Below the pieces are notes generated by a model. That model was not told where the DNA came from and did not search any database. It worked only from the letters and a program-made list of their open reading frames with translations. Both the position numbers and the translations under genes were made by a program. This document shows, one piece after another, positions 1 to 64,000 of a stretch of 64,000 bases of DNA; positions within the stretch are counted from its first letter, which is position 1, and every line of letters starts with the position of its first letter. The stretch lies in the NCBI GenBank assembly GCA_965153355.1, contig OZ231126.1, forward strand, positions 35,650,001 to 35,714,000. The letters run 5' to 3'. The DNA comes from Flaccisagitta enflata. Taxonomy: Eukaryota.

Positions 1-3000
1 AAATGACTTCGAAAATCGTCTTTTGGCTGGGGACATTGCCATGTTATGGCAGGGACGTATGAACCAAGGGCTAAAATTCCTTTTAGTGACTGTTGTTGAT
101 ACCCAAAAAAAATTTCATGACCCTGAGAGCACTTTTTGGGTGTCAAATAACACTTTTTTGGAGACCATAGGACCCGAAAACGCGAAATTTGACAATTTTT
201 GGCCTTTTTTTCAAGTTATAACCTGAAAAAAAGTTGAAATATCGGCCAATTATTTTGCATGCACATGTTATAGACCTTAATAAAGATTAATGAAAAAAAA
301 TTTTTTTGCTAAAAAGATTTCCAGGTACCTAAATTAAGAAAAATTGGGTTTTTCGCGATTTTTTAAATGAAAAAGAATGTTGTTACCCCCCTTAAAGTTC
401 ACCGATTTGGACAAAATTTTTACTGGAGATACTTCACATTATGAAGTACCTCCATGCAAAATTTCATCAAAATCGGAGCACTCTAAGTACCAAAAATTGC
501 TTTCGGAAATCAAAAAATGGAAAAAAATGACTTCGAAAATCGTCTTTTGGCCGGGGCCATCGCCATGTTATGGCAGGAACGTAGGAACCAAGGGCTAAAA
601 TTCCTTTAAGTGACTGTTGTTGATGCCCCCAAAATCGTCTGTTTGTCTACTTGTCCGTTTGTCCGATGGGGCCTTTTCCTGCTCCACCTCCTCGTGGTGG
701 GCCCTGGCTCTGGTCTTTGATATTTGACATATAAAAAAATATGTTTTACTATATCACTGACTACCAAGCGAGCAGATGAAATTATTTTTTTTGGGGGGGC
801 GGAGGATCTCAGTCTATATTTCAAATTTTTTTATTAAAACAAGGCCAGATACACAGCAAGATAGTCGCGGACAATGCAAAAACTCAAAACGGTTAACTTT
901 AAGAGGGGTAAACATTTTTTTCCATAAAAAAAAATGTGAAAATCCCATTCTTTCTTAATTTTGGTGCCAAGAACTTGGTAACAAAAAACATTTAATATAA
1001 GGATTCTTCATTAGGGTCTGTTATGTGTTTATGAGAAACACTTGCCTTATTTCAACTTTGTCTAGGTGATAGCTTGAAAAAAGGGCAAAAAACGTCAAAT
1101 TTCGCGACTTTGGGACCAATGGTCTCCAAAATTTTTTTATTTGACACCCAAAAATTGCTCTCGGGGACATGAAATTTTTTTTGGGCATCAACAACAGTAT
1201 CTAAAAGGAATTTTGGCCCTTGGTTCATACATCCCTGCCATAACATGGCGATGTCTAGGGCAAAAAGACGATTTTCCAAGTCATTTTTTTTCATTTTTTG
1301 ATTTGCGAAAGCAATTTTTGGTACTTAGAGTGCTCCGATTTTTATGAAATTTTGCATGGTAGTACTCCATAATGTAAAGTATCTCCAGTAAAAATTTTGT
1401 CCAAATTGGTGAACTTTAAGGGGGGTAACAACATTCTTTTTCATTAAAAAAATCGCGAAAAACCCGATTTTTCCTAATTTAGGTACCTAGAAATGTTTGT
1501 AACAAAAAAATTTTTTATCATGAATCTTTATTAAGGTCTATTACATGTGCATGCAAAATAATTGGCTGATATTTCACCTTTTTTTAGGTAATAACTTGAA
1601 AAAAGACCAAAAATTTCAAAATTTCGCGGTTTTGGGTCCTACAGTCTCCCAAAAATTGTTATTTGACACTCAAAAAATGCTCTCAGAGTCATGAAATTTT
1701 TTTTTGGGCATCAACAACAGTCCCTAAAAGGAATTTTGGCCCTTGGCTCATACGTCCCTGCCATAACATGGCAATGTCTCCGGCCAAAAGACGATTTTCA
1801 GGTCCTTTTTTTTCCATTTTTTAATTTTTGAAGACAATTTTGGGTACTTAGAGTACTCTGATTTTGATGAAATTTTGCATGGAGGTACTTCGTAATGTGA
1901 AGTATCTTCAGTAAAAATTTTGTCAAAATCGGTGATTTTTAAGGGGGGTAACAACATTTGTTTTCATTTATAAAATCGAAAAAAAACCGATTTTTCCTAA
2001 TTCAGGTATCAATAAATTTTTTTTACCGAAAATTTTTTTTTCATGAATCTTTATTAAGGTCTACTTTATGTCCATGCAAAATTTTTGATTCATATTTCAA
2101 CTTCTTCTTAGGGTTTAACTTGAAAAAAGGCCAAAAATCGTCAAATTTTGTGATTTTGGGTCTGATGGTCTCCAAAAAAGTGTTTTTTGACACCCAAAAA
2201 ATGCTCTCAGGGTCATGAAATTTTTTTTGGGCATCAACAACAGTCACTAAAAGGAATTTTAGCCCTTGGTTCATACGTCCCTGCCATAACATGGCAATGT
2301 CCCTGGCCCAAAGATGATTTTCAAAGTCATTTTTTTCCATTTTTGGATTTTCGAAGACAATTTTGGGTACTTAAAGTGCTCCGATTTTGATGAAATTTTG
2401 CATGGAGGTACTTCATAATGTGAAGTATCTCCAGTAAAAATTTTGTCCAAATCGGTGAATTTTAAGGGGGGTAACAACATTCTTTTTCATTAAAAAAATC
2501 GCGAAAAACCCGATTTTTCTTAATTTAGGTACCTGGAAATCTTTTTAGCAAAAAAATTTTTTATCATGAATCTTTATTAAGGTCTATAATATGTGCATGC
2601 AAAATAATTGGCTGATATTTCAACTTTTTTTTAGGTTATAACTTGAAAAAAGGCCAAAAAATGTCAAATTTCGCGATTTTGGGTCCTACGGTCTCCAAAA
2701 AAAGTGTTATTTGACACCCAAAAAATGCTCTCAGGGTCATGAAATTTTTTTTGGGTATCAAAAACAGTCACTAAAAGGAATTTTAGCCCTTGGTTCATAC
2801 GTCCCTGCCATAACATGGCAATGTCCCCAGCCAAAAGATGATTTTCGAAGTCATTTTTTTCCATTTTTGGATTTTCAAAGACAATTTCGGGTACTTAAAG
2901 TGCTCCGATTTTGATGAGGTACTTCATAATGTGAAGTATCTCCAGTAAAAATTTTGATGAGGTACTTCATAATGTGAAGTATCTCCAGTAAAAATTTTGT

Positions 3001-3300
3001 CCAAATCGGTGAACTTTAAGGGGGGTAATACAATTTTTTTTTCTTTTCAAAATTTGCGAAAAACACGTTTTTTCCATATTTAGGTACCTAAAAAATTTCC
3101 GAGGTTCAAAATTTTTTACATACAACTAAATTAGGGTCTGATACATGTGTGTGCAAAATTTCATGGCTCTACTCCATGTCTAAGATCGGTTTAAGGGCCA
3201 AAAACGGTCAAAAATGGCTAATTTTGGCCATTTTGGGCACTTTTTTGGGGACGTTCGAACTAGCACCTGAAACTGGGTATAATGAACCTGGATCAGTGTT
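1..3300. repeat. Foldback-like element: tandem ~525-bp units in inverted arms (left arm runs off the window)
   Basis: Unit AAATGACTTCGAAAATCGTCTTTTGG...GGCAGGGACGTATGAACCAAGGG recurs at 1 and ~526 forward, and as its reverse complement about four times between ~1050 and ~3240. This explains the repeated near-identical short ORFs. Right boundary approximate. Confidence 0.75.
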
Positions 3301-3617
3301 CCCCAAGGTGATACGCACATTTTAAGACCCAACTTCATAGGTATCAGGGGACTCGCCCTTTTTATGAAGCCCTACAGACCAAACCGCAGACGGATCTGAC
3401 AAAACTTCGCTTTAGTACTATAAAACCCCGCCTGTTTTTCTATTTTCTCTATCTCCTTTTTCCGCCTTCAATTTCCGAGATCTTGCGACAAAAGTCATCC
3501 TCTTAAGATCTTCCCAGGAGCGGCACTCCCCGCTTCATCAAAATATGAACCCCTACAGTCAACCATACCTCTAAACACGTCCCTACCCCTAAGCTGACCC
3601 CTCTTCTACGTTGCCAT

Positions 3618-3681
<64 letters not shown>

Positions 3682-3763
3682 CGTTGATGAAAGGCGATGA
3701 TGATGATGATGATGATGACGATGATGATGATGATGATAGGCGATGATGATGATGATGATGAGG

Positions 3764-3842
<79 letters not shown>

Positions 3843-3876
3843 CAAATGATGATGATGATGATGATGATGATGATTA
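3618..3876. repeat. (GAT)n microsatellite
   Basis: Direct reading. Confidence 0.95.
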
Positions 3877-4127
3877 TGAATGGGCTGTGTTAAATGGACT
3901 GGGTAAACGGGGTGCTTCATAACAAGGCCGAATAAATGACACTAAATATGTAGCTTGTGGTTGTGGGAGGACAGGGGCAGTAATGCGGGTGAGCGGGGAC
4001 CGTTTTTCGAGGGGCAGGACCTCGTTTGCGTGTAGGCAGGGGGCAGTAATGCTCAGAAATCTCTGTTTTGGTCAATTTCACGTCATTCAAAATGAGGGTT
4101 ACCTACAGATGGTCCGATGGATCGACT

Positions 4128-5345
4128 TAACTATGGCAAAAATAAAAAAGACAGTGGTTTTCAAAATACCACCACATACCCATTTTTTTGAATGACTTCA
4201 AATCCTTTTAGGTGGTAATAGTGTGACAAATTTTTGATTCAGCAAAAAAATCAGAACTCAAAAAAGTTAATTTTTGTGGCCGTAGCATCAATTTTTGCAA
4301 AAATTGTCAAATGATAATTCGCCAATTGAATTAGATTTTTACATGACATACAGTCGCTACTGCGGGCTTATTTTTTGAGCAGCCTCAAAAAATCTTTTCA
4401 GGTGTTCACAGTATGTCAATTTTTTGACTCAGCAAAAAAATCAGAACTCAAAAAAGTTTATTTTTGTACGCGTAGCATAAATTTTTGTAAAAGTTGTCAA
4501 AATGAATTTTCTAAAAGTTGTAAAAATTGAGTTTTTTTCTTCCTTCTATTTCTGATGTTTTTTCACAAAAAGTGATGCTACGGGCCCAAAAATAAACTTT
4601 TTTGAGTTCTGATCTTTTTGCTGGTTAGATAATTTGATTCATTAACACCTCTGACAAAATTAGGCGAACTGGAATCAGAACTTGTTTATAATTGGGTTTT
4701 AATGTCCAAAACAGAGGTCCAGGTTAAGGATGAAATCAAAACATGTCAGTTCCATGAGGGTTTTACAAAAAAAGTTCAAGTTATGTCAATCAAGAGCTGC
4801 AAATAGCATCGTCAAATGATATCATGCAAATTCTAGGTTTTCATTAAATTCAAATTTTTTGGTAAAACCATTTTGTTTGACGCGGGGTTTTGCGACTTTT
4901 CGCTGCTGCCACTGACTGTATCTTGGTACTGTGGACTCATTTTTGTCCATCAGCGATACAAGAACCTGAGATTTGATATTTTCTTGCATTTTCGATGGTA
5001 AAATTAAAAGAAGTTTCATTTGTCTCACTATCTGAACTTTCCATGTCAAAATCGGCCAAAATCTTTCATTTCATTTTTTGCATATCACTTTCTGGGAGCC
5101 ACACATTTTCCCAGGGTCAAAAATCTGCCCCGGTTTGTGAAAATACTATATCTAAGCTCTCTCTGTGTCAACTTTCAGCCTACTAAATACATTATTTCTG
5201 TCAATTTTGCTCATTTCTCTAGTTCGCTTTATTATGTCAGGGTTGTTATTACTACTTAAAAGGATTTTAGGCAGATTAAAAAATTGAGTGCGTAGGACAA
5301 CATATAACATTGAAAATACTGTCTTTTTTTTCTTTGCCATGGTTA
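4128..5345. mobile_element. MITE with TIR (TA)ACTATGGCAAAAA
   Basis: TAACTATGGCAAAAATAAAAAAGACAGT at the left end matches ACTGTCTTTTTTTTCTTTGCCATGGTTA at the right end. The same termini bound 17666-18642. Confidence 0.65.
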
Positions 5346-5508
5346 CGAGACATACTCCTGAACGAAAGCGCGCTTAAAAATGTAAGGTGCGTTGCCACAC
5401 TTAATTCTGACCTTGTTCAAATCATCTAATCTTAGTTTTAAGTATGATTAAGAACTAAGGTAGAACTCTCCCCCGCTTAAGGCTAAACTGCAGATATCAC
5501 GAAAGAAG

Positions 5509-5610
<102 letters not shown>

Positions 5611-5741
5611 GCGTCTGCCACTGCGTTGGGATATTTTTTTCAGAGAACCTTACCTCTCTCTAAATCTCTCTTTTCGAGCGAGGGAGCTGTCAGGCAGGTT
5701 TCAGGTGCCTCTGATACTCCCCACAGTTTCGGCCTTGGAAG

Positions 5742-5747
5742 GTAAGT
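5742..5747 (+). promoter_or_regulatory. Consensus splice donor, possibly ending a non-coding first exon of the SUEL-Ig receptor gene
   Basis: GAAG|GTAAGT followed by pyrimidine-rich sequence. A candidate acceptor (TTGCAG, ~13559) lies upstream of the ATG at 13946. The link between them is inference only. Confidence 0.3.
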
Positions 5748-8700
5748 TGCTCTTCCTTCGTTTGCCTCCTCATTCTCTTATTCTTCCCACGCGTTCCCTT
5801 CCTCATCATTTATCTATCTTTCGTTCTTTCGTTCTTTCTTTCTTTCCTCTCGCCATTTCTTTTCTTTCCTTTTTGTCGCCATCATCATGCAAATGGACAG
5901 ACAAGAGAGAAATGTCATGATGTCATGACTAAGCGCCTAAGAATCGTTGAGAAAGAAGTTCGTTACTTTACGATTATTGTACTGGATTTTCTTCCTTCGT
6001 TATAAAAGAAGAAGTCAAGTCACACCCACGTTATTGAAGTCTGAAGTCGCAATTGATAGCACGAAGTTTTCATAAACTTAAGTCATCAATCAACTATACC
6101 GACCAGTTTCGTTTCCTTTATTTAATCACTCCCAGCTCATCAGTGTCCTTCTTTCATTCAATCCAGTGGAGACCGTAACCTCACTCACCCGATTTGCAGG
6201 AATGAGGAATGGTTGGATTATTCAAATGCGACCGTTACCCAAAAATCCCGACGAGACTTGTTTTTCACGATGACCGTCAGGTTTCCCCTCACTGACTCCA
6301 AGCGCAGTTATGCAAATCACAGACTTCCTCTGAAACTTCAAATTTTGACCAGTGACGTCTCTATCCCATTTGGCCTCTCTCTCAGTTTTTCTCCGCCACA
6401 TGCACAAGTTGAGCTAGCTGCATTATTTCTAGTCGCAAAAAAAAAAATTGAGTAACGAGGCTAAAAAAGACTCAATCTTGTGTAAAAAAACCTGGGGAAT
6501 CCAACCGTGACATTTTTAGAGCCCTACGTGGGGGCGTTCAGAAACGGCCCCCAAAAAAACACCCAAAAATGGCTATTTTTGGCCAAAATTTGGTACTTAA
6601 ATGGAGGCCAAGTGTTGAATTTCATACTTGGGGACACTTCAAGATGTAAGAGACTAGTAAAACAAGAATCATGATGATTGGGCTATTGTGGGGTACCTAA
6701 AAAGGCACAAAAAGGGCCCCTAAAGCGAAAAATAAATAGTTTTTTTTTCATTGAGGCCATAAAAATTTTTGGAATGCCTTCAAATTTTAAATGGAAGTTC
6801 CTTATAAATACAACTACCATCATGCAAAAATTTGTGGCCCTCCTTAAATGGCTTCATAGGAAAATTTGGCCACAAAAACAAAAAATCGCTAAAAAAAAAT
6901 CAGTTTTTTTAGTTCATTGACCTAAAAACAATATTTTAAGGTCAGGGTACCCCAATTTTTTTTTCTATTTTGCTAATATAAGATGTTTGGAGGTTCCAAG
7001 AAAAATTTCAGGCCATATTTCCAAAAAATGGCTGAGATATGACCATTTTAAGCGATGTGGTAAAAATGGAAAACGCTAAAAATGGTCATTTTTTGTGATT
7101 TTTTTAAACAATTGGGTGCAAAAAGGGGTCCCGTTTATTTTAATTCATAGTTGGGGACCTTACAAGATGTAAGAGATTATAAAAACAGGAATCATGATGA
7201 TGGGACTATTGTGGGGTACCTAAAAAGGCCCAAAAAGGGCCCTTAAAGCGAAAAATATGTAGTTTTTTTTAAATTGTGACTACAAAAATGAATGGAATGC
7301 CTTCCAATTGGAAATAGAAGTTCCTAATAAATGCAACTACCATCATGTAAAAATTTGTGGCCCCTCTTAAATGGCTTCATAGAAAAATTTGGCCACAAAA
7401 ACCAAAAATCGCTCCAAAAAAATCAGTTTTTCTTGTTCATTGACCTAAAAACAATATTTTAAGGTCAGGGTACCCCATTTTTTTTTCTATTTTGCTATTA
7501 TAACATGTTTGGAGGTTCCAAAAAAAATTCAGGACATATTTAAAAAAAATGACCATTTGAAGTGAAAGGGTAAAACTGAAAAACAACGATAATGGCCATT
7601 TTTTGAGATTCATTGAAAACATTTGGTACAAAAAGAGGTCCCAATAGTTTCAATTCATAGTTAGGGACACTTCAAGATGTAAGAGACTAGGAAAACAAGA
7701 ATCATTATGATGGGGCTATTGTGGGGTGTATTGGGGTGGGGGTGTATGGACTGACGGACCGACGGACGGACCGACGGACCGACGGACAAAGCGGGGTGTA
7801 GAGTCGCGTAGCACGCGACTAAAAAGAAATAACCATCCTGTAAACTGAGCCACGAGAGCCAGAGTGTTAACATCCTTTTTATTCAATAAAAATGGAAATT
7901 AACTGTGCTTACTCTGTTAAACAGTAACTGTACAGAGAATAACAAGAAAAACACATAATTTTGAAATAATTGTACAGGGACTGTTTATTTGCTGTGGCCA
8001 GGCCGAGTTGGCGGGTGCTGTATACAGTGTTTCATACAGGGACTAATTCTTGGAGTAGGATTGTAAGGAAGTTATAAGTGGCTGATCTCAGAAAGCCACT
8101 TTTTCAATTTTTCCTTACTCTTTTACAGCAAGAAAACCCAACACAATTTATTTTATGGATCGCTCACATATATCCATCACCAAAAATGACCATTTTTGGC
8201 ATTTTTCAGTTTTACCACGTTGCTTAAAATGGTGATATCTCAGCCATTTTATGAAAGTATGGCCTGAAATTTTTTTTGGAACCTCCAAACATCTTATATT
8301 AGCAAAACATAAAAAAAATTGGGGTACCCTGACCTTCAAATATTGTTTCTAGGTCAATGAACTGAAAAAACTAATTTTTTTGAACAATTTTTGTTTTTTT
8401 TTGGCCTAATTTTCCTATGAAGCTATTTAAGGAGGGCCAAAAATTTTTACATGATGGTAGTTGCATTAATAGGAACTTCCATTTCTTTTTTGAAGGCATT
8501 CCATTCATTTTTGTAGTCACAATGAAAAAAAAAACTATTTATTTTTTGCTTTAGGGGCCCTTTTTGGGCCTTTTTAGGTACCCCACAATAGCCCCATCAT
8601 AATGATTCTTGTTTTCCTAGTCTCTTACATCTTGAAGTGTCCCTAACTATGAATTGAAACTATTGGGACCTCTTTTTGTACCAAATGTTCTCAATGAATC

Positions 8701-9695
8701 TCAAAAAATGGCCATTATCATCGTTTTTCAGTTTTACCCTTTCACTTCAAATGGTCATATCTCAGCCATTTTTTGGAAATATGTCCTGAAATTTTTTTTG
8801 GAACCTCCAAACATGTTATAATAGCAAAATAGAAAAAAAAATTGGGGTACCCTGACCTTGAAATATTGTTTTTAGGTCAATGAACTTTTTGGAGCGAGTT
8901 GGTTTTTGTGGCCAAATTTTCCTATGAAGCCATTTAAGAGGGGCCACAAATTTTTACATGATGGTAGTTGCATTTATTAGGAACTTCCATTTCCAGTTGG
9001 AAGGCATTCCATTCATTTTTGTAGTCACAATTTAAAAAAAACATATTTTTCGCTTTAGGGGCCCTTTTTGGGCCTTTTTAGGTAATACAATAGTGATTCT
9101 GTTTTTATAATCTCTTACATCTTGTAGTGTCCAACTATGAATTAAAATAAACAGGACCCTTTTTGTACCTAATTTTTAAAAAATCACAAAAAATGACCAT
9201 TTTTAGCGTTTTCCATTTTCACCATGTCGCTTAAAATGGTCATATCTCAGCCATTTTTTGGAAATATGGCCTGAAATTTTTTTTGGAACCTCCAAACATC
9301 TTAAACTAGCAAAATAGAAAAAAAAATTGGGGTACCCTGACCTTAAAATATTGTTTTTAGGTCAATGAACTAAAAAAACTGATTTTTTTGGAGCGATTTT
9401 TGGTTTTTGTGGCCAAATTTTCCTATGAAGCCATTTAAGGAGGGCCACAAATTTTTGCATGATGGTAGCTGCATTTATAAGGAACTTCCATTTCAAATTT
9501 GAAGGCATTCCAATAATTTTTTTGGCCTCAATGAAAAAAAAACTATTTATTTTTCGCTTTAGGGGCCCTTTTTGGGCCTTTTTAGGTACCCCACAATAGC
9601 CCCATCATCATGATTCTTGTTTTAAAATTGTGTTAATGTTGGCAATGAGGAAAAAATGGGAAAGACAATAAAAACAATAAAAGACAAACAATGAA

Positions 9696-9804
9696 TTGTT
9701 GTACCTCAGCCGAGGCTTTGGACTCGCAGGAAAAAGGGTAAACAATACATTACCCCTAATCCTGGCCGGTTTAGGCCCCATCACCGTTACCCAAAGTACA
9801 ACAA
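9696..9804 (-). ncRNA. Twister ribozyme, circularly permuted (P5-type), with P1 reduced to GGCC
   Basis: The minus strand reads UUGUUGUACUUUGG G UAA CGGU GAUGG GGCC U^AA ACCG GC [CAGGA..UCCUG] CGAG UCCAAAGC CUCG G CUGAGGUACAACAA. Helices: P5 14 bp, P2 ACCG/CGGU, P3 hairpin, P4 CGAG/CUCG with L4 UCCAAAGC. Pseudoknots: T1 CCA/UGG and T2 GC/GC. The catalytic G (9782) and the U^A site (9773/9772) are in canonical positions. Confidence 0.85.
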
Positions 9805-10085
9805 ATAATAATGAGCAAAAAATACCAAAATTAAGAGAATACAAGAAATTGGAAGAATGAGGCAGCACAAAGTCGGGTCTAGAAATGAACTTAAAGTGAG
9901 GCAAAGAGTGAAGAGGAAGAGGATCAAAAGGATGAGTCTAGGTCAAAAAGAGAGTGGTCAAATAGAACAGAGTCAGATGGACAGAGGTCTTCAATTGGGG
10001 AAGACAGAGGTCCTGAAATGAAATTGAAAGGTGAAAAAACAGGGTTATGAAATGAAATGGAGATCATAGAGAGAAGAACAATTGA

Positions 10086-10193
10086 ATCACATAGATTACA
10101 TAATTCACTAAGTTAACATAGATTACATGATTTACATAGTTTACAATGTTTACATAGTTTACATAGTTTACATAGTTTACATAGTTTACATAA
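10086..10193. repeat. 12 x 9-bp tandem repeat (TTTACATAG consensus) in the retroelement 3' region
   Basis: Direct reading. Confidence 0.9.
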
Positions 10194-10213
10194 ATACAAA
10201 TAAGATTAAAAAT

Positions 10214-10584
10214 ATATAGACCAAAGCTATGTGAATAGACCAATGATCCGTATAGATGAAAAAGAGAGCCTGCTATGTGAATAGACCAAGCCCAGATTTC
10301 CATCAAAATACAAATTGAAATAGTTTACATATTTACAAATACAAATACAAATAGAGATCAGAGCTATGTGAATAGACCAATGATCCGTATAAATGAAAAA
10401 GAGAGCCTGCTATGTGAATAGACCAAGCCCCAATTTCCATCAAAATACAAAATAATAAATATGTACATAAATATATAAATAAATTACAAAATACAAAATA
10501 TAGGTCAAAGCTATGTGAATAGACCAATGACCTATACTGATGAAATTTGAGCCTGCTATGTGAATAGACCAAGCCCAAATTTCA
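10214..10584 (-). other. Array of six predicted RNA hairpins capped by invariant UUGGUCUAUUCACAUAGC
   Basis: GCTATGTGAATAGACCAA at 10226, 10272, 10363, 10409, 10510 and 10555 (+ coordinates). Each copy sits in a 9-15 bp stem, and several stem variants are G-U wobbles only on the minus strand. Confidence 0.8.
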
Positions 10585-10626
10585 CCAAAATACAGTAAAA
10601 ATTTCCTAGATAACTTAGATGTTTAA

Positions 10627-13023
10627 CTAATTTGCTGGCTGAGAAGAAATAGGAGGAGGAATATTCCTAGATATATTTATAAACCATTTATTAAAATCTA
10701 GAGGAATAGCCCATCTTTGAAATTCTGAAATATACTTATTTACTGATTTACAAAATTCCCTTTTCAGCATTCCAAAATTATAACCTCTGCCCAATAAAGT
10801 ATCCAATAAAAATTTGACCCTCTCCTCAAAATCACTCTGATAATTACAAAGTCTCTGAAATCGGATGATCTGACCATAAAAAACTTTATAACAAATCCTT
10901 GAATATAAGTTACTCTCAAGAAAGGGCAGGGAGATAACATGGAATGGAAAAAGATCAGTCTTACAAAAAACCTTAGTAATAATATTTCCTCCTTCTATTT
11001 TCACCTGCATATCTAAAACATTTGCTGCATCTAACTGGTCATTCTCCTGAGTTAAGGATAAACTGGGAGGATAAATATCCTGAGAAATTGTCAAAAAGTT
11101 TCTTAAATTGATTGACGTGCAATCGTCTCGATATCTTCTGAAAAATTTTAAACTTTCCGCTTCATCTCTTGCCCCTGCTTTTACCCTGTTATCAATATAT
11201 TTGAATTCATCTACCATTAGAGAGCAATCTGAAAGCCAACCTGAACTCTTGCCGCCCATAATTACCCCCAAAGTTTGCTTAAAGATATGCCCAAAAGCCT
11301 TTATGTGGGTATTACGGATCAAATAATCAACCATCTCAAGAAATTCACCAACTGAATACACCAGTCCTTCGGAGTCGTTTGCAACCCACCAAGACTTCTC
11401 ATGACCAATCCTTAGAAATCCCATACCACAGTTCTTACTAAGCTTAGCAAGTAACCAATTAATATTAGACATCAGATGATCATGGTCAAAAAGGGTGTAT
11501 AAAGTTGAAAAATCATTGATCGAGATAGTATCAGCGACACCATATGCCAAACTAAACATATCCTTAACTTCAATACTAGTCTGAACATCAAAATAATAAC
11601 GTACACCCGAAAACTCCATATTCTTATTGCACAAATTCCTGAAATGTTCCTTACACATTTTCAAAACACTAGCTACAATCCTATCCAATTTTGAAGTGAC
11701 CGTGCTTACATTTCCCGCTATGTAACGCATCTTAGGTGGATTCTTATGAAATTTCGGAGTTTGATACAAAAGTGCCAGTTTTTCCTCCCTATTGTTGGGC
11801 TCAATCCTAAACTGCAAAAGATCCGTCTTAATTCTCGAAACTATCTCATTCTCTGTGTTTGGTGAAAAACTGTAAGTCTCATTCCCGGGGTTCTCATTAT
11901 TCAGTCCTAACTCTTCAGCCAATTTTAGAAAATAAAATTTCTTGCATGTGAAAGCAAAATTCCCAGCGGCCTTATCTACAACAGTGATAACATACCTATC
12001 CTGAAGCTTCGCTAACTCTGCCTTACATTCCTGACGTGTAAGCACTGGCTGGCTATAACTGGTACCTTCCTTACAAGCCATTAACTTATTACTGAAATTC
12101 CTGAAGAGAGCGCCCTTCCATTTTTTAAAAGCCGTCCGAGAAATTCTGAACTTACCTGACAGTTTCACAACAAAGCTGTCTATTTCCTTTTTCACCTGTG
12201 TCCTGATATTCTCAACGTTAAGATAAGGGTTCTCTCTAAACTTCGTACCAAAAGAGCAAATCCCACGTAGCTGAGGGTCACCAATGATTTCAAGATCACC
12301 AGTGATGATATGTCCAAAACGATCATGTTTAAAGGGCGAATCATCGCATGAACAGTCCATATTCTGGATATCAGCATAAGAAAGACTACCAGTATTTCTC
12401 AAAACTTTATTATAATTTAAAATCTTAGATCCAATAGTCTTTCCAAAGCTATAGATCAGCCGAATATCAACTTTCTCCTTTATGTCAGATGGCAGGTGTT
12501 TCTGCACATCTGAACAGTTGATGATCGAATTAAGATTCACATCACCCATAATCTTATGCAAGAATTTTGCATTCCAAGAAACAGATTCCCTCATACTCTT
12601 TGATGGTTTTACCTTTTGCAAAAAATCTACCCGGGACTTGATAACAAAGCGTAAATTCTCATTCAAAGTTGAAAAATGGGTCGACATGAAAAATCGTTCC
12701 AAATATCTCCTTTGAGTTGAGAAAACTATGTCCTCAATCCCGCGTAAACCAATTGCCTCAAAGAGCAGAGCCAATTCATTTCTGAAATTCAAAAAACTCT
12801 CATCAGTTATGCCACCTCTACGCTTTTTCCTATGCCTGCCATTCCTATGTTTACCTGAACCTTCCTGACAGATATTTACAACTTTATACATATTGTAATC
12901 AACATATCGACCATCCGTAACATTCCCATGCAGACCAAAACCGCTAATCTTATCATTCAATCCTAGAGGATGAGCAGTACGTAGATAGCTAATCCAAAAA
13001 AGTTCTCTTTCAACTCTTCTCTT
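10627..13023 (-). CDS. Naiad-type PLE polyprotein, 5'-truncated: end of GIY-YIG endonuclease, CxC linker, reverse transcriptase
   Basis: The frame stays open upstream of the listed 777-aa ORF, giving KRRVERELFWISYLRTAHPLGLND (GIY-YIG C-terminal E-x-x-W-I...P-x-G-L-N). It continues with DCSCDDSPFKHDRFGHIITGDL (CxC linker), DKAAGN, PKFHKNPPKMRYI, DFSTLY, GVIMGG, RYRDD, LDM and GQIIRF. No internal stop; ends in TAG. Confidence 0.9.
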   Translation of the reverse strand, partial: KRRVERELFWISYLRTAHPLGLNDKISGFGLHGNVTDGRYVDYNMYKVVNICQEGSGKHRNGRHRKKRRGGITDESFLNFRNELALLFEAIGLRGIEDIVFSTQRRYLERFFMSTHFSTLNENLRFVIKSRVDFLQKVKPSKSMRESVSWNAKFLHKIMGDVNLNSIINCSDVQKHLPSDIKEKVDIRLIYSFGKTIGSKILNYNKVLRNTGSLSYADIQNMDCSCDDSPFKHDRFGHIITGDLEIIGDPQLRGICSFGTKFRENPYLNVENIRTQVKKEIDSFVVKLSGKFRISRTAFKKWKGALFRNFSNKLMACKEGTSYSQPVLTRQECKAELAKLQDRYVITVVDKAAGNFAFTCKKFYFLKLAEELGLNNENPGNETYSFSPNTENEIVSRIKTDLLQFRIEPNNREEKLALLYQTPKFHKNPPKMRYIAGNVSTVTSKLDRIVASVLKMCKEHFRNLCNKNMEFSGVRYYFDVQTSIEVKDMFSLAYGVADTISINDFSTLYTLFDHDHLMSNINWLLAKLSKNCGMGFLRIGHEKSWWVANDSEGLVYSVGEFLEMVDYLIRNTHIKAFGHIFKQTLGVIMGGKSSGWLSDCSLMVDEFKYIDNRVKAGARDEAESLKFFRRYRDDCTSINLRNFLTISQDIYPPSLSLTQENDQLDAANVLDMQVKIEGGNIITKVFCKTDLFPFHVISLPFLESNLYSRICYKVFYGQIIRFQRLCNYQSDFEERVKFLLDTLLGRGYNFGMLKREFCKSVNKYISEFQRWAIPLDFNKWFINISRNIPPPISSQPAN

Positions 13024-13945
13024 TCTAGTCTCTTACATCTTGAAGTGTCCCCAACTATGAAATTGAACACTTGGCCACTATTTAAGTACCAAATTTTGGC
13101 CAAAAATACCTAAAAATAGCCATTTTTGGGTGTTTTTTGGGAGCCGTTTCTAAACGCCCCCGCGTAGGGCTCTAAAAATGTCACGGTTGGATTCCCCAGG
13201 TTTTTTTACACAAGATTGAGTCTTTTTTAGCCTCGTTACTCAATTTTTTTTTTTTTTTTTAACGTAGCCCAACTTGTGCATGTGGCGGAAAGTGACCAGT
13301 TTTCACTCGTATTTGATGTCTGGTCGATTGACATTTTCAAACATTTCGCTTGAATCTTTCGTAATCATTCCTCTCATTTTCGAATGAAGATGGATGAAAA
13401 CGAAATGCTGCTTGCATCACCAACACTTTTTTTGCCATCCTCCACTCTTTCAAATCTGTAATTGGAAATAAAAGGGTACTACTGCCTGGATTAAAAAAAG
13501 AAAGATGAAAATTTCTTTCTGATTTAGACAAATCAAGTTTCCGGTTTCTTAAATTGCAGACCCAGAGAAAAAGAAATAAAGATTAGAAACGTGGATTGAG
13601 GAAAACGTTTTTAGCTACCGGGCAAATAATAAAAACTTTCAAAATCTGGTTTTTGAGAAGACGGCACTTAGACGCGATGTGTCTAACGGAAAACTCGCTC
13701 CTGGTCTAGAAATTTCAAAACTCGAAAATTCAAAAAAAGGTGATCCACAAGAAAAGAATGTCGCGAAGAAAGAAAGGAAAGAATAACAAAGGAAGTTGAT
13801 TTATTCTTTTTGTCCTATCATTTCCGATGCGTTCCTTTTCAACAATCAAAAAAATCGGAAGAAAAACATTTTCATTTATCATAAACAACATTCATGATAA
13901 AATCTAATAACATTCATTATAAAATCTACAAATAACTTGTCAAGA

Positions 13946-14177
13946 ATGAAGATGGCATCTCGTCTTTTTGAGAGAGGCGTTCTCCAGAACGTCTCTTTGA
14001 TGACTGTTTTAATGATTTTTCTTGCCATTAATGGACAATCCTCGGCGCTGAACCACTCCGTTAACAAATGCATCGATTCCAACGCACCGGACAGTTTTCT
14101 ACTCAATTGCTCTCATGGAGCCGTTATCAGTATCGACTCAGTCTCAGCCATTTATCTGTATACGGACGTGCAAAAAG
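13946..14177 (+). CDS. SUEL-lectin/Ig/Ig transmembrane receptor, coding exon 1 (signal peptide and start of SUEL domain)
   Basis: MKMASRL...SLMTVLMIFLAINGQSSA hydrophobic leader, then LLNCSHGAVISIDSV. Donor G|GTAAT, phase 1. Confidence 0.8.
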
Positions 14178-14282
14178 GTAATCTGAGTTGAAACAACTTT
14201 ACAAAAGGAGGCCACAACTCCCCAATATTTAAAGAATAGTCTCGCAAGCTTTCCGAGCTTTCCGAGTTGCTCACGCCCATTC

Positions 14283-14589
14283 TTTTTAGATGCGTCCGTC
14301 AGGAACGCATCTCTATAAGAGGGTCTGTCCGTCCCTCCGTCGGTCCGTCCGTCGGTCCGTCCGTCGGTCCGTCCGTCCGTAACGCCTGTGCGAAAACCGC
14401 GTTTCTCGGCTGAAATAGGCCACGGTGAGATCCTGCACTGAATCTAATGATCAACAAACGTGTTTTGAGAGCCTCCACTTTTCTGTCGCTTCATCTGTCT
14501 GTCCATCGTTATGTCCATACATCTGACATATTTAGTCAATACACGCAGAGACACAGTCCGGACGCATCGTTGCCCGGTCGGGCTTGTTT
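14283..14589 (+). mobile_element. Helentron/DINE-1-like non-autonomous element (HINE)
   Basis: T-run start, AGATGCGT..ACGCATCT inverted repeat, (GTCC/GTCG)n tract, subterminal GACGCATC and a ...GGGCTTGTTT end. A related copy lies on the minus strand at 34651-34929. Confidence 0.65.
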
Positions 14590-15559
14590 ATGGACAAACG
14601 AAATGCCTACCTGACTGAACTATCTGCTTGACTGCATACCTCATTAGTATAGGCTCATCCTGTTTTGTCTGAGATGTACCTCATATTTAAAGTATAGGGT
14701 GGACTGGCCGATATAGCTATACCATCAAGTATGCATAAAATATTTTACCAATGTTATAATCAAAGACTACGTGTGCACAATCAAAGGACCACCTTAAAGA
14801 AACTCTTTCATAGAGCGCTTTTTGAAAAAAATCAAATTTTTGTTTTATATGATGTATTTGCATCATGTCTAATGATCCTTTGGCATCATATGACATTGGA
14901 CAACATTACATTGCAACCCAAAAAAAACTAAGACAAGGACAAAAGCCTGTGGAGCGTTAACTGGTGTTTAATGCGCACCCATCACAACTATTCTTAGAAT
15001 TATCAAAAATTCCACTTCAACCCTTATCAAAGAGCGGCTCAACAGATACAAATCATGAGCATGAAAAACCTATGATTTTAGGCTATTTATGAACTGTGCA
15101 AGTGACAAGAAAGAGTACCAGATTTGTGTGCTGAATTGTGCCCCCACATTCCTCACACCTTTCTGATCTTCCCATTGTAAAATGCTCATAACATCCATAG
15201 CTTTAAATCAAGATTTTTCTCACCAATTGAGAATAATCCACCAAGTTGTAAACTCTTAGTCAACAGATACAAATTAAGAGCAAGAAAAACCTATATATGT
15301 ATCATATTTGCATCATATGTAGCACACTGGCTTCATATGATGCACTAGCATCATAAGCTAATGCATCATATAATGTATGATGCTAGTGCATCATATGATG
15401 CAAATGCATCATGTTCAACTAAAATGTCATTGTTTTCAAAAAGCGCCCTATGAATGATTTTCTTCTGAATGGTTATTGAATTATACAAACATGAGTTTGA
15501 CATAACTGCAAAAAGACCTAGAGTAATGTCATTCTCATCCTGAATGGTCCCTTAGACAG

Positions 15560-15780
<221 letters not shown>

Positions 15781-15878
15781 AACCCAGTGACACAGACAGG
15801 GTCAAAGGATCTAAACCTGTAGGGAAGAAACAAGCAAATTTGTGGCTGTGCATACTAACGTAGTGATGTGCAGCCCCC

Positions 15879-17193
15879 TTTTTGGGCAGCGGCCCAAAAG
15901 GGGCCGATGAGTATGCTTTCACACAGGGGAAATTTCTCCTCCTCCTTCTTCTCTGTCCACCCCCCTCAAAACTCAAATTCTAGCCTTGAGGCTCAAATTC
16001 TAGCCTTGAGGCCCAAATTCTAGCCTTGAGGCCCGAATTCTAGCCTTGAGGCCCGAATTCTAGCCTGGAGGCCAAAATTCTAGCCTCAAAGCCCAAATTT
16101 CAGCCTTAGAGCCTAAATTTCAGCCTCGAGGCTAAATTTCTAGCTGGCCCAAATTCTAGCCTCAAGGCCCAAATTCAAGTCTTGAGGCCCAAATTCTAGC
16201 CTCAAAGCCCAAATTTTAACCTCAAGGCTCAAATTCCAACCTCTAGGCTCAAATTCTAACCTTGAAGCCCACATCCTAGTCTTGAGGCTCACATCCCAGC
16301 TTTGACGCTCAAACCCCAGCCTCAAGGCTTAAGTAACAGCTTAAAGGCTCAAATCACAGCCTTGTGACTCAAACCACAGCACTATGGTCTGAGAGCACAC
16401 CACCTCAGGACAAGAAAAATTACGGCAGCACTTTGGACCTATATTATAGGAAAAAACTGGTACAGTCGCTTACTGAAAGCAAGAAAATATATGGTTTTAC
16501 CTCCGCCCTAGCTCATCCAAAGCCTCATTTTCCTCCTTGAAGTTAACTACTTTGCTCAAAATTAAATGTTGCAAAAAATGTTTTTTTGGTTTCATTTGTT
16601 ACTTTTCTAGACTTCAAAAATGATACTAAGAATATAAAGGAAGACACAAACTTTTTGAAAAAGCTTCAGGGTGGACTGAACACGACTTGTGTAAAATTTG
16701 GTAACCTTGCTCCCAGATTTGAAGGACCTATAAAAAAAACCCCGCAAATTTGCAAACTAAAATGAAAAAGTTTTTGTCAATTTTCGCGCCTTCAAAATAG
16801 TCAACCTAATGACTTCCTGAGCAAAAAAATGTCCTTAGATGAATCAGGGCGGGGGTAAAACCCTATATAGATGTGATCTAAACATACTAGGGGACATTTG
16901 TATACCATAGCTATCATCCCTAGGTACTGCCTTATAGTTTTGTCTTGGTATGATATGCTCACGGATCTATGTGCACAGCCTTTAGGCTCAAATCAAAGCC
17001 TAACGGCGCAAATTACAGTTTTGAGTCTCAAATCACAACTCAAAGCGCAGATCACAGGCTCACGGCTCAAAACTTACTAAGCATAGGTCATCTGCCCCTT
17101 TGGGGCCGCTGCCCCTCTCACCATCACACATCCACATATACTTAAATAGGGGCAACGGGTACCGCTGACCATCTAACGCTTATGCGACTATTT
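15879..17193 (+). mobile_element. HINE-like element (GGGCAGCGGCCC family) with internal 20-bp minisatellite and nested MITEs
   Basis: Inverted GGGCAGCGGCCC(C)AAAGGGG..ATGCT ends and (TAGCCTTGAGGCCCAAATTC)n at ~15980-16380. A nested TA-flanked TIR element lies at 16492-16863. Relatives occur at 39510-39998 and 48128-48616. Confidence 0.6.
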
Positions 17194-17665
17194 CTATTAG
17201 TAGGGAAGTAATCATTACGCTACTTTCCGAAGACGCCAGCAAAAATGCAATGTCAGAATATGATAACCCGCTTAATAGGCGGCCCAAGACTAATTCATAG
17301 TCCAATATTACACTAGCTTAGTTTTATATTGTCAATTTTTGCTATTATCATGGTATGATACTTTTTAACTTTTTTTCAATTGTGTTAAAAACTCGAGTTT
17401 TGACCAAGTTTGCTACACTGGGTCACTGTGGCCAAACTAAGCCGCCGTGAGTTAACGTCGACAACTCGGTATATCTCTGAGGTTTGCTGAATTCAAATCT
17501 CTTTTCATTTTTTGTGTGCGATGACGCCCTAACACGCCATGAAAAAAAGAAATGGCATATGTTTTTACATAGAAATGATAAGAAACTTCCCCGAATCTGT
17601 TTCTTTTAGAGTAAATAATGTTACTGATTGGCTGGAAATGCGACAGACACGTCAACAAACATATC

Positions 17666-18642
17666 TAACTATGGCAAAAAAAAAAACCGAACAACTTTTG
17701 AGAGAGCAAAAAAGTATGAAGATGTTGACCAATTTGCATAAAATTTACAGTGAATGATAACCATGATGTGGACTATGTCTGGTTAAAATTTCATCAAAAT
17801 CCGTTGAAAACTTTAGCCGTTATAACGTTTTTACTGAAGTCACCTCTTTTTTGGACTGCCAGAGATGACGTTTATCCTAAATCAAAATAATGCCTTTTTT
17901 AGTAAAATTGGCATTGTGCAAAAAGTTTTGGGAGTTTTGTCATGATTTTTGAACTGTAGTCTGATGGTAATATTTACTAATACTAGGCAAAATTCGCATC
18001 TACTCAGATAAAGTCTAGTGGGGTAGATAATGGTTGATTGTAAGCTTGCTCAGGATAAGAAATATTCTGCTACCTGTTAGAATATTTTTGCAATTTGGGG
18101 GACTAAAAATGCTTCAATCTTCACAAAAATTTTACTGGAGATGAATCATATGTACAAAAGTTCCCAGTTAAAAACTCATGATAATTGGTAGAAAACTCTG
18201 GCCGTAGCATCGATTTATATTTCAGATTTCATCTTCATTTACTTCATTCTAAAAACCACAAAAAAAGTTATAGAAAACATGCTGTTCCTGCTAAAATAAT
18301 CGGAGTTTTGTAATGAAATTTTTATCACAGCCTGCTAACAATGTGGTCTACTTCCAGTTCAAATTTCATCAAAATCGGACTAGATTTAGTATGGTTTTTT
18401 TAAGTTTGTTTATTCATTCTTAGTAAATTCTTATGTGCGTACATTGAATTTCTGATCTTTTGACAAGCACTTTTTAAAATTCTATAATTCTCAAACTATT
18501 TAAAGCAGGTCATTGATTTTTTCAGTGATGCTTAATGATACTAAAAGGTAACTTCAGTAAAAATTTCAGCACACTGGGTGAATTTTCAAAGGATTTATGA
18601 GCAAAAGAAGTAACTGTTCGGTTTTTTTTTTTGCCATAGTTA
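17666..18642. mobile_element. MITE with TIR (TA)ACTATGGCAAAAAAAAAAACCGAACA
   Basis: Inverted termini read directly; same terminal motif as 4128-5345. Confidence 0.65.
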
Positions 18643-19183
18643 TAAAGAGATATTTATTATAATTCACAAACATCTCGAATCCTATCATGTAATATATCAA
18701 ACGGAAGCTAAATCAATTTTCATTCTGATAATGAAATAACGCATTAGTTTTGAACATAGACAATTTCTTGGTTTACCTTTCTACTATTAGGTAAAGTCTA
18801 ACCAAAATTGGGCTGAGTTGGTGGTCCCGATCAATGCCAGGAGACCGCTCTAACAATAGCCTTCCCCTAAAATGAATTTTTATTTTATGAAATACACTGA
18901 AAATATATCAAGATAGAAAAAATATGATACATTAAGTAAAAAGTATACACCTAAGAAATTTTGATAGTGTTTCAAAAACCATATTTTAAGGTGTATATGT
19001 GTATGTAATGGAAGCTTACACTATATAAATGTCCATGTTCTTTTCAATTTTTCCTCAGATGTTTATGTATTGATTTTGGTAATTTTATGAGTTTTTTAGG
19101 ATGAATTGTTGCACATGTCACAGCTTGAAAATTGTATTCACGATGCACGTTGCTCCTCAGCACACACATTTGTGGGTATGCAT

Positions 19184-21455
19184 TACGTCCCATGAAGCGC
19201 CCCAAACTTCGACACTAACTCTCACCAATCTTACCATAGTTGAGGCTTGGTAAAAAAATATTCCATGTAAAATTTCAGGCCTCTGGAACAGCAGGAACCT
19301 TTGTTAGGGTGACTATGAAGTTTCCATAGAAATCTATGGTAGAGACAAAATTTGCATAATAGAAATATTGATTCCAATGCTAATTTAATACAAACTTCAG
19401 CATCACCCTAACAAAGGTTCCTGCTATCTCAGAGGCCCAAAATTTTGCATGGAATATTTTTAGTCGCGTGCACGCGACTCTACAACCCGCTCTGTCGGTC
19501 GGTCGGTCGGTCCGTCGGTCGGTCGGTCGGTCGGTAACAATTTGCTTTTTTGTGTCGTTTTTGGTCATTTTTGGTTGCTTTTAGTCATTTTTGGTCATTT
19601 TTGGTTGCTTTCAGTCATTTTTGGTCATTTTTGGTCATTTTGGTCATTTTGGTCATTTTGGTCATTTTGGTCATTTTGGTCATTTTTGGTCATTTTTGGT
19701 CATTTGTGATCATTCATAATCATTTTTAATCATTTCTAATCATTTTTAATCATTTTTGATCATTTTTGGTCATTTTTGGTCATTTTGATCATTTTCGTCA
19801 TTTTGGCCATTTTGGTCATTTTGGTCATTTTTGGTCATTTTTGATCATTTTTGATCATTTTTTGATTATTTTGGGTCATTTCAGTTTATTTTTGATCATT
19901 TTTTTTGTCATTTTTGGTCATTTTTGGTCATTTTGGTCATATTGGTCATTTTGGTCATTTTTGATCAATTTTGGTCATATTTAATCATTTTTGGTCATTT
20001 TTGGTCATTTTTGGTCATTTTGGGTCATTTTGGGTCGTTTGGGTCATTTTGTGTCATTTTTGGATATTTCTGGCTATTTTTGATCATTTTTTGTCATTTT
20101 TGATCTTTTTTGATCATTTTTGGGCATTTTGGTCATTTTGGTCATTATTGGTCATTTTTGGTCATTTTTGGTCATTTTTGGTCATTTTTGGACTTTTCAG
20201 GTCATTTGAGGTCATTTTAGGTCATTTTAGGTCACTTTGATCATTTTTGGTCATTTTTGGTCATTTTTGGTCATTTTTGGTCATTTTTGGTCGTTTTTGT
20301 TCATTTTTGTCATTTTTGGTCATTTTTGGTCATTTTTGGTCATTTTTGGTCATTTTTGGACATTTTTGTTCATTTTTGGTCATTTTGGTCATTTTTGGTC
20401 ATTTTTGATCATCTTTGGTCATCTTTGGTCATTTTGGCCATATTGGTCATTTTTGGTCATCTTTGGTCATCTTTGGTCATTTTGGTCATTTTGGTCATTT
20501 TGGTCATTTTTGGTCATTTTTGGTCATTTTTGGTCATTTTGGTTAAAGTCTGCTGGTTAAAGTCTGCTGGTTAAATCTGCTGGTTGAAGTCTGCTGGTTT
20601 AAATCTAATGGTTTAAGTCTGCAGGTCTAATGGTTTAAGTCTGCTGGTTTAAGTCTGCTGGTTAAAATGATATTGAAGATAAGTATGGTTTAAGTCTGGT
20701 TTAAGTCTGGTTTAAGTATGGTTTAAGTCTGGTTTAAGTCTGGTTTAAGTCTGGTTTAAGACTGGTTCATGTCTGATTTATGTCTGGTTTAGGTCTGGGT
20801 TAGGTCTGGTGTATGTCTGGTTTGTGTCTGGTTTTTGTTTGATTTAGGTCTGATTTAGGTCTGATTTAGGTCTGGTTTTGGTCTGGTTTTGGTCTGGTTT
20901 GAGTCTGGTTTGAGTCTGGTTTGAGTCTGGTTTGAGTCTGGTTTGAGTCTGGTTTGAGTCTGGTTTGAGTGGTTTGAGTCTGGTTTGAGTCTGGTTTGAT
21001 TCTAGTTTGAGCCTGGTTTGAGCCTGGTTTGAGCCTGGTTTCGGTCTGGTTTAAGTCTGGTTTGAATCTGGTTTGAGTCTGGTTTGAGTCTGGTTTGAGT
21101 CTGGTTTGAGTCTGGTTTGAGTCTAGTTTGAGTCTGGTTTCAGTCTGGCTTAAATCTGGTTTATGTCTGGTTTATGTCTGATTTAGGTCTGGTTTCGGTC
21201 TGGTTTAATTCCGGTTTGAGTCTGGTTTGAGTCTGGTTTGAGTCTGGTTTGAGTCTGGTTTGGGTCTGGTTTGGGTCTGTTTTGGGTTGCTTTTAAGTCT
21301 GATTTTCGATAAAAAGATACAATAAGGAGTCAGGTCAGTTCAGTTATTTTTGTCCTGCACGCGACTTATAGGTGTTGGCCTTGTTTTACCAAGCCTCAAC
21401 TATGGTAAGATTGGTGAGAGCCATAGTCCAAGTTAGGGGCGCTTCAAGGGACATA
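19184..21455. mobile_element. Palindromic MITE split by a HINE insertion
   Basis: 19184-19460 plus 21386-21455 form an inverted-repeat element. A copy lacking the insertion lies at ~37043-37336. Confidence 0.7.
19461..21385 (+). mobile_element. HINE/DINE-like element with expanded internal satellites
   Basis: Starts AGTCGCGTGCACGCGACT plus (GTCG)n and ends GCACGCGACTTATAGGTGTTGGCCTTGTT, inserted in a T-run. Internal (GGTCATTTTT)n at ~19555-20545 and (GTCTGGTTTRA)n-type repeats at ~20545-21300. Confidence 0.75.
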
Positions 21456-21726
21456 TTGACGCACAACATGTCGTCAGCAGGGTGATCACATTTTCCTCAT
21501 CAAACTTCTCGATCAATCTCAATTATTCTTTTCGATGATTTCATCGTAACTTTATTTAAAAAAAAAATAAAAAATAATGACTTTCGAGAGCTCCGAAGTA
21601 TATCAAAACCGGTTCTGTTAAAGGCTGTCTTTATGCAGAAGAGAATGGAATTTAGTAAATTTATGAGGTTTTCAGGTGTACCAAAGGTTAATTAAAATTA
21701 TCCCCCGATCAGCGAGTGATTTTCTA

Positions 21727-22158
21727 CTCTCTTTTTTTTTATAAGAACGTCATTTTTTTTTCGAAGGCTTCATGTTCTTATTTTCAAAGCCAAATGAAGC
21801 CCTCAATGTTCTTAGAGCGTTCTTAATTTTAAATATTATATAAACTATAGAAAACTTTATAATATACTATTACTCAATTATACTAAATATATTTCTATTA
21901 AATACTGTGAAATCAAATGCCAATCATTAAAGTCTGAAGATGTTTTTATGAAATATCAATTATGAAATATCAATTTATACAATATCATCTTGATTTTACT
22001 GAAATTCAAGTTTTTTTGTAATGTTTTTCAAATATCATCGTAAAAGAAATTTTTCTTAAGATTAGAAGCCTTTGTATGTTCTTCAGATGTTCTTAATTTT
22101 GAAGCTCTGTGGAGCCTTGATGTTCTTATAAACTAGGTTCTTATAAAAAAAAAGAGTG
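21727..22158. mobile_element. TA-flanked MITE
   Basis: CTCTCTTTTTTTTTATAAGAAC versus GTTCTTATAAAAAAAAAGAGTG, with TA on both sides. Confidence 0.6.
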
Positions 22159-22335
22159 TAGTTTGACATTGTAATGGTTTTGGTAGAGGAAAGCAGTTAC
22201 TCTTATCCTCCTAAGACCTCCTCAGTCACTTTTCTAATGTTCATTTTTTGTTAGAAGTTCATTTTCGTTAGTTGGAAAAAAAAATATAGCCAAAAATACG
22301 GGTAAAATCGAAAAGTATTGCTCGATAGACCAACG

Positions 22336-23273
22336 CACTAAGGGCCACGGATTGCGCTAGATGGCTCCTTGGGTACATGGGTGAAAATTTTCATCTCTGC
22401 TATATGGCTCAAACTAAGTAGCATGGTTATGGTAGCATTTGAGCATATATTACTGGTCCATTTGACAGGTTCGATAGCAATTTAGGGTCAAAAAAGGCGA
22501 CCTAAATGGACATTACTACAAAAAATACTAAATTTAGAGAAAAATTAATGAATTTTTTTTATTATCTGTTACGATTACGAAAAGCTCATGATATTTTCAA
22601 TATTGGATTGGATTCCTTCATTAATGTCTAAATGTCTGGAAAAATTTAAAAAATCATTATTTTTTACATTTTTAGCACTATAAAATTAGTCTACTATTAC
22701 TACATGTTTGACCTAATTTGCATGCTTTTATTACCCTATAAATATAAAAAATCGCACAAGGACGCACAATGAGCAACCTATGCCAAAATGTAGTTCAAGG
22801 GGTTCTGAATCCAGAATGCTATGGCTCAAGCGGGCCTTTGACGTCCAAATTGTGATTTTTTGGGCCTAAAATGGACAAGTAATAATGTGGATAAAAGTAG
22901 AAATCTATATTTGATTGGAAAAAAAAATGAGCAAAATGAGCTAAATGAGCAAAAAAATGATTTTTTTTGTGCACCTTGTTAAGGAACCTTATTGAACAAA
23001 GACAAAAATTTGATTGATTTGGTCAAAACATTAGACAATTTAAATATTAAATGTAAGAGAGTTTAGCAACATTTCTCTTCTTATGTACTCTAAGCTCATA
23101 AAGCTGTTAATCCAATAGAAATGTGTCAATATTGGATATAGATAGTTTCATAACATCTGAGAATATGCAGAAAAAATTTTTTCACTCTGTATATTTCATA
23201 AGGAACAATATAATGGAAAAGATGTAATGTTAACCCCTAATGAGCCACCTAGCGCACAATGCAGCCCACAGTG
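22336..23273. mobile_element. Transib-like non-autonomous DNA transposon
   Basis: CAC...GTG termini with imperfect ~40-bp TIRs and a 5-bp direct repeat CAACG on both flanks (22331-22335, 23274-23278). Confidence 0.7.
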
Positions 23274-23393
23274 CAACGGACCATCACATTAACGTAAACG
23301 CGACTAAAAATTCTGACGTGTAGTCGTGTTTGTGGTTGCGCTATTTCAAAAAGTAAGAATCTGCATTAAGACTGAAATGTGAATCGATTTCAG

Positions 23394-23572
23394 ATTCTTG
23401 CGATCCCGCCCCATCCGAGAGCGATTGTACGCGACCCGCTGATCTCAGCAGTTGCAACGGCCTGTCGCTCTGCCGGGCCGAGATGACACCGTTTGGTGAG
23501 GGGGTTTGCCATGGAAGGAGATACAAAGCCAAGTATCTCAAAGTTGTCTACCAATGTCTCCACAGAACTAAG
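23394..23572 (+). CDS. SUEL-lectin/Ig/Ig receptor, exon 2 (rest of SUEL domain)
   Basis: TTTCAG| acceptor, phase 1 matching exon 1. Translates DSCDPAPSESDCTRPADLSSCNGLSLCRAEMTPFGEGVCHGRRYKAKYLKVVYQC, with the SUEL pattern CNG..C...C.G...KYL.V.Y.C. Donor AAG|GTGAG. Confidence 0.85.
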
Positions 23573-23626
23573 GTGAGCAGCTCATTTTTGCCCTTGGTCC
23601 CATGTGGGATTCATTCGTTCATTTTT

Positions 23627-23681
<55 letters not shown>

Positions 23682-24106
23682 TCTATTTATTTGTTTAATT
23701 ATTTATTTAATTATTTATTTATTTATATATTTATTTATTTATTCAAAGAAGTATATTGGTTAAAACTTTTAAGGGTGATTGATATTGCGTGAGTTAGAAG
23801 GTATATACATCCAAAGAGGACGTGAAAGACAATTCAAGAGCTCAATATTAACCGTCGGTGTCATGCTGAAAACATGAACGTGAACGTTAGAAATTAGAGG
23901 CCAAAACGCTACGGGGGATAATTTGTCTTGCATGATTGAGATTGCTTAAAATGCTTTGAGGTGACCTCGCGTGATGTGCCTTGAGTTCTGTCTCCCTTTA
24001 TCATTACGACTTGAAATGGTCATGCGATCACGCTTTTCCTTTCTTTTTTTCTTTCTTTTTCATTCTTTCTTTTTTTTCTTTCTTTCTTTCATATCTCCGT
24101 TCTGTC

Positions 24107-24191
<85 letters not shown>

Positions 24192-24194
24192 CAG

Positions 24195-24535
24195 TCCGGC
24201 GCCCTAACCAAGTCAGCGCCCGCCGCAAAGCCTCGTCAATTCTTCGTTTTGGAGGGGACGTCTCTCTCTCTGTCTTGCCACTCGTTCACAACAAACCGCG
24301 ACTACCCGATTTGGTCCATCTCTTCGACGGACGAAAGCGAGAAAGCGTCCTTTTCTTCTTCGTCTTCGTCTCGTCAACGAACACGAAGCACCACCTCTAA
24401 AATCATCGCGCAAGGCAACAACACTATTCGTCGAGACTTGTTCCAAATCCATTTTGATCGCGACGATTATATTCTGCGAACAACGAAAGTCACCAGCAAA
24501 CATGCCGGGACTTATTATTGCAACAGAATTAGAAG
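24195..24535 (+). CDS. SUEL-lectin/Ig/Ig receptor, exon 3 (V-type Ig domain)
   Basis: CCAG| acceptor, phase 0. VLEGTSLSLSC..W...HAGTYYC Ig signature. Donor AG|GTTAG, phase 2. Confidence 0.85.
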
Positions 24536-24573
24536 GTTAGTTCGATTTCACATTTATATTTGAGCGTACGTTT

Positions 24574-24644
<71 letters not shown>

Positions 24645-25150
24645 ATTGTTGTTGTTGTTGTTGTTGTTGTTTTTGTTTTGATTGTTGTTGTTGTTTTTGT
24701 TTTGATTGTTGTTGTTGTTTTTGTTTTGATTGTTGTTGTTGTTGCTTTTGTTTTGATTGTTGTTGTTGTTGCTTTTGTTTTGATTGTTGTTGTTGCTTTT
24801 GTTTTGATTGTTGCTTTTGTTTTGATTGTTGTTGTTGCTTTTGTTGTGATTGTTGTTGTTTTTGTTGCTTTTGTTTTGATTGTTGTTGTTTTTGTTGCTT
24901 TTGTTTTGATTGTTGTTGTTGTTGCTTTGTTTTGATTGTTGTTGTTGTTGCTTTTGTTTTGATTGTTGCTGTTGCTGCTGTTATTTTGATTGTTGTTGGT
25001 GCTTTTGTATTTGTTGTTGTTGTTGTTGTTATTGTTGTTGTTGTAGCTTTTGCTTCGATTAGTGTTGTTGTTGTAGCTTTTGCTTTGATTGTTGTTGTAG
25101 CTTTTGTTTTGATTGTTGTTGTTGCTGCTTTTATTTTGATATATGTTGAT
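24574..25150. repeat. (TTG)n-derived intronic low-complexity repeat
   Basis: Direct reading. A similar (ACA)n tract lies at ~25792-26190. Confidence 0.9.
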
Positions 25151-25274
25151 GTTTTGGTTGTTTTTGTCCTTTTGTTTTTTTGTTGATTGTTGTTACGTGT
25201 ACGTAATCGTTGTTTTGGTTGTTCGTTGCAATCGTTTTTTCTACCCGTAACCGGTTCTTTTTTTTCCACTACAG

Positions 25275-25747
25275 TGACCGCGACAAAGAAAAGATCTTCT
25301 ACCAAGTATTCGTCTACTCCCGTCCAAAATGTCTCACGATGAAGAAAACAAAAGTGCAAATGGAATCTCCTTTCAACGCCACATGCGACACGAGCGTCTG
25401 GGCCCCGAAAATGTCCTCCACTGCGACAAAAGAGCAACGGAAGACCATGGACTCGATATTGTCCCGTCACGTCACGATTTGGCAAAGCGGAGATCGAATA
25501 GATAAAAAGAAACTATCAAATTTGACTTCTTCGTGGTCCGAGGAGGCGGCTCTCGATCAGACAACGACGATGAGGAAGTTGAGCTTGACGGCCACCAAAC
25601 GAATCAACTCCCTCGACAATCATACGAAATTCGCTTGCGAAGTTTTTAGCGAAGGATTTGAGTGGGTTGGATTCTCCACTCACGTTTGTCAGTCTGAAGA
25701 AATTGTGGTTACAGAAGCGGACAAGTGGGACAAAGATGTCGTTATTG
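25275..25747 (+). CDS. SUEL-lectin/Ig/Ig receptor, exon 4 (second Ig-like domain)
   Basis: TACAG| acceptor, phase 2. FNATC...VTIW...LSLTA...DNHTKFACEV. Donor G|GTCAGT, phase 1. Confidence 0.8.
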
Positions 25748-26087
25748 GTCAGTTCACTTTCTTGAATCTTGATTCGCATTGTCCACGAAAATAACAACAG
25801 AACAAAACAACAACAACAATAGCAGAACAAAACAACAACAACAACAACACAACAACAAAACAACAACAACACAATAACAAAACGATACAACGAAAACGAC
25901 AGCAACGACAACGATTACGACAACAAAAAAAAAAAAATAACAGCGACGACAACAGCGACGACAACAGCAACGACAACAACTGAATAACAAACACAACAAA
26001 AACAAGTACAACGAAAATACAACTGCGGCGGCAACAACATAAAACCAACAACAAATGCAGCTATGACAATAACAATGATAACAAATA

Positions 26088-26157
<70 letters not shown>

Positions 26158-26259
26158 AACAACAATAACAACTATTACGACGACGACGACAGCAATGACT
26201 AGAATGCAGGAAAAGAAACGGGCAGCTCACCTCAAATTGTATCACATTTTTCCCTTCAG

Positions 26260-27281
26260 GCGTGGCGATGGCGTTGGCTATCATTTTGTTGTCCTTCATC
26301 CTGGTGGCGCTTCTGGCGTACAAAGGATTGATCTGCCGACGTCAACGCCGAAAATTCATCGTCTCTCTCAAACTTCATCGCCAAAACGGCGGCCTTTACA
26401 CTAATTGTCCCGACGATACTCTGCCCCATGAAATTGACGCCGTAGCCAATTATCTAGCCAGAGATGGCGGAGCCTCGACTAGTATTCCCAACGGTGTCGC
26501 CATTCACGCCAACAAGGGCAACGCCAAGACTTATGCCAATGGAAGCATCGTTATGAACCCCAGTAATTCCACCTCACCCCACGTCATGTCCGCTCCCGGC
26601 TCTCGTCTTTCTCCGTGTCCGCACTGCCATCTTCCAACGCCGTCAGAATCTGATGGATTTCTCGACCAATCAGCATCGACGTTCGCGCCGGCGATCGACC
26701 AATCAGAGGCCGAGCGTTTGACCCTAGAGCGAGAAAAGGGTCCCAGCGATACGATGGACATTCAACCGCCGGCGAACAAAAAGGGCAACAATACTCAAAC
26801 GGTATTCGCCGATGCCGACGACGCCGTAGTCGCCATCAAACGCGCGCTGGCTCATACCGGCGCCATTCCCAAGAGGCGCTCGTCGAATCGCGGCGGGATC
26901 ACCGAGGACTCTGCGCCACAACTTGGCGTCAATATTAGCGTCAACCCCAACGCCAAACACCATCAACAACTCGTCACGAATTTGGCGCGAGAACAGAAGA
27001 TGGCGCTCGACTGTGGACAATGTCGTGGAAAGGCCCAAAATGGCGTCGCGGGACAAACGAAAGACTCCATGGCGATGATGAAGCCGACGACGACGACGAC
27101 GAGAAACTCATTCGGCGGCGTCGCGACGGAAACGAAGATCGTGACGACGAAAGACAAAAGGGGCAATTCGGTCGTCGACTCGAAAGTGCCTCAGGCGAAG
27201 GAAGACAAACCACTCGTCAGAATCCATAGCATAAGACATAAAGTCGAAAGGGCTTCCATGAGGAAAAAGGCCGCGGTGTAA
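26260..27281 (+). CDS. SUEL-lectin/Ig/Ig receptor, exon 5 (transmembrane helix and long cytoplasmic tail)
   Basis: CTTCAG| acceptor, phase 1. GVAMALAIILLSFILVALLAY followed by basic RRQRRK; TAA stop. The five exons total 2247 nt (748 aa). Confidence 0.85.
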
Positions 27282-28671
27282 ATGGTCAGTTGTTAGTGAC
27301 TTCGTATTAGTGGTTTCAGTAGTCTGTAGTCTATAGGCGCATCTTAATGAGAACTTTTTTGCTTCAGCATTCCCATGTTTCTCGATCATCTTTTAGTGCA
27401 ATTTCGTTTTCATATGCAGTGCACACATATGCACACATGACGCACTGGTCATTGTAACACGTTTGTTTGATTGAAAGGGAAAGAGCGGTGTGTGGATAAG
27501 AAATTTGTGAATGAGAAATTTGCCTACGTAATTAAAAAAAAATTTAAATCCACTTCTAATGAAAACATTTTTTTTGCACGCCGTTTTGGTCTTCAAGTAT
27601 TATCATTGTTGATGTTTTGATTATTTTGGGTTGTTGCACTGTTTTTTTATTACCTCAAATGTTATGCTTGCATTGAAGTGTTGTTTTTTCTGGCTTTCGA
27701 GCTTTTATTACTTTGTGCGATGTCCTCAGGAATGACGCGGTTTTTGCGATGTACTCTGTGGCACTAAAATACTACATTTGCGAAACTACTTTTTTTTCTA
27801 TGGCGTAAGACACAATGAACGGGGCCGGGTCATTTGTTAACTAGCAAAATTTGGGCAATTATTCTAGCTATTCTAAAAATCTGTCTATTTGTTCTTTTCA
27901 GTACAGTACGAGTATCGAAGAACTGTAAAACTCTGGGGAAGCTATTCTAAGAGGGGATTTCCTCTGATTGTACCTTCAAAAGGGGGCTACGATTCATAAT
28001 CAAATTTTTTACCACATAATGCACCTATAGGTCTACTATGTTGTTTAAGGTTTCTTTTTAAGCAAAAACAATTTTTTCAGTTTTTTTTTCTAATTTTGGA
28101 CGAAAAAATGACACACAAAAATTTCTTTAAATAGTATGTTAGACACATTTACACAAATTTCTTTTTTTGTTGGGGATTTTCAGCCTATTTTTCTTGCTAT
28201 GGCACCTAAAACTCAAAAAACGCAAAAAGTGGAATAGCTACTCAAGTTTCTGATAGAATTGTCTGATTTTTGGTGTGGTACTAGTTTTATGACTCACTAG
28301 TAAAGTGCAAAATTTCAGCTCTTCAAATGAATTTTTTATACAGTGATGAAATTTTGAAATATTCACAAAATGTAATGTTGGATGATTTTCCCTCAAAAAT
28401 CTTTCTTTCAAATAAAAAATTCCACCAATTGTTATTTTCTGATATGATTAATCACTAGTTAAGAGTTTCTAAAAAAATGTTTTAACTAGCCCTCTTTGAA
28501 AAAAATTTTTTCTCAAAAATTGCAAAAATGACTCATTTTTTAAGGTTGAATAAAAACTGTCTCTGTTATCCGATCATCTTCATTTTTGGTGTTGTTACCT
28601 GTTATCTACCCTAACTCCACCTAAAATTTGAGCTCACTGCGACAAACAGCTGCGGAGATATCAACGTTCAA

Positions 28672-29240
28672 AGTAGATGTCATCTAGACTTAGAAATACG
28701 GGGGAATTCATTATGGGAAGACAACTGTACTTAAGAGACTGATATTTGAAATTTAGACTAATAAAAGGATTCTTTATTGCCCATGGGTGTTGGTTGCTAT
28801 GGAAACACATTTCAATGTATTTACGCTAAAGTATCAATATTTTTAGAAATTTTTTCAGGGAACATTGTTTGAAATAAAATTTGCTATAACTTTCCCACAA
28901 TATGTTCTGTAAGAATATTGCTCGTTTAGCCGTTGCTAGGGAGCGTAACTATGTGTGACAGCCCTGTGATACTCCCTAGCAACCGCCGAACGAGCGATAT
29001 TCTTACAGAACATACTGTGGGAAAGTTGTAGCAAATTCTATTTTAAACAATGTTCCTTCAAAAAATTTCTCAAAACATTGATACTTTAGCGTGAATACAT
29101 GGAAATGTGTTTCCATGGCAACCAACACCCATGGGCAATTAAGCATCCTTTTATTAGTTTATATTCTAAATATCAGTCTCAAGTTTATCTGTCTTCCTGT
29201 AGTGAATTCCCCCGCATTTCCAAGTCTAGACGACATCTAC
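28672..29240. repeat. Long imperfect palindrome (~280-bp arms), MITE-like
   Basis: For example CCCATGGGTGTTGGTTGCTATGGAAACAC versus GTGTTTCCATGGCAACCAACACCCATGGG; centre ~28955. Confidence 0.85.
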
Positions 29241-29644
29241 TGTACTTTGTCGGGGGAAAGTCAGCGAAATTTGTATTTTGGCCATTTTTTAAGCTTGCGT
29301 CAAATTTCTTTCTTTCTTTCTGATACCTCCATTTTGGCTGAAGTTACTCAGGATCAAGCATTTAGCCATATTCTAAAATTTCACACTTGTCCGTCAAGCC
29401 GTTTTAGAGTTCTGAAGGTCCAATGTTTGAAAAAACGCCAAATTTTGAACAAAAACGAAATTGAAAAATTTTTTCAAAGAATTGAAAAAAGGGTTTTGGA
29501 TCTAGGCGAATTATGTAATTTCAAATTATTTCGACCCCCCTTTTGGAGACATTTTTAAAAAAATTGTTTCGCTATAAAGCCACAAGAAAAAGCCATTTTC
29601 ATGTTAATTTTACAGGTACCTTTCAAATATCATAGTAACTATAT

Positions 29645-29846
29645 TTTCAGTCGCGTGCTACGCGACTCTACACCCCGCTTTGTCGGTCCGTCCGTCGGTC
29701 CGTCTGTCGGTCCGTCGGTCCATCCGTCCGTCACGCTTTACTTTTTTTGTTTTTTTGCGGTCTTTGGCCTCACTGCTACTGCCCAAGTGATCAAGTGACC
29801 TGCCCACCCGCACGCGACTGGGGTAGCGGTGTATCCGGCCTTGTTT
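29645..29846 (+). mobile_element. HINE/DINE-like element
   Basis: AGTCGCGTGCTACGCGACT, (GTCC/GTCG)n, then GCACGCGACT...GTATCCGGCCTTGTTTT. Many further partial copies, e.g. ~7745-7823, 41080-41340, 42670-42790, 43556-43738, 46645-46895. Confidence 0.7.
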
Positions 29847-30797
29847 TCAAAATAATGGAAGACAGGAAACAAATGTCCCGAAACAGTTCCGTCTATCGTC
29901 AATACCTTGCTGATTCAATATGCATTAGTTTGGTTGTGTAATTAGTTTTTGTGTCTTTTTGAAAATGTGTAATTGGTTGAAAGATAAATATATAAAAAGT
30001 ACGGCTTAATCATTTATTGCAACTTCCTTTGAAACTGAACACCCCATACTGGAACTACACTCTTCTTTTCTCTGATTCATTCAAACTCTCTCTCTCGAGA
30101 TGTGAAATGTAGACAGAGCAGTCTCACTTCAATGAAAATCACATGATTGAATTTTCTTTTCAAAATGATATCATTGTCTGGACAGAGGTAATGAAGCCTA
30201 GAAAAAATTTATTTGCAATTGATAAAAATAATCGATAATGTTTTAGGACAACATAGAATTATCAATGAACACAGCACAGGCAAAAGAATTATGCATCAAG
30301 GTTTTTTCCCACACTTCTTCAGCTATGACAGAGCCTATCAGGAGATTGTCAACTAAGACGAAGAAGTTATTGTAATTTTCAGATTTGCGAAATTACTGGG
30401 GTGTAGAAAGTTGAGTTCCCCCCTCCCTCAAGGAGTTAGTCAGTAAATCAAAAGGGGGGGATTTGAAGAAAAAGGACAAAATTACATGGCCTATTAGTTT
30501 TAAATTTTTTTTAATCATAGTAGCATAGTTACACCGCGCTATAATGGACCAAAGAATAACAGAAATCCGCCTGTTATAGATAGACTCAGTAAGGATGTTT
30601 GCCAATTATTAAGTTGGTTTCGCTAAGTAGAAAACTAGGAGTGATGCGCGTAGTAACTAGTCAGGGAGGGCTCACAAGTCTTCCTTTTATATTTTTCGGC
30701 TTGGGTATAGTGAGGGATATTGTTCCACTCGTCGTGCCAAATCTTTTAATTTTTTTTCTTTTGACTTGTTTTATTGGCAATATCAGATAACCGCCTA

Positions 30798-31755
30798 TGT
30801 CAGGGTGCAATCGAAGACAAAATTTGATCAGTCTACACATTTTTTTGCAATATTATAGACATTGTTAATTTGCATATTTTATCAATGAAAAATTAATGAG
30901 TTAATTGATTAATTAGTTTATGTTTTAACTTTTTTTGCATTAAAACCCATTTTTTTGTCCAAAGTAGCTTTGAAATGTAGGGATAAAGGTAAAAAAAAGG
31001 GAGTTTTTAAGGAAAATCTTTTTTTACAATCTGATATGTCCTGGATAAAATTATAATTTTGCATACAGATTCAAAAATCATTAATTTTAAAAACATGGCA
31101 TGTTTCTAAAAACTCATAAGAAGAATGCCATGTGTTTAGAAATGCAAAATTTTGCATTCAGAAGCAGAATTATTATTCTACCCAATAACTAAATAAACTT
31201 TTCCTCTTATTTTCAGAAGAAATTTTCTTGTTTTGTTGGATAACTTTTGTCCTTATAAATTTACAATAGAAACTTTTTGTTTGGTAATTATTTTTTAATA
31301 TTCTTAAAAAAATCAAGAATATAAAATTTTGATTTAAAAAATTACCACCTACTTGGATAGCTAAACATTAGGGCGGCTACCTGGAGGGTCAAATGTGGTC
31401 AAATTTCAGAACGCCTCAGCCAACTAACCATACACTCAACGTCATATTTAAAAAGGAATTGAGGCCAGCGGAGATTGGTATCTGGAAAGAAAACCCGCAC
31501 GGCAACACTATAGAGTTACAATGGGCGTAAAATTGCTTTCATATACTTTACCATTGTGTTGTCGTGCGGGTTTCTTGATCAAATACCGACCTCTGCTTGT
31601 CTGATTTACTGCCCAAATGCCGCTTAGAATGTATGGTTAGGTGGCGGAGGAATTTTAAATGTTGAGCCAAATTCACCCTTCAGGTAACCAGCCTACTAAA
31701 CATAACAGTTTAATGTGATTGAAAATCAAATTTTGTCTTCATTTGCACCCCGACC
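30798..31755. mobile_element. TA-flanked MITE with an internal inverted-repeat element (~31369-31696)
   Basis: GTCAGGGTGCAATCGAAGACAAAATTTGAT versus ATCAAATTTTGTCTTCATTTGCACCCCGAC. Confidence 0.6.
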
Positions 31756-32358
31756 TATAACGAATAGAATTTGTTGGTCATCTGAAATTCATTTTTGTTG
31801 AGTTCAACACAAAACAAGTGGTACTACGTACAAGATGATTTACTTCTATTTGAGCCCATTATTGATAGCCTAATGCTCTGTGGCGTAGAAAATAGAAAAT
31901 CGAAGATTCCTTGCCCAACATAGAAAGGAGGGGACGGGGGTAATCAAAGACCACTATAAACACCCCTGTAAAGTTATCAGGAAACACTAGAAAAAGATTG
32001 CTTTTATCGGACAAGTTGAGTGAACTTTTCAGTATTTAGAAAAGGCCATTCTAAAACAACCGAATACACGGGCAGGAGCGGAAATCCCCAAAAAGCGACT
32101 TTGTGACGGGCGGATAGACCGACCGACGGACCGACTGACTTAATGGAAAAAGGCATATAGATGCTTTTTTTATCACAGAATAGAAGGGAGCGTTGTAGAG
32201 AAGTGGATTTATGGGGTCCCACACCAAGATGACATGAACGTAAGGTTATGTTTTACAACACTTTGTCCCTCGTTCACTTCATCGGTTACGTTATCGATAT
32301 AACCATGACCACCATTGGTGCCACCATTGCATTGGTGGCACAAAAAACCGACCATGGC

Positions 32359-32462
<104 letters not shown>

Positions 32463-32590
32463 AATTTTTGAAGAAAAAAATGTTTAAAATTAAAATGAAA
32501 AATGAATTAAAATGACAATTGTAGTTTCTGCGTTTTAGGTTGAATCCCCTCGATGACGAATTTGGCTGTCGAAAATTTGGGACAACACTC

Positions 32591-32677
<87 letters not shown>

Positions 32678-32946
32678 GCGCACACAGACGGACCATTTTT
32701 GATCATTTACCAACAGATTAATGGGTTTCTGAGAGTGTCATGTCTTGTGAAAACGAACGTGTGTGATATGCATCTGACAGAAAACTCATTTAAGGAGGGA
32801 GACGAAATCTTAGCTAAAAGACTACCAATGAGATGGTCACACTTTTCTCTGTCTGAGAAGAATCCACATTTTTACGATACGATACGTATTGAGTGTATAT
32901 CAACGTTAAAGACGCTTAGTGGTTTCGTGGTTTGTGCTTCGAAGAC

Positions 32947-33580
32947 TCATAGTCCAAGCATCGCCCTAAAGACCATCGGCACGAGATAGCCGATGAGGAG
33001 GCCGTTTATCCCGAAGAAGAGGAAAAACCCGACAGTTTTGGCGAGCGACGTTTTCCAGCCTTTTGTCGGACGATCGTAGTCAGTTTCTCTCGGCTTTTCC
33101 AACGTCGACAAGCCATTCCAGTCTCCCGTCGTCGACATGTCCACCACGATCTCCACCTGCTTCTTCTCAACAAGTCCGACGTCGACGTCGTCAACATCAT
33201 CTTCGCCGTCGACGACAACGGTTTGATCGACGACGCCGCGTCTCGTCGGTGTGACGCCATCAGGCGAAGCGGAAGCGGCGGGCGTCGCGACGCCGTTGCT
33301 TCCGCTTTCCGGCGTCACGGATCCTTGTTTCGGCGTTGGTGGTGAAAGCGCGAGAGTCGGCGGTGGCGCCGAACTGGCGGCAGTCGGCGTGAAGGCACGA
33401 AGATCTGGAGTGATACCAGTCCGGGTGGCGCTGACGCTGGCGCCGCCCCCAACGGCGCCCCCTACGGCGCCGGCGGCTAATAAATACTCGGGCAAATCTG
33501 GTGAGTCGGAGGCGAAATGCGAAGAGGGCGGACGGGAAGACGGACGCGACGACGGACGGGAAGAGTCATCTTGTAATTGA
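32947..33580 (-). CDS. Uncharacterised Ser/Pro-rich protein with C-terminal membrane anchor, last exon
   Basis: GC-rich coding-like stretch with acceptor TTTTGCCGCAG|, phase 2. Ends TVGFFLFFGINGLLIGYLVPMVFRAMLGL*. Confidence 0.75.
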
Positions 33581-33691
33581 CTGCGGCAAAAAGATCGTGT
33601 GAAAAAATCAGACGTTGGAAATTTCAAGTTTAATGTTTAAAGTTATGAAAGGATCGCTTTGAAAATTCAGAGAAGCAACAGGGCCATGTGG

Positions 33692-33734
<43 letters not shown>

Positions 33735-33745
33735 CACAACAACAA

Positions 33746-33813
<68 letters not shown>

Positions 33814-33886
33814 TAGTTATACCAGGCCAAACGTCAGTTTAAAAGTGTGCTCTTGCATCGTCTTTCTCTCGATTCCTTTTCCTCAC

Positions 33887-33961
33887 CTTAGTCTTTTGTT
33901 TGTTGATATTCTTCCTGCGCTTGATCGACTTATGCTTCCCCGGTTTCCTTCCTCGCCTTGA
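33887..33961 (-). CDS. Same gene, middle exon
   Basis: TTTCAG| ... AAG|GTGAG, 75 nt, phase 2/2; QGEEGNRGSISRSSAGRISTNKRL. Confidence 0.65.
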
Positions 33962-36247
33962 CTGAAATGAGAAAAATCAATTAAATATCTAAAGTTTTAA
34001 CTTGGTAGCAATTTTGGGGAATGACTAGGGGAAGCAGAAAAATACTTGATTGAGGACTGAACTGAAAAATGTCTAGTTTATTACAACAATGCATAAGAAC
34101 GCGCTTTTTAACAAGGGAGACAAAAAAAGAGCATTACTGAAAGATTAAATGAGAGATCGGAAAAAAAAGAAGGAACAAATGGAACAAGTAACGCGGAGTC
34201 ACATTCCACACCCCATGCCCCCCCCACTAAAACGCATACCCCCCCAAAAAAAACACATCTAAAACACTCGTTTTTCGACTTATGCGTTACTGACGGACCT
34301 ACGGACAAACAGACCGACGGACGGACGGACGGACAAAGCCTTTTATAGAGTTGCGTGTCCGCAACTAAAAAGATTAAAAAAAAACAAATGGTGAGAGCGC
34401 CCAAAATGTTAAAGGGTTTAGTGAAAGCTTATATCATTTAGAACATGCTTTATATTGTGCAACTTATCACTATTGATTAATCAGTAAAAACAAACTGGAA
34501 ATCATGAATTTTCTGCGCTCCCTGTCAGCAGTCGCGCGTTAAATGACAGTTAATCGCAGGACTATTAACGTGTGCGAGAATAGTCGAGTGGGTGACTAGG
34601 TGTGGGTCGCGACTTTGCTCGGGATCCCATATGGTGGCCATTTCGAAAGAAAACAAGCCCGACCGGGCCACGATGCGTCCGGACTGTTACTCTCCGTGTA
34701 TTGAACATGTGACATGAATCAAGAGAGAGATGGACGAACTGACAGATGAACGACGGAGTAGTAAAGGCGACTCTCAAAACATGTTTGTCGATCGTTTGAT
34801 TCAGTATAGGATCTCACCGAGGCCAAAAACAGCCGAGAAACGCGGTTTTTGCACAGGCGTTACGGACCGACGGACCGATGGACGGACCGACAGACCCTCT
34901 TGTAGAGATGCGAGGACGCATCTAAAAAAGGACTTTTTTGGGAGGAACTAATCGTTTTGACATCTGGCCCATCGAGACCGAGGGACGACCTCCGCCTGAG
35001 GTGTGGGACCATTCTACACATGAACGCTAAAGTGGAGGTGAGAAGGTCCCCCTCCCCATCCACGATAAAATTTCTTACCAAAAATTGTTTTGAGCCAAGT
35101 TTGTTGTGTGTTTGTGGGGGAGAGGGGGGGTTCTAAAACTTTTGGCGCCTCCTCATCTTTAAATCAAGTTTTTTAGCGTCTATTTGTAACGAGCTTTTCA
35201 TCGAAGTCCCCGTAGTTTTTTAGTTGTATGGTTTTCATTTCGCTTTTATTTTCCACGTGCAATAATAGATTCTGACAAGTGATAAATCATCATGCCCCAG
35301 AGTGTCTACGAATGTGCACGTGCACGGCAAACGCTTCGCTAGATTTCCTCTTGTCGGGGGCAGTTCAATAGAATTGATAGACGTTAAGGGAGTTAGTATA
35401 TAGATGGTGCTATTCTGACTGAAAATCAGTTTGCAGTAGTGAGCGCATTAAATTGTAATGATGAGATTAAAAGAGTAGAAATAAACTGTAGGGTGTGGCC
35501 GTGCACGAAGTACTGTTGAACTCAATACATCTGGGTTAGGTTCTATGCATTGCAAACGTCGGCCCTCTCGAAAAATCGGGAAAAAAAGTCGAAGTCCGTC
35601 TTCGAATTTTTTACATATTCTAGAGAATCATGGTTTTCATATTCTTTTTAAAAAACTTGATCAAATATTTGAGGCCTCCAATGAAATTGATAATTCTCTT
35701 TCATTTGGCGCCAAGCAGAATGTTCTAGGACAAATATTTTTGGAATTTTGATTTCTTAAAGATGTTTCAACGGAAAATTCAAATTGAATTTTTTTCATTT
35801 TGTATGATTTTGAGTAGGATTAATAAAAAGTGTATTGATGTTATTTTGAGCATGCAAATACAAAAAAAAAAAAACATATTCATGAGCATAACTGCTCATC
35901 TGTCTTTTTTTTTCTGATTCCAAATAGGATAAGGGAATAAATATTTTGATACATATTTGAGTATGCAAATATAAGAAAGCATGTCACTAAGCATAGCTGC
36001 TCATCTTCAAGAGTGTTTTTGAGTATTCTAGCTCATTTAGCTGGTTCAGCTTAATCTTTTTTTCTGATTTTAAATGGGGTCAATAAATGTTTTGATATAA
36101 GCATGCAAATATAAGAAAGCATGTCAGTGAGCGTAAATGATTATCTGGTTGAGTGATTTTAAGTATTTCAGCTCATCTAGCTTGTTTGGCTCAGTCTTAT
36201 TTTTCTCTGATTTTCAGTGCAATCAATAGATACAATTGCCTTTAAAA

Positions 36248-36483
36248 TAACAAGACCAACACCTATAAGTTGAGTGCGAGACTTACAGATTGAGTTAGAA
36301 TGACTTAGAATGACTTAAAATGACTTAGTATACCCTAAAATAACTTAAAATGACTTAAAGAAATAAAATTGATAAAAAAAAGTAAAATGGGGACCGACCG
36401 ACCAACCAACCAACCAACCGACCGACCGACGAATCGACGGACGGACAAAGCGGGGTGTAGAGTTGCGTGCACGCAACTAAAAA
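36248..36483 (-). mobile_element. Short copy of the 19461-21385 HINE family
   Basis: Same ends (AGTTGCGTGCACGCAACT; TTATAGGTGTTGGTCTTGTT) but only about six 10-bp internal units. Confidence 0.65.
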
Positions 36484-37755
36484 CATTGCAGTGACTGAAG
36501 ACAAAAACTTGGTGAAAAATGATTTATGCTTACAACTTTTTTCCTCACGGTGACACATGCCATTACTGGTATTCATAGGTGCGCCAACGCATTGGAGTTT
36601 CTGTCTGTTGGTCGGTTAGCCGGTCGGTCACGCACGAGTAAAAACTCCTGACGCATCGTCTTGACCATGTAACCAGCTTTGTTATTTCTGTTTGTGGCAT
36701 GCCATTACTTCAAGAGACCGACTTTTGTTATCTTTCTAGCACTGAACTCAGTTGCTTTTAACATTTTTCCTATGTTTTTCAAGGACCTACTTTTCGGTCT
36801 GCGGTGGCACAAAGCTCTATTGTAAGAGGTTGTCACTGTCGGTCGGTCGATTATTCCATCAAGCCTATGCTAGTTTCTGGTCCAGTTGTGCCGGGCGCCT
36901 CTGCTGGCATTTCGACCTCTTAACCGTTCTGCAGTCTGCACATTCGCATTTTTTTAGTCCCGTTTAGATACGGTTTAGATGCGTTTAATTACGTTTAGAT
37001 GCGACTCAGTAACCCGCTATGTCGGTTAGTCGGTTGGTCAGTACGTCCCATGAACCGCCCCAAACTTTGACGCTGACTCTCACCAATCTTACCATGGTTG
37101 AGGCTTGGTAAAAAAACATCCCATGCAAAATTTCAGGCCTCTGGTACAGCAGGAACCTTTGTCAGGGTGACCATGAAGTTTCCATAGAAACCTATGGCAG
37201 AGACAAAATTTGCATAATAGAAATATTGATTCCAATGCTAATTCAATATAAACTTCAACCTAACCCTGACAAAGGTTCCTGCTATCTCAGAGGCCCAAAA
37301 TTTTGCATGGAATGTTTTTTTAACAAGCCTCAACTGTCACACATTGCTTTTTCGGTGTTTTCAGTTTTTGCATCACTGCCCCTGCTCAAAAACTTTGTGG
37401 GCCTTTTTCATCACAGCCCCTGCCCACCCGCACGCGACTTAGGTAGTCGTGTACCCAAACTTGTTCTTTGTCATCCCGATTATCAGGCCCTGTCAGATTT
37501 TTGCGTTCACTTTCAGCCACTTAGAAGACTAAAAATAGATCAGAAGAATTTTTTTTCCAACAAAAACAAAAAAATTGTGAAACGCAAAGAACTTCTTGCG
37601 GGAAAAATGACGTATGAGAGCATGAAGCAAAGCGCAATCCGGACGACACGATGATAACAAGACATGACATGAAAATGACGTGACTCACATAAAATGAAAA
37701 AAAAACACAATGTAAATTAAAAAAGAATTGAAAATGATGATGAAGGCTGACTCGC

Positions 37756-37829
37756 CTGATGCTTCTCTTGTTTCTGCGTGAGTCGCGTATCGTAGCGCCG
37801 ACTGTGCCGGCAGAACCGACTCGTGGCAT
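37756..37829 (-). CDS. Probable first coding exon of the membrane-anchored protein gene (32947-37829)
   Basis: ATG CCA CGA...MPRVGSAGTVGATIRDSRRNKRSI ends at AG|GCGAGT (GC donor, phase 2). The joined CDS is 783 nt (260 aa). Confidence 0.5.
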
Positions 37830-40800
37830 TTTTCCAAGCTTTACAGGCCCAGTTTGATGAATAGCAAGTTATGCATATGATGGTTTTTCTCAACACAACA
37901 GCACGAAAGATTCTCAGAAACTGGCGAGTTAGAAAATGGTTACTTTAAAACATCATTCTTGGGGCCAAAGCGAGAAAATGATAAATGTTCAACGATTTTG
38001 CGCGTCTTGACTGTCCGCAAAACGCGCATTCAGGCCAAACCACTCTTGCGTGCGCGTGCGTGCGCGTGGGTGCGAGCGTCGTGCGTGCGTGAAGGGATGA
38101 CAGAAGAGCCATCAGCTGCGGTGGTTGAATGGAATGATAGAAATAAGAAAAGAGGATATATAGGAAGAGAGAAAATAAAGAGGCGGGGAAGAAGAAAGAA
38201 GAGATAAAAAGAAAGTGGGATTGAAGGAGGAAAAAATCGATGATGGTTTCGTTCTGTCCAATTATTACCCAGAAAGGACAGATGGAAGAATCAAATAGAA
38301 TTTGCTTTAAAAGGAAGTGTGTGGACGGATATTGATATTATGTACATATGTAGATTCTTTCAGCCTGGAAGCCGCTTCAGTTCAGAATTAATCATAGAAA
38401 TATTCACTAAATGTTATTTGATTCATGCTGCGATACGATCCGATAAATTAAAGAAGCGTTTGTTGTTAAATGGAATATATAATGAGGAGCAAACCGTCAG
38501 TAACATCAAACACATCCGCGTGTGGGAAAAGCAGGGAGAAATAATCGATATATATATATTGAGTCTTGGCGAAGATGTACCCGTACTGAACCTGCCACAG
38601 TCATTTTATGCTCCAGCAAAATCATCAGCGTAAAAAATCTTTGCCCGGAATTCGAATTCGATCTATTTCTACTTGAGTTATACTTATAGAATAATTAATT
38701 TCAGCCAGATGTTTTTGGGCAGGAATGCTCAATGCTAAAACATTTGTCAAGGATGGTAATCGATATTCAGCTTTAGCTGACCTAAACGTTTCCACTTACA
38801 ACACTCCCTGGTTAGATCAGAGTGATGATTACAGTGGCTCTCTTTCAATGCTACACTAACCTGTTTCTTTTGACTTGCCGGCGCGACTCTTCTCGGCGTA
38901 AAGTCACGCCTACGTTTCCGGCCGAGTGCGGGATTGGCATATTCGCGCGAATTTAATGGACTCTCAAATGGGAAATCGGGTTCTGCGCGTGTCACCAAGA
39001 CAGCTTCAGATAAGAATACAACACAAACTTCTCTCTCTTTTCATTTCATCGAGAGGTCTTTTCTTTTTCATTTGTTCTTTCAATGGCTTTTAAATTCCAG
39101 TGACATCTGCCAAAGTAATCAAGAGTCGTATGAAGGTACAGTTGAACCCCGCTGTAACGGACCCGCCACGAACTGAATTCCGCCTAGTATAGTAAATGCA
39201 AATTATAGTCCCTTCAGTTTGTTTCTTTTTATTTCTGTATAAGATTTTTAAGTTTTTTGAAATCCGCGAAATGTTAAAGGGCCGCTGGCGACAAGTTTCA
39301 ATTCCGTCATGGTTTTAAGCCCGACAGGGTTTATAACTTTTTCAAAAAATTTTTTTTTAACATAGTTGTTCCAGCCTATATTGATAAATCTTACCCCAAT
39401 CATGCTTTTGGGCAGCGGCCCAATGACCTATGATTCCACACAGGTCAATTTTTACGATCTGATGTTTTTTCCTCGTCCCCCCACACCTCAAATCAGGCCT
39501 CTCAGAGCCAAAATAGTCGCAAAAGCGTTAGATGGTCAGCGGTACCCGTGCCCTGCTTAGGTAAGTCATGATTGTAGTTGAGGGTGGGAGCAGGGCAGCG
39601 GCCCCAAAGGGGTCGATGACCTATGCTTTCACACAGGGGAATATTCTCCTCCTTCTACTCCTCCTCCGTCCTCCCTCCCCCAACCTCCAGGCCCAAATTT
39701 CAGCCTCGAGGCCCATATTCCAGCCTGGAGGCCTAAATCGCAGTCTTGAGGCCCAAATCCCTTGAGGCTGGAATTTTGACCTTGAAGATGGAATTTTGGC
39801 CTAAAGATGGGATTTGGGCCTTGAGGTTGAGATTTGGGCCTTAAGACTGGGATTTGGGTCTCAAGGCTGGGATATGAGCCTCGAGGCTGAGATATGGGCC
39901 TGGAGGTTGGGGGTGGGCGACGAAGAAGGAGGAGAAGAAGGAGAAAATTGCCCTGTGTGAAAGCATAGGTCATCAACCCTTTCGGGGCCGCTGCCCAAGT
40001 AGACCTCTCAGACCCAAAATCTGGCCTCTCAGACCCCAAATTAGCCTTCTTAGAGCCCAAACTAGGCATCTTAGGCGGTCAGGCTTCAAATCAAGCCTCT
40101 CCAATCCCAAATCAGGCTATTAGGAACCCAGATTAGGCCTCTCAGACCAAAAATCGAGACTCTTGGACCCCAAATCAGGCCTCTCAGATCAGAAATCTGG
40201 TCTTTCAGACCCCAAATAAGGCCTCCCAGACCCAAAATCAGGCCTTTAGGACTCCAAATCAAGCCCAAATCATTTCTCTCCCACCTTAAATCAGTATGTC
40301 TGGACCCCACAAGCCTGTGTGGAAACATAGGTAATTGGCCTCTCTGGGGCCGCTACCTTATTACCTCAGCAACACATCAATTATGGAGGTCAATGGGGGC
40401 CTATTTCTCCTGTTTTTAGTTGCGGACACGCAACTCTATAAGAGGCTTTGTCCGTCCGTTGGTCCATCCGTCTGTTGGTCCGTCCATCCAAGGAGATCGA
40501 TAGATATTGACCTCAGATCCTAAATCTGAGTCCTTGTGAATTTCCTTATTTTCCATTTACATGGGGCCGGTCTGAGGGTAGTAAAGGCATGGGTTCTAGC
40601 TTGAATTTGGTCCTGAAAGATACCTTGGCGTATGCACATAACTCTGTTAATCTCATTGACCAAAATTTTGAACTTCTTAGGGGCCCCTAGGGGCCCCCAA
40701 AAAAGCCCTTAATGAGGATATTTTTTTGAAAAAAAAGTGGGGTGCAATTGATAGGAAATTGCTTGATTCGCCTAGATCCAAAATCTTGTAATTTCACTTT

Positions 40801-41587
40801 AAAAAAAAAAACTTAGAAAATTTTTTTGTCGGCTATATTTTAAAAGAAAGTTTTAAGATTCTCCTGGAATTTTTTCAGCTTGATATGGTTCAAACAAATG
40901 CTCATAACTTTTAAAGTATTTGAGTCTTAGTCTAAGATCGAGTCGATCAGCGGAAATACTTTTTGTGTATGTTTGTATTTGGGGTTGGGGTGGGATGGGG
41001 GCTGGATGCCCCTGCCCACCCGTCTGCAACGATATTGTGACCCCTCTTCACTTGTTCTTTTTCTTATCTTTTTCTTTTTAAGTTGCAGACACGCAACTCT
41101 ATAAGAGGCTTTGTCCGTCCATTGGTCCATCCGTTCAAGGACATCAAGACGAAAAGTGGAATTTCAATTTCAACTTCTTTTATTCCAAATGATGGAGATT
41201 ATATGATACAAGTGGAAAAACAAGTGTTTTAGGTACTTTTTGTGTGTTTGTGTGTGGCTTTAGGGATGGGGTATGAATAGGGGTTGGACGCTCCTGCCCA
41301 CCCGTCCGCAACGATATTGTGACCCCGCGTCACTTATTTTTCTTCATTTTCTACATGGGCAGATCCCTACAGGGACCTCGGCCGACGTCCATCCCCATAT
41401 ACGCAAGCCCCCGCTGATAAGAATAAGTCATAAGACCATCACAATTTGTATTTGCTCATTATCTTCGGTAACTTCCTGGAGTGAGGTGCAAACAAATGTT
41501 GTGTAGTTAAACGCTTCGACTTGAAATTGAATTACGATAATGACCTTTTTGACCGCTTTGAAATTTGACATTTTGTCCCATTTGATC

Positions 41588-41770
<183 letters not shown>

Positions 41771-42111
41771 CCAAGATCGAATTCACGTTGCTCTGTACAG
41801 TGTGCATTTGGACTAGTGATATGGAAAGAATTTCAATTTATTTCTCCAATAATGAGTAAAAGGCACTGTAGCTGTACTTCATTTTTTGTTCTGATTTGTT
41901 TTGTTTCGATTTTCCATTTCTTTTTTGTTTTCGTATTGCTTTATGTTTTCTTCTTGTTTTTTTTTTTTAATGTTCTGAACTTATTCGCGGTTGTAAATCT
42001 TTCATCGCGCTGACCGTTTCGTGACACAAGTCTAAATAAGAAACAAACAACGTTGTCGTGTTCAGTTAAACACTCTTTTATTTCCAATTACATAATGAAA
42101 GCAAGGAAACT

Positions 42112-42172
<61 letters not shown>

Positions 42173-43015
42173 AGAGAGAGAGAGAGAGAGAGAGAGAGAT
42201 AAACGCGAATAAAGCACGCACTGAACGCTTACGAACGCAGCGTCGTCCTCTCAGCATCTGCCTCACGCTTGCTTCAGTCGCTTTTAACAAAAAGTATATT
42301 TATTTTAAGTAGGAACGGAGGCTAAAACTTTTCTCCAAGCTTGCATGCGACCTCATTTCTCCTAGCATTTTAGTCGTAGTAAACATTCTAAGAGGGAAAA
42401 AACATTTAAGGTCGCGAACACGCGACTCCATAATAAGCTAGATGTGCCCCAGCTATGGTTAACCTTTTTGCGCCCCTGCCCACCCGCAGGCGTCTTGGGT
42501 AGCTGCGTATACAGCCTCTTTAAATGCGTCATCGCATCTCCACAAGAGGGTCTGTCCGTCGGTTGGTCGGTCAGTCTGTCAGTCTGCCCGTATGTATGTC
42601 CGTCAAAAATTTTCCATTATCATGATGATCGCGGCGAATGACGCATCTTGTTACCCAATCGGGCTTTTTAGGTGCGACAAAGCACCTCTATAACTGGCTG
42701 TGTCCGTTGGTCTGTCGGTTGGTCCGTCGGTCGGTAATGCATTCGTTCGACGATCCACACGTCGCACCTATTGGCCTACTTGGCCTTGTTTTCCTTAGGT
42801 TTGGCCTCGCATCGTCTCCTGTCACAACACGAAACGATCGATTCAAACATGGATGTGATGAACAATTCGAGACGAAAACAATTTTGATCCAAAGAACCTC
42901 TGGCGTCTTTGGCTGGAGGAAAGGGGGGTTAGGCTGATTTTCAACTGATAAGGTTTTTTGGTTTGCTTTACTGTCAGCTACCTGGTGGCTTGATGGCAGT
43001 TATGTATATATGGTT

Positions 43016-43031
43016 TGATGATGATGCTGAA

Positions 43032-43108
<77 letters not shown>

Positions 43109-43278
43109 GGATGATGATGATGATGATGATGATGACGATGAAATAAAATGGAAGAAAGGCTTAAAGACCAATTTTGATGATGATGATGATGATGATAATG
43201 ATGATGATGATAATGATGATGAGGATGATGATGATGAGGATGATGATGATGAGAATGATGATGATGAGGATGATGATG

Positions 43279-43313
<35 letters not shown>
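43016..43313. repeat. (GAT)n microsatellite, interrupted
   Basis: Direct reading. Confidence 0.9.
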
Positions 43314-43314
<1 letters not shown>

Positions 43315-44636
43315 CAGTTAGAGGCACTGAATTGATAATGGTTCTGTCAATCAGAATAGGATGGTAATTTCATTATCACATTGACACAAGTTTCTCGGCC
43401 TTTTAAATGGGTATTCACAGTATATCGATTTTATTTAAAGCAGAATTGCAACTTCGGAGATCAGGGAGGGGAAAGTTTGCTTTAGACGAGCCAAACCCAA
43501 TTTTCTCTGTCCTTTTTTTCAAAGACAAAGAATCAGTGGAAAGCCTTTTTTTGACAAAACAAGGCCGGATACATGGCTACCCAAGTCGCGCGCGGGTGGG
43601 CAGGGGTAGTAATAAAAAGGTTAACCTAAGCATTCTGGCAGGAGCAGTAATGAAAAAACCGCCTGTAAATGCAATCAACCTACCGACCAACCGAGACACA
43701 GACACAACAGTTTTTTAAAGTCGCGCGCACGCGACTAAAGTTCTCCTTTTGCCGCTCATTGGAATGGGATCTGGAAACGTGATATCATTAGGGTACGTCC
43801 CAAAGCAAAAGCTGGGTAAATAAATGAATGAATAAATGATTGAACGAATGAATGGACGAATTAGTGAACAAATGAATGAAAAAATGTCGTAGTGATAGAA
43901 AGAGCAAATGAAAAAATGAATGAATGAATGAATGGATGAAAGAATGAATGAATGAATGAATGAATGAATGAATGAATGAATGAATGAATGAATGAATGAA
44001 TGAATGAATGAACAAAGAAATTTCTTTGTCCACCCTATCGCAAGGGTCGGTTTACAAAATTTTTGCCCTGGCTAGCAAAGAAATTAAGCTGCAATTACAA
44101 CACGGTCATCGGACCAACGTTGCGTGCGTCGGCTTTTTCAGAAGATAAACAAACAAAGAAACAGCCAGACAGACAGATGACAATTTTTAAGATGACCTAT
44201 GAATTAGCGGTTTACGCTTCCAAGTTTCATCTCTGATGTTCAAAAATATAAGAAAAGCAAAAACAAAATCTTTAAACGACTTTGAAACGGACCGACGGAC
44301 CAATGGATGAACCAAAAAGTGGCTCATACAGTCGCGTAACAGGCGACTAAAAATTGGAATCTGGATAGTTTGGTTGTGAAATAAATCATGGTCATCCGAC
44401 TCATTCGTGTGAAATCGATCGGATTCAACGCGAGAAAAAAATACTTCTGATGTCTTGCCAAAACCCGTGAAGAGAAAAAGAAGCACATTTAGAAAATTAA
44501 ATAGAAATCGTGTTTTTTCTTGTGTTTTTTTTTCTCTCATGTGAAAAAAGAGCCAAGAAAACAGATTCTGGAAGAGGATCGGGCAAAATTTTCCTTCGGG
44601 AAAATCAACGCACGCGCAAGATTTACGTGTGCAATC

Positions 44637-44849
<213 letters not shown>

Positions 44850-45148
44850 GCAGAAATACGGGGGATAAAGAAGGAATAACAAGCAATGCGGGGTTACATG
44901 TAATTACAGCGCGGCGGACGGCATTTTCGCAAGTTTCAACTTGAGTGTGACTGACAGACCGACGGACGGGCGGACCCGAGGGACGGACGGACAGTCAAAG
45001 CCTCTGCTAGAGTCGCGACAAAAATGAAATAGAGAAGTAGAGAAGTTAGGAGGTGATAAAGAACGCAAAGAAAAAAGACAGAAAAGAAAAAAATAAAGAA
45101 AAGAAAGAAAAAAAAAAAGAAATTTAAAGAAAGAAAGAGAGAGAGGAT

Positions 45149-45338
<190 letters not shown>

Positions 45339-45629
45339 AACACACACATGTACACACACATGTACACACACACTCTTATCATTACGGAGACACAGGGGGT
45401 AAAGAAGGGAAAAAAAAGAAAAAGAGAAGATGATTGAAAACGCAAAAAAAAGAAGATAAGAATAAAATGAAAGAAAGAGAGATAGAAAGAAAGAAAAAAA
45501 GAAAAAAGAGGAAAGGCAGAAAGAAAGAGACTAGGAAAGAAAGAGAGTAGGCAGTTTGAGAGCAGAGAGAGAGAGACCCCTAGCCATATGAATGGACCTA
45601 GGGGATGTTTCTTGTCTGACCCATCCCCC

Positions 45630-45670
<41 letters not shown>

Positions 45671-46157
45671 ACCGATCCGTTGTGTTCGGATCGTGAGCGC
45701 AGTATATCTCAATTCACAAATCCCTTGCTCCAAGAGTCACTACAAAGCACAAAACAAGAATCGATGAACGCAGAAGCGATGAGTGGTCGGCTAAACCCGT
45801 TGTACTTAACTGTAATCGTAGTACTAATTTTACTGTAATATGCGATTGTGATACAGTCGGCTAAATGACGAGTGCGGAGACTGTATGACGCTTGTCAGGC
45901 TTAGAATATTGGAATGTTAGCTGAGATTTGGATTTTTAGACTGGGATTTATATCAATACGACTAATTTTGGAATCTCCAAGTTTGTCTCCCCCGCGAGAA
46001 ACGTTACAGACGCAGAAAAAAGAGCAAGAGACGAAATGGAAACGATTTTTTACGCAAAAGCAGCTGTTGGGCCGGACCCTCCCGACCATGTCTATCCGCT
46101 GATCTTCTACTTATAATCTATATCAATTTGCCTTATGCAGGCGTGCGCGTGCGTCTT

Positions 46158-46254
<97 letters not shown>

Positions 46255-47680
46255 CTAGATAATGGTCATGTGTGTGTTTCGCGTCTGTTATGCATTCTGA
46301 TATAAGTTTAAGATAACCTATGCGGCTATGCCACTAAATCATGTTGCTGTGATAGCTAACTGACTTGGTTTCCCCTTGAAAGTAAATAAATGTGAGTTCG
46401 TTGTTTATCATAATCTTTATGGTCTACTGACTAGTGTTGGAACTCAAGATCAAGTGAATTCAGTGTGAATCTTAATGGTTAAATACATCATTACAAGAAA
46501 ATTTGGCTGCAAAGCTTTGAGTGTGAGTCATCATGGTTAAGTACATCAATACAAACAAATAAAACACATATAAGAAAAAAAATGAGAGAAAGAAGCAATA
46601 TGCGCGTTACTATAGTTATAATAGGCACTTGTGTGAAATGTAATTTTAGATGCGTCCCCGCATCTCTATAAGATAGTGTGTCCCTTGGTGGGAGGGGGCG
46701 TGGAGGGTGTGGAGGGGGCGCGGGGGTGGAGGGGTGGGAAACGGGGGAAGGGGCAAAGGAAGGAGGATGGGGGGAATATTGATATTTTTATATTTTGATA
46801 TTTTGATATCATTGTATCTTAATATCTTAAAATCTTTATAACTAAATATCCTACATCCAAAGAGGACGCATCTATTGGACATCTCTTTGCCTTGTTTCTT
46901 GAGTTTGTTCCCATTTCTGAACGGTTGTTTCATGTTATTGAGTTCTGTTGTTGGTTATTCTAAACGTTTGGATACGTTAATAGATTAACATGTTCCGTGG
47001 TTGTGGCTGTTGTTGTTTTTATCATAGCATTGTTGTTCTCGTTGTCGCAATTGTCGTGGATGTTGTTGTAATTGTTGTTTTTGATGTCACTGTTGTTGTT
47101 GTTGTAGTCATTGTTGTCGCTGTCATTGGTATTTGGCGAATGTTGTGACGTTGTTGTTGTTTTTGTTGTTTTTTGTTGTTGTTGTTGTTGTGGTGGTGGT
47201 GGTGGTGGTGGTGGTGGTGGTGGTGGTGGTGGTGGTGGTGGTGGTGGTGGTGGTGGTGGTGGTGGTGGTGGTGGTTGTTGTTCTAATAGCCAATAAATTC
47301 TTTATTGACATCTTGTCAATGTTGTTGATTTAGTTGTAAAGTGAGTCATTTTCCTACTTGTGGTAGTATTGAGCCCAAATTGATGAGTCATCTTTTCAGT
47401 CACAGACTAGCAACTGTATAAGAAGCTTTGTTGGTCCGTCTATCGGTTTGTGCGTTGATTTGTCAGTCACGCGTGAGCAGGAAAGTGTGAGATTCATTGG
47501 GTTTTTTAGTTACCGCGTGTGTGTCTGTGTTTGGAGAGGGGAGTGGTGGGGGGTTATGCACCCCTGCCCACTCATCCGCGACGGTATTGTAACCCCGCTT
47601 GTTTTTCCAGTAGCAACAAAGCGAAGTGAGAAAAGTATTTGTTTCAGATAAAGAAATATTTGGTAATGAGACCCAATTAA

Positions 47681-48000
47681 TCAGAATACTAATTTGTTTG
47701 CTGTTATACTTTTCCCAACTTTAGCCTGTCCCCCAATTTGGATTTGGTACCCATTCGTCATTCTAGCCGTCGGTGTTCTTTGGACGATTTGAACGAGCTC
47801 AGGATTGGCATCTTTGGTTGTGGCAAAAGCAGCGGCAAACTGTTCGTCAACTCGAGCATTTTCTCCGATTTGTACTCGAATTCCGTTATCGATACCTCCA
47901 ACGGGTGACGCATCGCCGAGACTTGGGCAGCTGACTGTTTGGTTGGACGCATCGCTGGAATCTTGTCTTTCCGGGGGAATATCATCTTCCGTCCCTCCAG
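47681..48000 (-). CDS. Permuted-papain-fold protein, exon 2: C-terminal two-repeat RHIM-like domain (not in the ORF track)
   Basis: Strong acceptor TTTCCTCTGCAG|, phase 1. Translates (A)GGTEDDIPPERQ...GIRVQIGENARVDEQFAAAFATTKDANPELVQIVQRTPTARMTNGYQIQIGGQAKVGKSITANKLVF*. Homologous to the neighbouring exon at 49842-50194. Confidence 0.75.
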
Positions 48001-48127
48001 CTGCAGAGGAAACAATAGCAAAAATAGTATCATGGAGATGGACAAAATATGATCGACGGACGGCTGGAGGGACTGGCGTATCAGCAGATCAACATAACAA
48101 TTGGCAAATATATCCATGCTAGACATG

Positions 48128-48616
48128 AACAGGTCGCCCAAGGGCAATATGTGATCAGTGATGCCCGTTGCCCTGCTTTGCATGATTGTGAATTGGAATG
48201 ACAGGAAGAAGTCCTGTAGAAAACAGGGGGACTTTTGTTCGTTTGTTTAATTGTCCCTCTGTCCGTTTGTCCATCCATCCATCCGTTCATCTGTCTGTCT
48301 GTCCATCCATCCGACCCCCCCAGCCCTCTCAGACCTAAAATCTACCCTCTCAGGCCTGAAATTTCTTCTCTCAGGCCTGAAATTTATCCTCTCAGGCCTG
48401 AAATCTGCCCTCTCAGGCCTTGAATTTTGGAGGACAGAGTTCAGGCAAGAGGGCGGATTTTTGGCCTAAGAGGGCAGGATCAAGGCCTGTGAGGGTAGAT
48501 TTCAGGCCTGAGAGGGCCTGGGGGGACAAACGAATGAATGAGCAAACGAATAAAGGAACAAAAGTCCCCCTGTGTTCTACAGGACTTTGTCTCCTTCGGG
48601 GCCGCTGCCCAAAAAA
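48128..48616 (-). mobile_element. Intronic HINE-like element (GGGCAGCGGCCCC family) with 21-bp repeats
   Basis: TTTTTTGGGCAGCGGCCCC start and GGGCGACCTGTT end on the minus strand; (CCTCTCAGGCCTGAAAT...)n inside. Confidence 0.65.
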
Positions 48617-48628
48617 CGGTCATTATAC

Positions 48629-49286
48629 CAGCCTCCTCCACGGTTCCTCGTTGACCAATGGGCACATAAGGTCTCTGCCCATTGAATTGACTCGGATATG
48701 GATAAGGTTGTTCGGAGAGCTGCGCCCAAATAACGCCGGCGAAATGTTGGCAGTTAGAGTCGGAAACGTGATAAGGTTCTTGCAGTAATTCCTGAGCGTC
48801 GATCCATTCGATGACATCGATGATGTCAAAGTTCTTTGGATGATCGTCAGCTTCGATTAATTTTATCGACAACGTGTTCTGGACGCGATCTTGACCTTCC
48901 GCTTGGAAACGGACGATCGGCGAAGGAATCGTGGTAGAAGTGAGTGGCTTTGGAGACTTTTGAATTACGATGGCTTCGATTGTTTTCTCTATAGACACAA
49001 AGTCCCCCGAGGCGAGGGAGAGATCGAGAAAATGATGCTTCAAAGACCCTTTGAAGATGCTGTAGAGCCAAGGGCAACAAGTTCTGATGACGTCGTCTGT
49101 TTGGAGTGGCGTGGCGTAGCTGCGAATGGAGGTGATCTTCATGAAAGCGGGATTTGGGTTGACGAAGTGATTGAGAACGTCTCTCAAATTGCGGCACTCG
49201 GAACTTAATTCCACATTCCCTTCCGCGTCGTACGCGAAGAACTTCAGGCGACTTCCCCAGTTGGATCCAGTTAAAGCTTCAGACAT
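48629..49286 (-). CDS. Permuted papain-fold (PPPDE/LRAT-PLAAT-like NlpC/P60) protein, exon 1
   Basis: MSEALTG... with His in LKHHFLDL and downstream YHVSDSNCQHFA (NCxHF catalytic Cys motif). Donor G|GTATAA, phase 1. Spliced product 325 aa. Confidence 0.8.
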
Positions 49287-49649
49287 ATCAGATTTGGTGG
49301 CGCACAATCTTAGGGAATGTAAAGTTGTCAAGGAGCAATAGCATGATAAAACCCAAGGGTCTTTGGGGCAGAACTTAAGTGGTTGGATCACATAATGATT
49401 TTAAAGTATATGATGGAATCCTTAGTTGGTCTTTGGTATTAAATTTTTCAGAGGGTTTATTTCTAGAAACTGGCAACCCAGGTTACTTTACCCTACTTTT
49501 TGTCCATGATCTAACGGCAATTCTGTTAGCATTAAACGAAGAGAACAACGATTCATAATTATCAGTTTAGTAAGTCTAACTACCACCAACACAACCATGA
49601 CAGAAAGGAAAACAACTATCCCGAAGAAAACAACAACAATAACGACATC

Positions 49650-49733
<84 letters not shown>

Positions 49734-49841
49734 AGCATTAGCAAAAGACCAACGACGATGTATACGTTGCAATTAGTAAGTGGCGCTGTGTAACATTGAA
49801 TGAATAAAGACATGAGGCTTGGATTCACTGAAAGATCATTG

Positions 49842-50194
49842 TCAAATGACGTAAGTATCGGCGACGATGTTTTCTACGATTTTAGCCTTGTTGCCGACTT
49901 TGACGTCCAATTTTCCGCCGGCAGTTGGCGTCTCTTTCAACCTTTGTATCATATCAGCTTTTGACGGATCCACGTCTTTGGAAACGGCAAATTTGACATT
50001 GATATTCTTCTTGACCTCGGCTTGGCCCGCGACGCGCACGCTGATGTCGCCGGCGCCTTGTCCTTGTTGAGCTTGGGCGCCACTTCGTGGTCCGGCGCCT
50101 TGTCCTTGTTGAGCTTGAGCGCCATCACGCGGCCCGGCGCCTTGTCCTTGTCGGGCTTGACATACAACGCCGCTGTCGCCGGACCCTGGACGTG
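49842..50194 (-). CDS. Small Gln/Gly-rich protein with the same two-repeat C-terminal domain, last exon
   Basis: ATTCAG| acceptor, phase 1. Three (Q/R)QGQGAG repeats, then DISVRVAGQAEVKKNINVKFAVSKDVDP...QRLKETPTAGGKLDVKVGNKAKIVENIVADTYVI*. Confidence 0.75.
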
Positions 50195-50306
50195 CTGAAT
50201 TACCATGGGGAGCGAAAATATGAATATCATTTTAATGTTAAAAATTTCGTTTCGAGAAGTCAATGATAAAATAATTTCCATGAAAATGAAATGCCGCGGA
50301 AGTGCG

Positions 50307-50357
<51 letters not shown>

Positions 50358-50411
50358 AAGAAAAAGAAGAAGAAATAGAAAAAGAAGAAGAAGGAGAAGA
50401 AGAAGAAGAAG

Positions 50412-50452
<41 letters not shown>

Positions 50453-50511
50453 CTGAAGCAACAGCAACAACAACAATAACAACAACAACAACAGTGGACA
50501 GGAAGTATTAC

Positions 50512-50527
50512 CTCCGCCTCCTTCCAT
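50512..50527 (-). CDS. Micro-exon (MEGGG) of the small Gln/Gly-rich protein
   Basis: ATG GAA GGA GGC GGA G|GTAATA, phase 1, joins in frame to 50194 (122 aa). An upstream ACAG acceptor means the gene could extend further 5'. Confidence 0.55.
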
Positions 50528-51350
50528 ATTTGCTGCCTCTGTTATGAGATGAATTTTCACTCAAAGCATTGAAACTCGGCTTTTTTCTAGGGGTATGTTT
50601 CTTCAGTAATAGCAATACACAATTTGTTTATTTATAAAAATCAAGACGACGAAATTGAAATGTTCAACTGAAAGGAAATCTTTGAAATCGAGGTCGACGA
50701 AAAATTATATTATAGATCTTTGAAATTGGAAACAAGTTTTTTGTCATAGAGGCAAGTTGCTTCTACGGGAAAACGACAATGTCGGTCAGTCGATCCGTCT
50801 CAGAAATCATCATCAGGACAGAGCACCATAGCTGTCCACTCCCAACGGTCGCTTATACACAACTCTATACGGTCAGTTGATCAGTTGGTCGGTCGGTCAA
50901 GAAGTTATAATGTTTAAGTAAGAAGTGAAAAAAGAAATTTTTCTGAGAATGGGAATCAAAATGTTTGGGAATTCCTGTATTCCACAAAGCATCAATATGT
51001 AACGAGTTGTCATAGCTTCCGTCCTATACTCCAAATTTTTGTCTCGTCATCATTGATGTGTAATGATTAACAGGCAAAAAAGAAGAAAAAAAAACCTGTA
51101 TGACTCAAGTCATGAAAGATTTTAGCTCGTCATCTCGGCGATTGATGTTTCTTTTTAGTTCTTGTAAAAGGTGCTAAAATTCTTCTTTTAGCATGCACGC
51201 AAAAATACCGATCCAATTACACCACGCACAAAACCACCAAAGGAGGCAATCTTGTATTCATGAGAGAGAAACAGTTTAAGGGATCAACTGTAATGGGAAT
51301 CTGCTTTAAATAGTACCACATAATCGGTCCCTTACTGTCATTTCCTTATA

Positions 51351-52042
51351 CCGGGTCATCAATCTGGACTGGGAAAAAGTGTTAAGCTTTTCCTCGTAGC
51401 CGCTTCTTCTCACTGGTATAATAGAGTAATTTACGTATCCAGCTTTATGCGTGTTACAACTGTCACTGAACCGCGATCAAAGGCTAATGTAACAATTTCC
51501 CTTTAATACTGGTCAGGAACTTGATTTCTTTTATAGTAATATGTTTGACGCTTTTTCTGTCAAAATTTCATTGGTCTTACTGAAATACTTTGTCCACAAC
51601 ATCAATTTAAAGAAAAACAAGCATTATCGGGTATAGCTCAATTTAGCCTTAGTTTATCAAAACTGTTTTTCTTTGATTTGCTCTTTTACCTCACTGGATT
51701 GAGCAGCAAATATCAGATTTGTTTCAGTTGAAGATATCTTTATAAATCATAAAAAATATCTTTAATTTGAGACTATCCTAGCATTTGTAGCTCTAACTGA
51801 ACAAAAATGAAGGAAAACAGTTTTGAGGAAAAAGGGATATATATTGAGCTTCAGCCACAATTACTTGTTTTACTTCAAATTGATGTTGTGGACGAAATAA
51901 TTGAGACACACCAATAAAATTTTGACACAAAAACGTTAAACATAGTACTATATACGAAAATCAATTCCAGATCATTGAAGAGAAGCATCTGAGAGTAAAA
52001 GCTTAACTTAATACTTTTCCCCAATCGAGATTGATGACCCTG
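51351..52042. mobile_element. Tc1/mariner-type palindromic MITE
   Basis: TA|CCGGGTCATCAATCT ... AGATTGATGACCCTG|TA, with the internal halves also inverted. Confidence 0.7.
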
Positions 52043-52139
52043 TAGTTTTTTATAGCTTTATTGGCGCTGATGGAAAAAAAAACTTATCAGCTTCTTTGAA
52101 TCTCATGATATAGGCTATTTTGCAGCCGCCTTATTCTAC

Positions 52140-52865
52140 GCTGTTCTGGCCCCGTTCATAAAAGGCCTGCAGACGTTGTTTGATGCGTGCGCTGCTAATT
52201 GCGGTGAATGGGACATCAGACTCGACGCGAGAAAGTCCAAACATTTGGTGTTTGGATCGCGTTCAGCTCCATCACATTGTGTCAAAATCAATGGCGACAT
52301 CATACCGTGGCAGCCATCTTGCGTCTATCTCGGCATCACTGCACCCTCAAATTCGGCCCTATTTTCAATTGCTGCGTCTCTTCGAAAGTTCGAAAGTTCG
52401 AAAGTTCTATCGCTCCCTAAATTCTATTCTGAGGATAGAGGGGCGTTCTGACGATATGGTGATGCTCCGTCTTTTGGAAGCACATTGCCTTCCAGTCCTC
52501 GCCTACGGAATTGAAGTGGTCACAGTCGCAGATCGGGATGAAAAACGACACATGGGAGTGGCTTACAACGCCGTCTACCGTAAAATGTTCGGTTTCAGTT
52601 ACCGAGAAAGCGTAACTTTGCTGCAACATACTCTCGGGCGTAAGACATGGGAAGAATATGTCGAAGAAAAGAAAAAACTTTCACTGCCCGTCATCTTAAA
52701 TGTTATCGACATTCCACTGTTTATGCCTTATTATGAACCGCGTTATCTAATATTTAACTGGTCATTCCTACGTTGTGAATAATTGATATTGTTTGGTCAG
52801 TGAATTTGAATTTGCTTAGCCTTTAGTCTGTTTACTACATGTTTACATGTGAATAAACATCATAT
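52140..52865 (+). pseudogene. 5'-truncated, frameshifted non-LTR retrotransposon (RT C-terminal half and 3' UTR)
   Basis: AVLAPFIKGLQTLFDAC..WDIRLDARKSKHLVFG..YLG, then in another frame RKFYRSLNSI..HCLPVLAYGIEV..VAYNAVYRKMFG..ESV. The frameshift is near tandem (CGAAAGTT)x3. Ends GTGAATAAAC. Clade not assigned. Confidence 0.8.
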
Positions 52866-52921
52866 AAAGAGACGTACCCATGCGATCACCCATCGATGTG
52901 TCTTTAAACTCGAGGTGAATC

Positions 52922-53008
<87 letters not shown>

Positions 53009-54084
53009 CGTTGTCGTTGTTGTTCAGAATACGACATATAACTGACTGGCTTCTTTTGATGTTCATATCCACGAACGGCTCGCGGCTTTGCTATCTTTCT
53101 CTATTTCCGAATTTATCTAAAATATTTGTGCAGCTAATGCAAAACACAACCCATCTATAAAATACATTTATTCGGCTTCATGCAGGAAAAAATCCAGTGA
53201 AAACATATCATAATGACATCATAAATATGATTGACGTGGGAAAACTATTTTTTACTTGCTTTATTGCAGGCAACAAAACATTTTCGACATTTCTCACTTG
53301 TATTGAACTGTCATACATCGCTGGTATCCCGCTTAACGTGTTTCAGTATCAGATTAGTATTTTGCATGTTTCAATCTAAAATCCTAAATAAACATCGGTA
53401 ATCAGTTATTTTGCGGCTATCTTTATAGGCCTGAAGCGCGCATGCACGGCAACTGCAACTGCACCATCAGTGACCCAACGGCATGATGACAGTTTGGAAA
53501 AAATGAATGTATATATAAAGGTAATTTATTACTTTGGAAAAGATAAGCATGATATCATTCACAGATTATCACAGATAGGAATGGTACATTACATTTCCCT
53601 CATCAACATAACTAAGGCTAGGGCAAAACCTTGCTGTTGAGCGCCATAGGAAAAAAGCATAGTTTTTACTGTATCAACCATGCCCCCAGATAAAAGTCAT
53701 GTAATAACGGATTAACCATTGCTGCCTCACTGCTGGCAAAGTTTTCGACATTTCTTGACAATTCGTGACTTGAAGGCGTCATAAGATCAGGTTTTCGATG
53801 CGAAAGTTCTCCCGTGTTGCATCTCGAGCGCGTTCTGCGATCCTCTAGCTTGCCTCACTTGCTGCTGCAGTTCGAGAGCTTCAGCAAGTTGCTGTTGGGC
53901 GTCGAGAAGATGCTGATGAGCGTCCAGCGTCTGTGCGCAAATAATTGACAATAAATGTCAGAAGATTGAAATCCGATTTAATGAAAAATAGATAGGCAAT
54001 GATACTACGATATAAACCTCCCAAAGAGATCAGCGTTTTAAAACAAAAATCTAAAAAGAGTATGGGTCCGCGACTAGGGTCTAT

Positions 54085-54895
54085 CGGCGTTGTCAAACGG
54101 CGCTGTCAAACGGCGCTGTCAAACGGCGCTGTCAAACGGCGTTGTCAAACGGCGTTGTCTAACGGCGTTGTCTAACGGCGTTGTCTAATGGCGTTGTCTA
54201 ATGGCGTTGTCTAACGGCGTTGTCTAACGGCGTTGTCTAACGGCGTTGTCTAACGGCGTTGTCTAACGGCGTTGTCTAACGGCGTTGTCTAACGGCGTTG
54301 TCTAACGGCGTTGTCTAACGGCGTTGTCTTACGGCGTTGTCTTACGGCGTTGTCTAACGGCGTTGTCTAACGGCGTTGTCTAACGGCGTTGTCTAACGGC
54401 GTTGTCTAACGGCGTTGTCAAACGGCGTTGTCAAACGGCGTTGTCAAACGGCGTTGTCAAACGGCGTTGTCAAACGGCGTTGTCAAACGGCGTTGTCAAA
54501 CGGCGTTGTCAAACGGCGTTGTCAAACGGCGTTGTCAAACGCGTTGTCAAGCGGCGTTGTCAAGCGGCGTTGTCAACGCGTTGTCAAGCGGCGTTGTCTA
54601 GCAGCGTTGTCTAACGGCGTTGTCTAACGGCGTTGTCTTGCGTTGTCTGCGGCGTTGTCTAACAGCGTTGTCAAGCGGCGTTGTCAAACGGCGTTGTCAA
54701 ACGGCGTTGTCAAACGGCGTTGTCAAACGGCGTTGTCAAACGGCGTTGTCAAACGGCGTTGTCAAACGGCGTTGTCAAACGGCGTTGTCAAACGACGCTG
54801 TCAAACAACGCTGTCAAACGACGCTGTCAAACGACGCTGTCAAACGACGCTGTCAAAGGGCATTGTCAAATGGCATTGTCAAATGGTATTGTCAA
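54085..54895. repeat. 13-bp satellite (GGCGTTGTCWAAC)n
   Basis: Direct reading. Confidence 0.95.
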
Positions 54896-54904
54896 GCGCT
54901 GACA

Positions 54905-55950
54905 AAGTTTCAACCAAATCATTTAAAAAATACCAAAGCTTTGCCAATTTTTCACTTTTAGATGGTAGGCTGTTTAGGTGGTAGGCCAGTTTGGCGGTTT
55001 TGCATGCTAAAATCTTCTAGAATCACAAACATATGTTTAGTCCTTCTGTTTAAAGACTTTATACCAAGTTTTGACCAAATTGATTGAAAAATGCTGAAGT
55101 TTTGCACGTTTTTCACTTTTAGGCTGGTAGGCTGGTTGGGTGGTAGGCCGGTTTGGTCAGTTAGCATGCTAAAATCTTTATGAATCAAATTCATATGTTG
55201 AGTCCTTCCATTTAGAGACTATATACTAAGTTTCAACCGAATCAGTTGAAAAATGCCAAAGTTATGCATGTTTCTCACTTTTAAGCTAGTAGGCTGGTTG
55301 GGTGGTAGGCCGGTTTGGCTGGTTAGCATGCTATAATCTTTACAAATCAAATACATATGTTGAGTCCTTCCATTTAGAGACTACATACCAAGTTTCAACC
55401 AAATCGGTTGAAAAATGCTGAAGTTATGCACGTTTTTCACTTTTTGGCTGGTAGGCCAGTTGGGTGGTAGGTCGGTTTGGCCGGTTAGTATGCTAAAATC
55501 TTTACAATTAAAATACATATGTTGAGTCCTTCCATTTAGAGACTACATACCAAGTTTTAACCAAATCCGTTGAAAAATGCCGAAGTTATGCACGTTTTTC
55601 ACTTTTTGGCTGGTAGGCTAGTTGGGTGGTAGGCCAGTATGGCCGGTTAGCATGCTATAATCTTTACAATTCAAATACATATGTTGAGTCCTTCCATTTA
55701 GAGACAACATACCAAGTTTTAACCAAATCCGTTGAAAAATGCCGAAGTTATGCACGTTTTTCACTTTTGGCTGGTAGGCTAGTTGGGTGGTAGGCCGGTT
55801 TGGCTGGTTAGCATGCTAAAATCTTTACAATTCAATTACATATGTTGAGTCCTTCCATTTAGAGACTACATACCAAGTTTCAACCAAATTGGTTGAAAAA
55901 TGCCAAAGTTATGCACGTTTTTCACTTTTAGGCTGGTAGGCTGGTTGGGC
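54905..55950. repeat. ~162-bp tandem repeat, about 6 copies
   Basis: AAGTTTCAACCAAATC marker at ~54905, 55066, 55228, 55390, 55552, 55714 and 55875. Confidence 0.9.
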
Positions 55951-56189
55951 CGGTTGGGTGGGTCGGATCATAACATACGCATAGGATGTAAAGCGGCTTA
56001 CCCTAGTACAACTTCCCTCTAAAAAGAAAGCGTCTCGCCTTCTTTCCCGACTTCGGCCAGCGGACAAGTGGCTTAACAATAGGCGAAAATGAGGACAAGT
56101 GGGTGGACAACGGAGAAGATTAGAGGGACAAGAAGCCCAAAACCGCCCCCCCCAAAAAAAATCCATCATTAACCAGCGATTTTTGATCA

Positions 56190-57765
56190 TCTCCCTGGTT
56201 GACCAGGGATTTTTGATTTTTCCCTGGTTAACCAGGGAATTATATATGATGCCCCAGTTGACTGGGAATAGCATTTTTCATTGGTTAACCAGGGATTTTT
56301 GCAAAATTCCCTGGTTAACCAGGGATTTTCACAAAATTCCCTGGTCAACCAGGGATTTTCGCAAACCAGGGATTTTTCTGTAATTCCCTGGTTAACCAGG
56401 GATTTCTCTAAAATTCCCTGGTTAACCAGGGATTTTTCAGAAATTCCCTGGTTAACCAGGGATTTTCGCAAAATTCCCTGGTTAACCAGGGATTTTTCAA
56501 AATTCCCTGGTTAACCAGGGATTTCTCTAAAATTCCCTGGTTAACCAGGGATTTTTCAGAAATTCCCTGGTTAACCAGGGATTTTTCAGAAATTCCCTGG
56601 TTAACCAGGGATTGTTCAAAAATTCCCTGGTTAACCAGGGATTTTTGCAAAATTCCCTGGTTAACCAGGGATTTTTCGCAAAATTCCCTGGTTAACCAGG
56701 GATTCTCGCAAAATTCCCTGGTTAACCAGGGATTTTTTCAAAATTCCCTGGTTAACCAGGGATTTTTGGAAAATTCCCTGGTTAACCAAGGATTTTTCCA
56801 AAATTCCCCGCTTAACCAGGGATTTTTCCGAAATTCCCTGGTTAACCAGGGATTTTTCCATAATTCACTTGTTAACCAGGGATTTTCGCAAAATTCCCCG
56901 GTTAACCAGGGATTATTCCTAAACTCCTCACTTAACAAGGATTTTTCCGAAATTCCCCGGTTAACCAGGGATTTTTCCGAAATTCCCCGGTTAACCACGG
57001 ATTTTTCCGAAATTCCCTGGTTAACCAGGGATTTTTCCATAATTCACTTGTTAACCAGGGATTTTTGCAAAATTCCCCGGTTAACCAGGGATTTTTCCAA
57101 AATTCCCTGGTTAACCAGGGATTTTTGCAAAATTCCCTGGTTAACCAGGGATTTTACCATTATTCACTTGTTAACCAGGGATTTTCGCAAAATTTCTCGG
57201 TTAACCAGGGATTTTTGACTAATTCCCTGGTTAACCAGGGATTTTTCTAAAATTCCCTGGTTAACCAGGGATTTTTGAAAAATTCCTTGGTTAACCAGGG
57301 ATTTTTCCGAAATTCCCTGGTTAACCAGGGATTTTTCCAAAATTCCTTGGTTAACCAGGGATTTTTCAGAAATTCCCTGGTTAATCAGGGATTTTTCCGA
57401 AATTCCCTGGTTAACCAGGAATTTTTCAATAATTCCCTGGTTAACCAGGGATTTTTCAATAATTCCCTGGTTAACCAGGGATTTTCGCAAAATTCCCTGG
57501 TTAACCAAGGATTTTCTAAAATTCCCTGTTAACCAGGGATTTTTGAAAATTCCCTGGTTAACCAAGGATTTTTGAAAAAAAACCAGGGAAGAGGCCAAAA
57601 TTCCCTGGTTAACCAGGGATTTTTCCAAAAATTTTCACCAGAGGATTTCCAAAAATCCCTGGTTTCAGGAATTTTAAAAATTCCCTGGTTAACCAGGAAT
57701 TTTTCTTAAAACCAAATTCCACCAGGGATTTTAAACATAAATCCTTGGTTAACCAGGGAATTTTT
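56190..57765. repeat. 30-bp satellite with an 18-bp palindromic core TCCCTGGTTAACCAGGGA
   Basis: Direct reading. Confidence 0.95.
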
Positions 57766-57769
57766 GAAT

Positions 57770-59330
57770 TTATCCTTACATATCCATTTCTGACATATGA
57801 GGCTGCTGGGCTGCTGCTGGAACCAGGGATTTTTCCTTAAGAGACTTCAATGGATAAAAAACTTCTGCTTCTACACATATATGTAAGGACATATATATTA
57901 AAGGATGGTTGGGGCTATAAGGCAGGGGTTTAATAGGGGGATTTACGCCGCAGCAGCCACTGCAGAGCAGTGGTAAAAGCTAACAAATACATGATACTGA
58001 GAGTGAACAGTAGCAGCTCCTGCAGAGCAGCAACAGGTTAAACAAGGATTTCTCAATTAACCAGGGATTTTTCCAAAATTCCCTGGTTAACCAGGGATTT
58101 TCGCAAAATTCCCTGGTTAACCAAGGATTTTTCTTATGAAAGCAATTAGTTCGACTGTTAACCAGGGATTTTAAATTTTTTCCCTGGTTAACCAAGGAAT
58201 TAGGAGGAGGAAGGGGTGGAAGAGGAGGAGGAAGGCTCTGGTTAACCAGGGATTTTTCCTTAACAGCAGATTTTCAAGGAAAGGATATTCTGAAAAATCC
58301 CTGGTTAACCAGAAATTTTTCCTATGATACAGGTTTCCTGGTTAATAAGGGATTTTGCTTATGAAAACAAATAGCACAAGTAAATGTTTAAACAGAACCA
58401 GGGAATTTTTCCTTACAGATCCATTTCTGATATATGAGGCTGCTGGGCTGCTGCTGGAACCAGGGATTTTTCCTTAAGAGACTCCAATTGATAAAAAAAC
58501 TTCTGCTTCTATACATATATATAAGGACATATATATTAAAGGATGGTTGGGGCTATAAGGCAGGGGTTTAATAGGGGGATTTACGCCGCAGCAGCCACTG
58601 CAGAGCAGTGGTAAAAGCTAACAAATACATGATACTGAGAGTGAACAGTAGCAGCTCCTGCAGAGCAGCAACAGGTTAAACAAGGATTTCTCAATTAACC
58701 AGGGATTTTTCCAAAATTCCCTGGTTAACCAGGGATTTTCGCAAAATTCCCTGGTTAACCAAGGATTTTTCTTATGAAAGCAATTAGTTCGACTGTTAAC
58801 CAGGGATTTTAAATTTTTTCCCTGGTTAACCAAGGAATTAGAAGGAGGAGGAAGGGGTGGAAGAGGAGGAGGAAGGCTCTGGTTAACCAGGGATTTTTCC
58901 TTAACAGCAGATTTTCAAGGAAAGGATATTCTGAAAAATCCCTGGTTAACCAGAAATCTTTCCTATGATACAGGTTTCCTGGTTAATAAGGGATTTTGCT
59001 TATGAAAACAAATAGCACAAGTAAATGTTTAAACAGAACCAGGGAATTTTTCCTTACAGATCCATTTCTGATATATGAGGCTGCTGGGCTGCTGCTGGAA
59101 CCAGGGATTTTTCCTTAAGAGACTCCAATTGATAAAAAAACTTCTGCTTCTATACATATATATAAGGACATATATATCAAAGGATGGTTGGGGCTATAAG
59201 GCAGGGGTTTAATAGGGGGATTTACGCAGCAGCAGCAGCCACTGCAGAGCAGTGGTAAAAGCTAACAAATACATGATACTGAGAGTGAACAGTAGCAGTT
59301 CCTGCAGAGCAGCTACAGGATTTCTCAATT
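57770..59330. repeat. ~640-bp tandem repeat (~2.4 copies; a diverged copy at ~63430-64000)
   Basis: Identical ORFs at 57980 and 58618 (offset 638); GAGGCTGCTGGGCTGCTG marker repeated. Confidence 0.9.
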
Positions 59331-59429
59331 ATCCCTGGTTAACCAGGGATTATTCCATTTTTCCCTGGTTAACCAGGGATTATTCCACTTTTCTCTGGTT
59401 AACTAGGAATTGTCACTTTTCCTTGGTTG

Positions 59430-62400
59430 TCACTGGATTCCTTGTCTCTTCTGCCCAAGGCAGATTTGCCACTGGATTCCTTATCCCCTCTGCCTGAGGA
59501 AGGCTTGTCAATGGATTCTTTGTCCCTTCTGCCCAAGGAAGACTTGTCAGTGGTTACCTTGTCCCTTCCACCCAAGGCAGACTTGTTATTCAATTCCTAG
59601 CCACAGGATTTGTCACTGGATTCCTCTGAGGCAATGTTTTCAAATCATCATATGACAACTATTTACAATTTTTTTCCCTGACTTAACATTTGTTACCATC
59701 TCTTAACATCGTCACTTTTCATCATATGCTAGTCACATTGACATCATATAACAACTATTTACAATTTTTTTCCTTGACTTAACATTTTTTACCTTCTCTT
59801 AACATCGTCACTTTACATCATATGCTAGTCAGATGAAATTCTCTTCTCTGACTCTTTTATTTTTATGTAGGAAATATGGGGGCGCTTATTATTCTCGCGC
59901 TTATGAGTGTAGGGCGCTTATGTTTCTCGCGCTTACCATTCTGAAGCTTCTGTTTCTCGTGCTTCCACTGAGGCGCTTATTATTCTGGTACCCCTTAATT
60001 CCTTATCCCTTCTGACCAAGGCAGACTTTTCACAGGATTCCTTGACACTTCTGTTGAAGGTTAGCTTGTCACTTGATTCCTTGTCCCTTCTGCCGGCAAG
60101 ACATGCCACTGGATCTCTTGTCTCTTCTGCCCAAGGCAGACTTGCTACTGGATTCCTTGTCCCTTCTGCCAAAGGCAGACTTACAACTGGATTCCTTGTC
60201 CCCTAAGCCAAAGGCCACCAGATTCCTTGTCCCTTATGAAAAAGACAGATTTGTCACTGGATTCCTTGTCCCTTCTGAACAAGACAGATTTGCCACTGGA
60301 TTCCATGTCCCTTCCAAACAAGACAGATTTGCCACTGGATTCCTAGTCCCTTCTGCCCAAGGCAGACTGGTCACTGGATTCTTTGTTCCTTCTGCCTGAG
60401 ACAGACTAGTCAATGGATTCCTTGTCCCTCCTGACTGAGGCAGACTTGTCCATGGATCCCTTGTCCCTCCTGACTGAGGCAGACTTGTCAATGGATTCCT
60501 TGTCCCTTCTGACTGAGGCAGACTTGTCAATAGATTCCTTGTCCATTCTGACTGAGGAAGACTTGTCAATGGATTCCTTGCCCCTGCTGACTGAGGCAGA
60601 CTTGTCAATGGATTCCTTGTTCCTGCTGACTGAGGCAGACTTGTCAATGGATTCCTTGTCCCTTCTGACTGACGCAGACTTGTCAATGGATTCCTTGTCC
60701 CTTCTGACTGAGGCAGACTTGTCAATGGATTCCTTGTCCCTTCCGACTGAGGCAGACTTTTCAATGGATTCTTTGTCCCTGCTGACTGACGCAGACTTGT
60801 CAATGGATTCCTTGTCCCTTCTGACTGAGGCAGACTTGTCAATGGATTCCTTGTCCATTCTGACTGAGGAAGACTTGTCAATGGATTCCTTGTCCCTGCT
60901 GACTGAGGCAGACTTGTCAATGGATTCCTTGTTCCTGCTGACTGAGGCAGACTTGTCAATGGATTCCTTGTCCCTTCTGACTGACGCAGACTTGTCAATG
61001 GATTCCTTGTCCCTTCTGACTGAGGCAGACTTGTCAATGGATTCCTTGTCCCTTCCGACTGAGGCAGACTTGTCAATGGATTCCTTGTCCCTTCCGACTG
61101 AGGCAGACTTTTCAATGGATTCTTTGTCCCTGCTGACTGAGGCAGACTTGTCAATGGATTCCTTGTCCCTTCTGACTGAGGCCGACTTGTCAATGGATTC
61201 CTTGTCCCTTCTGACTGAGGCAGACTTGTCAATGGATTCCTTGTCCCTTCTGACTGAGGCAGACTTGTCAATGGATTCCTTGTCCCTTCTGACTGAGGAA
61301 GACTTGTCAATGGATTCCTTGTCACTTCTGACTGAGGCAGACTTGTCAATGGATTCCTTGTCCCTTCTGACTGAGGCAGATTTGTCAATGGATTCCTTGT
61401 CCCTTCTGACTGAGGCAGACTTGTCAATGGATTCCTTGTCCCTTCTGACTGAGGCAGACTTGTCAATGGATTCCTTGTCCCTTCTGACTGAGGCAGACTT
61501 GTCAATGGATTCCTTGTCCCTTCTGACTGAGGCAGACTTGTCAATGGATTCCTTGTCCCTTCTGACTGAGGAAGACTTGTCAATGGATTCCTTGTCCCTT
61601 CTGACTGAGGCAGACTTGTCAATGGATTCCTTGTCCCTTCTGACTGAGGCAGACTTGTCAATGGATTCCTTGTCCCTTCTGACTGAGGCAGACTTGTCAA
61701 TGGATTCCTTGTCCCTTCTGACTGAGGCAGACTTGTCAATGGATTCCTTGTCCCTTCTGACTGAGGAAGACTTGTCAATGGATTCCTTGTCCCTTCTGAC
61801 TGAGGAAGACTTGTCAATGGATTCCTTGTCCCTTCTGACTGAGGCAGACTTGTCAATGGATTCCTTGTCCCTTCTGACTGAGGCAGACTTGCCACTGGAT
61901 TCCTTGTTCCTTCTGCCCAAGGCAGACTTGCCACTGGATTTTTTGTCCCTTGTGCCCAAGGCAGGCTGGCTACTGGATTCCTTGTCCCTTCTACCCAAGG
62001 CAGACTTGCCACTGGATTCCTTGTCCCTTCTGCCCAAGGCAGACGTACCACTGGATTCCTTGTCTCTTCTGTACAAGGCAGACTTGCCACTGGATTCTTA
62101 TCCCTTCTGCCTGAGGTAGGCTTGTCAATGGATTCTTCGTCCCTGCAGCCCAAGGAAGACTTGTCAGTGGTTACCTTGTCCCTTCCACCCAAAGCAGACT
62201 TGTTATTCAATTCCTAGCCACTTGATTCATCACTGGATTCCTTTCCACTTAATTCCTTATCCCTTCTGACCAAGGCAGACTTTTCACTGGATTCCTTGAC
62301 GCTTCTGTCGAAGCTAAGCTTGTCACTTGATTCCTTGTCCCTTCTGCCAGCAAGACTTGCCACTGGATCTTTTGTCTCTTCTACCCAAGGCAGACTTGCC

Positions 62401-62500
62401 ACTGGATTCCTTGTCCCTTCTGCCCAAGGCAGACATGCCACGAGATTCCTTGTCCCTTCTGAAAAACACAGATTTGTCACTGGCTTCCTTGTCCCTCCTG
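59430..62500. repeat. 39-bp minisatellite (GCAGACTTGTCAATGGATTCCTTGTCCCTTCTGACTGAG)n, homogeneous core ~60400-61890
   Basis: Direct reading; degenerate copies flank the core. Confidence 0.95.
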
Positions 62501-64000
62501 CCCAAGGTGGTTTTGTCACTGTACTTCTTGTCCCCTCCTCTCATAGCAGTCTTGTTCCTAGAATCATTGTCCAAATTTAGTTGATTTCTTGTCCCATTGA
62601 CCCAAGGTAGACTAGACCGCGGGATTTTGTGTCCCCTATACATGAACTAACAGTACACTGGTTATCTTTGCTTAATTTTTCCTTGGAAAGTCCAATACAT
62701 CATACTCAGCTAACTATAGCAAGATTTTTCATTTGATTCCTTTTCTCCTTTACCCTAGGCAATGTTATCAACAGACTCTCTTGACTCACCAGAACCTTTG
62801 TCACCTTTATCAAAGGCAGACTTATTGGATTTCTTCTCCCCCTCACCAAAGGCTGAATCTGAAGGATAGTTAGATAATGATCGTACCTAATTTCTTTAGC
62901 AGACTTGTCACAGTATTTCTCTTTTCCTTCTCTCACTTCAGACTTCATCTGGATTCATTGTCCAAACTTGGTGACTTTCTTGCTCCTTTCACCTTGGGAA
63001 GACTTGATCACTGGATTCTTCATCCCCATCCATAAATGAACAGTAAATAGTGGTCCTTTTTTACCACGGTAATCATTCTTTACATCACATCTACCTAACC
63101 ATAGCCAACTTGTCCTTTTCTCCATTACACAAGGATGTTATCACTAGAGTTTTCTCTTTCCCCAAGCTAGACTTATCACTGGAATCCTAGTACCCTTTTA
63201 CCAAAGGCAGGATTGGTGCTAGATTTGGAAGCCTCATTGGACATCTTGTCCTTTATACCCAAGGCACGTTTGTCAATGTTTTCATTACCCCAGGCTGACT
63301 TGTCCATTGCTTTGTCATGAATGATCAGATCACTATGCATCTTGTCCTCTCATACCAAGGAATGTATTCATCACATCACACCAGCCTATCCATAGCAGAC
63401 TTGTCATTAGCTTCTTTTTCCCCTTTACACAGCAGCCACTGCAGGGCAGTGGTAAAAGATAATAGATACATGATACTGGCACTGAGCAGTAACAGTTCCT
63501 ACAGAGCAGTTATAAGTTAAACGGATTTCTTGATTCTCTTTGGTTAACCAGGGATTTTTCAAACATTCCCTGGTTAACCAGGGATTTTTCCAAAATTCCC
63601 TGGTTTACCAGGGATTTTTCCTATGAAAGCAAGTAGCCTGACTGTTAACCGGGGATTTTTTATTTTTTCTCTGGTTAACCACAAAATTTCAAGAAGGGGT
63701 GGAGGAGGAAGAGGGAAGGAGGAAAGGAAGTTTCCCTGGTTGATTAAGGTTTTTTTCTTTACAACAAATTTTCAAATTAATGATATACCCTGAAAAATCC
63801 CTGGTTAACCAGGAATTTTTCCTATGATACCATTTCCCTGGTTAATCGGGGATTCTTCTTATGAAGGAAAATAGTGTAAGGAATGCATAATTGAAATTGA
63901 AACAGAACCAGGGAATTTTCCTTTATAGATCCATTTCTGACATATAAGGCTGCTGGGCTGCTGTTGGAACCAGGGATTTTTCCCTAAGAGACATAAATTC

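Follow-up and report, generated by a model that had tools for sequence, protein, structure and literature searches.

A probable P1-less twister variant in the 3' UTR of a Naiad-type Penelope-like element from Flaccisagitta enflata

The minus-strand segment 9804..9696 of the window (the whole 64-kb stretch of DNA that was analysed) is probably a genuine P1-less variant of the twister ribozyme, confined to one subfamily of Naiad-type Penelope-like elements (PLEs). Judged from its letters, the motif bears nearly every twister hallmark, and cleavage is predicted. PLEs are the retrotransposons closest to telomerase. The twister self-cleaving ribozyme and its type P5 permutation were reportedly described by Roth et al. 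in 2014, and the minimal hammerheads of Penelope-like elements are said to have been treated by Lunse et al. in 2017.

Segments of the Twister-like Motif

Matching of its segments to published twisters places the 109-nt motif in type-P5 order (9696..9804, minus strand). Read 5' to 3' on that strand, it is closed by P5, a helix of 14 bp with three G-U pairs (9804-9791 with 9709-9696; pair probabilities 0.42-1.0 in the pair list). The first arm is followed by the junction GUAA (9790-9787), which by position against published S. mansoni twisters is the counterpart of the 3' side of L2; an unpaired G9710 lies on the opposite side of P5 from this junction. Next come P2' CGGU (9786-9783), complementary to P2, and the dinucleotide GA (9782-9781), assigned by its position in the GAGGG segment. 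By the same positional reasoning, G9782 would be the conserved guanine of that segment, and we take it to be the catalytic guanine of the twister active site. The T1' trinucleotide UGG (9780-9778), complementary to CCA in L4, is succeeded by GGCC (9777-9774), a 4-nt palindrome at the place of the P1 hairpin. The predicted scissile bond, U9773/A9772, falls within L1 U^AA (9773-9771), as positioned against the UAA column for L1 in Table 1 of Liu et al. (2021). P2 ACCG (9770-9767) forms four Watson-Crick pairs with CGGU, and GC (9766-9765) is complementary to the GC of L4 (9716-9715), a possible T2. The pair list gives P3 as a 38-nt hairpin (9764-9727) of 5 + 8 bp including one G-U, interrupted by a 2x2 internal loop and capped by a loop of 8 nt. 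Finally, the complementary strands of P4, CGAG/CUCG (9726-9723 with 9714-9711), close L4, the 8-nt loop UCCAAAGC of the form U-CCN-AAGC (9722-9715). By complementarity alone, the T1 pairs are C-G, C-G and A-U, and the T2 pairs are G-C and C-G.

The first-pass annotation had claimed every twister element in P5-permuted order. All the elements that it listed are indeed found on the minus strand, but P1 consists of four nucleotides and is not a helix: GGCC alone separates T1' from U9773, so no P1 hairpin can form. Its claim of a compensatory change in T1 is upheld, since the replacement of CCC by CCA in L4 is matched by that of GGG by UGG in T1', and the pseudoknot pairing is thereby retained.

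The S. mansoni twisters in the available part of Table 1 of Liu et al. (2021, PMC8501958) run L1 UAA, a 4-bp P2, L2 GC, a P3 hairpin, P4, L4 GUCCCAAGC, L2 GUAAA, P2', L1 GAGGG and P1. The corresponding segments here are UAA, ACCG/CGGU, GC, P3, CGAG/CUCG, UCCAAAGC, GUAA and GA followed by UGG. On its 3' side, L2 reads GUAAA, GUGAA or AUAAA in all seven published rows accessible in that source, compared with the GUAA found here, which is one nucleotide shorter. The motif also resembles the type-P5 twister, as outlined in the accessible sections of a review (PMC5408937), in its segment order when opened at P5, the optional P3, P4, the GA preceding the T1 partner, the 8-nt L4 of the form U-CCN-AAGC and the two possible pseudoknots. 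The same sections describe the guanine after P2' as highly conserved and located at the active site. Unlike the twister consensus, in which P1 is one of three essential stems and typically has at least 2 bp, the motif offers only GGCC. It further departs from published twisters in its T1 (CCA/UGG instead of CCC/GGG) and in its long P3 (38 nt) and P5 (14 bp). It is scored by no Rfam twister model, and its activity is a prediction.

The Host Element

The motif lies in a 5'-truncated copy of 3,400 bp (9625..13024, minus strand), the ends of which are set by an empty-site paralogue within the same 64-kb window. This paralogue, the reverse complement of 6700..6610, runs unbroken over the insertion junction and matches the left flank through 9624 and the right flank from 13025. 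The copy landed in another repeat, and a target-site duplication is absent. At the 3' boundary, the depth of contigs summed at at least 85% identity, which is not copy number and to which a better-conserved stretch contributes more contigs, falls from 380,445 (bin 9600-9624) to 13,148 (bin 9625-9649), and loose ends behind 9623/9624 carry the right-flank sequence of the insertion. The flanking high-copy host repeat (9174..9624, resuming at 13025-13289; no strand assigned), delimited by the paralogue and by depth, is outside the element.

Translation and comparison with homologues show that the ORF (10627..13024, minus strand) encodes the end of a GIY-YIG domain, a CxC linker and a reverse transcriptase (RT) with the DKA motif. 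It comprises 801 codons from stop to stop (10627..13032) with no interruption, terminates at the stop codon 10627-10629 and lacks about 180 N-terminal residues. A protein search returned 97 homologues at E<=0.001, and in all six full-length homologues (939-1024 residues) the Pfam GIY-YIG match is situated inside residues 32-203; the window copy retains just the end of this domain because of the 5' truncation at 13024. In a 12-sequence alignment (A1), C227, C229 and D353-K354-A355 are invariant, so both the CxC and the DKA diagnostics are present. Based on these sequence features, namely the N-terminal GIY-YIG of the homologues, CxC and DKA, the host is a Naiad-type PLE, as the first-pass annotation had held.

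In the available text of Craig et al. (2021, PMC8557442), Naiads are recognised by CxC and by DKA replacing DKG and are described as lacking canonical hammerheads, a point that the earlier annotation had also made. The present element agrees with that clade in its N-terminal GIY-YIG, CxC, DKA and lack of a canonical hammerhead, as well as in its very high copy number in marine invertebrate-type data. Rfam scans of the 64-kb window gave no match to a canonical hammerhead, and the two occurrences of the hammerhead core CUGANGA both fall within coding sequence, none being in the 3' UTR. The ribozyme-like motif is what is added here relative to the Naiads of that study, in the available text of which the word "twister" does not appear.

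About 822 nt separate the ORF stop from P5, and the motif ends 71 nt short of the element 3' end, in accordance with the distances of about 820 and 70 nt proposed earlier. The 3' UTR also contains about three tandem units of about 140 nt each (10181..10594, minus strand; 82-83% identity by self-BLAST), which are common to related Naiad loci (matches to L008, L010 and L001), and beyond the motif it closes with a 71-nt tail (9625..9695, minus strand), bounded by the empty-site paralogue. Neither a pseudo-LTR nor a partial tandem is found, the 3' region having no upstream repeat; the single 5'-truncated insertion is a trait of the window copy and not of the family.

Folding and Strand Specificity

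The minimum free energy (MFE) is -46.9 kcal/mol (z -4.48) on the minus strand vs -34.3 kcal/mol (z -2.95) on the plus strand. The four G-U pairs, three in P5 and one in P3, turn into A-C mismatches when read on the plus strand, which bears out the earlier proposal that these wobbles work on the RT sense strand only. Nested folding disfavours P2 and P4 (pair probabilities 0-0.01): the nested MFE is -46.2 kcal/mol vs -42.2 kcal/mol for the nested twister helices, so that the alternative fold is about 4 kcal/mol more stable. In this fold GGCC (9777-9774) pairs with the GGCC at 9767-9764, and P2 and T2 are consequently sequestered. When two copies are cofolded, the energy is -100.8 kcal/mol vs 2 x -46.2 kcal/mol. 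A dimeric P1 made of GGCC/GGCC gains no specific support from this cofold, the predicted dimer pairing UGGG with CCUA over the cleavage site instead.

A nested MFE that hides P2 and T2 favours a twister-derived or twister-shaped structure that has lost cleavage or never had it and is kept for another use in the 3' UTR, such as RT recognition or RNA stability. The missing P1, the junction that is one A short and the silence of the Rfam twister models point in the same direction. However, the motif has all 11 letters of the descriptor used below and two pairable pseudoknots, including the compensated T1, none of which would be needed by a protein-binding hairpin. Furthermore, the accessible part of the review PMC5408937 states that catalysis can dispense with P1 and places P1-less twisters near the wild-type rate; in the available text of Liu et al. 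(2021, PMC8501958), P1-less cleavage is called inefficient. On the whole, a non-cleaving structure is considered rather unlikely, and a cleaving twister variant is preferred.

Chance Expectation

The core descriptor demands 11 fixed letters and complete pairing of P2, P4 and T1, accepts both segment orders and makes no demand on P5; its letters come from Table 1 of Liu et al. (2021) and not from the review's strongly conserved positions. All 11 fixed letters are present in the motif, which is the only match in the window (128,000 strand-bases), vs none in 40,000,000 simulated strand-bases. By arithmetic, about 0.005 chance matches are expected per window, with the 14-bp P5 left uncounted, and tens per gigabase genome.

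The latter figure, the single copy in hand and the failure of the Rfam twister models to find it would all suit an ordinary AT-rich cluster of 3' UTR hairpins that fits a loose twister template by accident. This reading is nevertheless highly improbable and already disfavoured: the simulated sequence yields no match, the 14-bp P5 shuts the motif at precisely the right junctions, the motif occupies the sense strand close to the 3' end of a PLE, and, as detailed below, the listed variation is found only in P3 and the depth maxima are on the arms.

Covariance-Model Scans and Related Loci

Rfam at gathering thresholds gave no match in the whole 64-kb window. At E<=10, five matches were obtained in the region 9600-9900 (301 nt) and three in 9694-9806 (113 nt), none of them a twister, which places the twister score under roughly 8 bits. 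The minus-strand match to Rfam twister models that the first-pass annotation had put forward as a check thus failed to appear at either setting. At E<=1, the whole window returned 98 matches, which are noise of the hairpin and miRNA type, mostly in the palindromic repeats at 56-58 kb, and include no ribozyme. With up to three mismatches allowed, the window contains a single occurrence of the P4 core, and a 22-mer taken from the motif core has no exact match in the genome-contig and viral-contig collections.

A scan with the Naiad protein found no relative in the same two collections, and a metagenome protein scan led to 12 related Naiad loci with 49-69% protein identity, one being at 25%. The strict descriptor finds the motif in none of these 12 loci, most of whose contigs may end before the element 3' end; L001, L004 and L005 appear to extend to their 3' ends, and the motif is absent from them. 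The relaxed descriptor gives two weak matches among the 12, both in coding DNA, and Rfam gives no twister. The covariance model R1, built from the single sequence of the window motif, scores this motif at 137 bits and the palindromic tandem repeats at 56-57 kb at up to 36 bits; it mostly picks such repeats and is therefore not discriminating. Its best match among the 12 loci (L004 2832-2946; 14.3 bits, E 0.49) was discarded on inspection, the twister letters being missing. The motif, sought in other Naiad 3' regions as had been suggested, was accordingly recovered from none of the 12 loci by descriptors, R1 or Rfam. The earlier statement that "this lineage uses a twister" proves too broad, given its absence from all 12 loci, three of which apparently reach their 3' ends.

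Depth and Variation among Copies

In DNA run X2, contig depth, as defined above, peaks on the arms of the motif, with 41,633 (9700-9724), 49,808 (9750-9774) and 42,408 (9775-9799). Depth is 14,941 in the P3 bin, 2,073-3,655 across bins 9825-9899 and 8,924-13,148 in the tail (bins 9625-9699). DNA run X1 repeats the pattern (626, 240 and 574 vs 22-39). Among the variants listed, all five sites within 9697-9804 fall in P3: positions 9746, 9747 and 9748 in the loop, 9756 C>T, and an insertion after 9739. The substitution at 9756 preserves its P3 pair, converting G-U to A-U. The 71-nt tail is more variable among copies than the motif; one RNA-library contig has eight listed differences at 9673-9696, seven of them in the tail, the position 9696 being the last nucleotide of P5. 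At the 5' edge of P5 (9794-9807), contig joints are observed at 9794>9928, at 9804>9904 and at 9807>9897, where 76 other letters intervene.

These joints, which swap the upstream flank at the P5 edge, the depth on the arms in X2 and X1, many-fold above that of the adjoining UTR, and the lack of the motif in related Naiads would be consistent with a separate, abundant short module (for instance the 3' terminus of a non-autonomous element, or a common 3' cassette) joined to various upstream sequences, Naiad included. Against this, the insertion 9625..13024 is a single clean-ended event with the motif inside, on the ORF strand and 71 nt from the 3' end; the motif was therefore on the RNA that was reverse transcribed. 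Moreover, depth sums contigs at at least 85% identity, so that a conserved segment may gain contigs without being a separate element. Such a module is regarded as quite improbable. Under this reading, the motif could still be an active ribozyme.

Two further observations bear on whether the RNA cleaves. The RNA-library contig X7 runs uncut across the motif and hence across the predicted site, and integrated copies keep 148 nt past the predicted cut, so the copied RNA had not been cut at that point. Both are in favour of the non-cleaving structure. On the other side, integrated copies of canonical PLEs likewise have their hammerheads placed upstream of the 3' end, according to the available portions of PMC8557442 and PMC4209133. 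About 6% of the raw reads of the poly-A RNA run X24 gave no match, a result that carries no weight for or against expression or cleavage.

Proposed Mechanism and Relation to Known Ribozymes

Taken together, the reading that we consider reasonably likely is that of a real, selectively maintained type-P5 twister with GGCC in place of P1, located in the 3' UTR of one Naiad subfamily and presumably self-cleaving. The sense transcript of the element would fold into a double-pseudoknot twister held by T1 (CCA/UGG) and T2 (GC/GC), and cleavage at the U9773/A9772 bond would then yield a 2',3'-cyclic phosphate on one product and a 5'-OH on the other. The cut may serve the role ascribed to PLE hammerheads, severing a read-through or tandem (pseudo-LTR) precursor RNA near its 3' end. 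Since integrated copies retain 148 nt past the predicted site, cleavage at the 3' copy would be incomplete or conditional, as might be expected of a P1-less ribozyme with a nested alternative fold that is 4 kcal/mol more stable.

The position near the 3' end and on the sense strand mirrors that of the hammerheads of other PLEs, and by analogy supports this reading of a cleaving twister. Minimal hammerheads occur in the pseudo-LTRs of canonical PLEs (Cervera and de la Pena 2014, PMC4209133, available text). The motif shares with them the host superfamily, the strand and the location near the 3' end or in the pseudo-LTR, and in both cases the helix beside the cleavage site is cut down to a few palindromic nucleotides, a reduction interpreted for the hammerheads, in the same text, as a sign of dimer action. 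Unlike them, the motif belongs to an unrelated ribozyme class, its dimer action is hypothetical and the window copy has no pseudo-LTR.

A closer parallel can be drawn, albeit doubtfully: a twister of the Naiad lineage may have replaced the minimal hammerhead and may work in the same way. In this scheme, GGCC would pair between two RNAs or tandem copies, giving a domain-swapped dimer with a shared 4-bp P1 and an active site at each end, and only multimeric or tandem precursors would be cleaved. Ligation of the 5'-OH and cyclic-phosphate ends of the unit-length product could close it into a circle, which could in turn be a template for rolling-circle reverse transcription. If correct, dimer action would explain the integrated sequence past the cut site and the partial tandems of PLEs.

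Another comparison is offered by the T-variants, twister variants at the 5' end of the Perere-3/RTE non-LTR retrotransposons of S. mansoni (Liu et al. 2021, PMC8501958, available text); the accessible part of PMC7761336 also refers to "truncated" twisters in RTE elements. Like the T-variants, the window motif is twister-class on the sense RNA of a retrotransposon, has a P1 that is weak or not encoded by the element, shares nearly identical core letters and was discovered through a descriptor and not a covariance model. The T-variants, as presented in that text, are of type P1 and occupy the 5' terminus of a LINE, their cleavage there setting the RNA 5' end and permitting translation, whereas the window motif is of type P5 and located in the 3' UTR of a GIY-YIG PLE, 71 nt from the 3' end.

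Conclusions

A full-text literature search found no paper tying a twister to PLEs or Naiads, and the earlier suggestion that the pairing is undescribed agrees with the literature searched. If the assignment is true, this would be, within that literature, the first twister to be associated with a PLE, and also a naturally occurring type-P5 twister that lacks P1. Such variants escape covariance-model scans, and the ribozymes of "ribozyme-less" retroelements may therefore be under-counted. If dimer action also proved true, two unrelated ribozyme classes would have converged on the design of a palindrome for a closing helix within one retroelement superfamily, a convergence that would argue for ribozyme cleavage being integral to the PLE life cycle and not parasitic.

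The available text of Craig et al. (2021, PMC8557442) observes that Naiads flourish in the absence of canonical hammerheads, and suggests that hammerheads may be mere parasites of PLEs. If true, the presence of a twister-class motif at the same place and strand in a Naiad subfamily of high copy number would suggest that what is selected is self-cleavage and not one ribozyme class, the same inference that has been drawn from the occurrence of hammerheads and twisters in common gene neighbourhoods of bacteria (review PMC6765202).

Host Element and Position of the Motif

The twister-like motif (9804..9696, minus strand, 109 nt) is located within a single reverse-transcribed insertion, on its sense strand, and shares that strand with an uninterrupted frame of 801 codons (10627..13032). 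The frame is not recognized by Pfam; 97 homologues were found with E ≤ 0.001. In all six full-length homologues tested, a GIY-YIG domain is N-terminal, within residues 32–203 of 939–1024, and both CxC (C227, C229) and VVDKA are invariant in a 12-sequence alignment. CxC and DKA are Naiad diagnostics in the description by Craig et al. 2021 (PMC8557442), and the Naiad-type host proposed in the first-pass annotation is borne out by these features.

The limits of the insertion, 9625..13024, follow from a paralogous flanking repeat (reverse complement of 6700..6610), which is contiguous across the junction. In agreement with this edge, contig-mapping depth drops at 9624/9625 from 380,445 to 13,148; behind 9623/9624, loose ends carry the sequence of 13025 onward. 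This Naiad copy of 3,400 bp lacks a target-site duplication and is 5'-truncated, with the break inside the endonuclease domain. In the empty-site paralogue (6582–6742, compared with 9540–9624 plus 13025–13100), the target bases are neither duplicated nor deleted at the junction. With the limits fixed, the motif lies ~822 nt past the stop codon and 71 nt short of the element's 3' end, practically as first described (~820 and ~70 nt). Rfam scans and a motif search found no hammerhead, and the claim that Naiads lack canonical hammerheads is indeed in print, in the description of the group (PMC8557442).

The same 3' UTR contains about three tandem units of ~140 nt with 82–83% identity (10181–10594, minus strand). 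These units are common to three related metagenomic Naiad loci (L008, 1277–1412; L010, 1163–1213; L001, 2562–2675), the remaining UTR not being shared. Both direct and inverted copies of a highly abundant family of short repeats lie around the insertion (9174–9635, 6647–7108, 195–634, 1177–1585, 1700–2137 and 2223–2662), with summed contig depths of 100,000 to >1,000,000 in X2, a set of DNA contigs labelled organism A. The window is satellite-rich: long tandem arrays, repeating every 39, 13, 11 or ~9–15 nt, together with a (GA/CT)n tract, occupy 60143–62000, 53968–54800, 20556–21300, 24469–25100 and 15520–15980.

Architecture and Comparison with Known Twisters

Read 5' to 3' on the minus strand, the motif opens with the P5 5' strand UUGUUGUACUUUGG (9804–9791) and a GUAA junction (9790–9787), followed by P2' CGGU (9786–9783), GA (9782–9781), the T1 triplet UGG (9780–9778), GGCC in the place of P1 (9777–9774), L1 as U^AA (9773–9771, ^ marking the predicted scissile bond), P2 ACCG (9770–9767) and L2 GC (9766–9765). 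The P3 hairpin of 38 nt (9764–9727) leads to P4 CGAG (9726–9723), L4 UCCAAAGC (9722–9715), the P4 3' strand CUCG (9714–9711), a single G (9710) and the P5 3' strand (9709–9696). The pair list gives 14 bp for P5 (three G-U), 13 bp for P3 (one G-U) and 4 bp each for P2 and P4; by complementarity, the pseudoknots comprise U-A, G-C and G-C for T1, and G-C and C-G for T2. The first-pass annotation had every twister element present, and this holds for each segment except P1, which is represented by four nucleotides without a stem.

The seven S. mansoni twisters in Table 1 of Liu et al. 2021 (PMC8501958) served as the comparison set. There, a 4-nt P2, L2 GC, a P3 hairpin, P4/P4', P2' and P1 are combined with an L1 of AAA or UCA (six of seven rows; UAA in the other), an L4 of GUCCCAAGC (GUUCCAAGC in one row), a second L2 side of GUAAA, GUGAA or AUAAA, and a second L1 side of GAGGG. 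The motif matches segment by segment once rotated, ending in P5; it differs in the missing P1, the GUAA junction and the long P3 and P5. In L4 it departs at a single position, with A for the third C, and the partner triplet compensates with U for G; T1 thereby keeps three pairs, in line with the compensatory change originally claimed.

All three twister types, P1, P3 and P5, are known according to a review (PMC5408937), which treats the P3 and P5 stems as optional; it describes P1 as phylogenetically conserved yet dispensable and cites a "mini-twister" whose cleavage rate is almost that of the wild type. Liu et al. call P1-less cleavage inefficient (PMC8501958). The missing P1 therefore weakens family membership while leaving catalysis possible. 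The proposed Rfam scan went against the assignment: the twister models gave no match at gathering thresholds in the whole window, and none at E ≤ 10 either on 301 nt around the motif (five unrelated matches) or on 113 nt (three unrelated matches, the weakest at 8.4 bits). A plausible cause of this silence is that covariance models are blind to pseudoknots and that the motif combines a 38-nt P3 with the lack of a P1 hairpin. Judged by its sequence, the motif is best termed a twister-like variant, with P1 and an Rfam score both wanting.

Elsewhere in the window, palindromic tandem-repeat arrays with units built on CCCTGGTTAACCAGGG (56200–57700 and 58050–58765) draw dozens of spurious sub-threshold Rfam miRNA/sRNA matches, and also yield the next-best scores (≤36 bits) with R1, a single-sequence covariance model built from the motif. 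A long near-perfect hairpin at 39650–39942 matches the plant MIR7533 model at 98.8 bits on both strands; the gathering score is 230, and this candidate miRNA gene is probably an inverted-repeat element instead.

Chance Expectation and Folding

A fortuitous match was assessed with a descriptor following the segment layout of Table 1 in Liu et al. 2021 (PMC8501958). It fixes 11 letters (U...AAGC in L4, AA in L1, GC in L2, and GA), demands full pairing of P4, P2 and T1, leaves P5 aside, and gives both P3 and the linker a range of 0–60 nt, with the two halves in either order. It matches the window once, at the motif, and never in 40,000,000 simulated strand-bases with the window's dinucleotide statistics; by our arithmetic, ~0.005 matches are expected per window. 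A 14-bp P5 at the exact junctions lowers this by an estimated further ~5–6 orders of magnitude. Consequently, the motif is almost certainly something other than a chance match.

The minimum free energy is −46.9 kcal/mol on the minus strand (z −4.48; none of 200 shuffles as good) and −34.3 kcal/mol (z −2.95) on the plus strand. Nested folding favours an alternative at −46.2 kcal/mol, in which T1 is formed and GGCC pairs with 9767–9764, over the nested twister helices at −42.2 kcal/mol, and it gives P2 and P4 pair probabilities of ≤0.01; pseudoknots and tertiary contacts are not part of this energy model.

Copies in Sequencing Data and Related Loci

The motif occurs once in the window. Data covering 9400–10140 at ≥85% identity were sought in four of 24 sequencing runs: RNA raw reads (X24), DNA contigs (X2 and X1, the latter a marine metagenome) and metatranscriptome contigs (X7). 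In the ~6% of X24 that was sampled, no read matched this region, a result that bears on neither expression nor cleavage. Summed depth, which is not copy number, reaches 41,633 in X2 and 626 in X1 over the arm at 9700–9724, 49,808 and 240 at 9750–9774, and 42,408 and 574 at 9775–9799; the values are 14,941 and 182 in P3 (9725–9749), 8,924–13,148 and 68–199 in the tail (9625–9699), and 2,073–3,655 and 22–39 in the upstream UTR (9825–9899). Among the variants listed inside 9697–9804, all five sites fall in P3: 9746, 9747 and 9748 in the loop, an insertion after 9739, and 9756 C>T, which turns G-U into A-U and predominates in X2 (17,471/25,122). Joints 9794>9928, 9804>9904 and 9807>9897 swap the upstream flank at the P5 edge. 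Taken as summary depth and listed variants rather than covariation, this pattern suggests constraint on the motif core.

A metagenome scan supplied 12 loci with Naiad ORFs, 11 at 49–69% identity and one at 25%. The motif is found in none of the 12 with the strict descriptor or with R1 (best score 14.3 bits), and Rfam gives nothing relevant; a relaxed descriptor returns two weak AT-rich matches, both within coding sequence. The UTRs of L004 and L005 run into dinucleotide microsatellites and that of L001 into a CT-rich tract, so that the 3' ends of these three loci are probably covered; for the other nine loci, the contig may stop before the 3' region. Absence from loci including these three points to a feature of one subfamily. 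The broader reading, a twister used by the Naiad lineage, is thus narrowed to a possible use in that subfamily and not in Naiads in general. The more distant L004 (2690–2975) and L005 (1880–2010) have short conserved 3' UTR blocks in common, followed by (CT)n microsatellites; a Naiad bias toward (TA)n is described by Craig et al. 2021 (PMC8557442).

Proposed Function

The sense transcript would fold into the twister double pseudoknot and cleave between U9773 and A9772. By position, G9782 and A9772 would be the active-site residues. In a tandem or pseudo-LTR arrangement, an upstream motif copy would trim 5' read-through sequence, and a downstream copy would cut 148 nt ahead of the element end. 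Since the insertion keeps these 148 nt, the copied RNA was uncut at its 3' motif, and cleavage must be partial or conditional, as for the canonical PLE hammerheads. In those ribozymes, the helix beside the cut site has shrunk to a short stem closed by a small palindromic loop, and action as dimers has been proposed for them (Cervera and de la Peña 2014, PMC4209133). By analogy, the GGCC palindrome invites the reading that two copies could pair into a 4-bp P1 between molecules, serving both active sites; cofold prediction of two motif copies chose another intermolecular register, not GGCC–GGCC.

RTE/Perere-3 LINEs are reported to carry twisters at their 5' end (PMC8501958, PMC7761336), and PLE pseudo-LTRs to carry hammerheads (PMC4209133). 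The word "twister" is absent from the Naiad paper (PMC8557442), and no twister–PLE or twister–Naiad link was found in the full-text literature searched, which leaves the suggested novelty of the pairing standing at that scope; supplementary twister lists may hold an unannotated copy. On balance, we lean toward a maintained twister-class ribozyme of one Naiad subfamily, and the motif is relevant to the question of why ribozymes accompany PLEs in the first place.

Follow-up and report, generated by a model that had tools for sequence, protein, structure and literature searches.

The ribozymes closest to the locus described here are those of the twister class, which Roth et al. 2014 reportedly set out together with its type P5, and the minimal or type-I hammerheads of Penelope-like elements and retrozymes, which are reported to act as dimers (PMC4209133; PMC6765202; reportedly also Lunse et al. 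2017). Type-P5 twisters (RF02684) combine a UAA loop, P2, the GCC strand of T2 and an optional P3 with a P4 whose loop ends in AAGC and a GA-N-GG strand for T1, and they end through P5. P5 is found in only ~1% of annotated twisters (PMC6154101). The P1 stem is reported to be dispensable for twister catalysis, with P1-less twisters cleaving at an almost wild-type rate (available text of PMC5408937; also PMC6154101), and an engineered "mini-twister" without P1 (Kosutic et al. 2015) is reported to cleave a single nucleotide at nearly the wild-type rate (PMC5408937). As described there, this activity was obtained with two-strand constructs that have a free 5' end and not with a 4-nt tether. A high-throughput assay of type-P1 twisters found the length, stability and imperfections of P1 to be unrelated to cleavage, as stated in the accessible part of PMC11662667.

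Natural twisters of this kind have been described in eukaryotes at the 5' ends of RTE-type retrotransposons, including the Perere-3 T-variants (PMC8501958) and twisters termed "truncated but competent" (PMC7761336). These ribozymes have a weak or missing P1, are tied to retroelements and are present in many copies; they are of type P1, and the flanking target-site duplication provides a P1 strand. In the Schistosoma twisters, L1 is GAGGG and L4 is GUCCCAAGC (PMC8501958), and their GUAAA (Table 1 of PMC8501958) can be compared with the L2 strand of the motif analyzed below.

In metazoans and Penelope-like elements, hammerheads with a helix III of 1-2 bp and a palindromic loop of 2-4 nt act as dimers (available text of PMC4209133 and PMC6765202), and this premise, from which an earlier note on the present DNA had proposed a dimer-activated twister, holds. 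Members of the Naiad clade are marked by CxC and YRDD motifs, by DKA instead of DKG and, in full-length copies, by an N-terminal GIY-YIG domain, and the available text of PMC8557442 stresses that Naiads have no canonical hammerheads. For Penelope-like elements, the available text of PMC6765202 names hammerheads only and no twisters, and in the literature naming both terms, as consulted in PMC6765202 and PMC13725137, we found no link between twisters and these elements. Likewise, we did not find a permuted single-chain twister with a 4-nt linker, or a twister beside a Penelope-like element, in the literature searched, the supplements of which may list such forms.

A candidate type-P5 twister with GGCC at the P1 site

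The window, by which we mean the whole 64-kb stretch of DNA analyzed, contains at 9804-9696 of the minus strand a motif that is confirmed to read, from its sequence, as a circularly permuted, type-P5 twister (Table 1). We assigned the elements of the motif by hand from the sequence, and coordinates and pairings were then checked by computation. Both RNA ends exit through P5, which defines the permutation as type P5, and in this permutation P1 is expected as a hairpin that links the T1 strand to UAA. P5 has 14 bp, formed by 9 bp between UUGUUGUAC and GUACAACAA and by 5 further pairs between UUUGG and CUGAG, 3 of which are G.U. The L1 loop has the N-A-A typical of the class at the cleavage site, here UAA, followed by P2 (ACCG/CGGU), and the scissile bond expected from the twister consensus would be U9773/A9772.

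Table 1. Features of the putative twister and of its surroundings in the window
Feature	Position	Strand	Basis
P5 5' strand: UUGUUGUAC 9804-9796 and wobble-rich extension UUUGG 9795-9791	9791..9804	-	predicted MFE fold
L2 3' strand GUAA	9787..9790	-	sequence
P2 3' strand CGGU, pairs with ACCG 9770-9767	9783..9786	-	sequence and descriptor
L1 3' strand / T1 strand GAUGG	9778..9782	-	sequence
Linker GGCC replacing the P1 hairpin	9774..9777	-	sequence; no variant at >=5% in contigs of 3 runs
L1 5' strand UAA	9771..9773	-	sequence
P2 5' strand ACCG	9767..9770	-	sequence and descriptor
L2 5' strand GCC (T2 strand)	9764..9766	-	sequence
Optional P3 hairpin, 36 nt: outer AGGA/UCCU, inner 7 bp, 8-nt loop	9728..9763	-	sequence, fold
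P4 CGAG 9726-9723 / CUCG 9714-9711, loop L4 UCCAAAGC 9722-9715	9711..9726	-	sequence, descriptor
P5 3' strand: CUGAG 9709-9705 and GUACAACAA 9704-9696	9696..9709	-	sequence, pairing check
~416-nt multi-copy repeat unit with the twister	9622..10037	-	depth profile, loose ends 9624 and 10037, contig pieces
Naiad 3' region: three ~137-nt repeats with a common motif, then 9-nt microsatellite 10083-10199	10083..10583	-	
5'-truncated Naiad-type Penelope-like element ORF, RT part	10627..13026	-	motifs, relatives' alignment

The P4 loop, in the order CGAG-UCCAAAGC-CUCG, is able to form both T1 and T2. We take T1 to be the pairing of three G of L1 with three C of L4 as in the consensus drawing, and at this locus CCA of L4 can pair with UGG of GAUGG (U9780, G9779 and G9778 with A9719, C9720 and C9721). 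For T2, GC of L4 can pair with GC of the GCC strand (G9766 and C9765 with C9715 and G9716). Relative to the Schistosoma twisters, the motif has GAUGG for GAGGG and GUCCAAAGC for GUCCCAAGC. These departures, G>U in L1 and C>A in L4, would together preserve pairing at the third position of T1, with U-A in place of G-C. The paired change of L4 and L1, the 14-bp P5, the lack of a P1 hairpin and the lack of an Rfam score set the motif apart from the type-P5 form. A bacterial P5-type match that we recovered for comparison (L109, 41.7 bits; 1 of 150 genomes gave a match over the cut-off) has a P1 of 5-6 bp with a GCAA cap, so the form in the window is a clear variant.

The difference lies at the P1 site. 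The minus strand around the linker runs CGGU-GAUGG-GGCC-UAA-ACCG-GCC, which bears out the earlier note in placing GGCC alone between GAUGG and UAA. The P1 stem beside the cleavage site, which is phylogenetically conserved in the class, is therefore absent, with GGCC alone in its place. With only 4 nt between GAUGG and UAA, P1 cannot close as a hairpin, and the reverse complement of GGCC is again GGCC, both as that note had claimed. A 2-bp P1 inside GGCC was considered and ruled out, as its loop would have 0 nt.

How often such a motif arises by chance was assessed with a descriptor that requires UAA-N4-GC, an L4 loop YCCNAAGC flanked by no fewer than 3 of the 4 P4 pairs, and, ahead of GANGG, a P2 partner of 4 bp; the descriptor ignores P5, P3, pseudoknots and T1 compensation. 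On both strands of the 64-kb window, the only match was the motif site, and 300 simulated sequences of 64 kb each (first-order Markov, with the dinucleotides of the window) gave 1 match in total. A 121-nt stretch with the motif folds with a z of -4.57, and 0 of 200 shuffles folded as well. With Rfam 15, we detected no twister match at the gathering score across the window, nor any at E<=10 over 9400-10100. The absent P1 together with the 36-nt insertion is a plausible source of this miss.

A many-copy repeat beside a Naiad-type element

To follow the motif beyond the window, contigs of four public runs were placed on 9600-10080 at a likeness of at least 80%. We placed 292 contigs from DNA run X5 (organism A), 59 from marine metagenome X2 and 3 from metatranscriptome X7. 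One of the X7 contigs, 525 nt in length, covers 9622-9807, for which DNA carry-over in the RNA library is possible. No pile-up of molecule ends was observed, and from the poly-A RNA run X24, the one run of raw RNA reads, 0 of 12.2 million reads were placed, an outcome that is no test. Other copies of the repeat diverge from the window near both ends of 9622..10037. Summed word depth in X5 was 42,584 at 9702-9718, 50,444 at 9753-9769 and 59,607 at 9770-9786, compared to 1,371 to 16,059 in the flanks; this is summed word (unitig) depth, which does not count copies and supports only "many copies." Loose contig ends at 9690 and 9820 flank the motif on both sides. The twister motif forms the conserved center of a ~416-nt repeat that a marine planktonic animal has in many copies.

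Substitutions among these copies are distributed unevenly. Among the variants listed, substitution sites (at least 5%) numbered 9 in 9617-9695, 23 in 9811-10041 and 5 in the motif. All 5 listed motif sites are in P3 (5 of 36 positions), four of them in the loop (9744, 9746, 9747 and 9748) and the fifth being G9756>A, which is the majority form in X5 (17,471/25,122) and converts a G.U pair with U9735 to A-U. Listed variant sites thus affect 0 of 79 positions of the core outside P3 versus 32 of 310 positions in the flanks (Fisher p = 5e-4; p = 0.048 if the 3 variants outside the list all fell within the core). Among these sequences, which are close paralogues only, the listed variation within the motif consists of P3 loop changes and one G.U>A-U, and no double compensatory change was seen. 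An invariant core between varying flanks looks like constraint on the ribozyme core, and unitig assembly and recent amplification may contribute to the uniformity. The only relatives seen, all close paralogues, have GGCC in the linker. At the variation rate of the flanks, 4 positions would show no variant in 65% of cases even if unconstrained, so the linker is too short to be judged separately.

No further copy of the twister core was found in the 64 kb by pattern, descriptor or blastn, and we found no diverged relatives of the motif in viral, prokaryote-genome or fetched metagenome DNA. A family-specific pattern with a free linker had 0 matches in viral_contigs. The same pattern produced 19 matches in prokaryote genomes, where ~17 are expected by chance from 18 fixed bases in 596 Gb, and these were rejected, none having twister features at the match. 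A generic pattern for twisters with a 4-nt linker, which allowed 5-35 nt from GCC to L4 and which long-P3 forms like the window motif escape, gave 53 matches in viral_contigs. Only one of them, L061, had 4/4 P2 pairs, and we took it as a chance match since it is without GUAA, a closing helix and T1 complementarity.

A Penelope-like element lies upstream of the motif. A 777-codon ORF at 12960-10627 ends 817 nt upstream of the twister on the same strand and encodes CxC (CSC), DKA (VVDKAAGN) and YRDD motifs. We detected 101 relatives of the ORF at E<=0.001, the longer of which carry GIY-YIG (PF01541). Residues from ~188 to the C terminus of the relatives align to 13026-10669, indicating that GIY-YIG is N-terminal in the family and missing from the window copy. 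With these RT motifs, and with GIY-YIG in its longer relatives, the neighbouring ORF has the marks of the Naiad clade. The repeat motif of the Naiad 3' region was also present in the 3' flanks of four relatives (L001, L007, L008 and L009). Downstream of the twister motif lies a ~504-bp satellite, and there is no ORF of at least 200 aa below 10627, which rules out a link to a downstream RTE element.

A boundary of the repeat with the twister lies at 10037, and depth over its core is ~40-fold that of the flank on the Naiad side (10059-10080). This depth profile argues that the twister unit is a repeat separate from the Naiad, and our conclusion is that they lie side by side in one orientation. 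They may also be linked in function, for example with the twister unit as a non-autonomous passenger. For 36 metagenome loci with Naiad relatives, a relaxed twister descriptor, which sees eukaryote-like L4 loops only, gave 0 matches. Comparison of the window 3' region with the 36 loci by blastn recovered only the 3'-UTR repeat motif and nothing matching 9696-9810. Rfam gave 0 matches at E<=1 in L001-L009 and only a spurious sRNA match in L010-L029 (together 29 of the 36 loci). The closest of these loci reach at most about 770 nt past the ORF, and the window twister begins 817 nt after the stop; in addition, Rfam is blind to the twister of the window itself, so these tests of Naiad loci are weak ones. 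No Naiad relatives were present in viral_contigs.

Probable cleavage as a single molecule and alternative readings

We estimate a probability of roughly 60% that the motif is a genuine P5-opened twister in which P1 has been cut to a 4-nt linker and which, as predicted, cleaves itself as a single molecule. All twister elements except P1 are present in the correct order and T1 is changed on both sides, which counts in favor of this reading. The earlier note had also held that twisters with a shortened P1 can remain active, and this finds support in print, where twisters without P1 still cleave (available text of PMC5408937). With P1 reported to be dispensable, the monomer should already cut. In the minus-strand transcript, the 14-bp P5 would clamp both ends, P2, P3 and P4 would form, and L4 would dock on GAUGG for T1 and on GCC for T2, upon which the RNA, acting as a single molecule, would cleave its own chain at U9773/A9772. 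The role of GGCC would then be no more than to connect the T1 strand with the nucleotide that precedes the cut. What the analysis shows is the anatomy of the sequence, how rarely it arises by chance, its many copies and the distribution of its variants, whereas fold, cleavage and action as a monomer are inferred.

The closest laboratory counterpart is the mini-twister, with which the motif shares the absence of P1 from an otherwise intact core. However, the mini-twister consists of two strands with a free 5' nucleotide, whereas the motif is natural, permuted and single-chain, with a 4-nt tether to T1. The RTE-type twisters, in contrast, lie at the 5' end of their elements, whereas the window motif is of type P5, has its cut site in the middle of the motif and lies 3' of a Penelope-like ORF. 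If the motif cleaves, it would be a natural single-chain twister entirely without P1 and hence the genomic counterpart of the mini-twister, and current models would miss such forms, as Rfam gives this one no score. In that case, a twister would also adjoin a Naiad, a member of a clade whose lack of hammerheads is remarked in print (available text of PMC8557442). Observations running against the single-molecule reading are the Rfam miss, the other fold of the nested model, a 4-nt tether where the published constructs have a free 5' end and a possible recent amplification that could partly account for the conservation.

An alternative that we regard as unlikely is that the linker acts as a built-in attenuator in cis. 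A second GGCC (9767-9764) is formed by GCC 9766-9764 with G9767, and it pairs with the linker in the MFE fold. The resulting GGCC/UAAACC/GGCC hairpin would hide the cleavage site and block P2 and T2, so that the ribozyme would be slow or conditionally active, and the palindromy of the linker would be a by-product of pairing with a segment fixed by the conserved GCC. In a pseudoknot-free model, this hairpin appears in both the MFE and the centroid folds, has local energies of -6.0 versus -4.0 for the P2 hairpin and pairs with probabilities of 0.71 to 0.95, and keeping the linker unpaired costs 3.4 kcal/mol. In the same model, the pair probabilities of P2 and P4 are <0.01, and the MFE is -46.9 versus -37.9 for the native helices. 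However, models of this type leave out the pseudoknots and tertiary contacts that determine how twisters fold, and we found no comparative support for the hairpin. Because T1, T2 and tertiary contacts lie outside what nested models can score, the preference of these models for another fold points to a possible off-state and does not refute the twister fold. The hairpin is also compatible with cleavage as a single molecule, which it would only modulate.

About as unlikely in our judgment is that the motif is an inactive relic, a twister-derived sequence that lost P1 by deletion and was then amplified within the repeat, with the uniformity of the copies reflecting young age. The lack of an Rfam match, the departures of L4 and L1 from the consensus and the disfavored native fold in the nested model could all be read in this way, as could the lack of cleavage evidence and of poly-A RNA (0 X24 reads; contigs cannot show ends). 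Against a relic, the flanks of the repeat vary at ~10% of sites and no varying site is listed for the core outside P3, and the changes in the motif are confined to a loop or preserve a pair. Furthermore, the depth peak on the core and the loose ends that bracket it look as if the module were common to several repeat contexts, and the departures of L1 and L4 compensate each other.

We consider it similarly unlikely, or slightly more so, that the motif is a dimer-activated twister, as the earlier note had proposed. In this model, two copies would exchange halves, so that the 5' half of one copy (P5 strand, P2', T1) would pair with the 3' half of the other, and the two GGCC linkers would form a shared P1 of 4 bp between two composite active sites. 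By analogy with the hammerheads of Penelope elements, transcripts that are tandem or abundant would be cut preferentially. The linker is a perfect palindrome of G and C; the chance of a palindromic 4-mer at the base composition of the window is 0.068, and that of one composed entirely of G and C is 0.006, so that the palindromy of the 4-mer taken alone is weak evidence. The linker also lacks variants at 5% or more among the contigs, but this is the four-position invariance noted above as expected 65% of the time. A P1 common to two cores is conceivable since P1 stacks coaxially on the T1-P2-T2 end (PMC6154101), and crystals have shown twister dimers formed between molecules, which were artefacts (PMC5408937).

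Such a dimer can validly be drawn as a nested structure and scores -85.7, compared to -75.8 for two native monomers, a gain of 9.9 kcal/mol by nearest-neighbor energies without pseudoknots. In the unconstrained cofold MFE structure (-102.2), two molecules likewise swap halves, and it is better than two monomer MFEs (-93.8). However, the cofold optimum lies in another register, with UGGG pairing with CCUA around G9776, in which the T1 strand and the cut site become buried. The hairpin that the linker forms in cis with GGCC 9767-9764 (-6.0) equals the GGCC self-duplex (-5.9). The idea of a dimer is possible in topology, but current knowledge does not call for one.

The comparison with hammerheads bears on the same question. 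Like the hammerheads of Penelope elements and retrozymes (available text of PMC4209133 and PMC6765202), the motif has a palindromic, shrunken helix at the cut and multiple copies in a Penelope-like setting, and its neighbor belongs to the class of elements whose hammerheads use the palindromic-dimer design. In these systems, the helix is too short for one molecule, the palindrome lies at the helix or loop and a second copy is nearby, in tandem or in a pseudo-LTR pair. The twister has its palindrome in GGCC and is unable to form P1, yet a hammerhead needs helix III and a twister does not need P1, so the monomer should not be off. The twister, of a different ribozyme class, occurs only once in the 64 kb, and none of the contigs could be placed at two sites. 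In addition, no other natural twister with a 4-nt linker was found in viral_contigs or prokaryote genomes, and our literature search yielded no account of dimeric or dimer-dependent twisters.

Somewhat less probable again is that the twister both converged on the copy-number-sensing design, so that cleavage, to be efficient or correctly regulated, would need two copies that build a shared P1, and is the "missing" ribozyme of hammerhead-less Naiads or their non-autonomous passengers. Should the motif cleave and the palindrome drive dimerization, two unrelated ribozyme classes would have arrived at one regulatory solution within the same type of mobile element. As a separate observation on the surroundings of the motif, the Penelope-like Naiad neighbor fits the hammerhead analogy better than the earlier note could have known.

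Covariance models and predicted pairing at the twister

The candidate twister (a P5-type permuted motif, minus strand 9804-9696) goes unsignalled by the curated models of Rfam in 9400-10100. Their top match on it was a microRNA model, mir-1502 (E = 0.88), which fell on the P3 hairpin and was taken as chance. When two copies of the motif RNA were folded together in a pseudoknot-free model, the lowest-energy structure paired UGGG of one molecule with CCUA of the second, flanking a G9776.G9776 mismatch (9776-9780 / 9772-9775, minus strand). This near-palindrome exceeds in length the GGCC linker that stands in place of P1, and it overlaps both the T1 strand and the expected cut site.

The Naiad element and its 3' motif

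The N-terminal GIY-YIG domain present in full-length relatives is absent from the Naiad-type copy in the window. Each repeat of its 3' region contains a ~16-nt motif (GGTCTATTCACATAG-like), and several occurrences of this motif were found in the 3' flanks of four metagenome loci (L001, L007, L008, and L009) that carry relatives with just 60-69% protein identity. It is a 3'-UTR motif that is both conserved and repeated.

Features in the window
Feature	Position	Strand	Remarks
~504-bp satellite	8166-9635 and 7000-7727
9-nt microsatellite	10083-10199		~13 units; between Naiad 3' region and twister-bearing unit
Three repeats, each ~137 nt	10211-10583	-	Naiad 3' region
Naiad-type Penelope-like element	10627-13026	-	5'-truncated; RT part with CxC, DKA, and YRDD motifs
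ORF matching NFRKB second winged-helix domain	60234-62210	-	PF25793, E = 8e-12

Surrounding repeats and a candidate host exon

Microsatellites are the reported preferred targets of Naiads. Three direct copies of the satellite abut the twister-bearing repeat unit, and inverted copies lie 0.7-2 kb off; their arms, 317 nt at the longest, show 91-98% complementarity. With blastn, the sequence at 9807-9831, which is T-rich and lies immediately 5' of the twister, had numerous weak matches in a short-period tandem array (19670-20530).

Because of its PF25793 match, the ORF at 60234-62210 is suggested to be an exon of an animal host gene. The opposite strand of this stretch likewise contains ORFs of >550 codons.

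What the first reader, a model, noticed from the sequence alone, without database searches (positions are those of the whole stretch)
10214..10584. Six hairpins with an invariant 18-nt cap immediately 3' of the RT ORF
Seen: starting ~42 nt after the stop codon, UUGGUCUAUUCACAUAGC occurs six times without a single change, as three dimers (45-46 nt within a dimer, 137-147 nt between dimers). It contains an inner CUAU-UCAC-AUAG tetraloop hairpin. The enclosing stems are of two unrelated alternating types (UAUAGGUCA/UGACCUAUA; UGAAAUUUGGGC/GCUCAAAUUUCA) and vary among copies while keeping most pairing, with G-U wobbles on the sense strand. Inference: this is a selected multivalent RNA element, such as RT-binding, packaging or priming signals, rather than passive tandem duplication. 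I do not recognise it as SECIS, IRE or histone stem-loop.
Basis: partly seen in the sequence, partly recalled or inferred. Interest (0 to 1): 0.75.

Follow-up and report, generated by a model that had tools for sequence, protein, structure and literature searches.

The report
Conserved hairpin array in Naiad retrotransposon tail
Just after the gene of a Penelope-like (Naiad) jumping element lie six RNA hairpins that all carry the same 18-letter top; this top looks preserved by selection and is probably a protein-binding handle on the element's RNA, but what it does is untested.

Summary
TTGGTCTATTCACATAGC occurs six times without a change, only on the minus strand, as three A/B hairpin pairs in a 137-147-nt tandem repeat. 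The array starts about 40 nt after the stop codon.

The ORF is a 5'-truncated Naiad-type Penelope-like element (PLE) with a TERT-like RT. Its full-length relatives carry an N-terminal GIY-YIG domain. The copy sits inside a ~504-nt satellite. Its 3' UTR is 1003 nt, and the array lies 590 nt from the 3' end.

All six hairpins fit one structure: an 18-position outer stem, a GU bulge, a 4-bp inner stem and a UCAC loop.
- 82.6% of cells pair, against 32-44% when partners are slid.
- 0 of 36 cap columns vary among the three units, against 27 of 63 stem columns.
- G·U outnumbers A·C 16 to 2.
- The sense strand folds at z -8.3, the antisense at -4.9, and the rest of the UTR at -0.6.

There is no Rfam match and no hammerhead core. 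Contigs of three DNA runs show a multi-copy family with variable unit number. None of the 40 listed variants falls in a cap.

Conservation across families could not be tested, and nothing shows RT binding. My best reading is a selected sense-strand protein-binding RNA module. It is moderately interesting.

The parts
9624..13024 (-). 5'-truncated Naiad-type Penelope-like element copy (about 3.4 kb) inserted in a ~504-nt satellite. The 5' junction is about 13024 (+/-3) and the 3' end is at 9624.
   Evidence: The satellite unit matches up to 9623 and resumes at about 13025, with no obvious target-site duplication (alignment, blastn). tblastn of the full-length relative P0002, residues 189-982, maps to 13026..10633.
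10627..13032 (-). Open frame of 801 codons (stop to stop) encoding the C-terminal remnant of the GIY-YIG domain, a KR-rich block, the CxC motif, GxKF, DKA and a TERT-like RT. The stop codon TAG is at 10629-10627.
   Evidence: 111 relatives, best 65% identity; invariant C227, C229, D353-K354-A355, R633-Y634-x-D636-D637; 31 of 33 aligned members hit PF01541 and 2 of 33 hit RVT_1; TERT top matches.
10214..10592 (-). Array of three tandem units (137-147 nt), each holding an A-type and a B-type hairpin.
10538..10587 (-). Hairpin A1: 18 outer pairs, GU bulge, 4-bp inner stem, UCAC loop. Cap at 10555-10572.
   Evidence: CM 73.2 bits.
10498..10537 (-). Hairpin B1. Cap at 10510-10527.
10392..10441 (-). 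Hairpin A2. Cap at 10409-10426.
10351..10390 (-). Hairpin B2. Cap at 10363-10380.
10255..10304 (-). Hairpin A3. Cap at 10272-10289.
10214..10253 (-). Hairpin B3. Cap at 10226-10243.
10089..10192 (-). 9-nt tandem repeat, (AAACUAUGU)n on the sense strand, about 11.6 copies, directly 3' of the array.
9624..10088 (-). Rest of the 3' UTR down to the element's 3' end. It shows no unusual folding.
   Evidence: z -0.63; 24 of 100 shuffles fold as well. One search shows that 9900-10050 is as multi-copy as the rest.

Best explanation
The six hairpins are a selected RNA structure module on the sense transcript of a Naiad-type Penelope-like retrotransposon. They sit in its 3' UTR. Each hairpin presents the same 18-nt top, UUGGU-CUAU-UCAC-AUAG-C, which forms a closing G-C pair, a GU bulge, a 4-bp stem and a UCAC loop, on a helix whose sequence is free to change.

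The sequence of the top is fixed while the supporting helix only has to pair. The most likely role is therefore a sequence-specific protein-binding site present in several copies. The most likely partner is the element's own protein. That would let the TERT-like RT seize its own RNA as template, giving cis-preference in target-primed reverse transcription. A host RNA-binding protein is the next candidate.

Shown here: the motif, the common structure, the strand bias, the low variability of the top, membership of the host element in the Naiads, and the absence of a hammerhead.

Inferred: that a protein binds, which protein it is, and any effect on retrotransposition.

My odds: about 0.7 that it is a selected sense-strand RNA element, about 0.5 that it is a protein-binding site, and about 0.35 that the partner is the element's own RT protein.
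For: 1. The motif is six-fold exact and far beyond chance.
2. All six hairpins align without gaps and fit one structure. 82.6% of 132 cells pair, against 31.8-43.7% when partners are slid by 1-3 columns. Twelve of 22 pairs show changes on both sides. 0 of 500 shuffles reach the observed pairing or covariation score. RNAalifold on the three units predicts the same two hairpins.
3. Among the three units, 0 of 36 cap columns vary, against 27 of 63 columns within 18 nt of a cap and 61 of 116 of all non-cap columns.
4. Strand bias: 16 G·U cells against 2 A·C cells. The sense strand folds at -106.3 kcal/mol (z -8.33) and the antisense at -60.0 (z -4.90). The remaining 467 nt of the 3' UTR fold at z -0.63.
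5. The family is multi-copy. 281, 64 and 116 contigs of three DNA runs from three studies lay on 9900-10800 at 80% likeness or more. Contigs with 10-15% other letters still join the ORF end to hairpin A1. Unit number varies between copies. None of the 40 listed substitutions and none of the 12 listed indels falls in the 108 cap positions (P = 0.005 if the 40 were spread evenly over the 901 nt).
6. The ORF product is a TERT-like RT. TERTs fill the top 13 rows, Z 14.7-19.2. TERT and R2 RTs are solved in complex with structured RNA, as shown by the entry titles 6zdq and 8ibw.
7. Naiads lack the hammerhead that other PLEs carry in this region (PMC8557442, passages and section 6). Some other cis element in the 3' region is therefore plausible.
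Against: - All structural evidence comes from one element copy. The six hairpins represent two stem lineages of three members each, and the structure was derived from the same sequences it is tested on.
- No DNA of other family members or sister families could be fetched, so conservation of the cap across families is untested.
- The run-based variant list is incomplete (69 further variants were not shown). Within the array alone, 0 of 7 listed variants in caps is not significant (P = 0.09).
- The array lies 590 nt upstream of the element's 3' end. Known RT-recognition stem-loops of LINEs sit at the very 3' end (recalled).
- Five distant Naiad-like loci (26-28% protein identity) have no comparable array after their ORFs.
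- No RNA evidence covers the array. The only RNA contig laid covers 10706-10800.
- The window is full of tandem and palindromic satellites, so the genome readily makes such repeats.
Confidence: 0.4

Rival explanations
1. It is a passive minisatellite. A palindrome-containing unit expanded by slippage or unequal exchange in the 3' UTR of the master element, and it has no function of its own.
For: TRF sees an ordinary 137-nt tandem repeat. Unit number varies among genomic copies, with joints 10594->10343, 10189->10320 and 10037->10320. The window holds many other tandem repeats, including a 30-nt palindromic unit x45. 3'-end tandem repeats are listed for some Chlamys PLEs in the supplement table of PMC8557442.
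Against: Uniform decay does not give 0 of 36 variable cap columns next to 27 of 63 variable stem columns. Unit-wide conversion would homogenise the stems too. The A and B caps are identical although their stems are unrelated. The G·U over A·C bias (16 to 2) and the large sense/antisense energy gap point to constraint on one RNA strand.
Confidence: 0.15
2. The caps bind a host RNA-binding protein that serves stability, nuclear export, localisation or translation of the transcript, rather than binding the element's own RT.
For: The same structural evidence applies as for the best explanation. In addition, the array begins right after the stop codon and far from the 3' end. The 1-kb 3' UTR has no AAUAAA or AUUAAA. 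The supplement table of PMC8557442 notes 'no start codon' for several Naiad consensus sequences, so unusual expression signals are conceivable.
Against: No known RBP site was recognised. Rfam gave nothing at E <= 10. There are no data on expression of the array.
Confidence: 0.2
3. It is a DNA-level element. The repeated motif is a binding site for a transcription factor, so the array acts as a promoter or enhancer. In the partial-tandem (pLTR) arrangement of PLEs it would lie upstream of the next copy.
For: PLE insertions are often partial tandems, so 3' sequences come to lie upstream of a full copy (PMC8557442 section 6). Repeated identical short motifs are typical of enhancers. Cap invariance is a sequence constraint, not a pairing constraint.
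Against: A DNA site does not need enclosing stems that keep pairing through changes on both sides. It also does not explain the G·U-only tolerance on the sense strand. This copy is not in a tandem arrangement.
Confidence: 0.1
4. It is an unrecognised self-cleaving or processing RNA that replaces the hammerhead ribozyme of canonical PLEs. It would cut unit-length RNA from tandem transcripts, in a retrozyme-like way.
For: It occupies the region where other PLEs carry hammerheads. It occurs in pairs within a tandem repeat of a size like non-LTR retrozyme units (bioRxiv 10.64898/2026.07.22.740005, abstract and passages). It has strictly invariant nucleotides in a bulge and a loop.
Against: There is no CUGANGA...GAAA core in the 3' UTR on either strand. 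No ribozyme family of Rfam matches, even at E <= 10. A simple bulged hairpin offers no obvious catalytic pocket. The contig data cannot show RNA ends.
Confidence: 0.07
5. The cap is a primer-binding-site-like sequence. Positions 2-18 begin with TGG, so their complement ends in ...ACCA, like the 3' end of a tRNA. The length, 17-18 nt, is that of retroviral primer-binding sites.
For: Only the sequence itself and recalled knowledge of tRNA 3' ends and primer-binding sites.
Against: PLEs are thought to prime on the nicked target (PMC8557442). The site is buried in a hairpin. No tRNA gene is in the window and no tRNA set of the organism was available. A leading TGG is a 1-in-64 coincidence.
Confidence: 0.03

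Closest known systems
Hammerhead ribozyme motifs in the pseudo-LTRs of canonical Penelope-like elements, and non-LTR retrozymes
   Same: A small structured RNA motif in the 3'/pLTR region of a PLE. It occurs in pairs and in tandem units of about 140 nt, with invariant nucleotides in unpaired positions.
   Different: There is no CUGANGA/GAAA core and no Rfam hammerhead hit. The structure is a single bulged hairpin, not a three-way junction. Naiads are reported to lack canonical hammerheads (PMC8557442).
3' UTR stem-loops recognised by the RT of 'stringent' LINEs (L2/UnaL2 type) and the R2 3' UTR RNA
   Same: A hairpin in the 3' UTR of a target-primed retroelement with a sequence-specific top on a helix of free sequence. 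The proposed role, template recognition by the element's RT, is the same.
   Different: Those elements are single and lie at the very 3' end where reverse transcription starts. This part is recalled: only the title of Hayashi et al. 2014 was seen, in the reference list, and the PDB title 8ibw. Here there are six copies, 590-960 nt from the 3' end. Binding is untested.
Telomerase RNA stem-loops and three-way junction bound by TERT
   Same: The protein next door is a TERT-like RT. The top structural match is Candida TERT bound to the TWJ fragment of its RNA, Z 19.2.
   Different: No sequence or structural likeness of the RNAs was shown. The domain N-terminal to the RT core, folded alone, gave no TRBD match. 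There is no template function.
SECIS elements in the 3' UTR of selenoprotein-coding Naiads
   Same: A functional hairpin in a Naiad 3' UTR (PMC8557442 abstract and supplement table).
   Different: The frame has no in-frame UGA. No AUGA/GA core is seen in the stems and no Rfam SECIS hit was found. SECISearch3 was not run.
Multi-copy operator or packaging hairpins (MS2/PP7-type) of RNA viruses
   Same: Several identical hairpin tops with a bulged purine and a small loop, on helices of variable sequence.
   Different: This is an analogy only (recalled). The element has no capsid or Gag gene: the frame is a single EN-RT protein.

Membership tests
Naiad clade of Penelope-like elements (host element) | GIY-YIG endonuclease N-terminal to the RT | tested here: met
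   31 of 33 aligned members hit PF01541, in their N-terminal part. The window copy is 5'-truncated and keeps only the end of the domain (RELFWISYLRTAHPLGLN). The rest is missing because P0002 residues 1-188 have no match.
Naiad clade of Penelope-like elements (host element) | CxC motif, and DKG changed to DKA, between EN and RT (PMC8557442 section 6) | tested here: met
   DCSCDD has C227 and C229 invariant. VVDKAAG has D353, K354 and A355 invariant in 33 sequences.
Naiad clade of Penelope-like elements (host element) | RT most like telomerase RT | tested here: met
   The model has pLDDT 83.8. By Foldseek the top 15 rows are TERTs, best E 9e-11. By VIA-align the top 13 rows are TERTs, Z 14.7-19.2. 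Sequence-only searches were weak: there was no Pfam hit for the window ORF, 2 of 33 relatives hit RVT_1, and the PDB profile search found nothing.
Naiad clade of Penelope-like elements (host element) | No canonical hammerhead ribozyme | tested here: met
   No Rfam hit at E <= 10 in 9000-15000. No CUGANGA..GAAA in the 3' UTR on either strand.
Hammerhead ribozyme | Catalytic core CUGANGA ... GAAA at a three-helix junction | tested here: not met
   The CUGAUGA on the antisense strand of unit 1 is not kept in units 2 and 3 and is not followed by GAAA after the helix.
Non-LTR retrozyme | Tandem units that each carry a type I hammerhead | tested here: not met
   Tandem units are present, but no hammerhead is.
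SECIS element | In-frame UGA codons in the upstream ORF, and a kink-turn core (AUGA / GA) | tested here: not met
   The 801-codon frame is open under the standard code. No Rfam SECIS match was found. No dedicated SECIS search was run.
LINE/R2-type 3' RT-recognition stem-loop | Lies at the extreme 3' end, where reverse transcription is primed | tested here: not met
   The last hairpin ends at 10214 and the element ends at 9624, so it is 590 nt away.
LINE/R2-type 3' RT-recognition stem-loop | Specific binding by the element's RT, and requirement for retrotransposition | not testable with these tools
   Needs EMSA or CLIP and a retrotransposition or TPRT assay.
Conserved cis-regulatory RNA structure (general) | Covariation and conservation across independent family members | tested here: inconclusive
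   Within the array the result is positive. Across genomic copies the evidence is only indirect. No DNA from other families was obtainable.

The most novel reading that the evidence does not exclude
Naiads, the large PLE clade that does without hammerhead ribozymes, instead carry an array of identical-topped hairpins. These hairpins are the RNA handle gripped by their telomerase-like RT. That would be a retrotransposon counterpart of the stem-loops by which TERT holds telomerase RNA. It would show how a TERT-related enzyme chooses its template before telomerase RNA existed.
Probability: 0.12. Interest if true: 0.8.

Novelty: new variant of a known kind. Interest (0 to 1): 0.45.

Why it matters
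Penelope-like elements are the closest relatives of telomerase RT. How their RT finds its RNA template is unknown. The role of the hammerheads in most PLEs, and how Naiads manage without them, are stated open points in PMC8557442.

This work gives a defined, short RNA element in a Naiad 3' UTR that appears to be under selection. It is a concrete object to test with EMSA, CLIP or deletions for template recognition by a TERT-like RT. If it binds the RT it could also serve as a portable tag for PLE-based tools.

If it turns out to be specific to this one family, it is a modest annotation of one retrotransposon family in a marine organism.

Tried and rejected
**Searches for other copies**
- No whole genome is held for the window.
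- The exact-motif scan of viral contigs gave 5 loci, all one phage coding site without hairpin context, so a chance match.
- The exact-motif scan of metagenome contigs gave 9 loci, none with the stems or a second copy, so chance matches.
- The protein-profile scan of viral contigs found no relative.
- The protein-profile scan of genome contigs gave 6 distant loci (22-28% identity) in records titled as MAGs. The 900 nt after the ORF of five of them show no comparable array, and model R1 finds nothing there. These loci are too distant to speak for or against this family.
- I searched the protein collection with the spurious 81-codon frame that runs over the array, hoping to catch other copies called as genes. 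There were no hits.
- The covariance model R1 of the six hairpins finds only those six in the window (next best E 0.37).

**Literature**
- Supplement of PMC8557442: 12-, 13- and 9-letter parts of the motif were absent. Line breaks or cut cells could hide them.
- Paper searches found no description of such hairpins and no printed motif.

**TRBD idea**
- The whole-protein model aligns to TERT chains from model residue ~196, while other RTs start at ~355-400.
- The domain 77-360 folded alone (pLDDT 93) gave no TERT match. The best VIA Z was 6.5, on a 65-residue helical piece, and the best Foldseek E was 0.25. The idea is therefore not supported and remains inconclusive.

**Run data**
- The only RNA contig laid (run X20) covers 10706-10800 and nothing of the array. 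Contigs cannot show RNA ends, so nothing can be said on expression or cleavage of the array.
- I did not use the depth figures as copy numbers.

**Rejected identities**
- SECIS, IRE, histone stem-loop and known ribozymes: no Rfam match at E <= 10.
- No tRNA gene is in the window.

Full report
**1. The observation**

The 18-mer TTGGTCTATTCACATAGC occurs six times in the 64-kb window, all on the minus strand. The + strand coordinates are 10226, 10272, 10363, 10409, 10510 and 10555 (starts). Allowing up to three mismatches finds no further copy. Dinucleotide-preserving shuffles give a mean of 0.03 matches, and 0 of 100 reach six.

Read on the minus strand, the copies form three pairs. Start-to-start spacing is 45-46 nt within a pair and 137-147 nt between pairs. 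Tandem Repeats Finder reports a 137-nt period x 2.7 at 10214-10594. The only clarification is that everything is read on the minus strand.

**2. The surroundings**

The frame 10627-13032 (minus strand) is open for 801 codons under the standard code. It has no Pfam hit of its own. It does have 111 relatives in the metagenome-derived protein collection, the best at 65% identity and typically 930-990 residues long.

- In an alignment of 33 of them, 31 hit the GIY-YIG domain PF01541, in their N-terminal part, and 2 hit RVT_1.
- The AlphaFold model (pLDDT 83.8) matches telomerase RTs best. By Foldseek the top 15 rows are TERTs, best E 9e-11. By VIA-align the top 13 rows are TERTs, Z 14.7-19.2.
- The frame carries the diagnostic Naiad features named in section 6 of PMC8557442 (read in full): a CxC motif (DCSCDD), DKG changed to DKA (VVDKAAG), GxKF (GTKFRE) and a KR-rich block. 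These positions are invariant in the 33-sequence alignment.

tblastn with the full-length relative P0002 aligns only its residues 189-982, so the copy is 5'-truncated, as that paper says Naiad insertions usually are.

A ~504-nt satellite runs up to 9623 and resumes at about 13025. The insertion therefore spans about 9624-13024 and has no obvious target-site duplication. The 3' UTR is 1003 nt. The array begins about 40 nt after the stop codon and ends 590 nt before the element's 3' end. Directly 3' of the array lies a 9-nt repeat, (AAACUAUGU) x 11.6.

**3. The structure**

The six hairpins, each taken as the cap plus 18 nt on either side, align without a gap. They fit one structure:
- 18 outer positions in a fixed register,
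- a closing G-C pair inside the cap,
- a GU bulge,
- the 4-bp CUAU/AUAG stem,
- a UCAC loop.

On this structure 82.6% of 132 cells form standard pairs, against 31.8-43.7% when the 3' partners are slid by 1-3 columns. Twelve of 22 pairs have changes on both sides. 0 of 500 column shuffles reach the observed pairing, the number of double changes or the covariation score. RNAalifold on the three units predicts the same two hairpins independently.

Most of the double changes are differences between the two stem types, A and B. Within a type there are few. One example is G-C in B1 against A-U in B2 and B3 at columns 15/42. The number of independent events is therefore small, and the structure was derived from these same sequences.

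**4. Constraint on the cap**

In an alignment of the three units, 0 of 36 cap columns vary. By contrast, 27 of 63 columns within 18 nt of a cap vary, as do 61 of 116 of all other columns. The invariance of the cap is therefore not explained by a recent expansion of the array. The A and B caps are identical although their stems are unrelated.

**5. Which strand**

The stems hold 16 G·U cells and 2 A·C cells (binomial P 0.0013 if the cells were independent, which they are not fully).

| Stretch folded as RNA | Energy (kcal/mol) | z-score |
|---|---|---|
| Sense strand of 10200-10600 | -106.3 | -8.33 |
| Antisense strand of 10200-10600 | -60.0 | -4.90 |
| Remaining 467 nt of the 3' UTR | not noted | -0.63 |

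This points to a structure that matters on the sense transcript, not to a DNA palindrome.

**6. Other copies**

No genome is held for this window. Runs holding the stretch are marine metagenomes and a coded 'organism A'.

I laid Logan contigs of three DNA runs from three studies and one RNA run on 9900-10800 at 80% likeness or more. This gave 281, 64, 116 and 1 contigs, with a broad spread of identity. The family is therefore multi-copy and diverged.
- Joints show copies with extra units (10594->10343, in three contigs of X3 and one of X1) and with fewer units (10189->10320, 10037->10320).
- Contigs with 10-15% other letters still link the ORF end to hairpin A1, so the array belongs to the family rather than to this copy alone.
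- Of the 40 best-supported substitutions listed, none lies in the 108 cap positions. Of the 12 listed indels, none does either.
- If the 40 were spread evenly over the 901 nt, P = 0.005. Within the array alone the count is 0 of 7, P = 0.09.
- The tool did not show 69 further variants, and contigs drop rare variants, so this is supportive but not decisive.
- The single RNA contig covers only 10706-10800, so nothing is known about transcription of the array.

**7. Attempts to get relatives' DNA failed**

- Exact-motif scans of viral and metagenome contigs returned only chance matches without hairpin context.
- Profile scans found no relative among viral contigs.
- Profile scans found six very distant relatives (22-28% identity) in records titled as MAGs. 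The 900 nt after the ORFs of five of them have no comparable array.
- A search with the spurious frame over the array found nothing.

**8. What it is not**

- Rfam (4227 families) gives no credible match in 9000-15000, even at E <= 10.
- The 3' UTR has no CUGANGA...GAAA core on either strand. The antisense CUGAUGA of unit 1 is not kept in units 2 and 3.
- The frame has no in-frame UGA, so a SECIS is not expected.
- No tRNA gene is in the window.
- The motif is not printed in any paper of the library. It is not found in the text of the supplement of PMC8557442, although line breaks could hide it there.
- Searches for Naiad or PLE together with 3' UTR stem-loops or ribozymes found no description of such an element.

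**9. Interpretation**

The pattern is a fixed sequence in the bulge, the top stem and the loop, carried on helices that only need to pair, on the sense strand, and in several copies. That is the pattern of a sequence-specific protein-binding hairpin.

The neighbouring protein is a TERT-like RT. TERT and R2 RTs are known to hold structured RNA (entry titles). Naiads are reported to lack the hammerhead found in this region of other PLEs.

I therefore favour a cis-acting handle by which the element's protein, or less likely a host factor, recognises the transcript. This is inference. The position 590 nt from the 3' end speaks against a simple 'start site of reverse transcription' role.

I tested one mechanistic lead, a TRBD-like domain upstream of the RT core. 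The whole-protein alignments to TERT start at residue ~196. The domain 77-360 folded alone (pLDDT 93) has no TERT match, and indeed no clear match at all.

The rivals are a passive minisatellite, a host-factor site, a DNA-level enhancer, an unknown ribozyme and a tRNA primer site. They are listed with their odds in the rival explanations.

**10. Verdict**

This is a real and statistically robust feature: a probable selected RNA structure module in the 3' UTR of a Naiad PLE family, not described in the literature I could search. Its function is unproven and conservation across families is untested. Novelty: a new variant of a known kind (a retrotransposon 3' UTR recognition hairpin). Interest: 0.45.

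Noticed in passing
window 6600-9623 and 13025-13137: A ~504-nt satellite-like tandem repeat (three units at 8166-9623, with inverted pieces near 7579-7700) is the insertion target of the Naiad copy. The junctions show no obvious target-site duplication. The target is not the (TA)n microsatellite that the literature gives as the usual Naiad target.
   Followed up: partly
window 10089-10192 (minus strand): The 9-nt repeat (AAACUAUGU) x 11.6 directly 3' of the array contains CUAUGU, which is complementary to the ACAUAG of the cap's 3' half. It may derive from the cap by slippage, or it could compete with the inner stem.
   Followed up: no
window 11953-12804 (minus strand; ORF residues 77-360): The domain between the GIY-YIG remnant and the RT core holds the CxC and GxKF motifs. 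It is predicted with pLDDT 93 but has no clear match among solved structures (best VIA Z 6.5 on a 65-residue helical piece; best Foldseek E 0.25). It is a candidate nucleic-acid-binding domain of unknown fold.
   Followed up: partly
window 9624-10626 (minus strand): The 1003-nt 3' UTR has no AAUAAA or AUUAAA signal. The spacers between hairpin pairs contain UGUACAUA and UGUAAAUA, which fit the Pumilio consensus UGUANAUA (the consensus is recalled). This may be chance in AU-rich sequence.
   Followed up: no
window 56364-57705: A 30-nt palindromic unit (AACCAGGGATTTTTCCAAAATTCCCTGGTT) is repeated about 45 times. It gives the weak hairpin-model hits seen in that region.
   Followed up: no
window 19547-20540, 20682-21284, 54085-55949, 59998-62500: Several long tandem arrays are present: 10-nt x 101, 11-nt x 55, 13-nt x 63 followed by 162-nt x 6.5, and 39-nt x 64. 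Long microsatellites are also present: (TC) x 107 at 15563-15776, (TG) x 90 at 41590-41769, and (ATG) x 86 at 3618-3879. The region is very rich in repeats.
   Followed up: no
window 10706-10800: One contig of a marine metatranscriptome run (X20) matches the 3' end of the ORF without a difference. This is a weak hint that the family is transcribed. DNA carry-over cannot be excluded.
   Followed up: no
L006, L009, L010 (one record titled as a Stappiaceae MAG), L007, L008: Records labelled as bacterial MAGs carry PLE-like RT genes (26-28% identity to the window ORF), several per record, with eukaryote-like flanks. The contigs are probably of eukaryotic origin or mis-binned.
   Followed up: no
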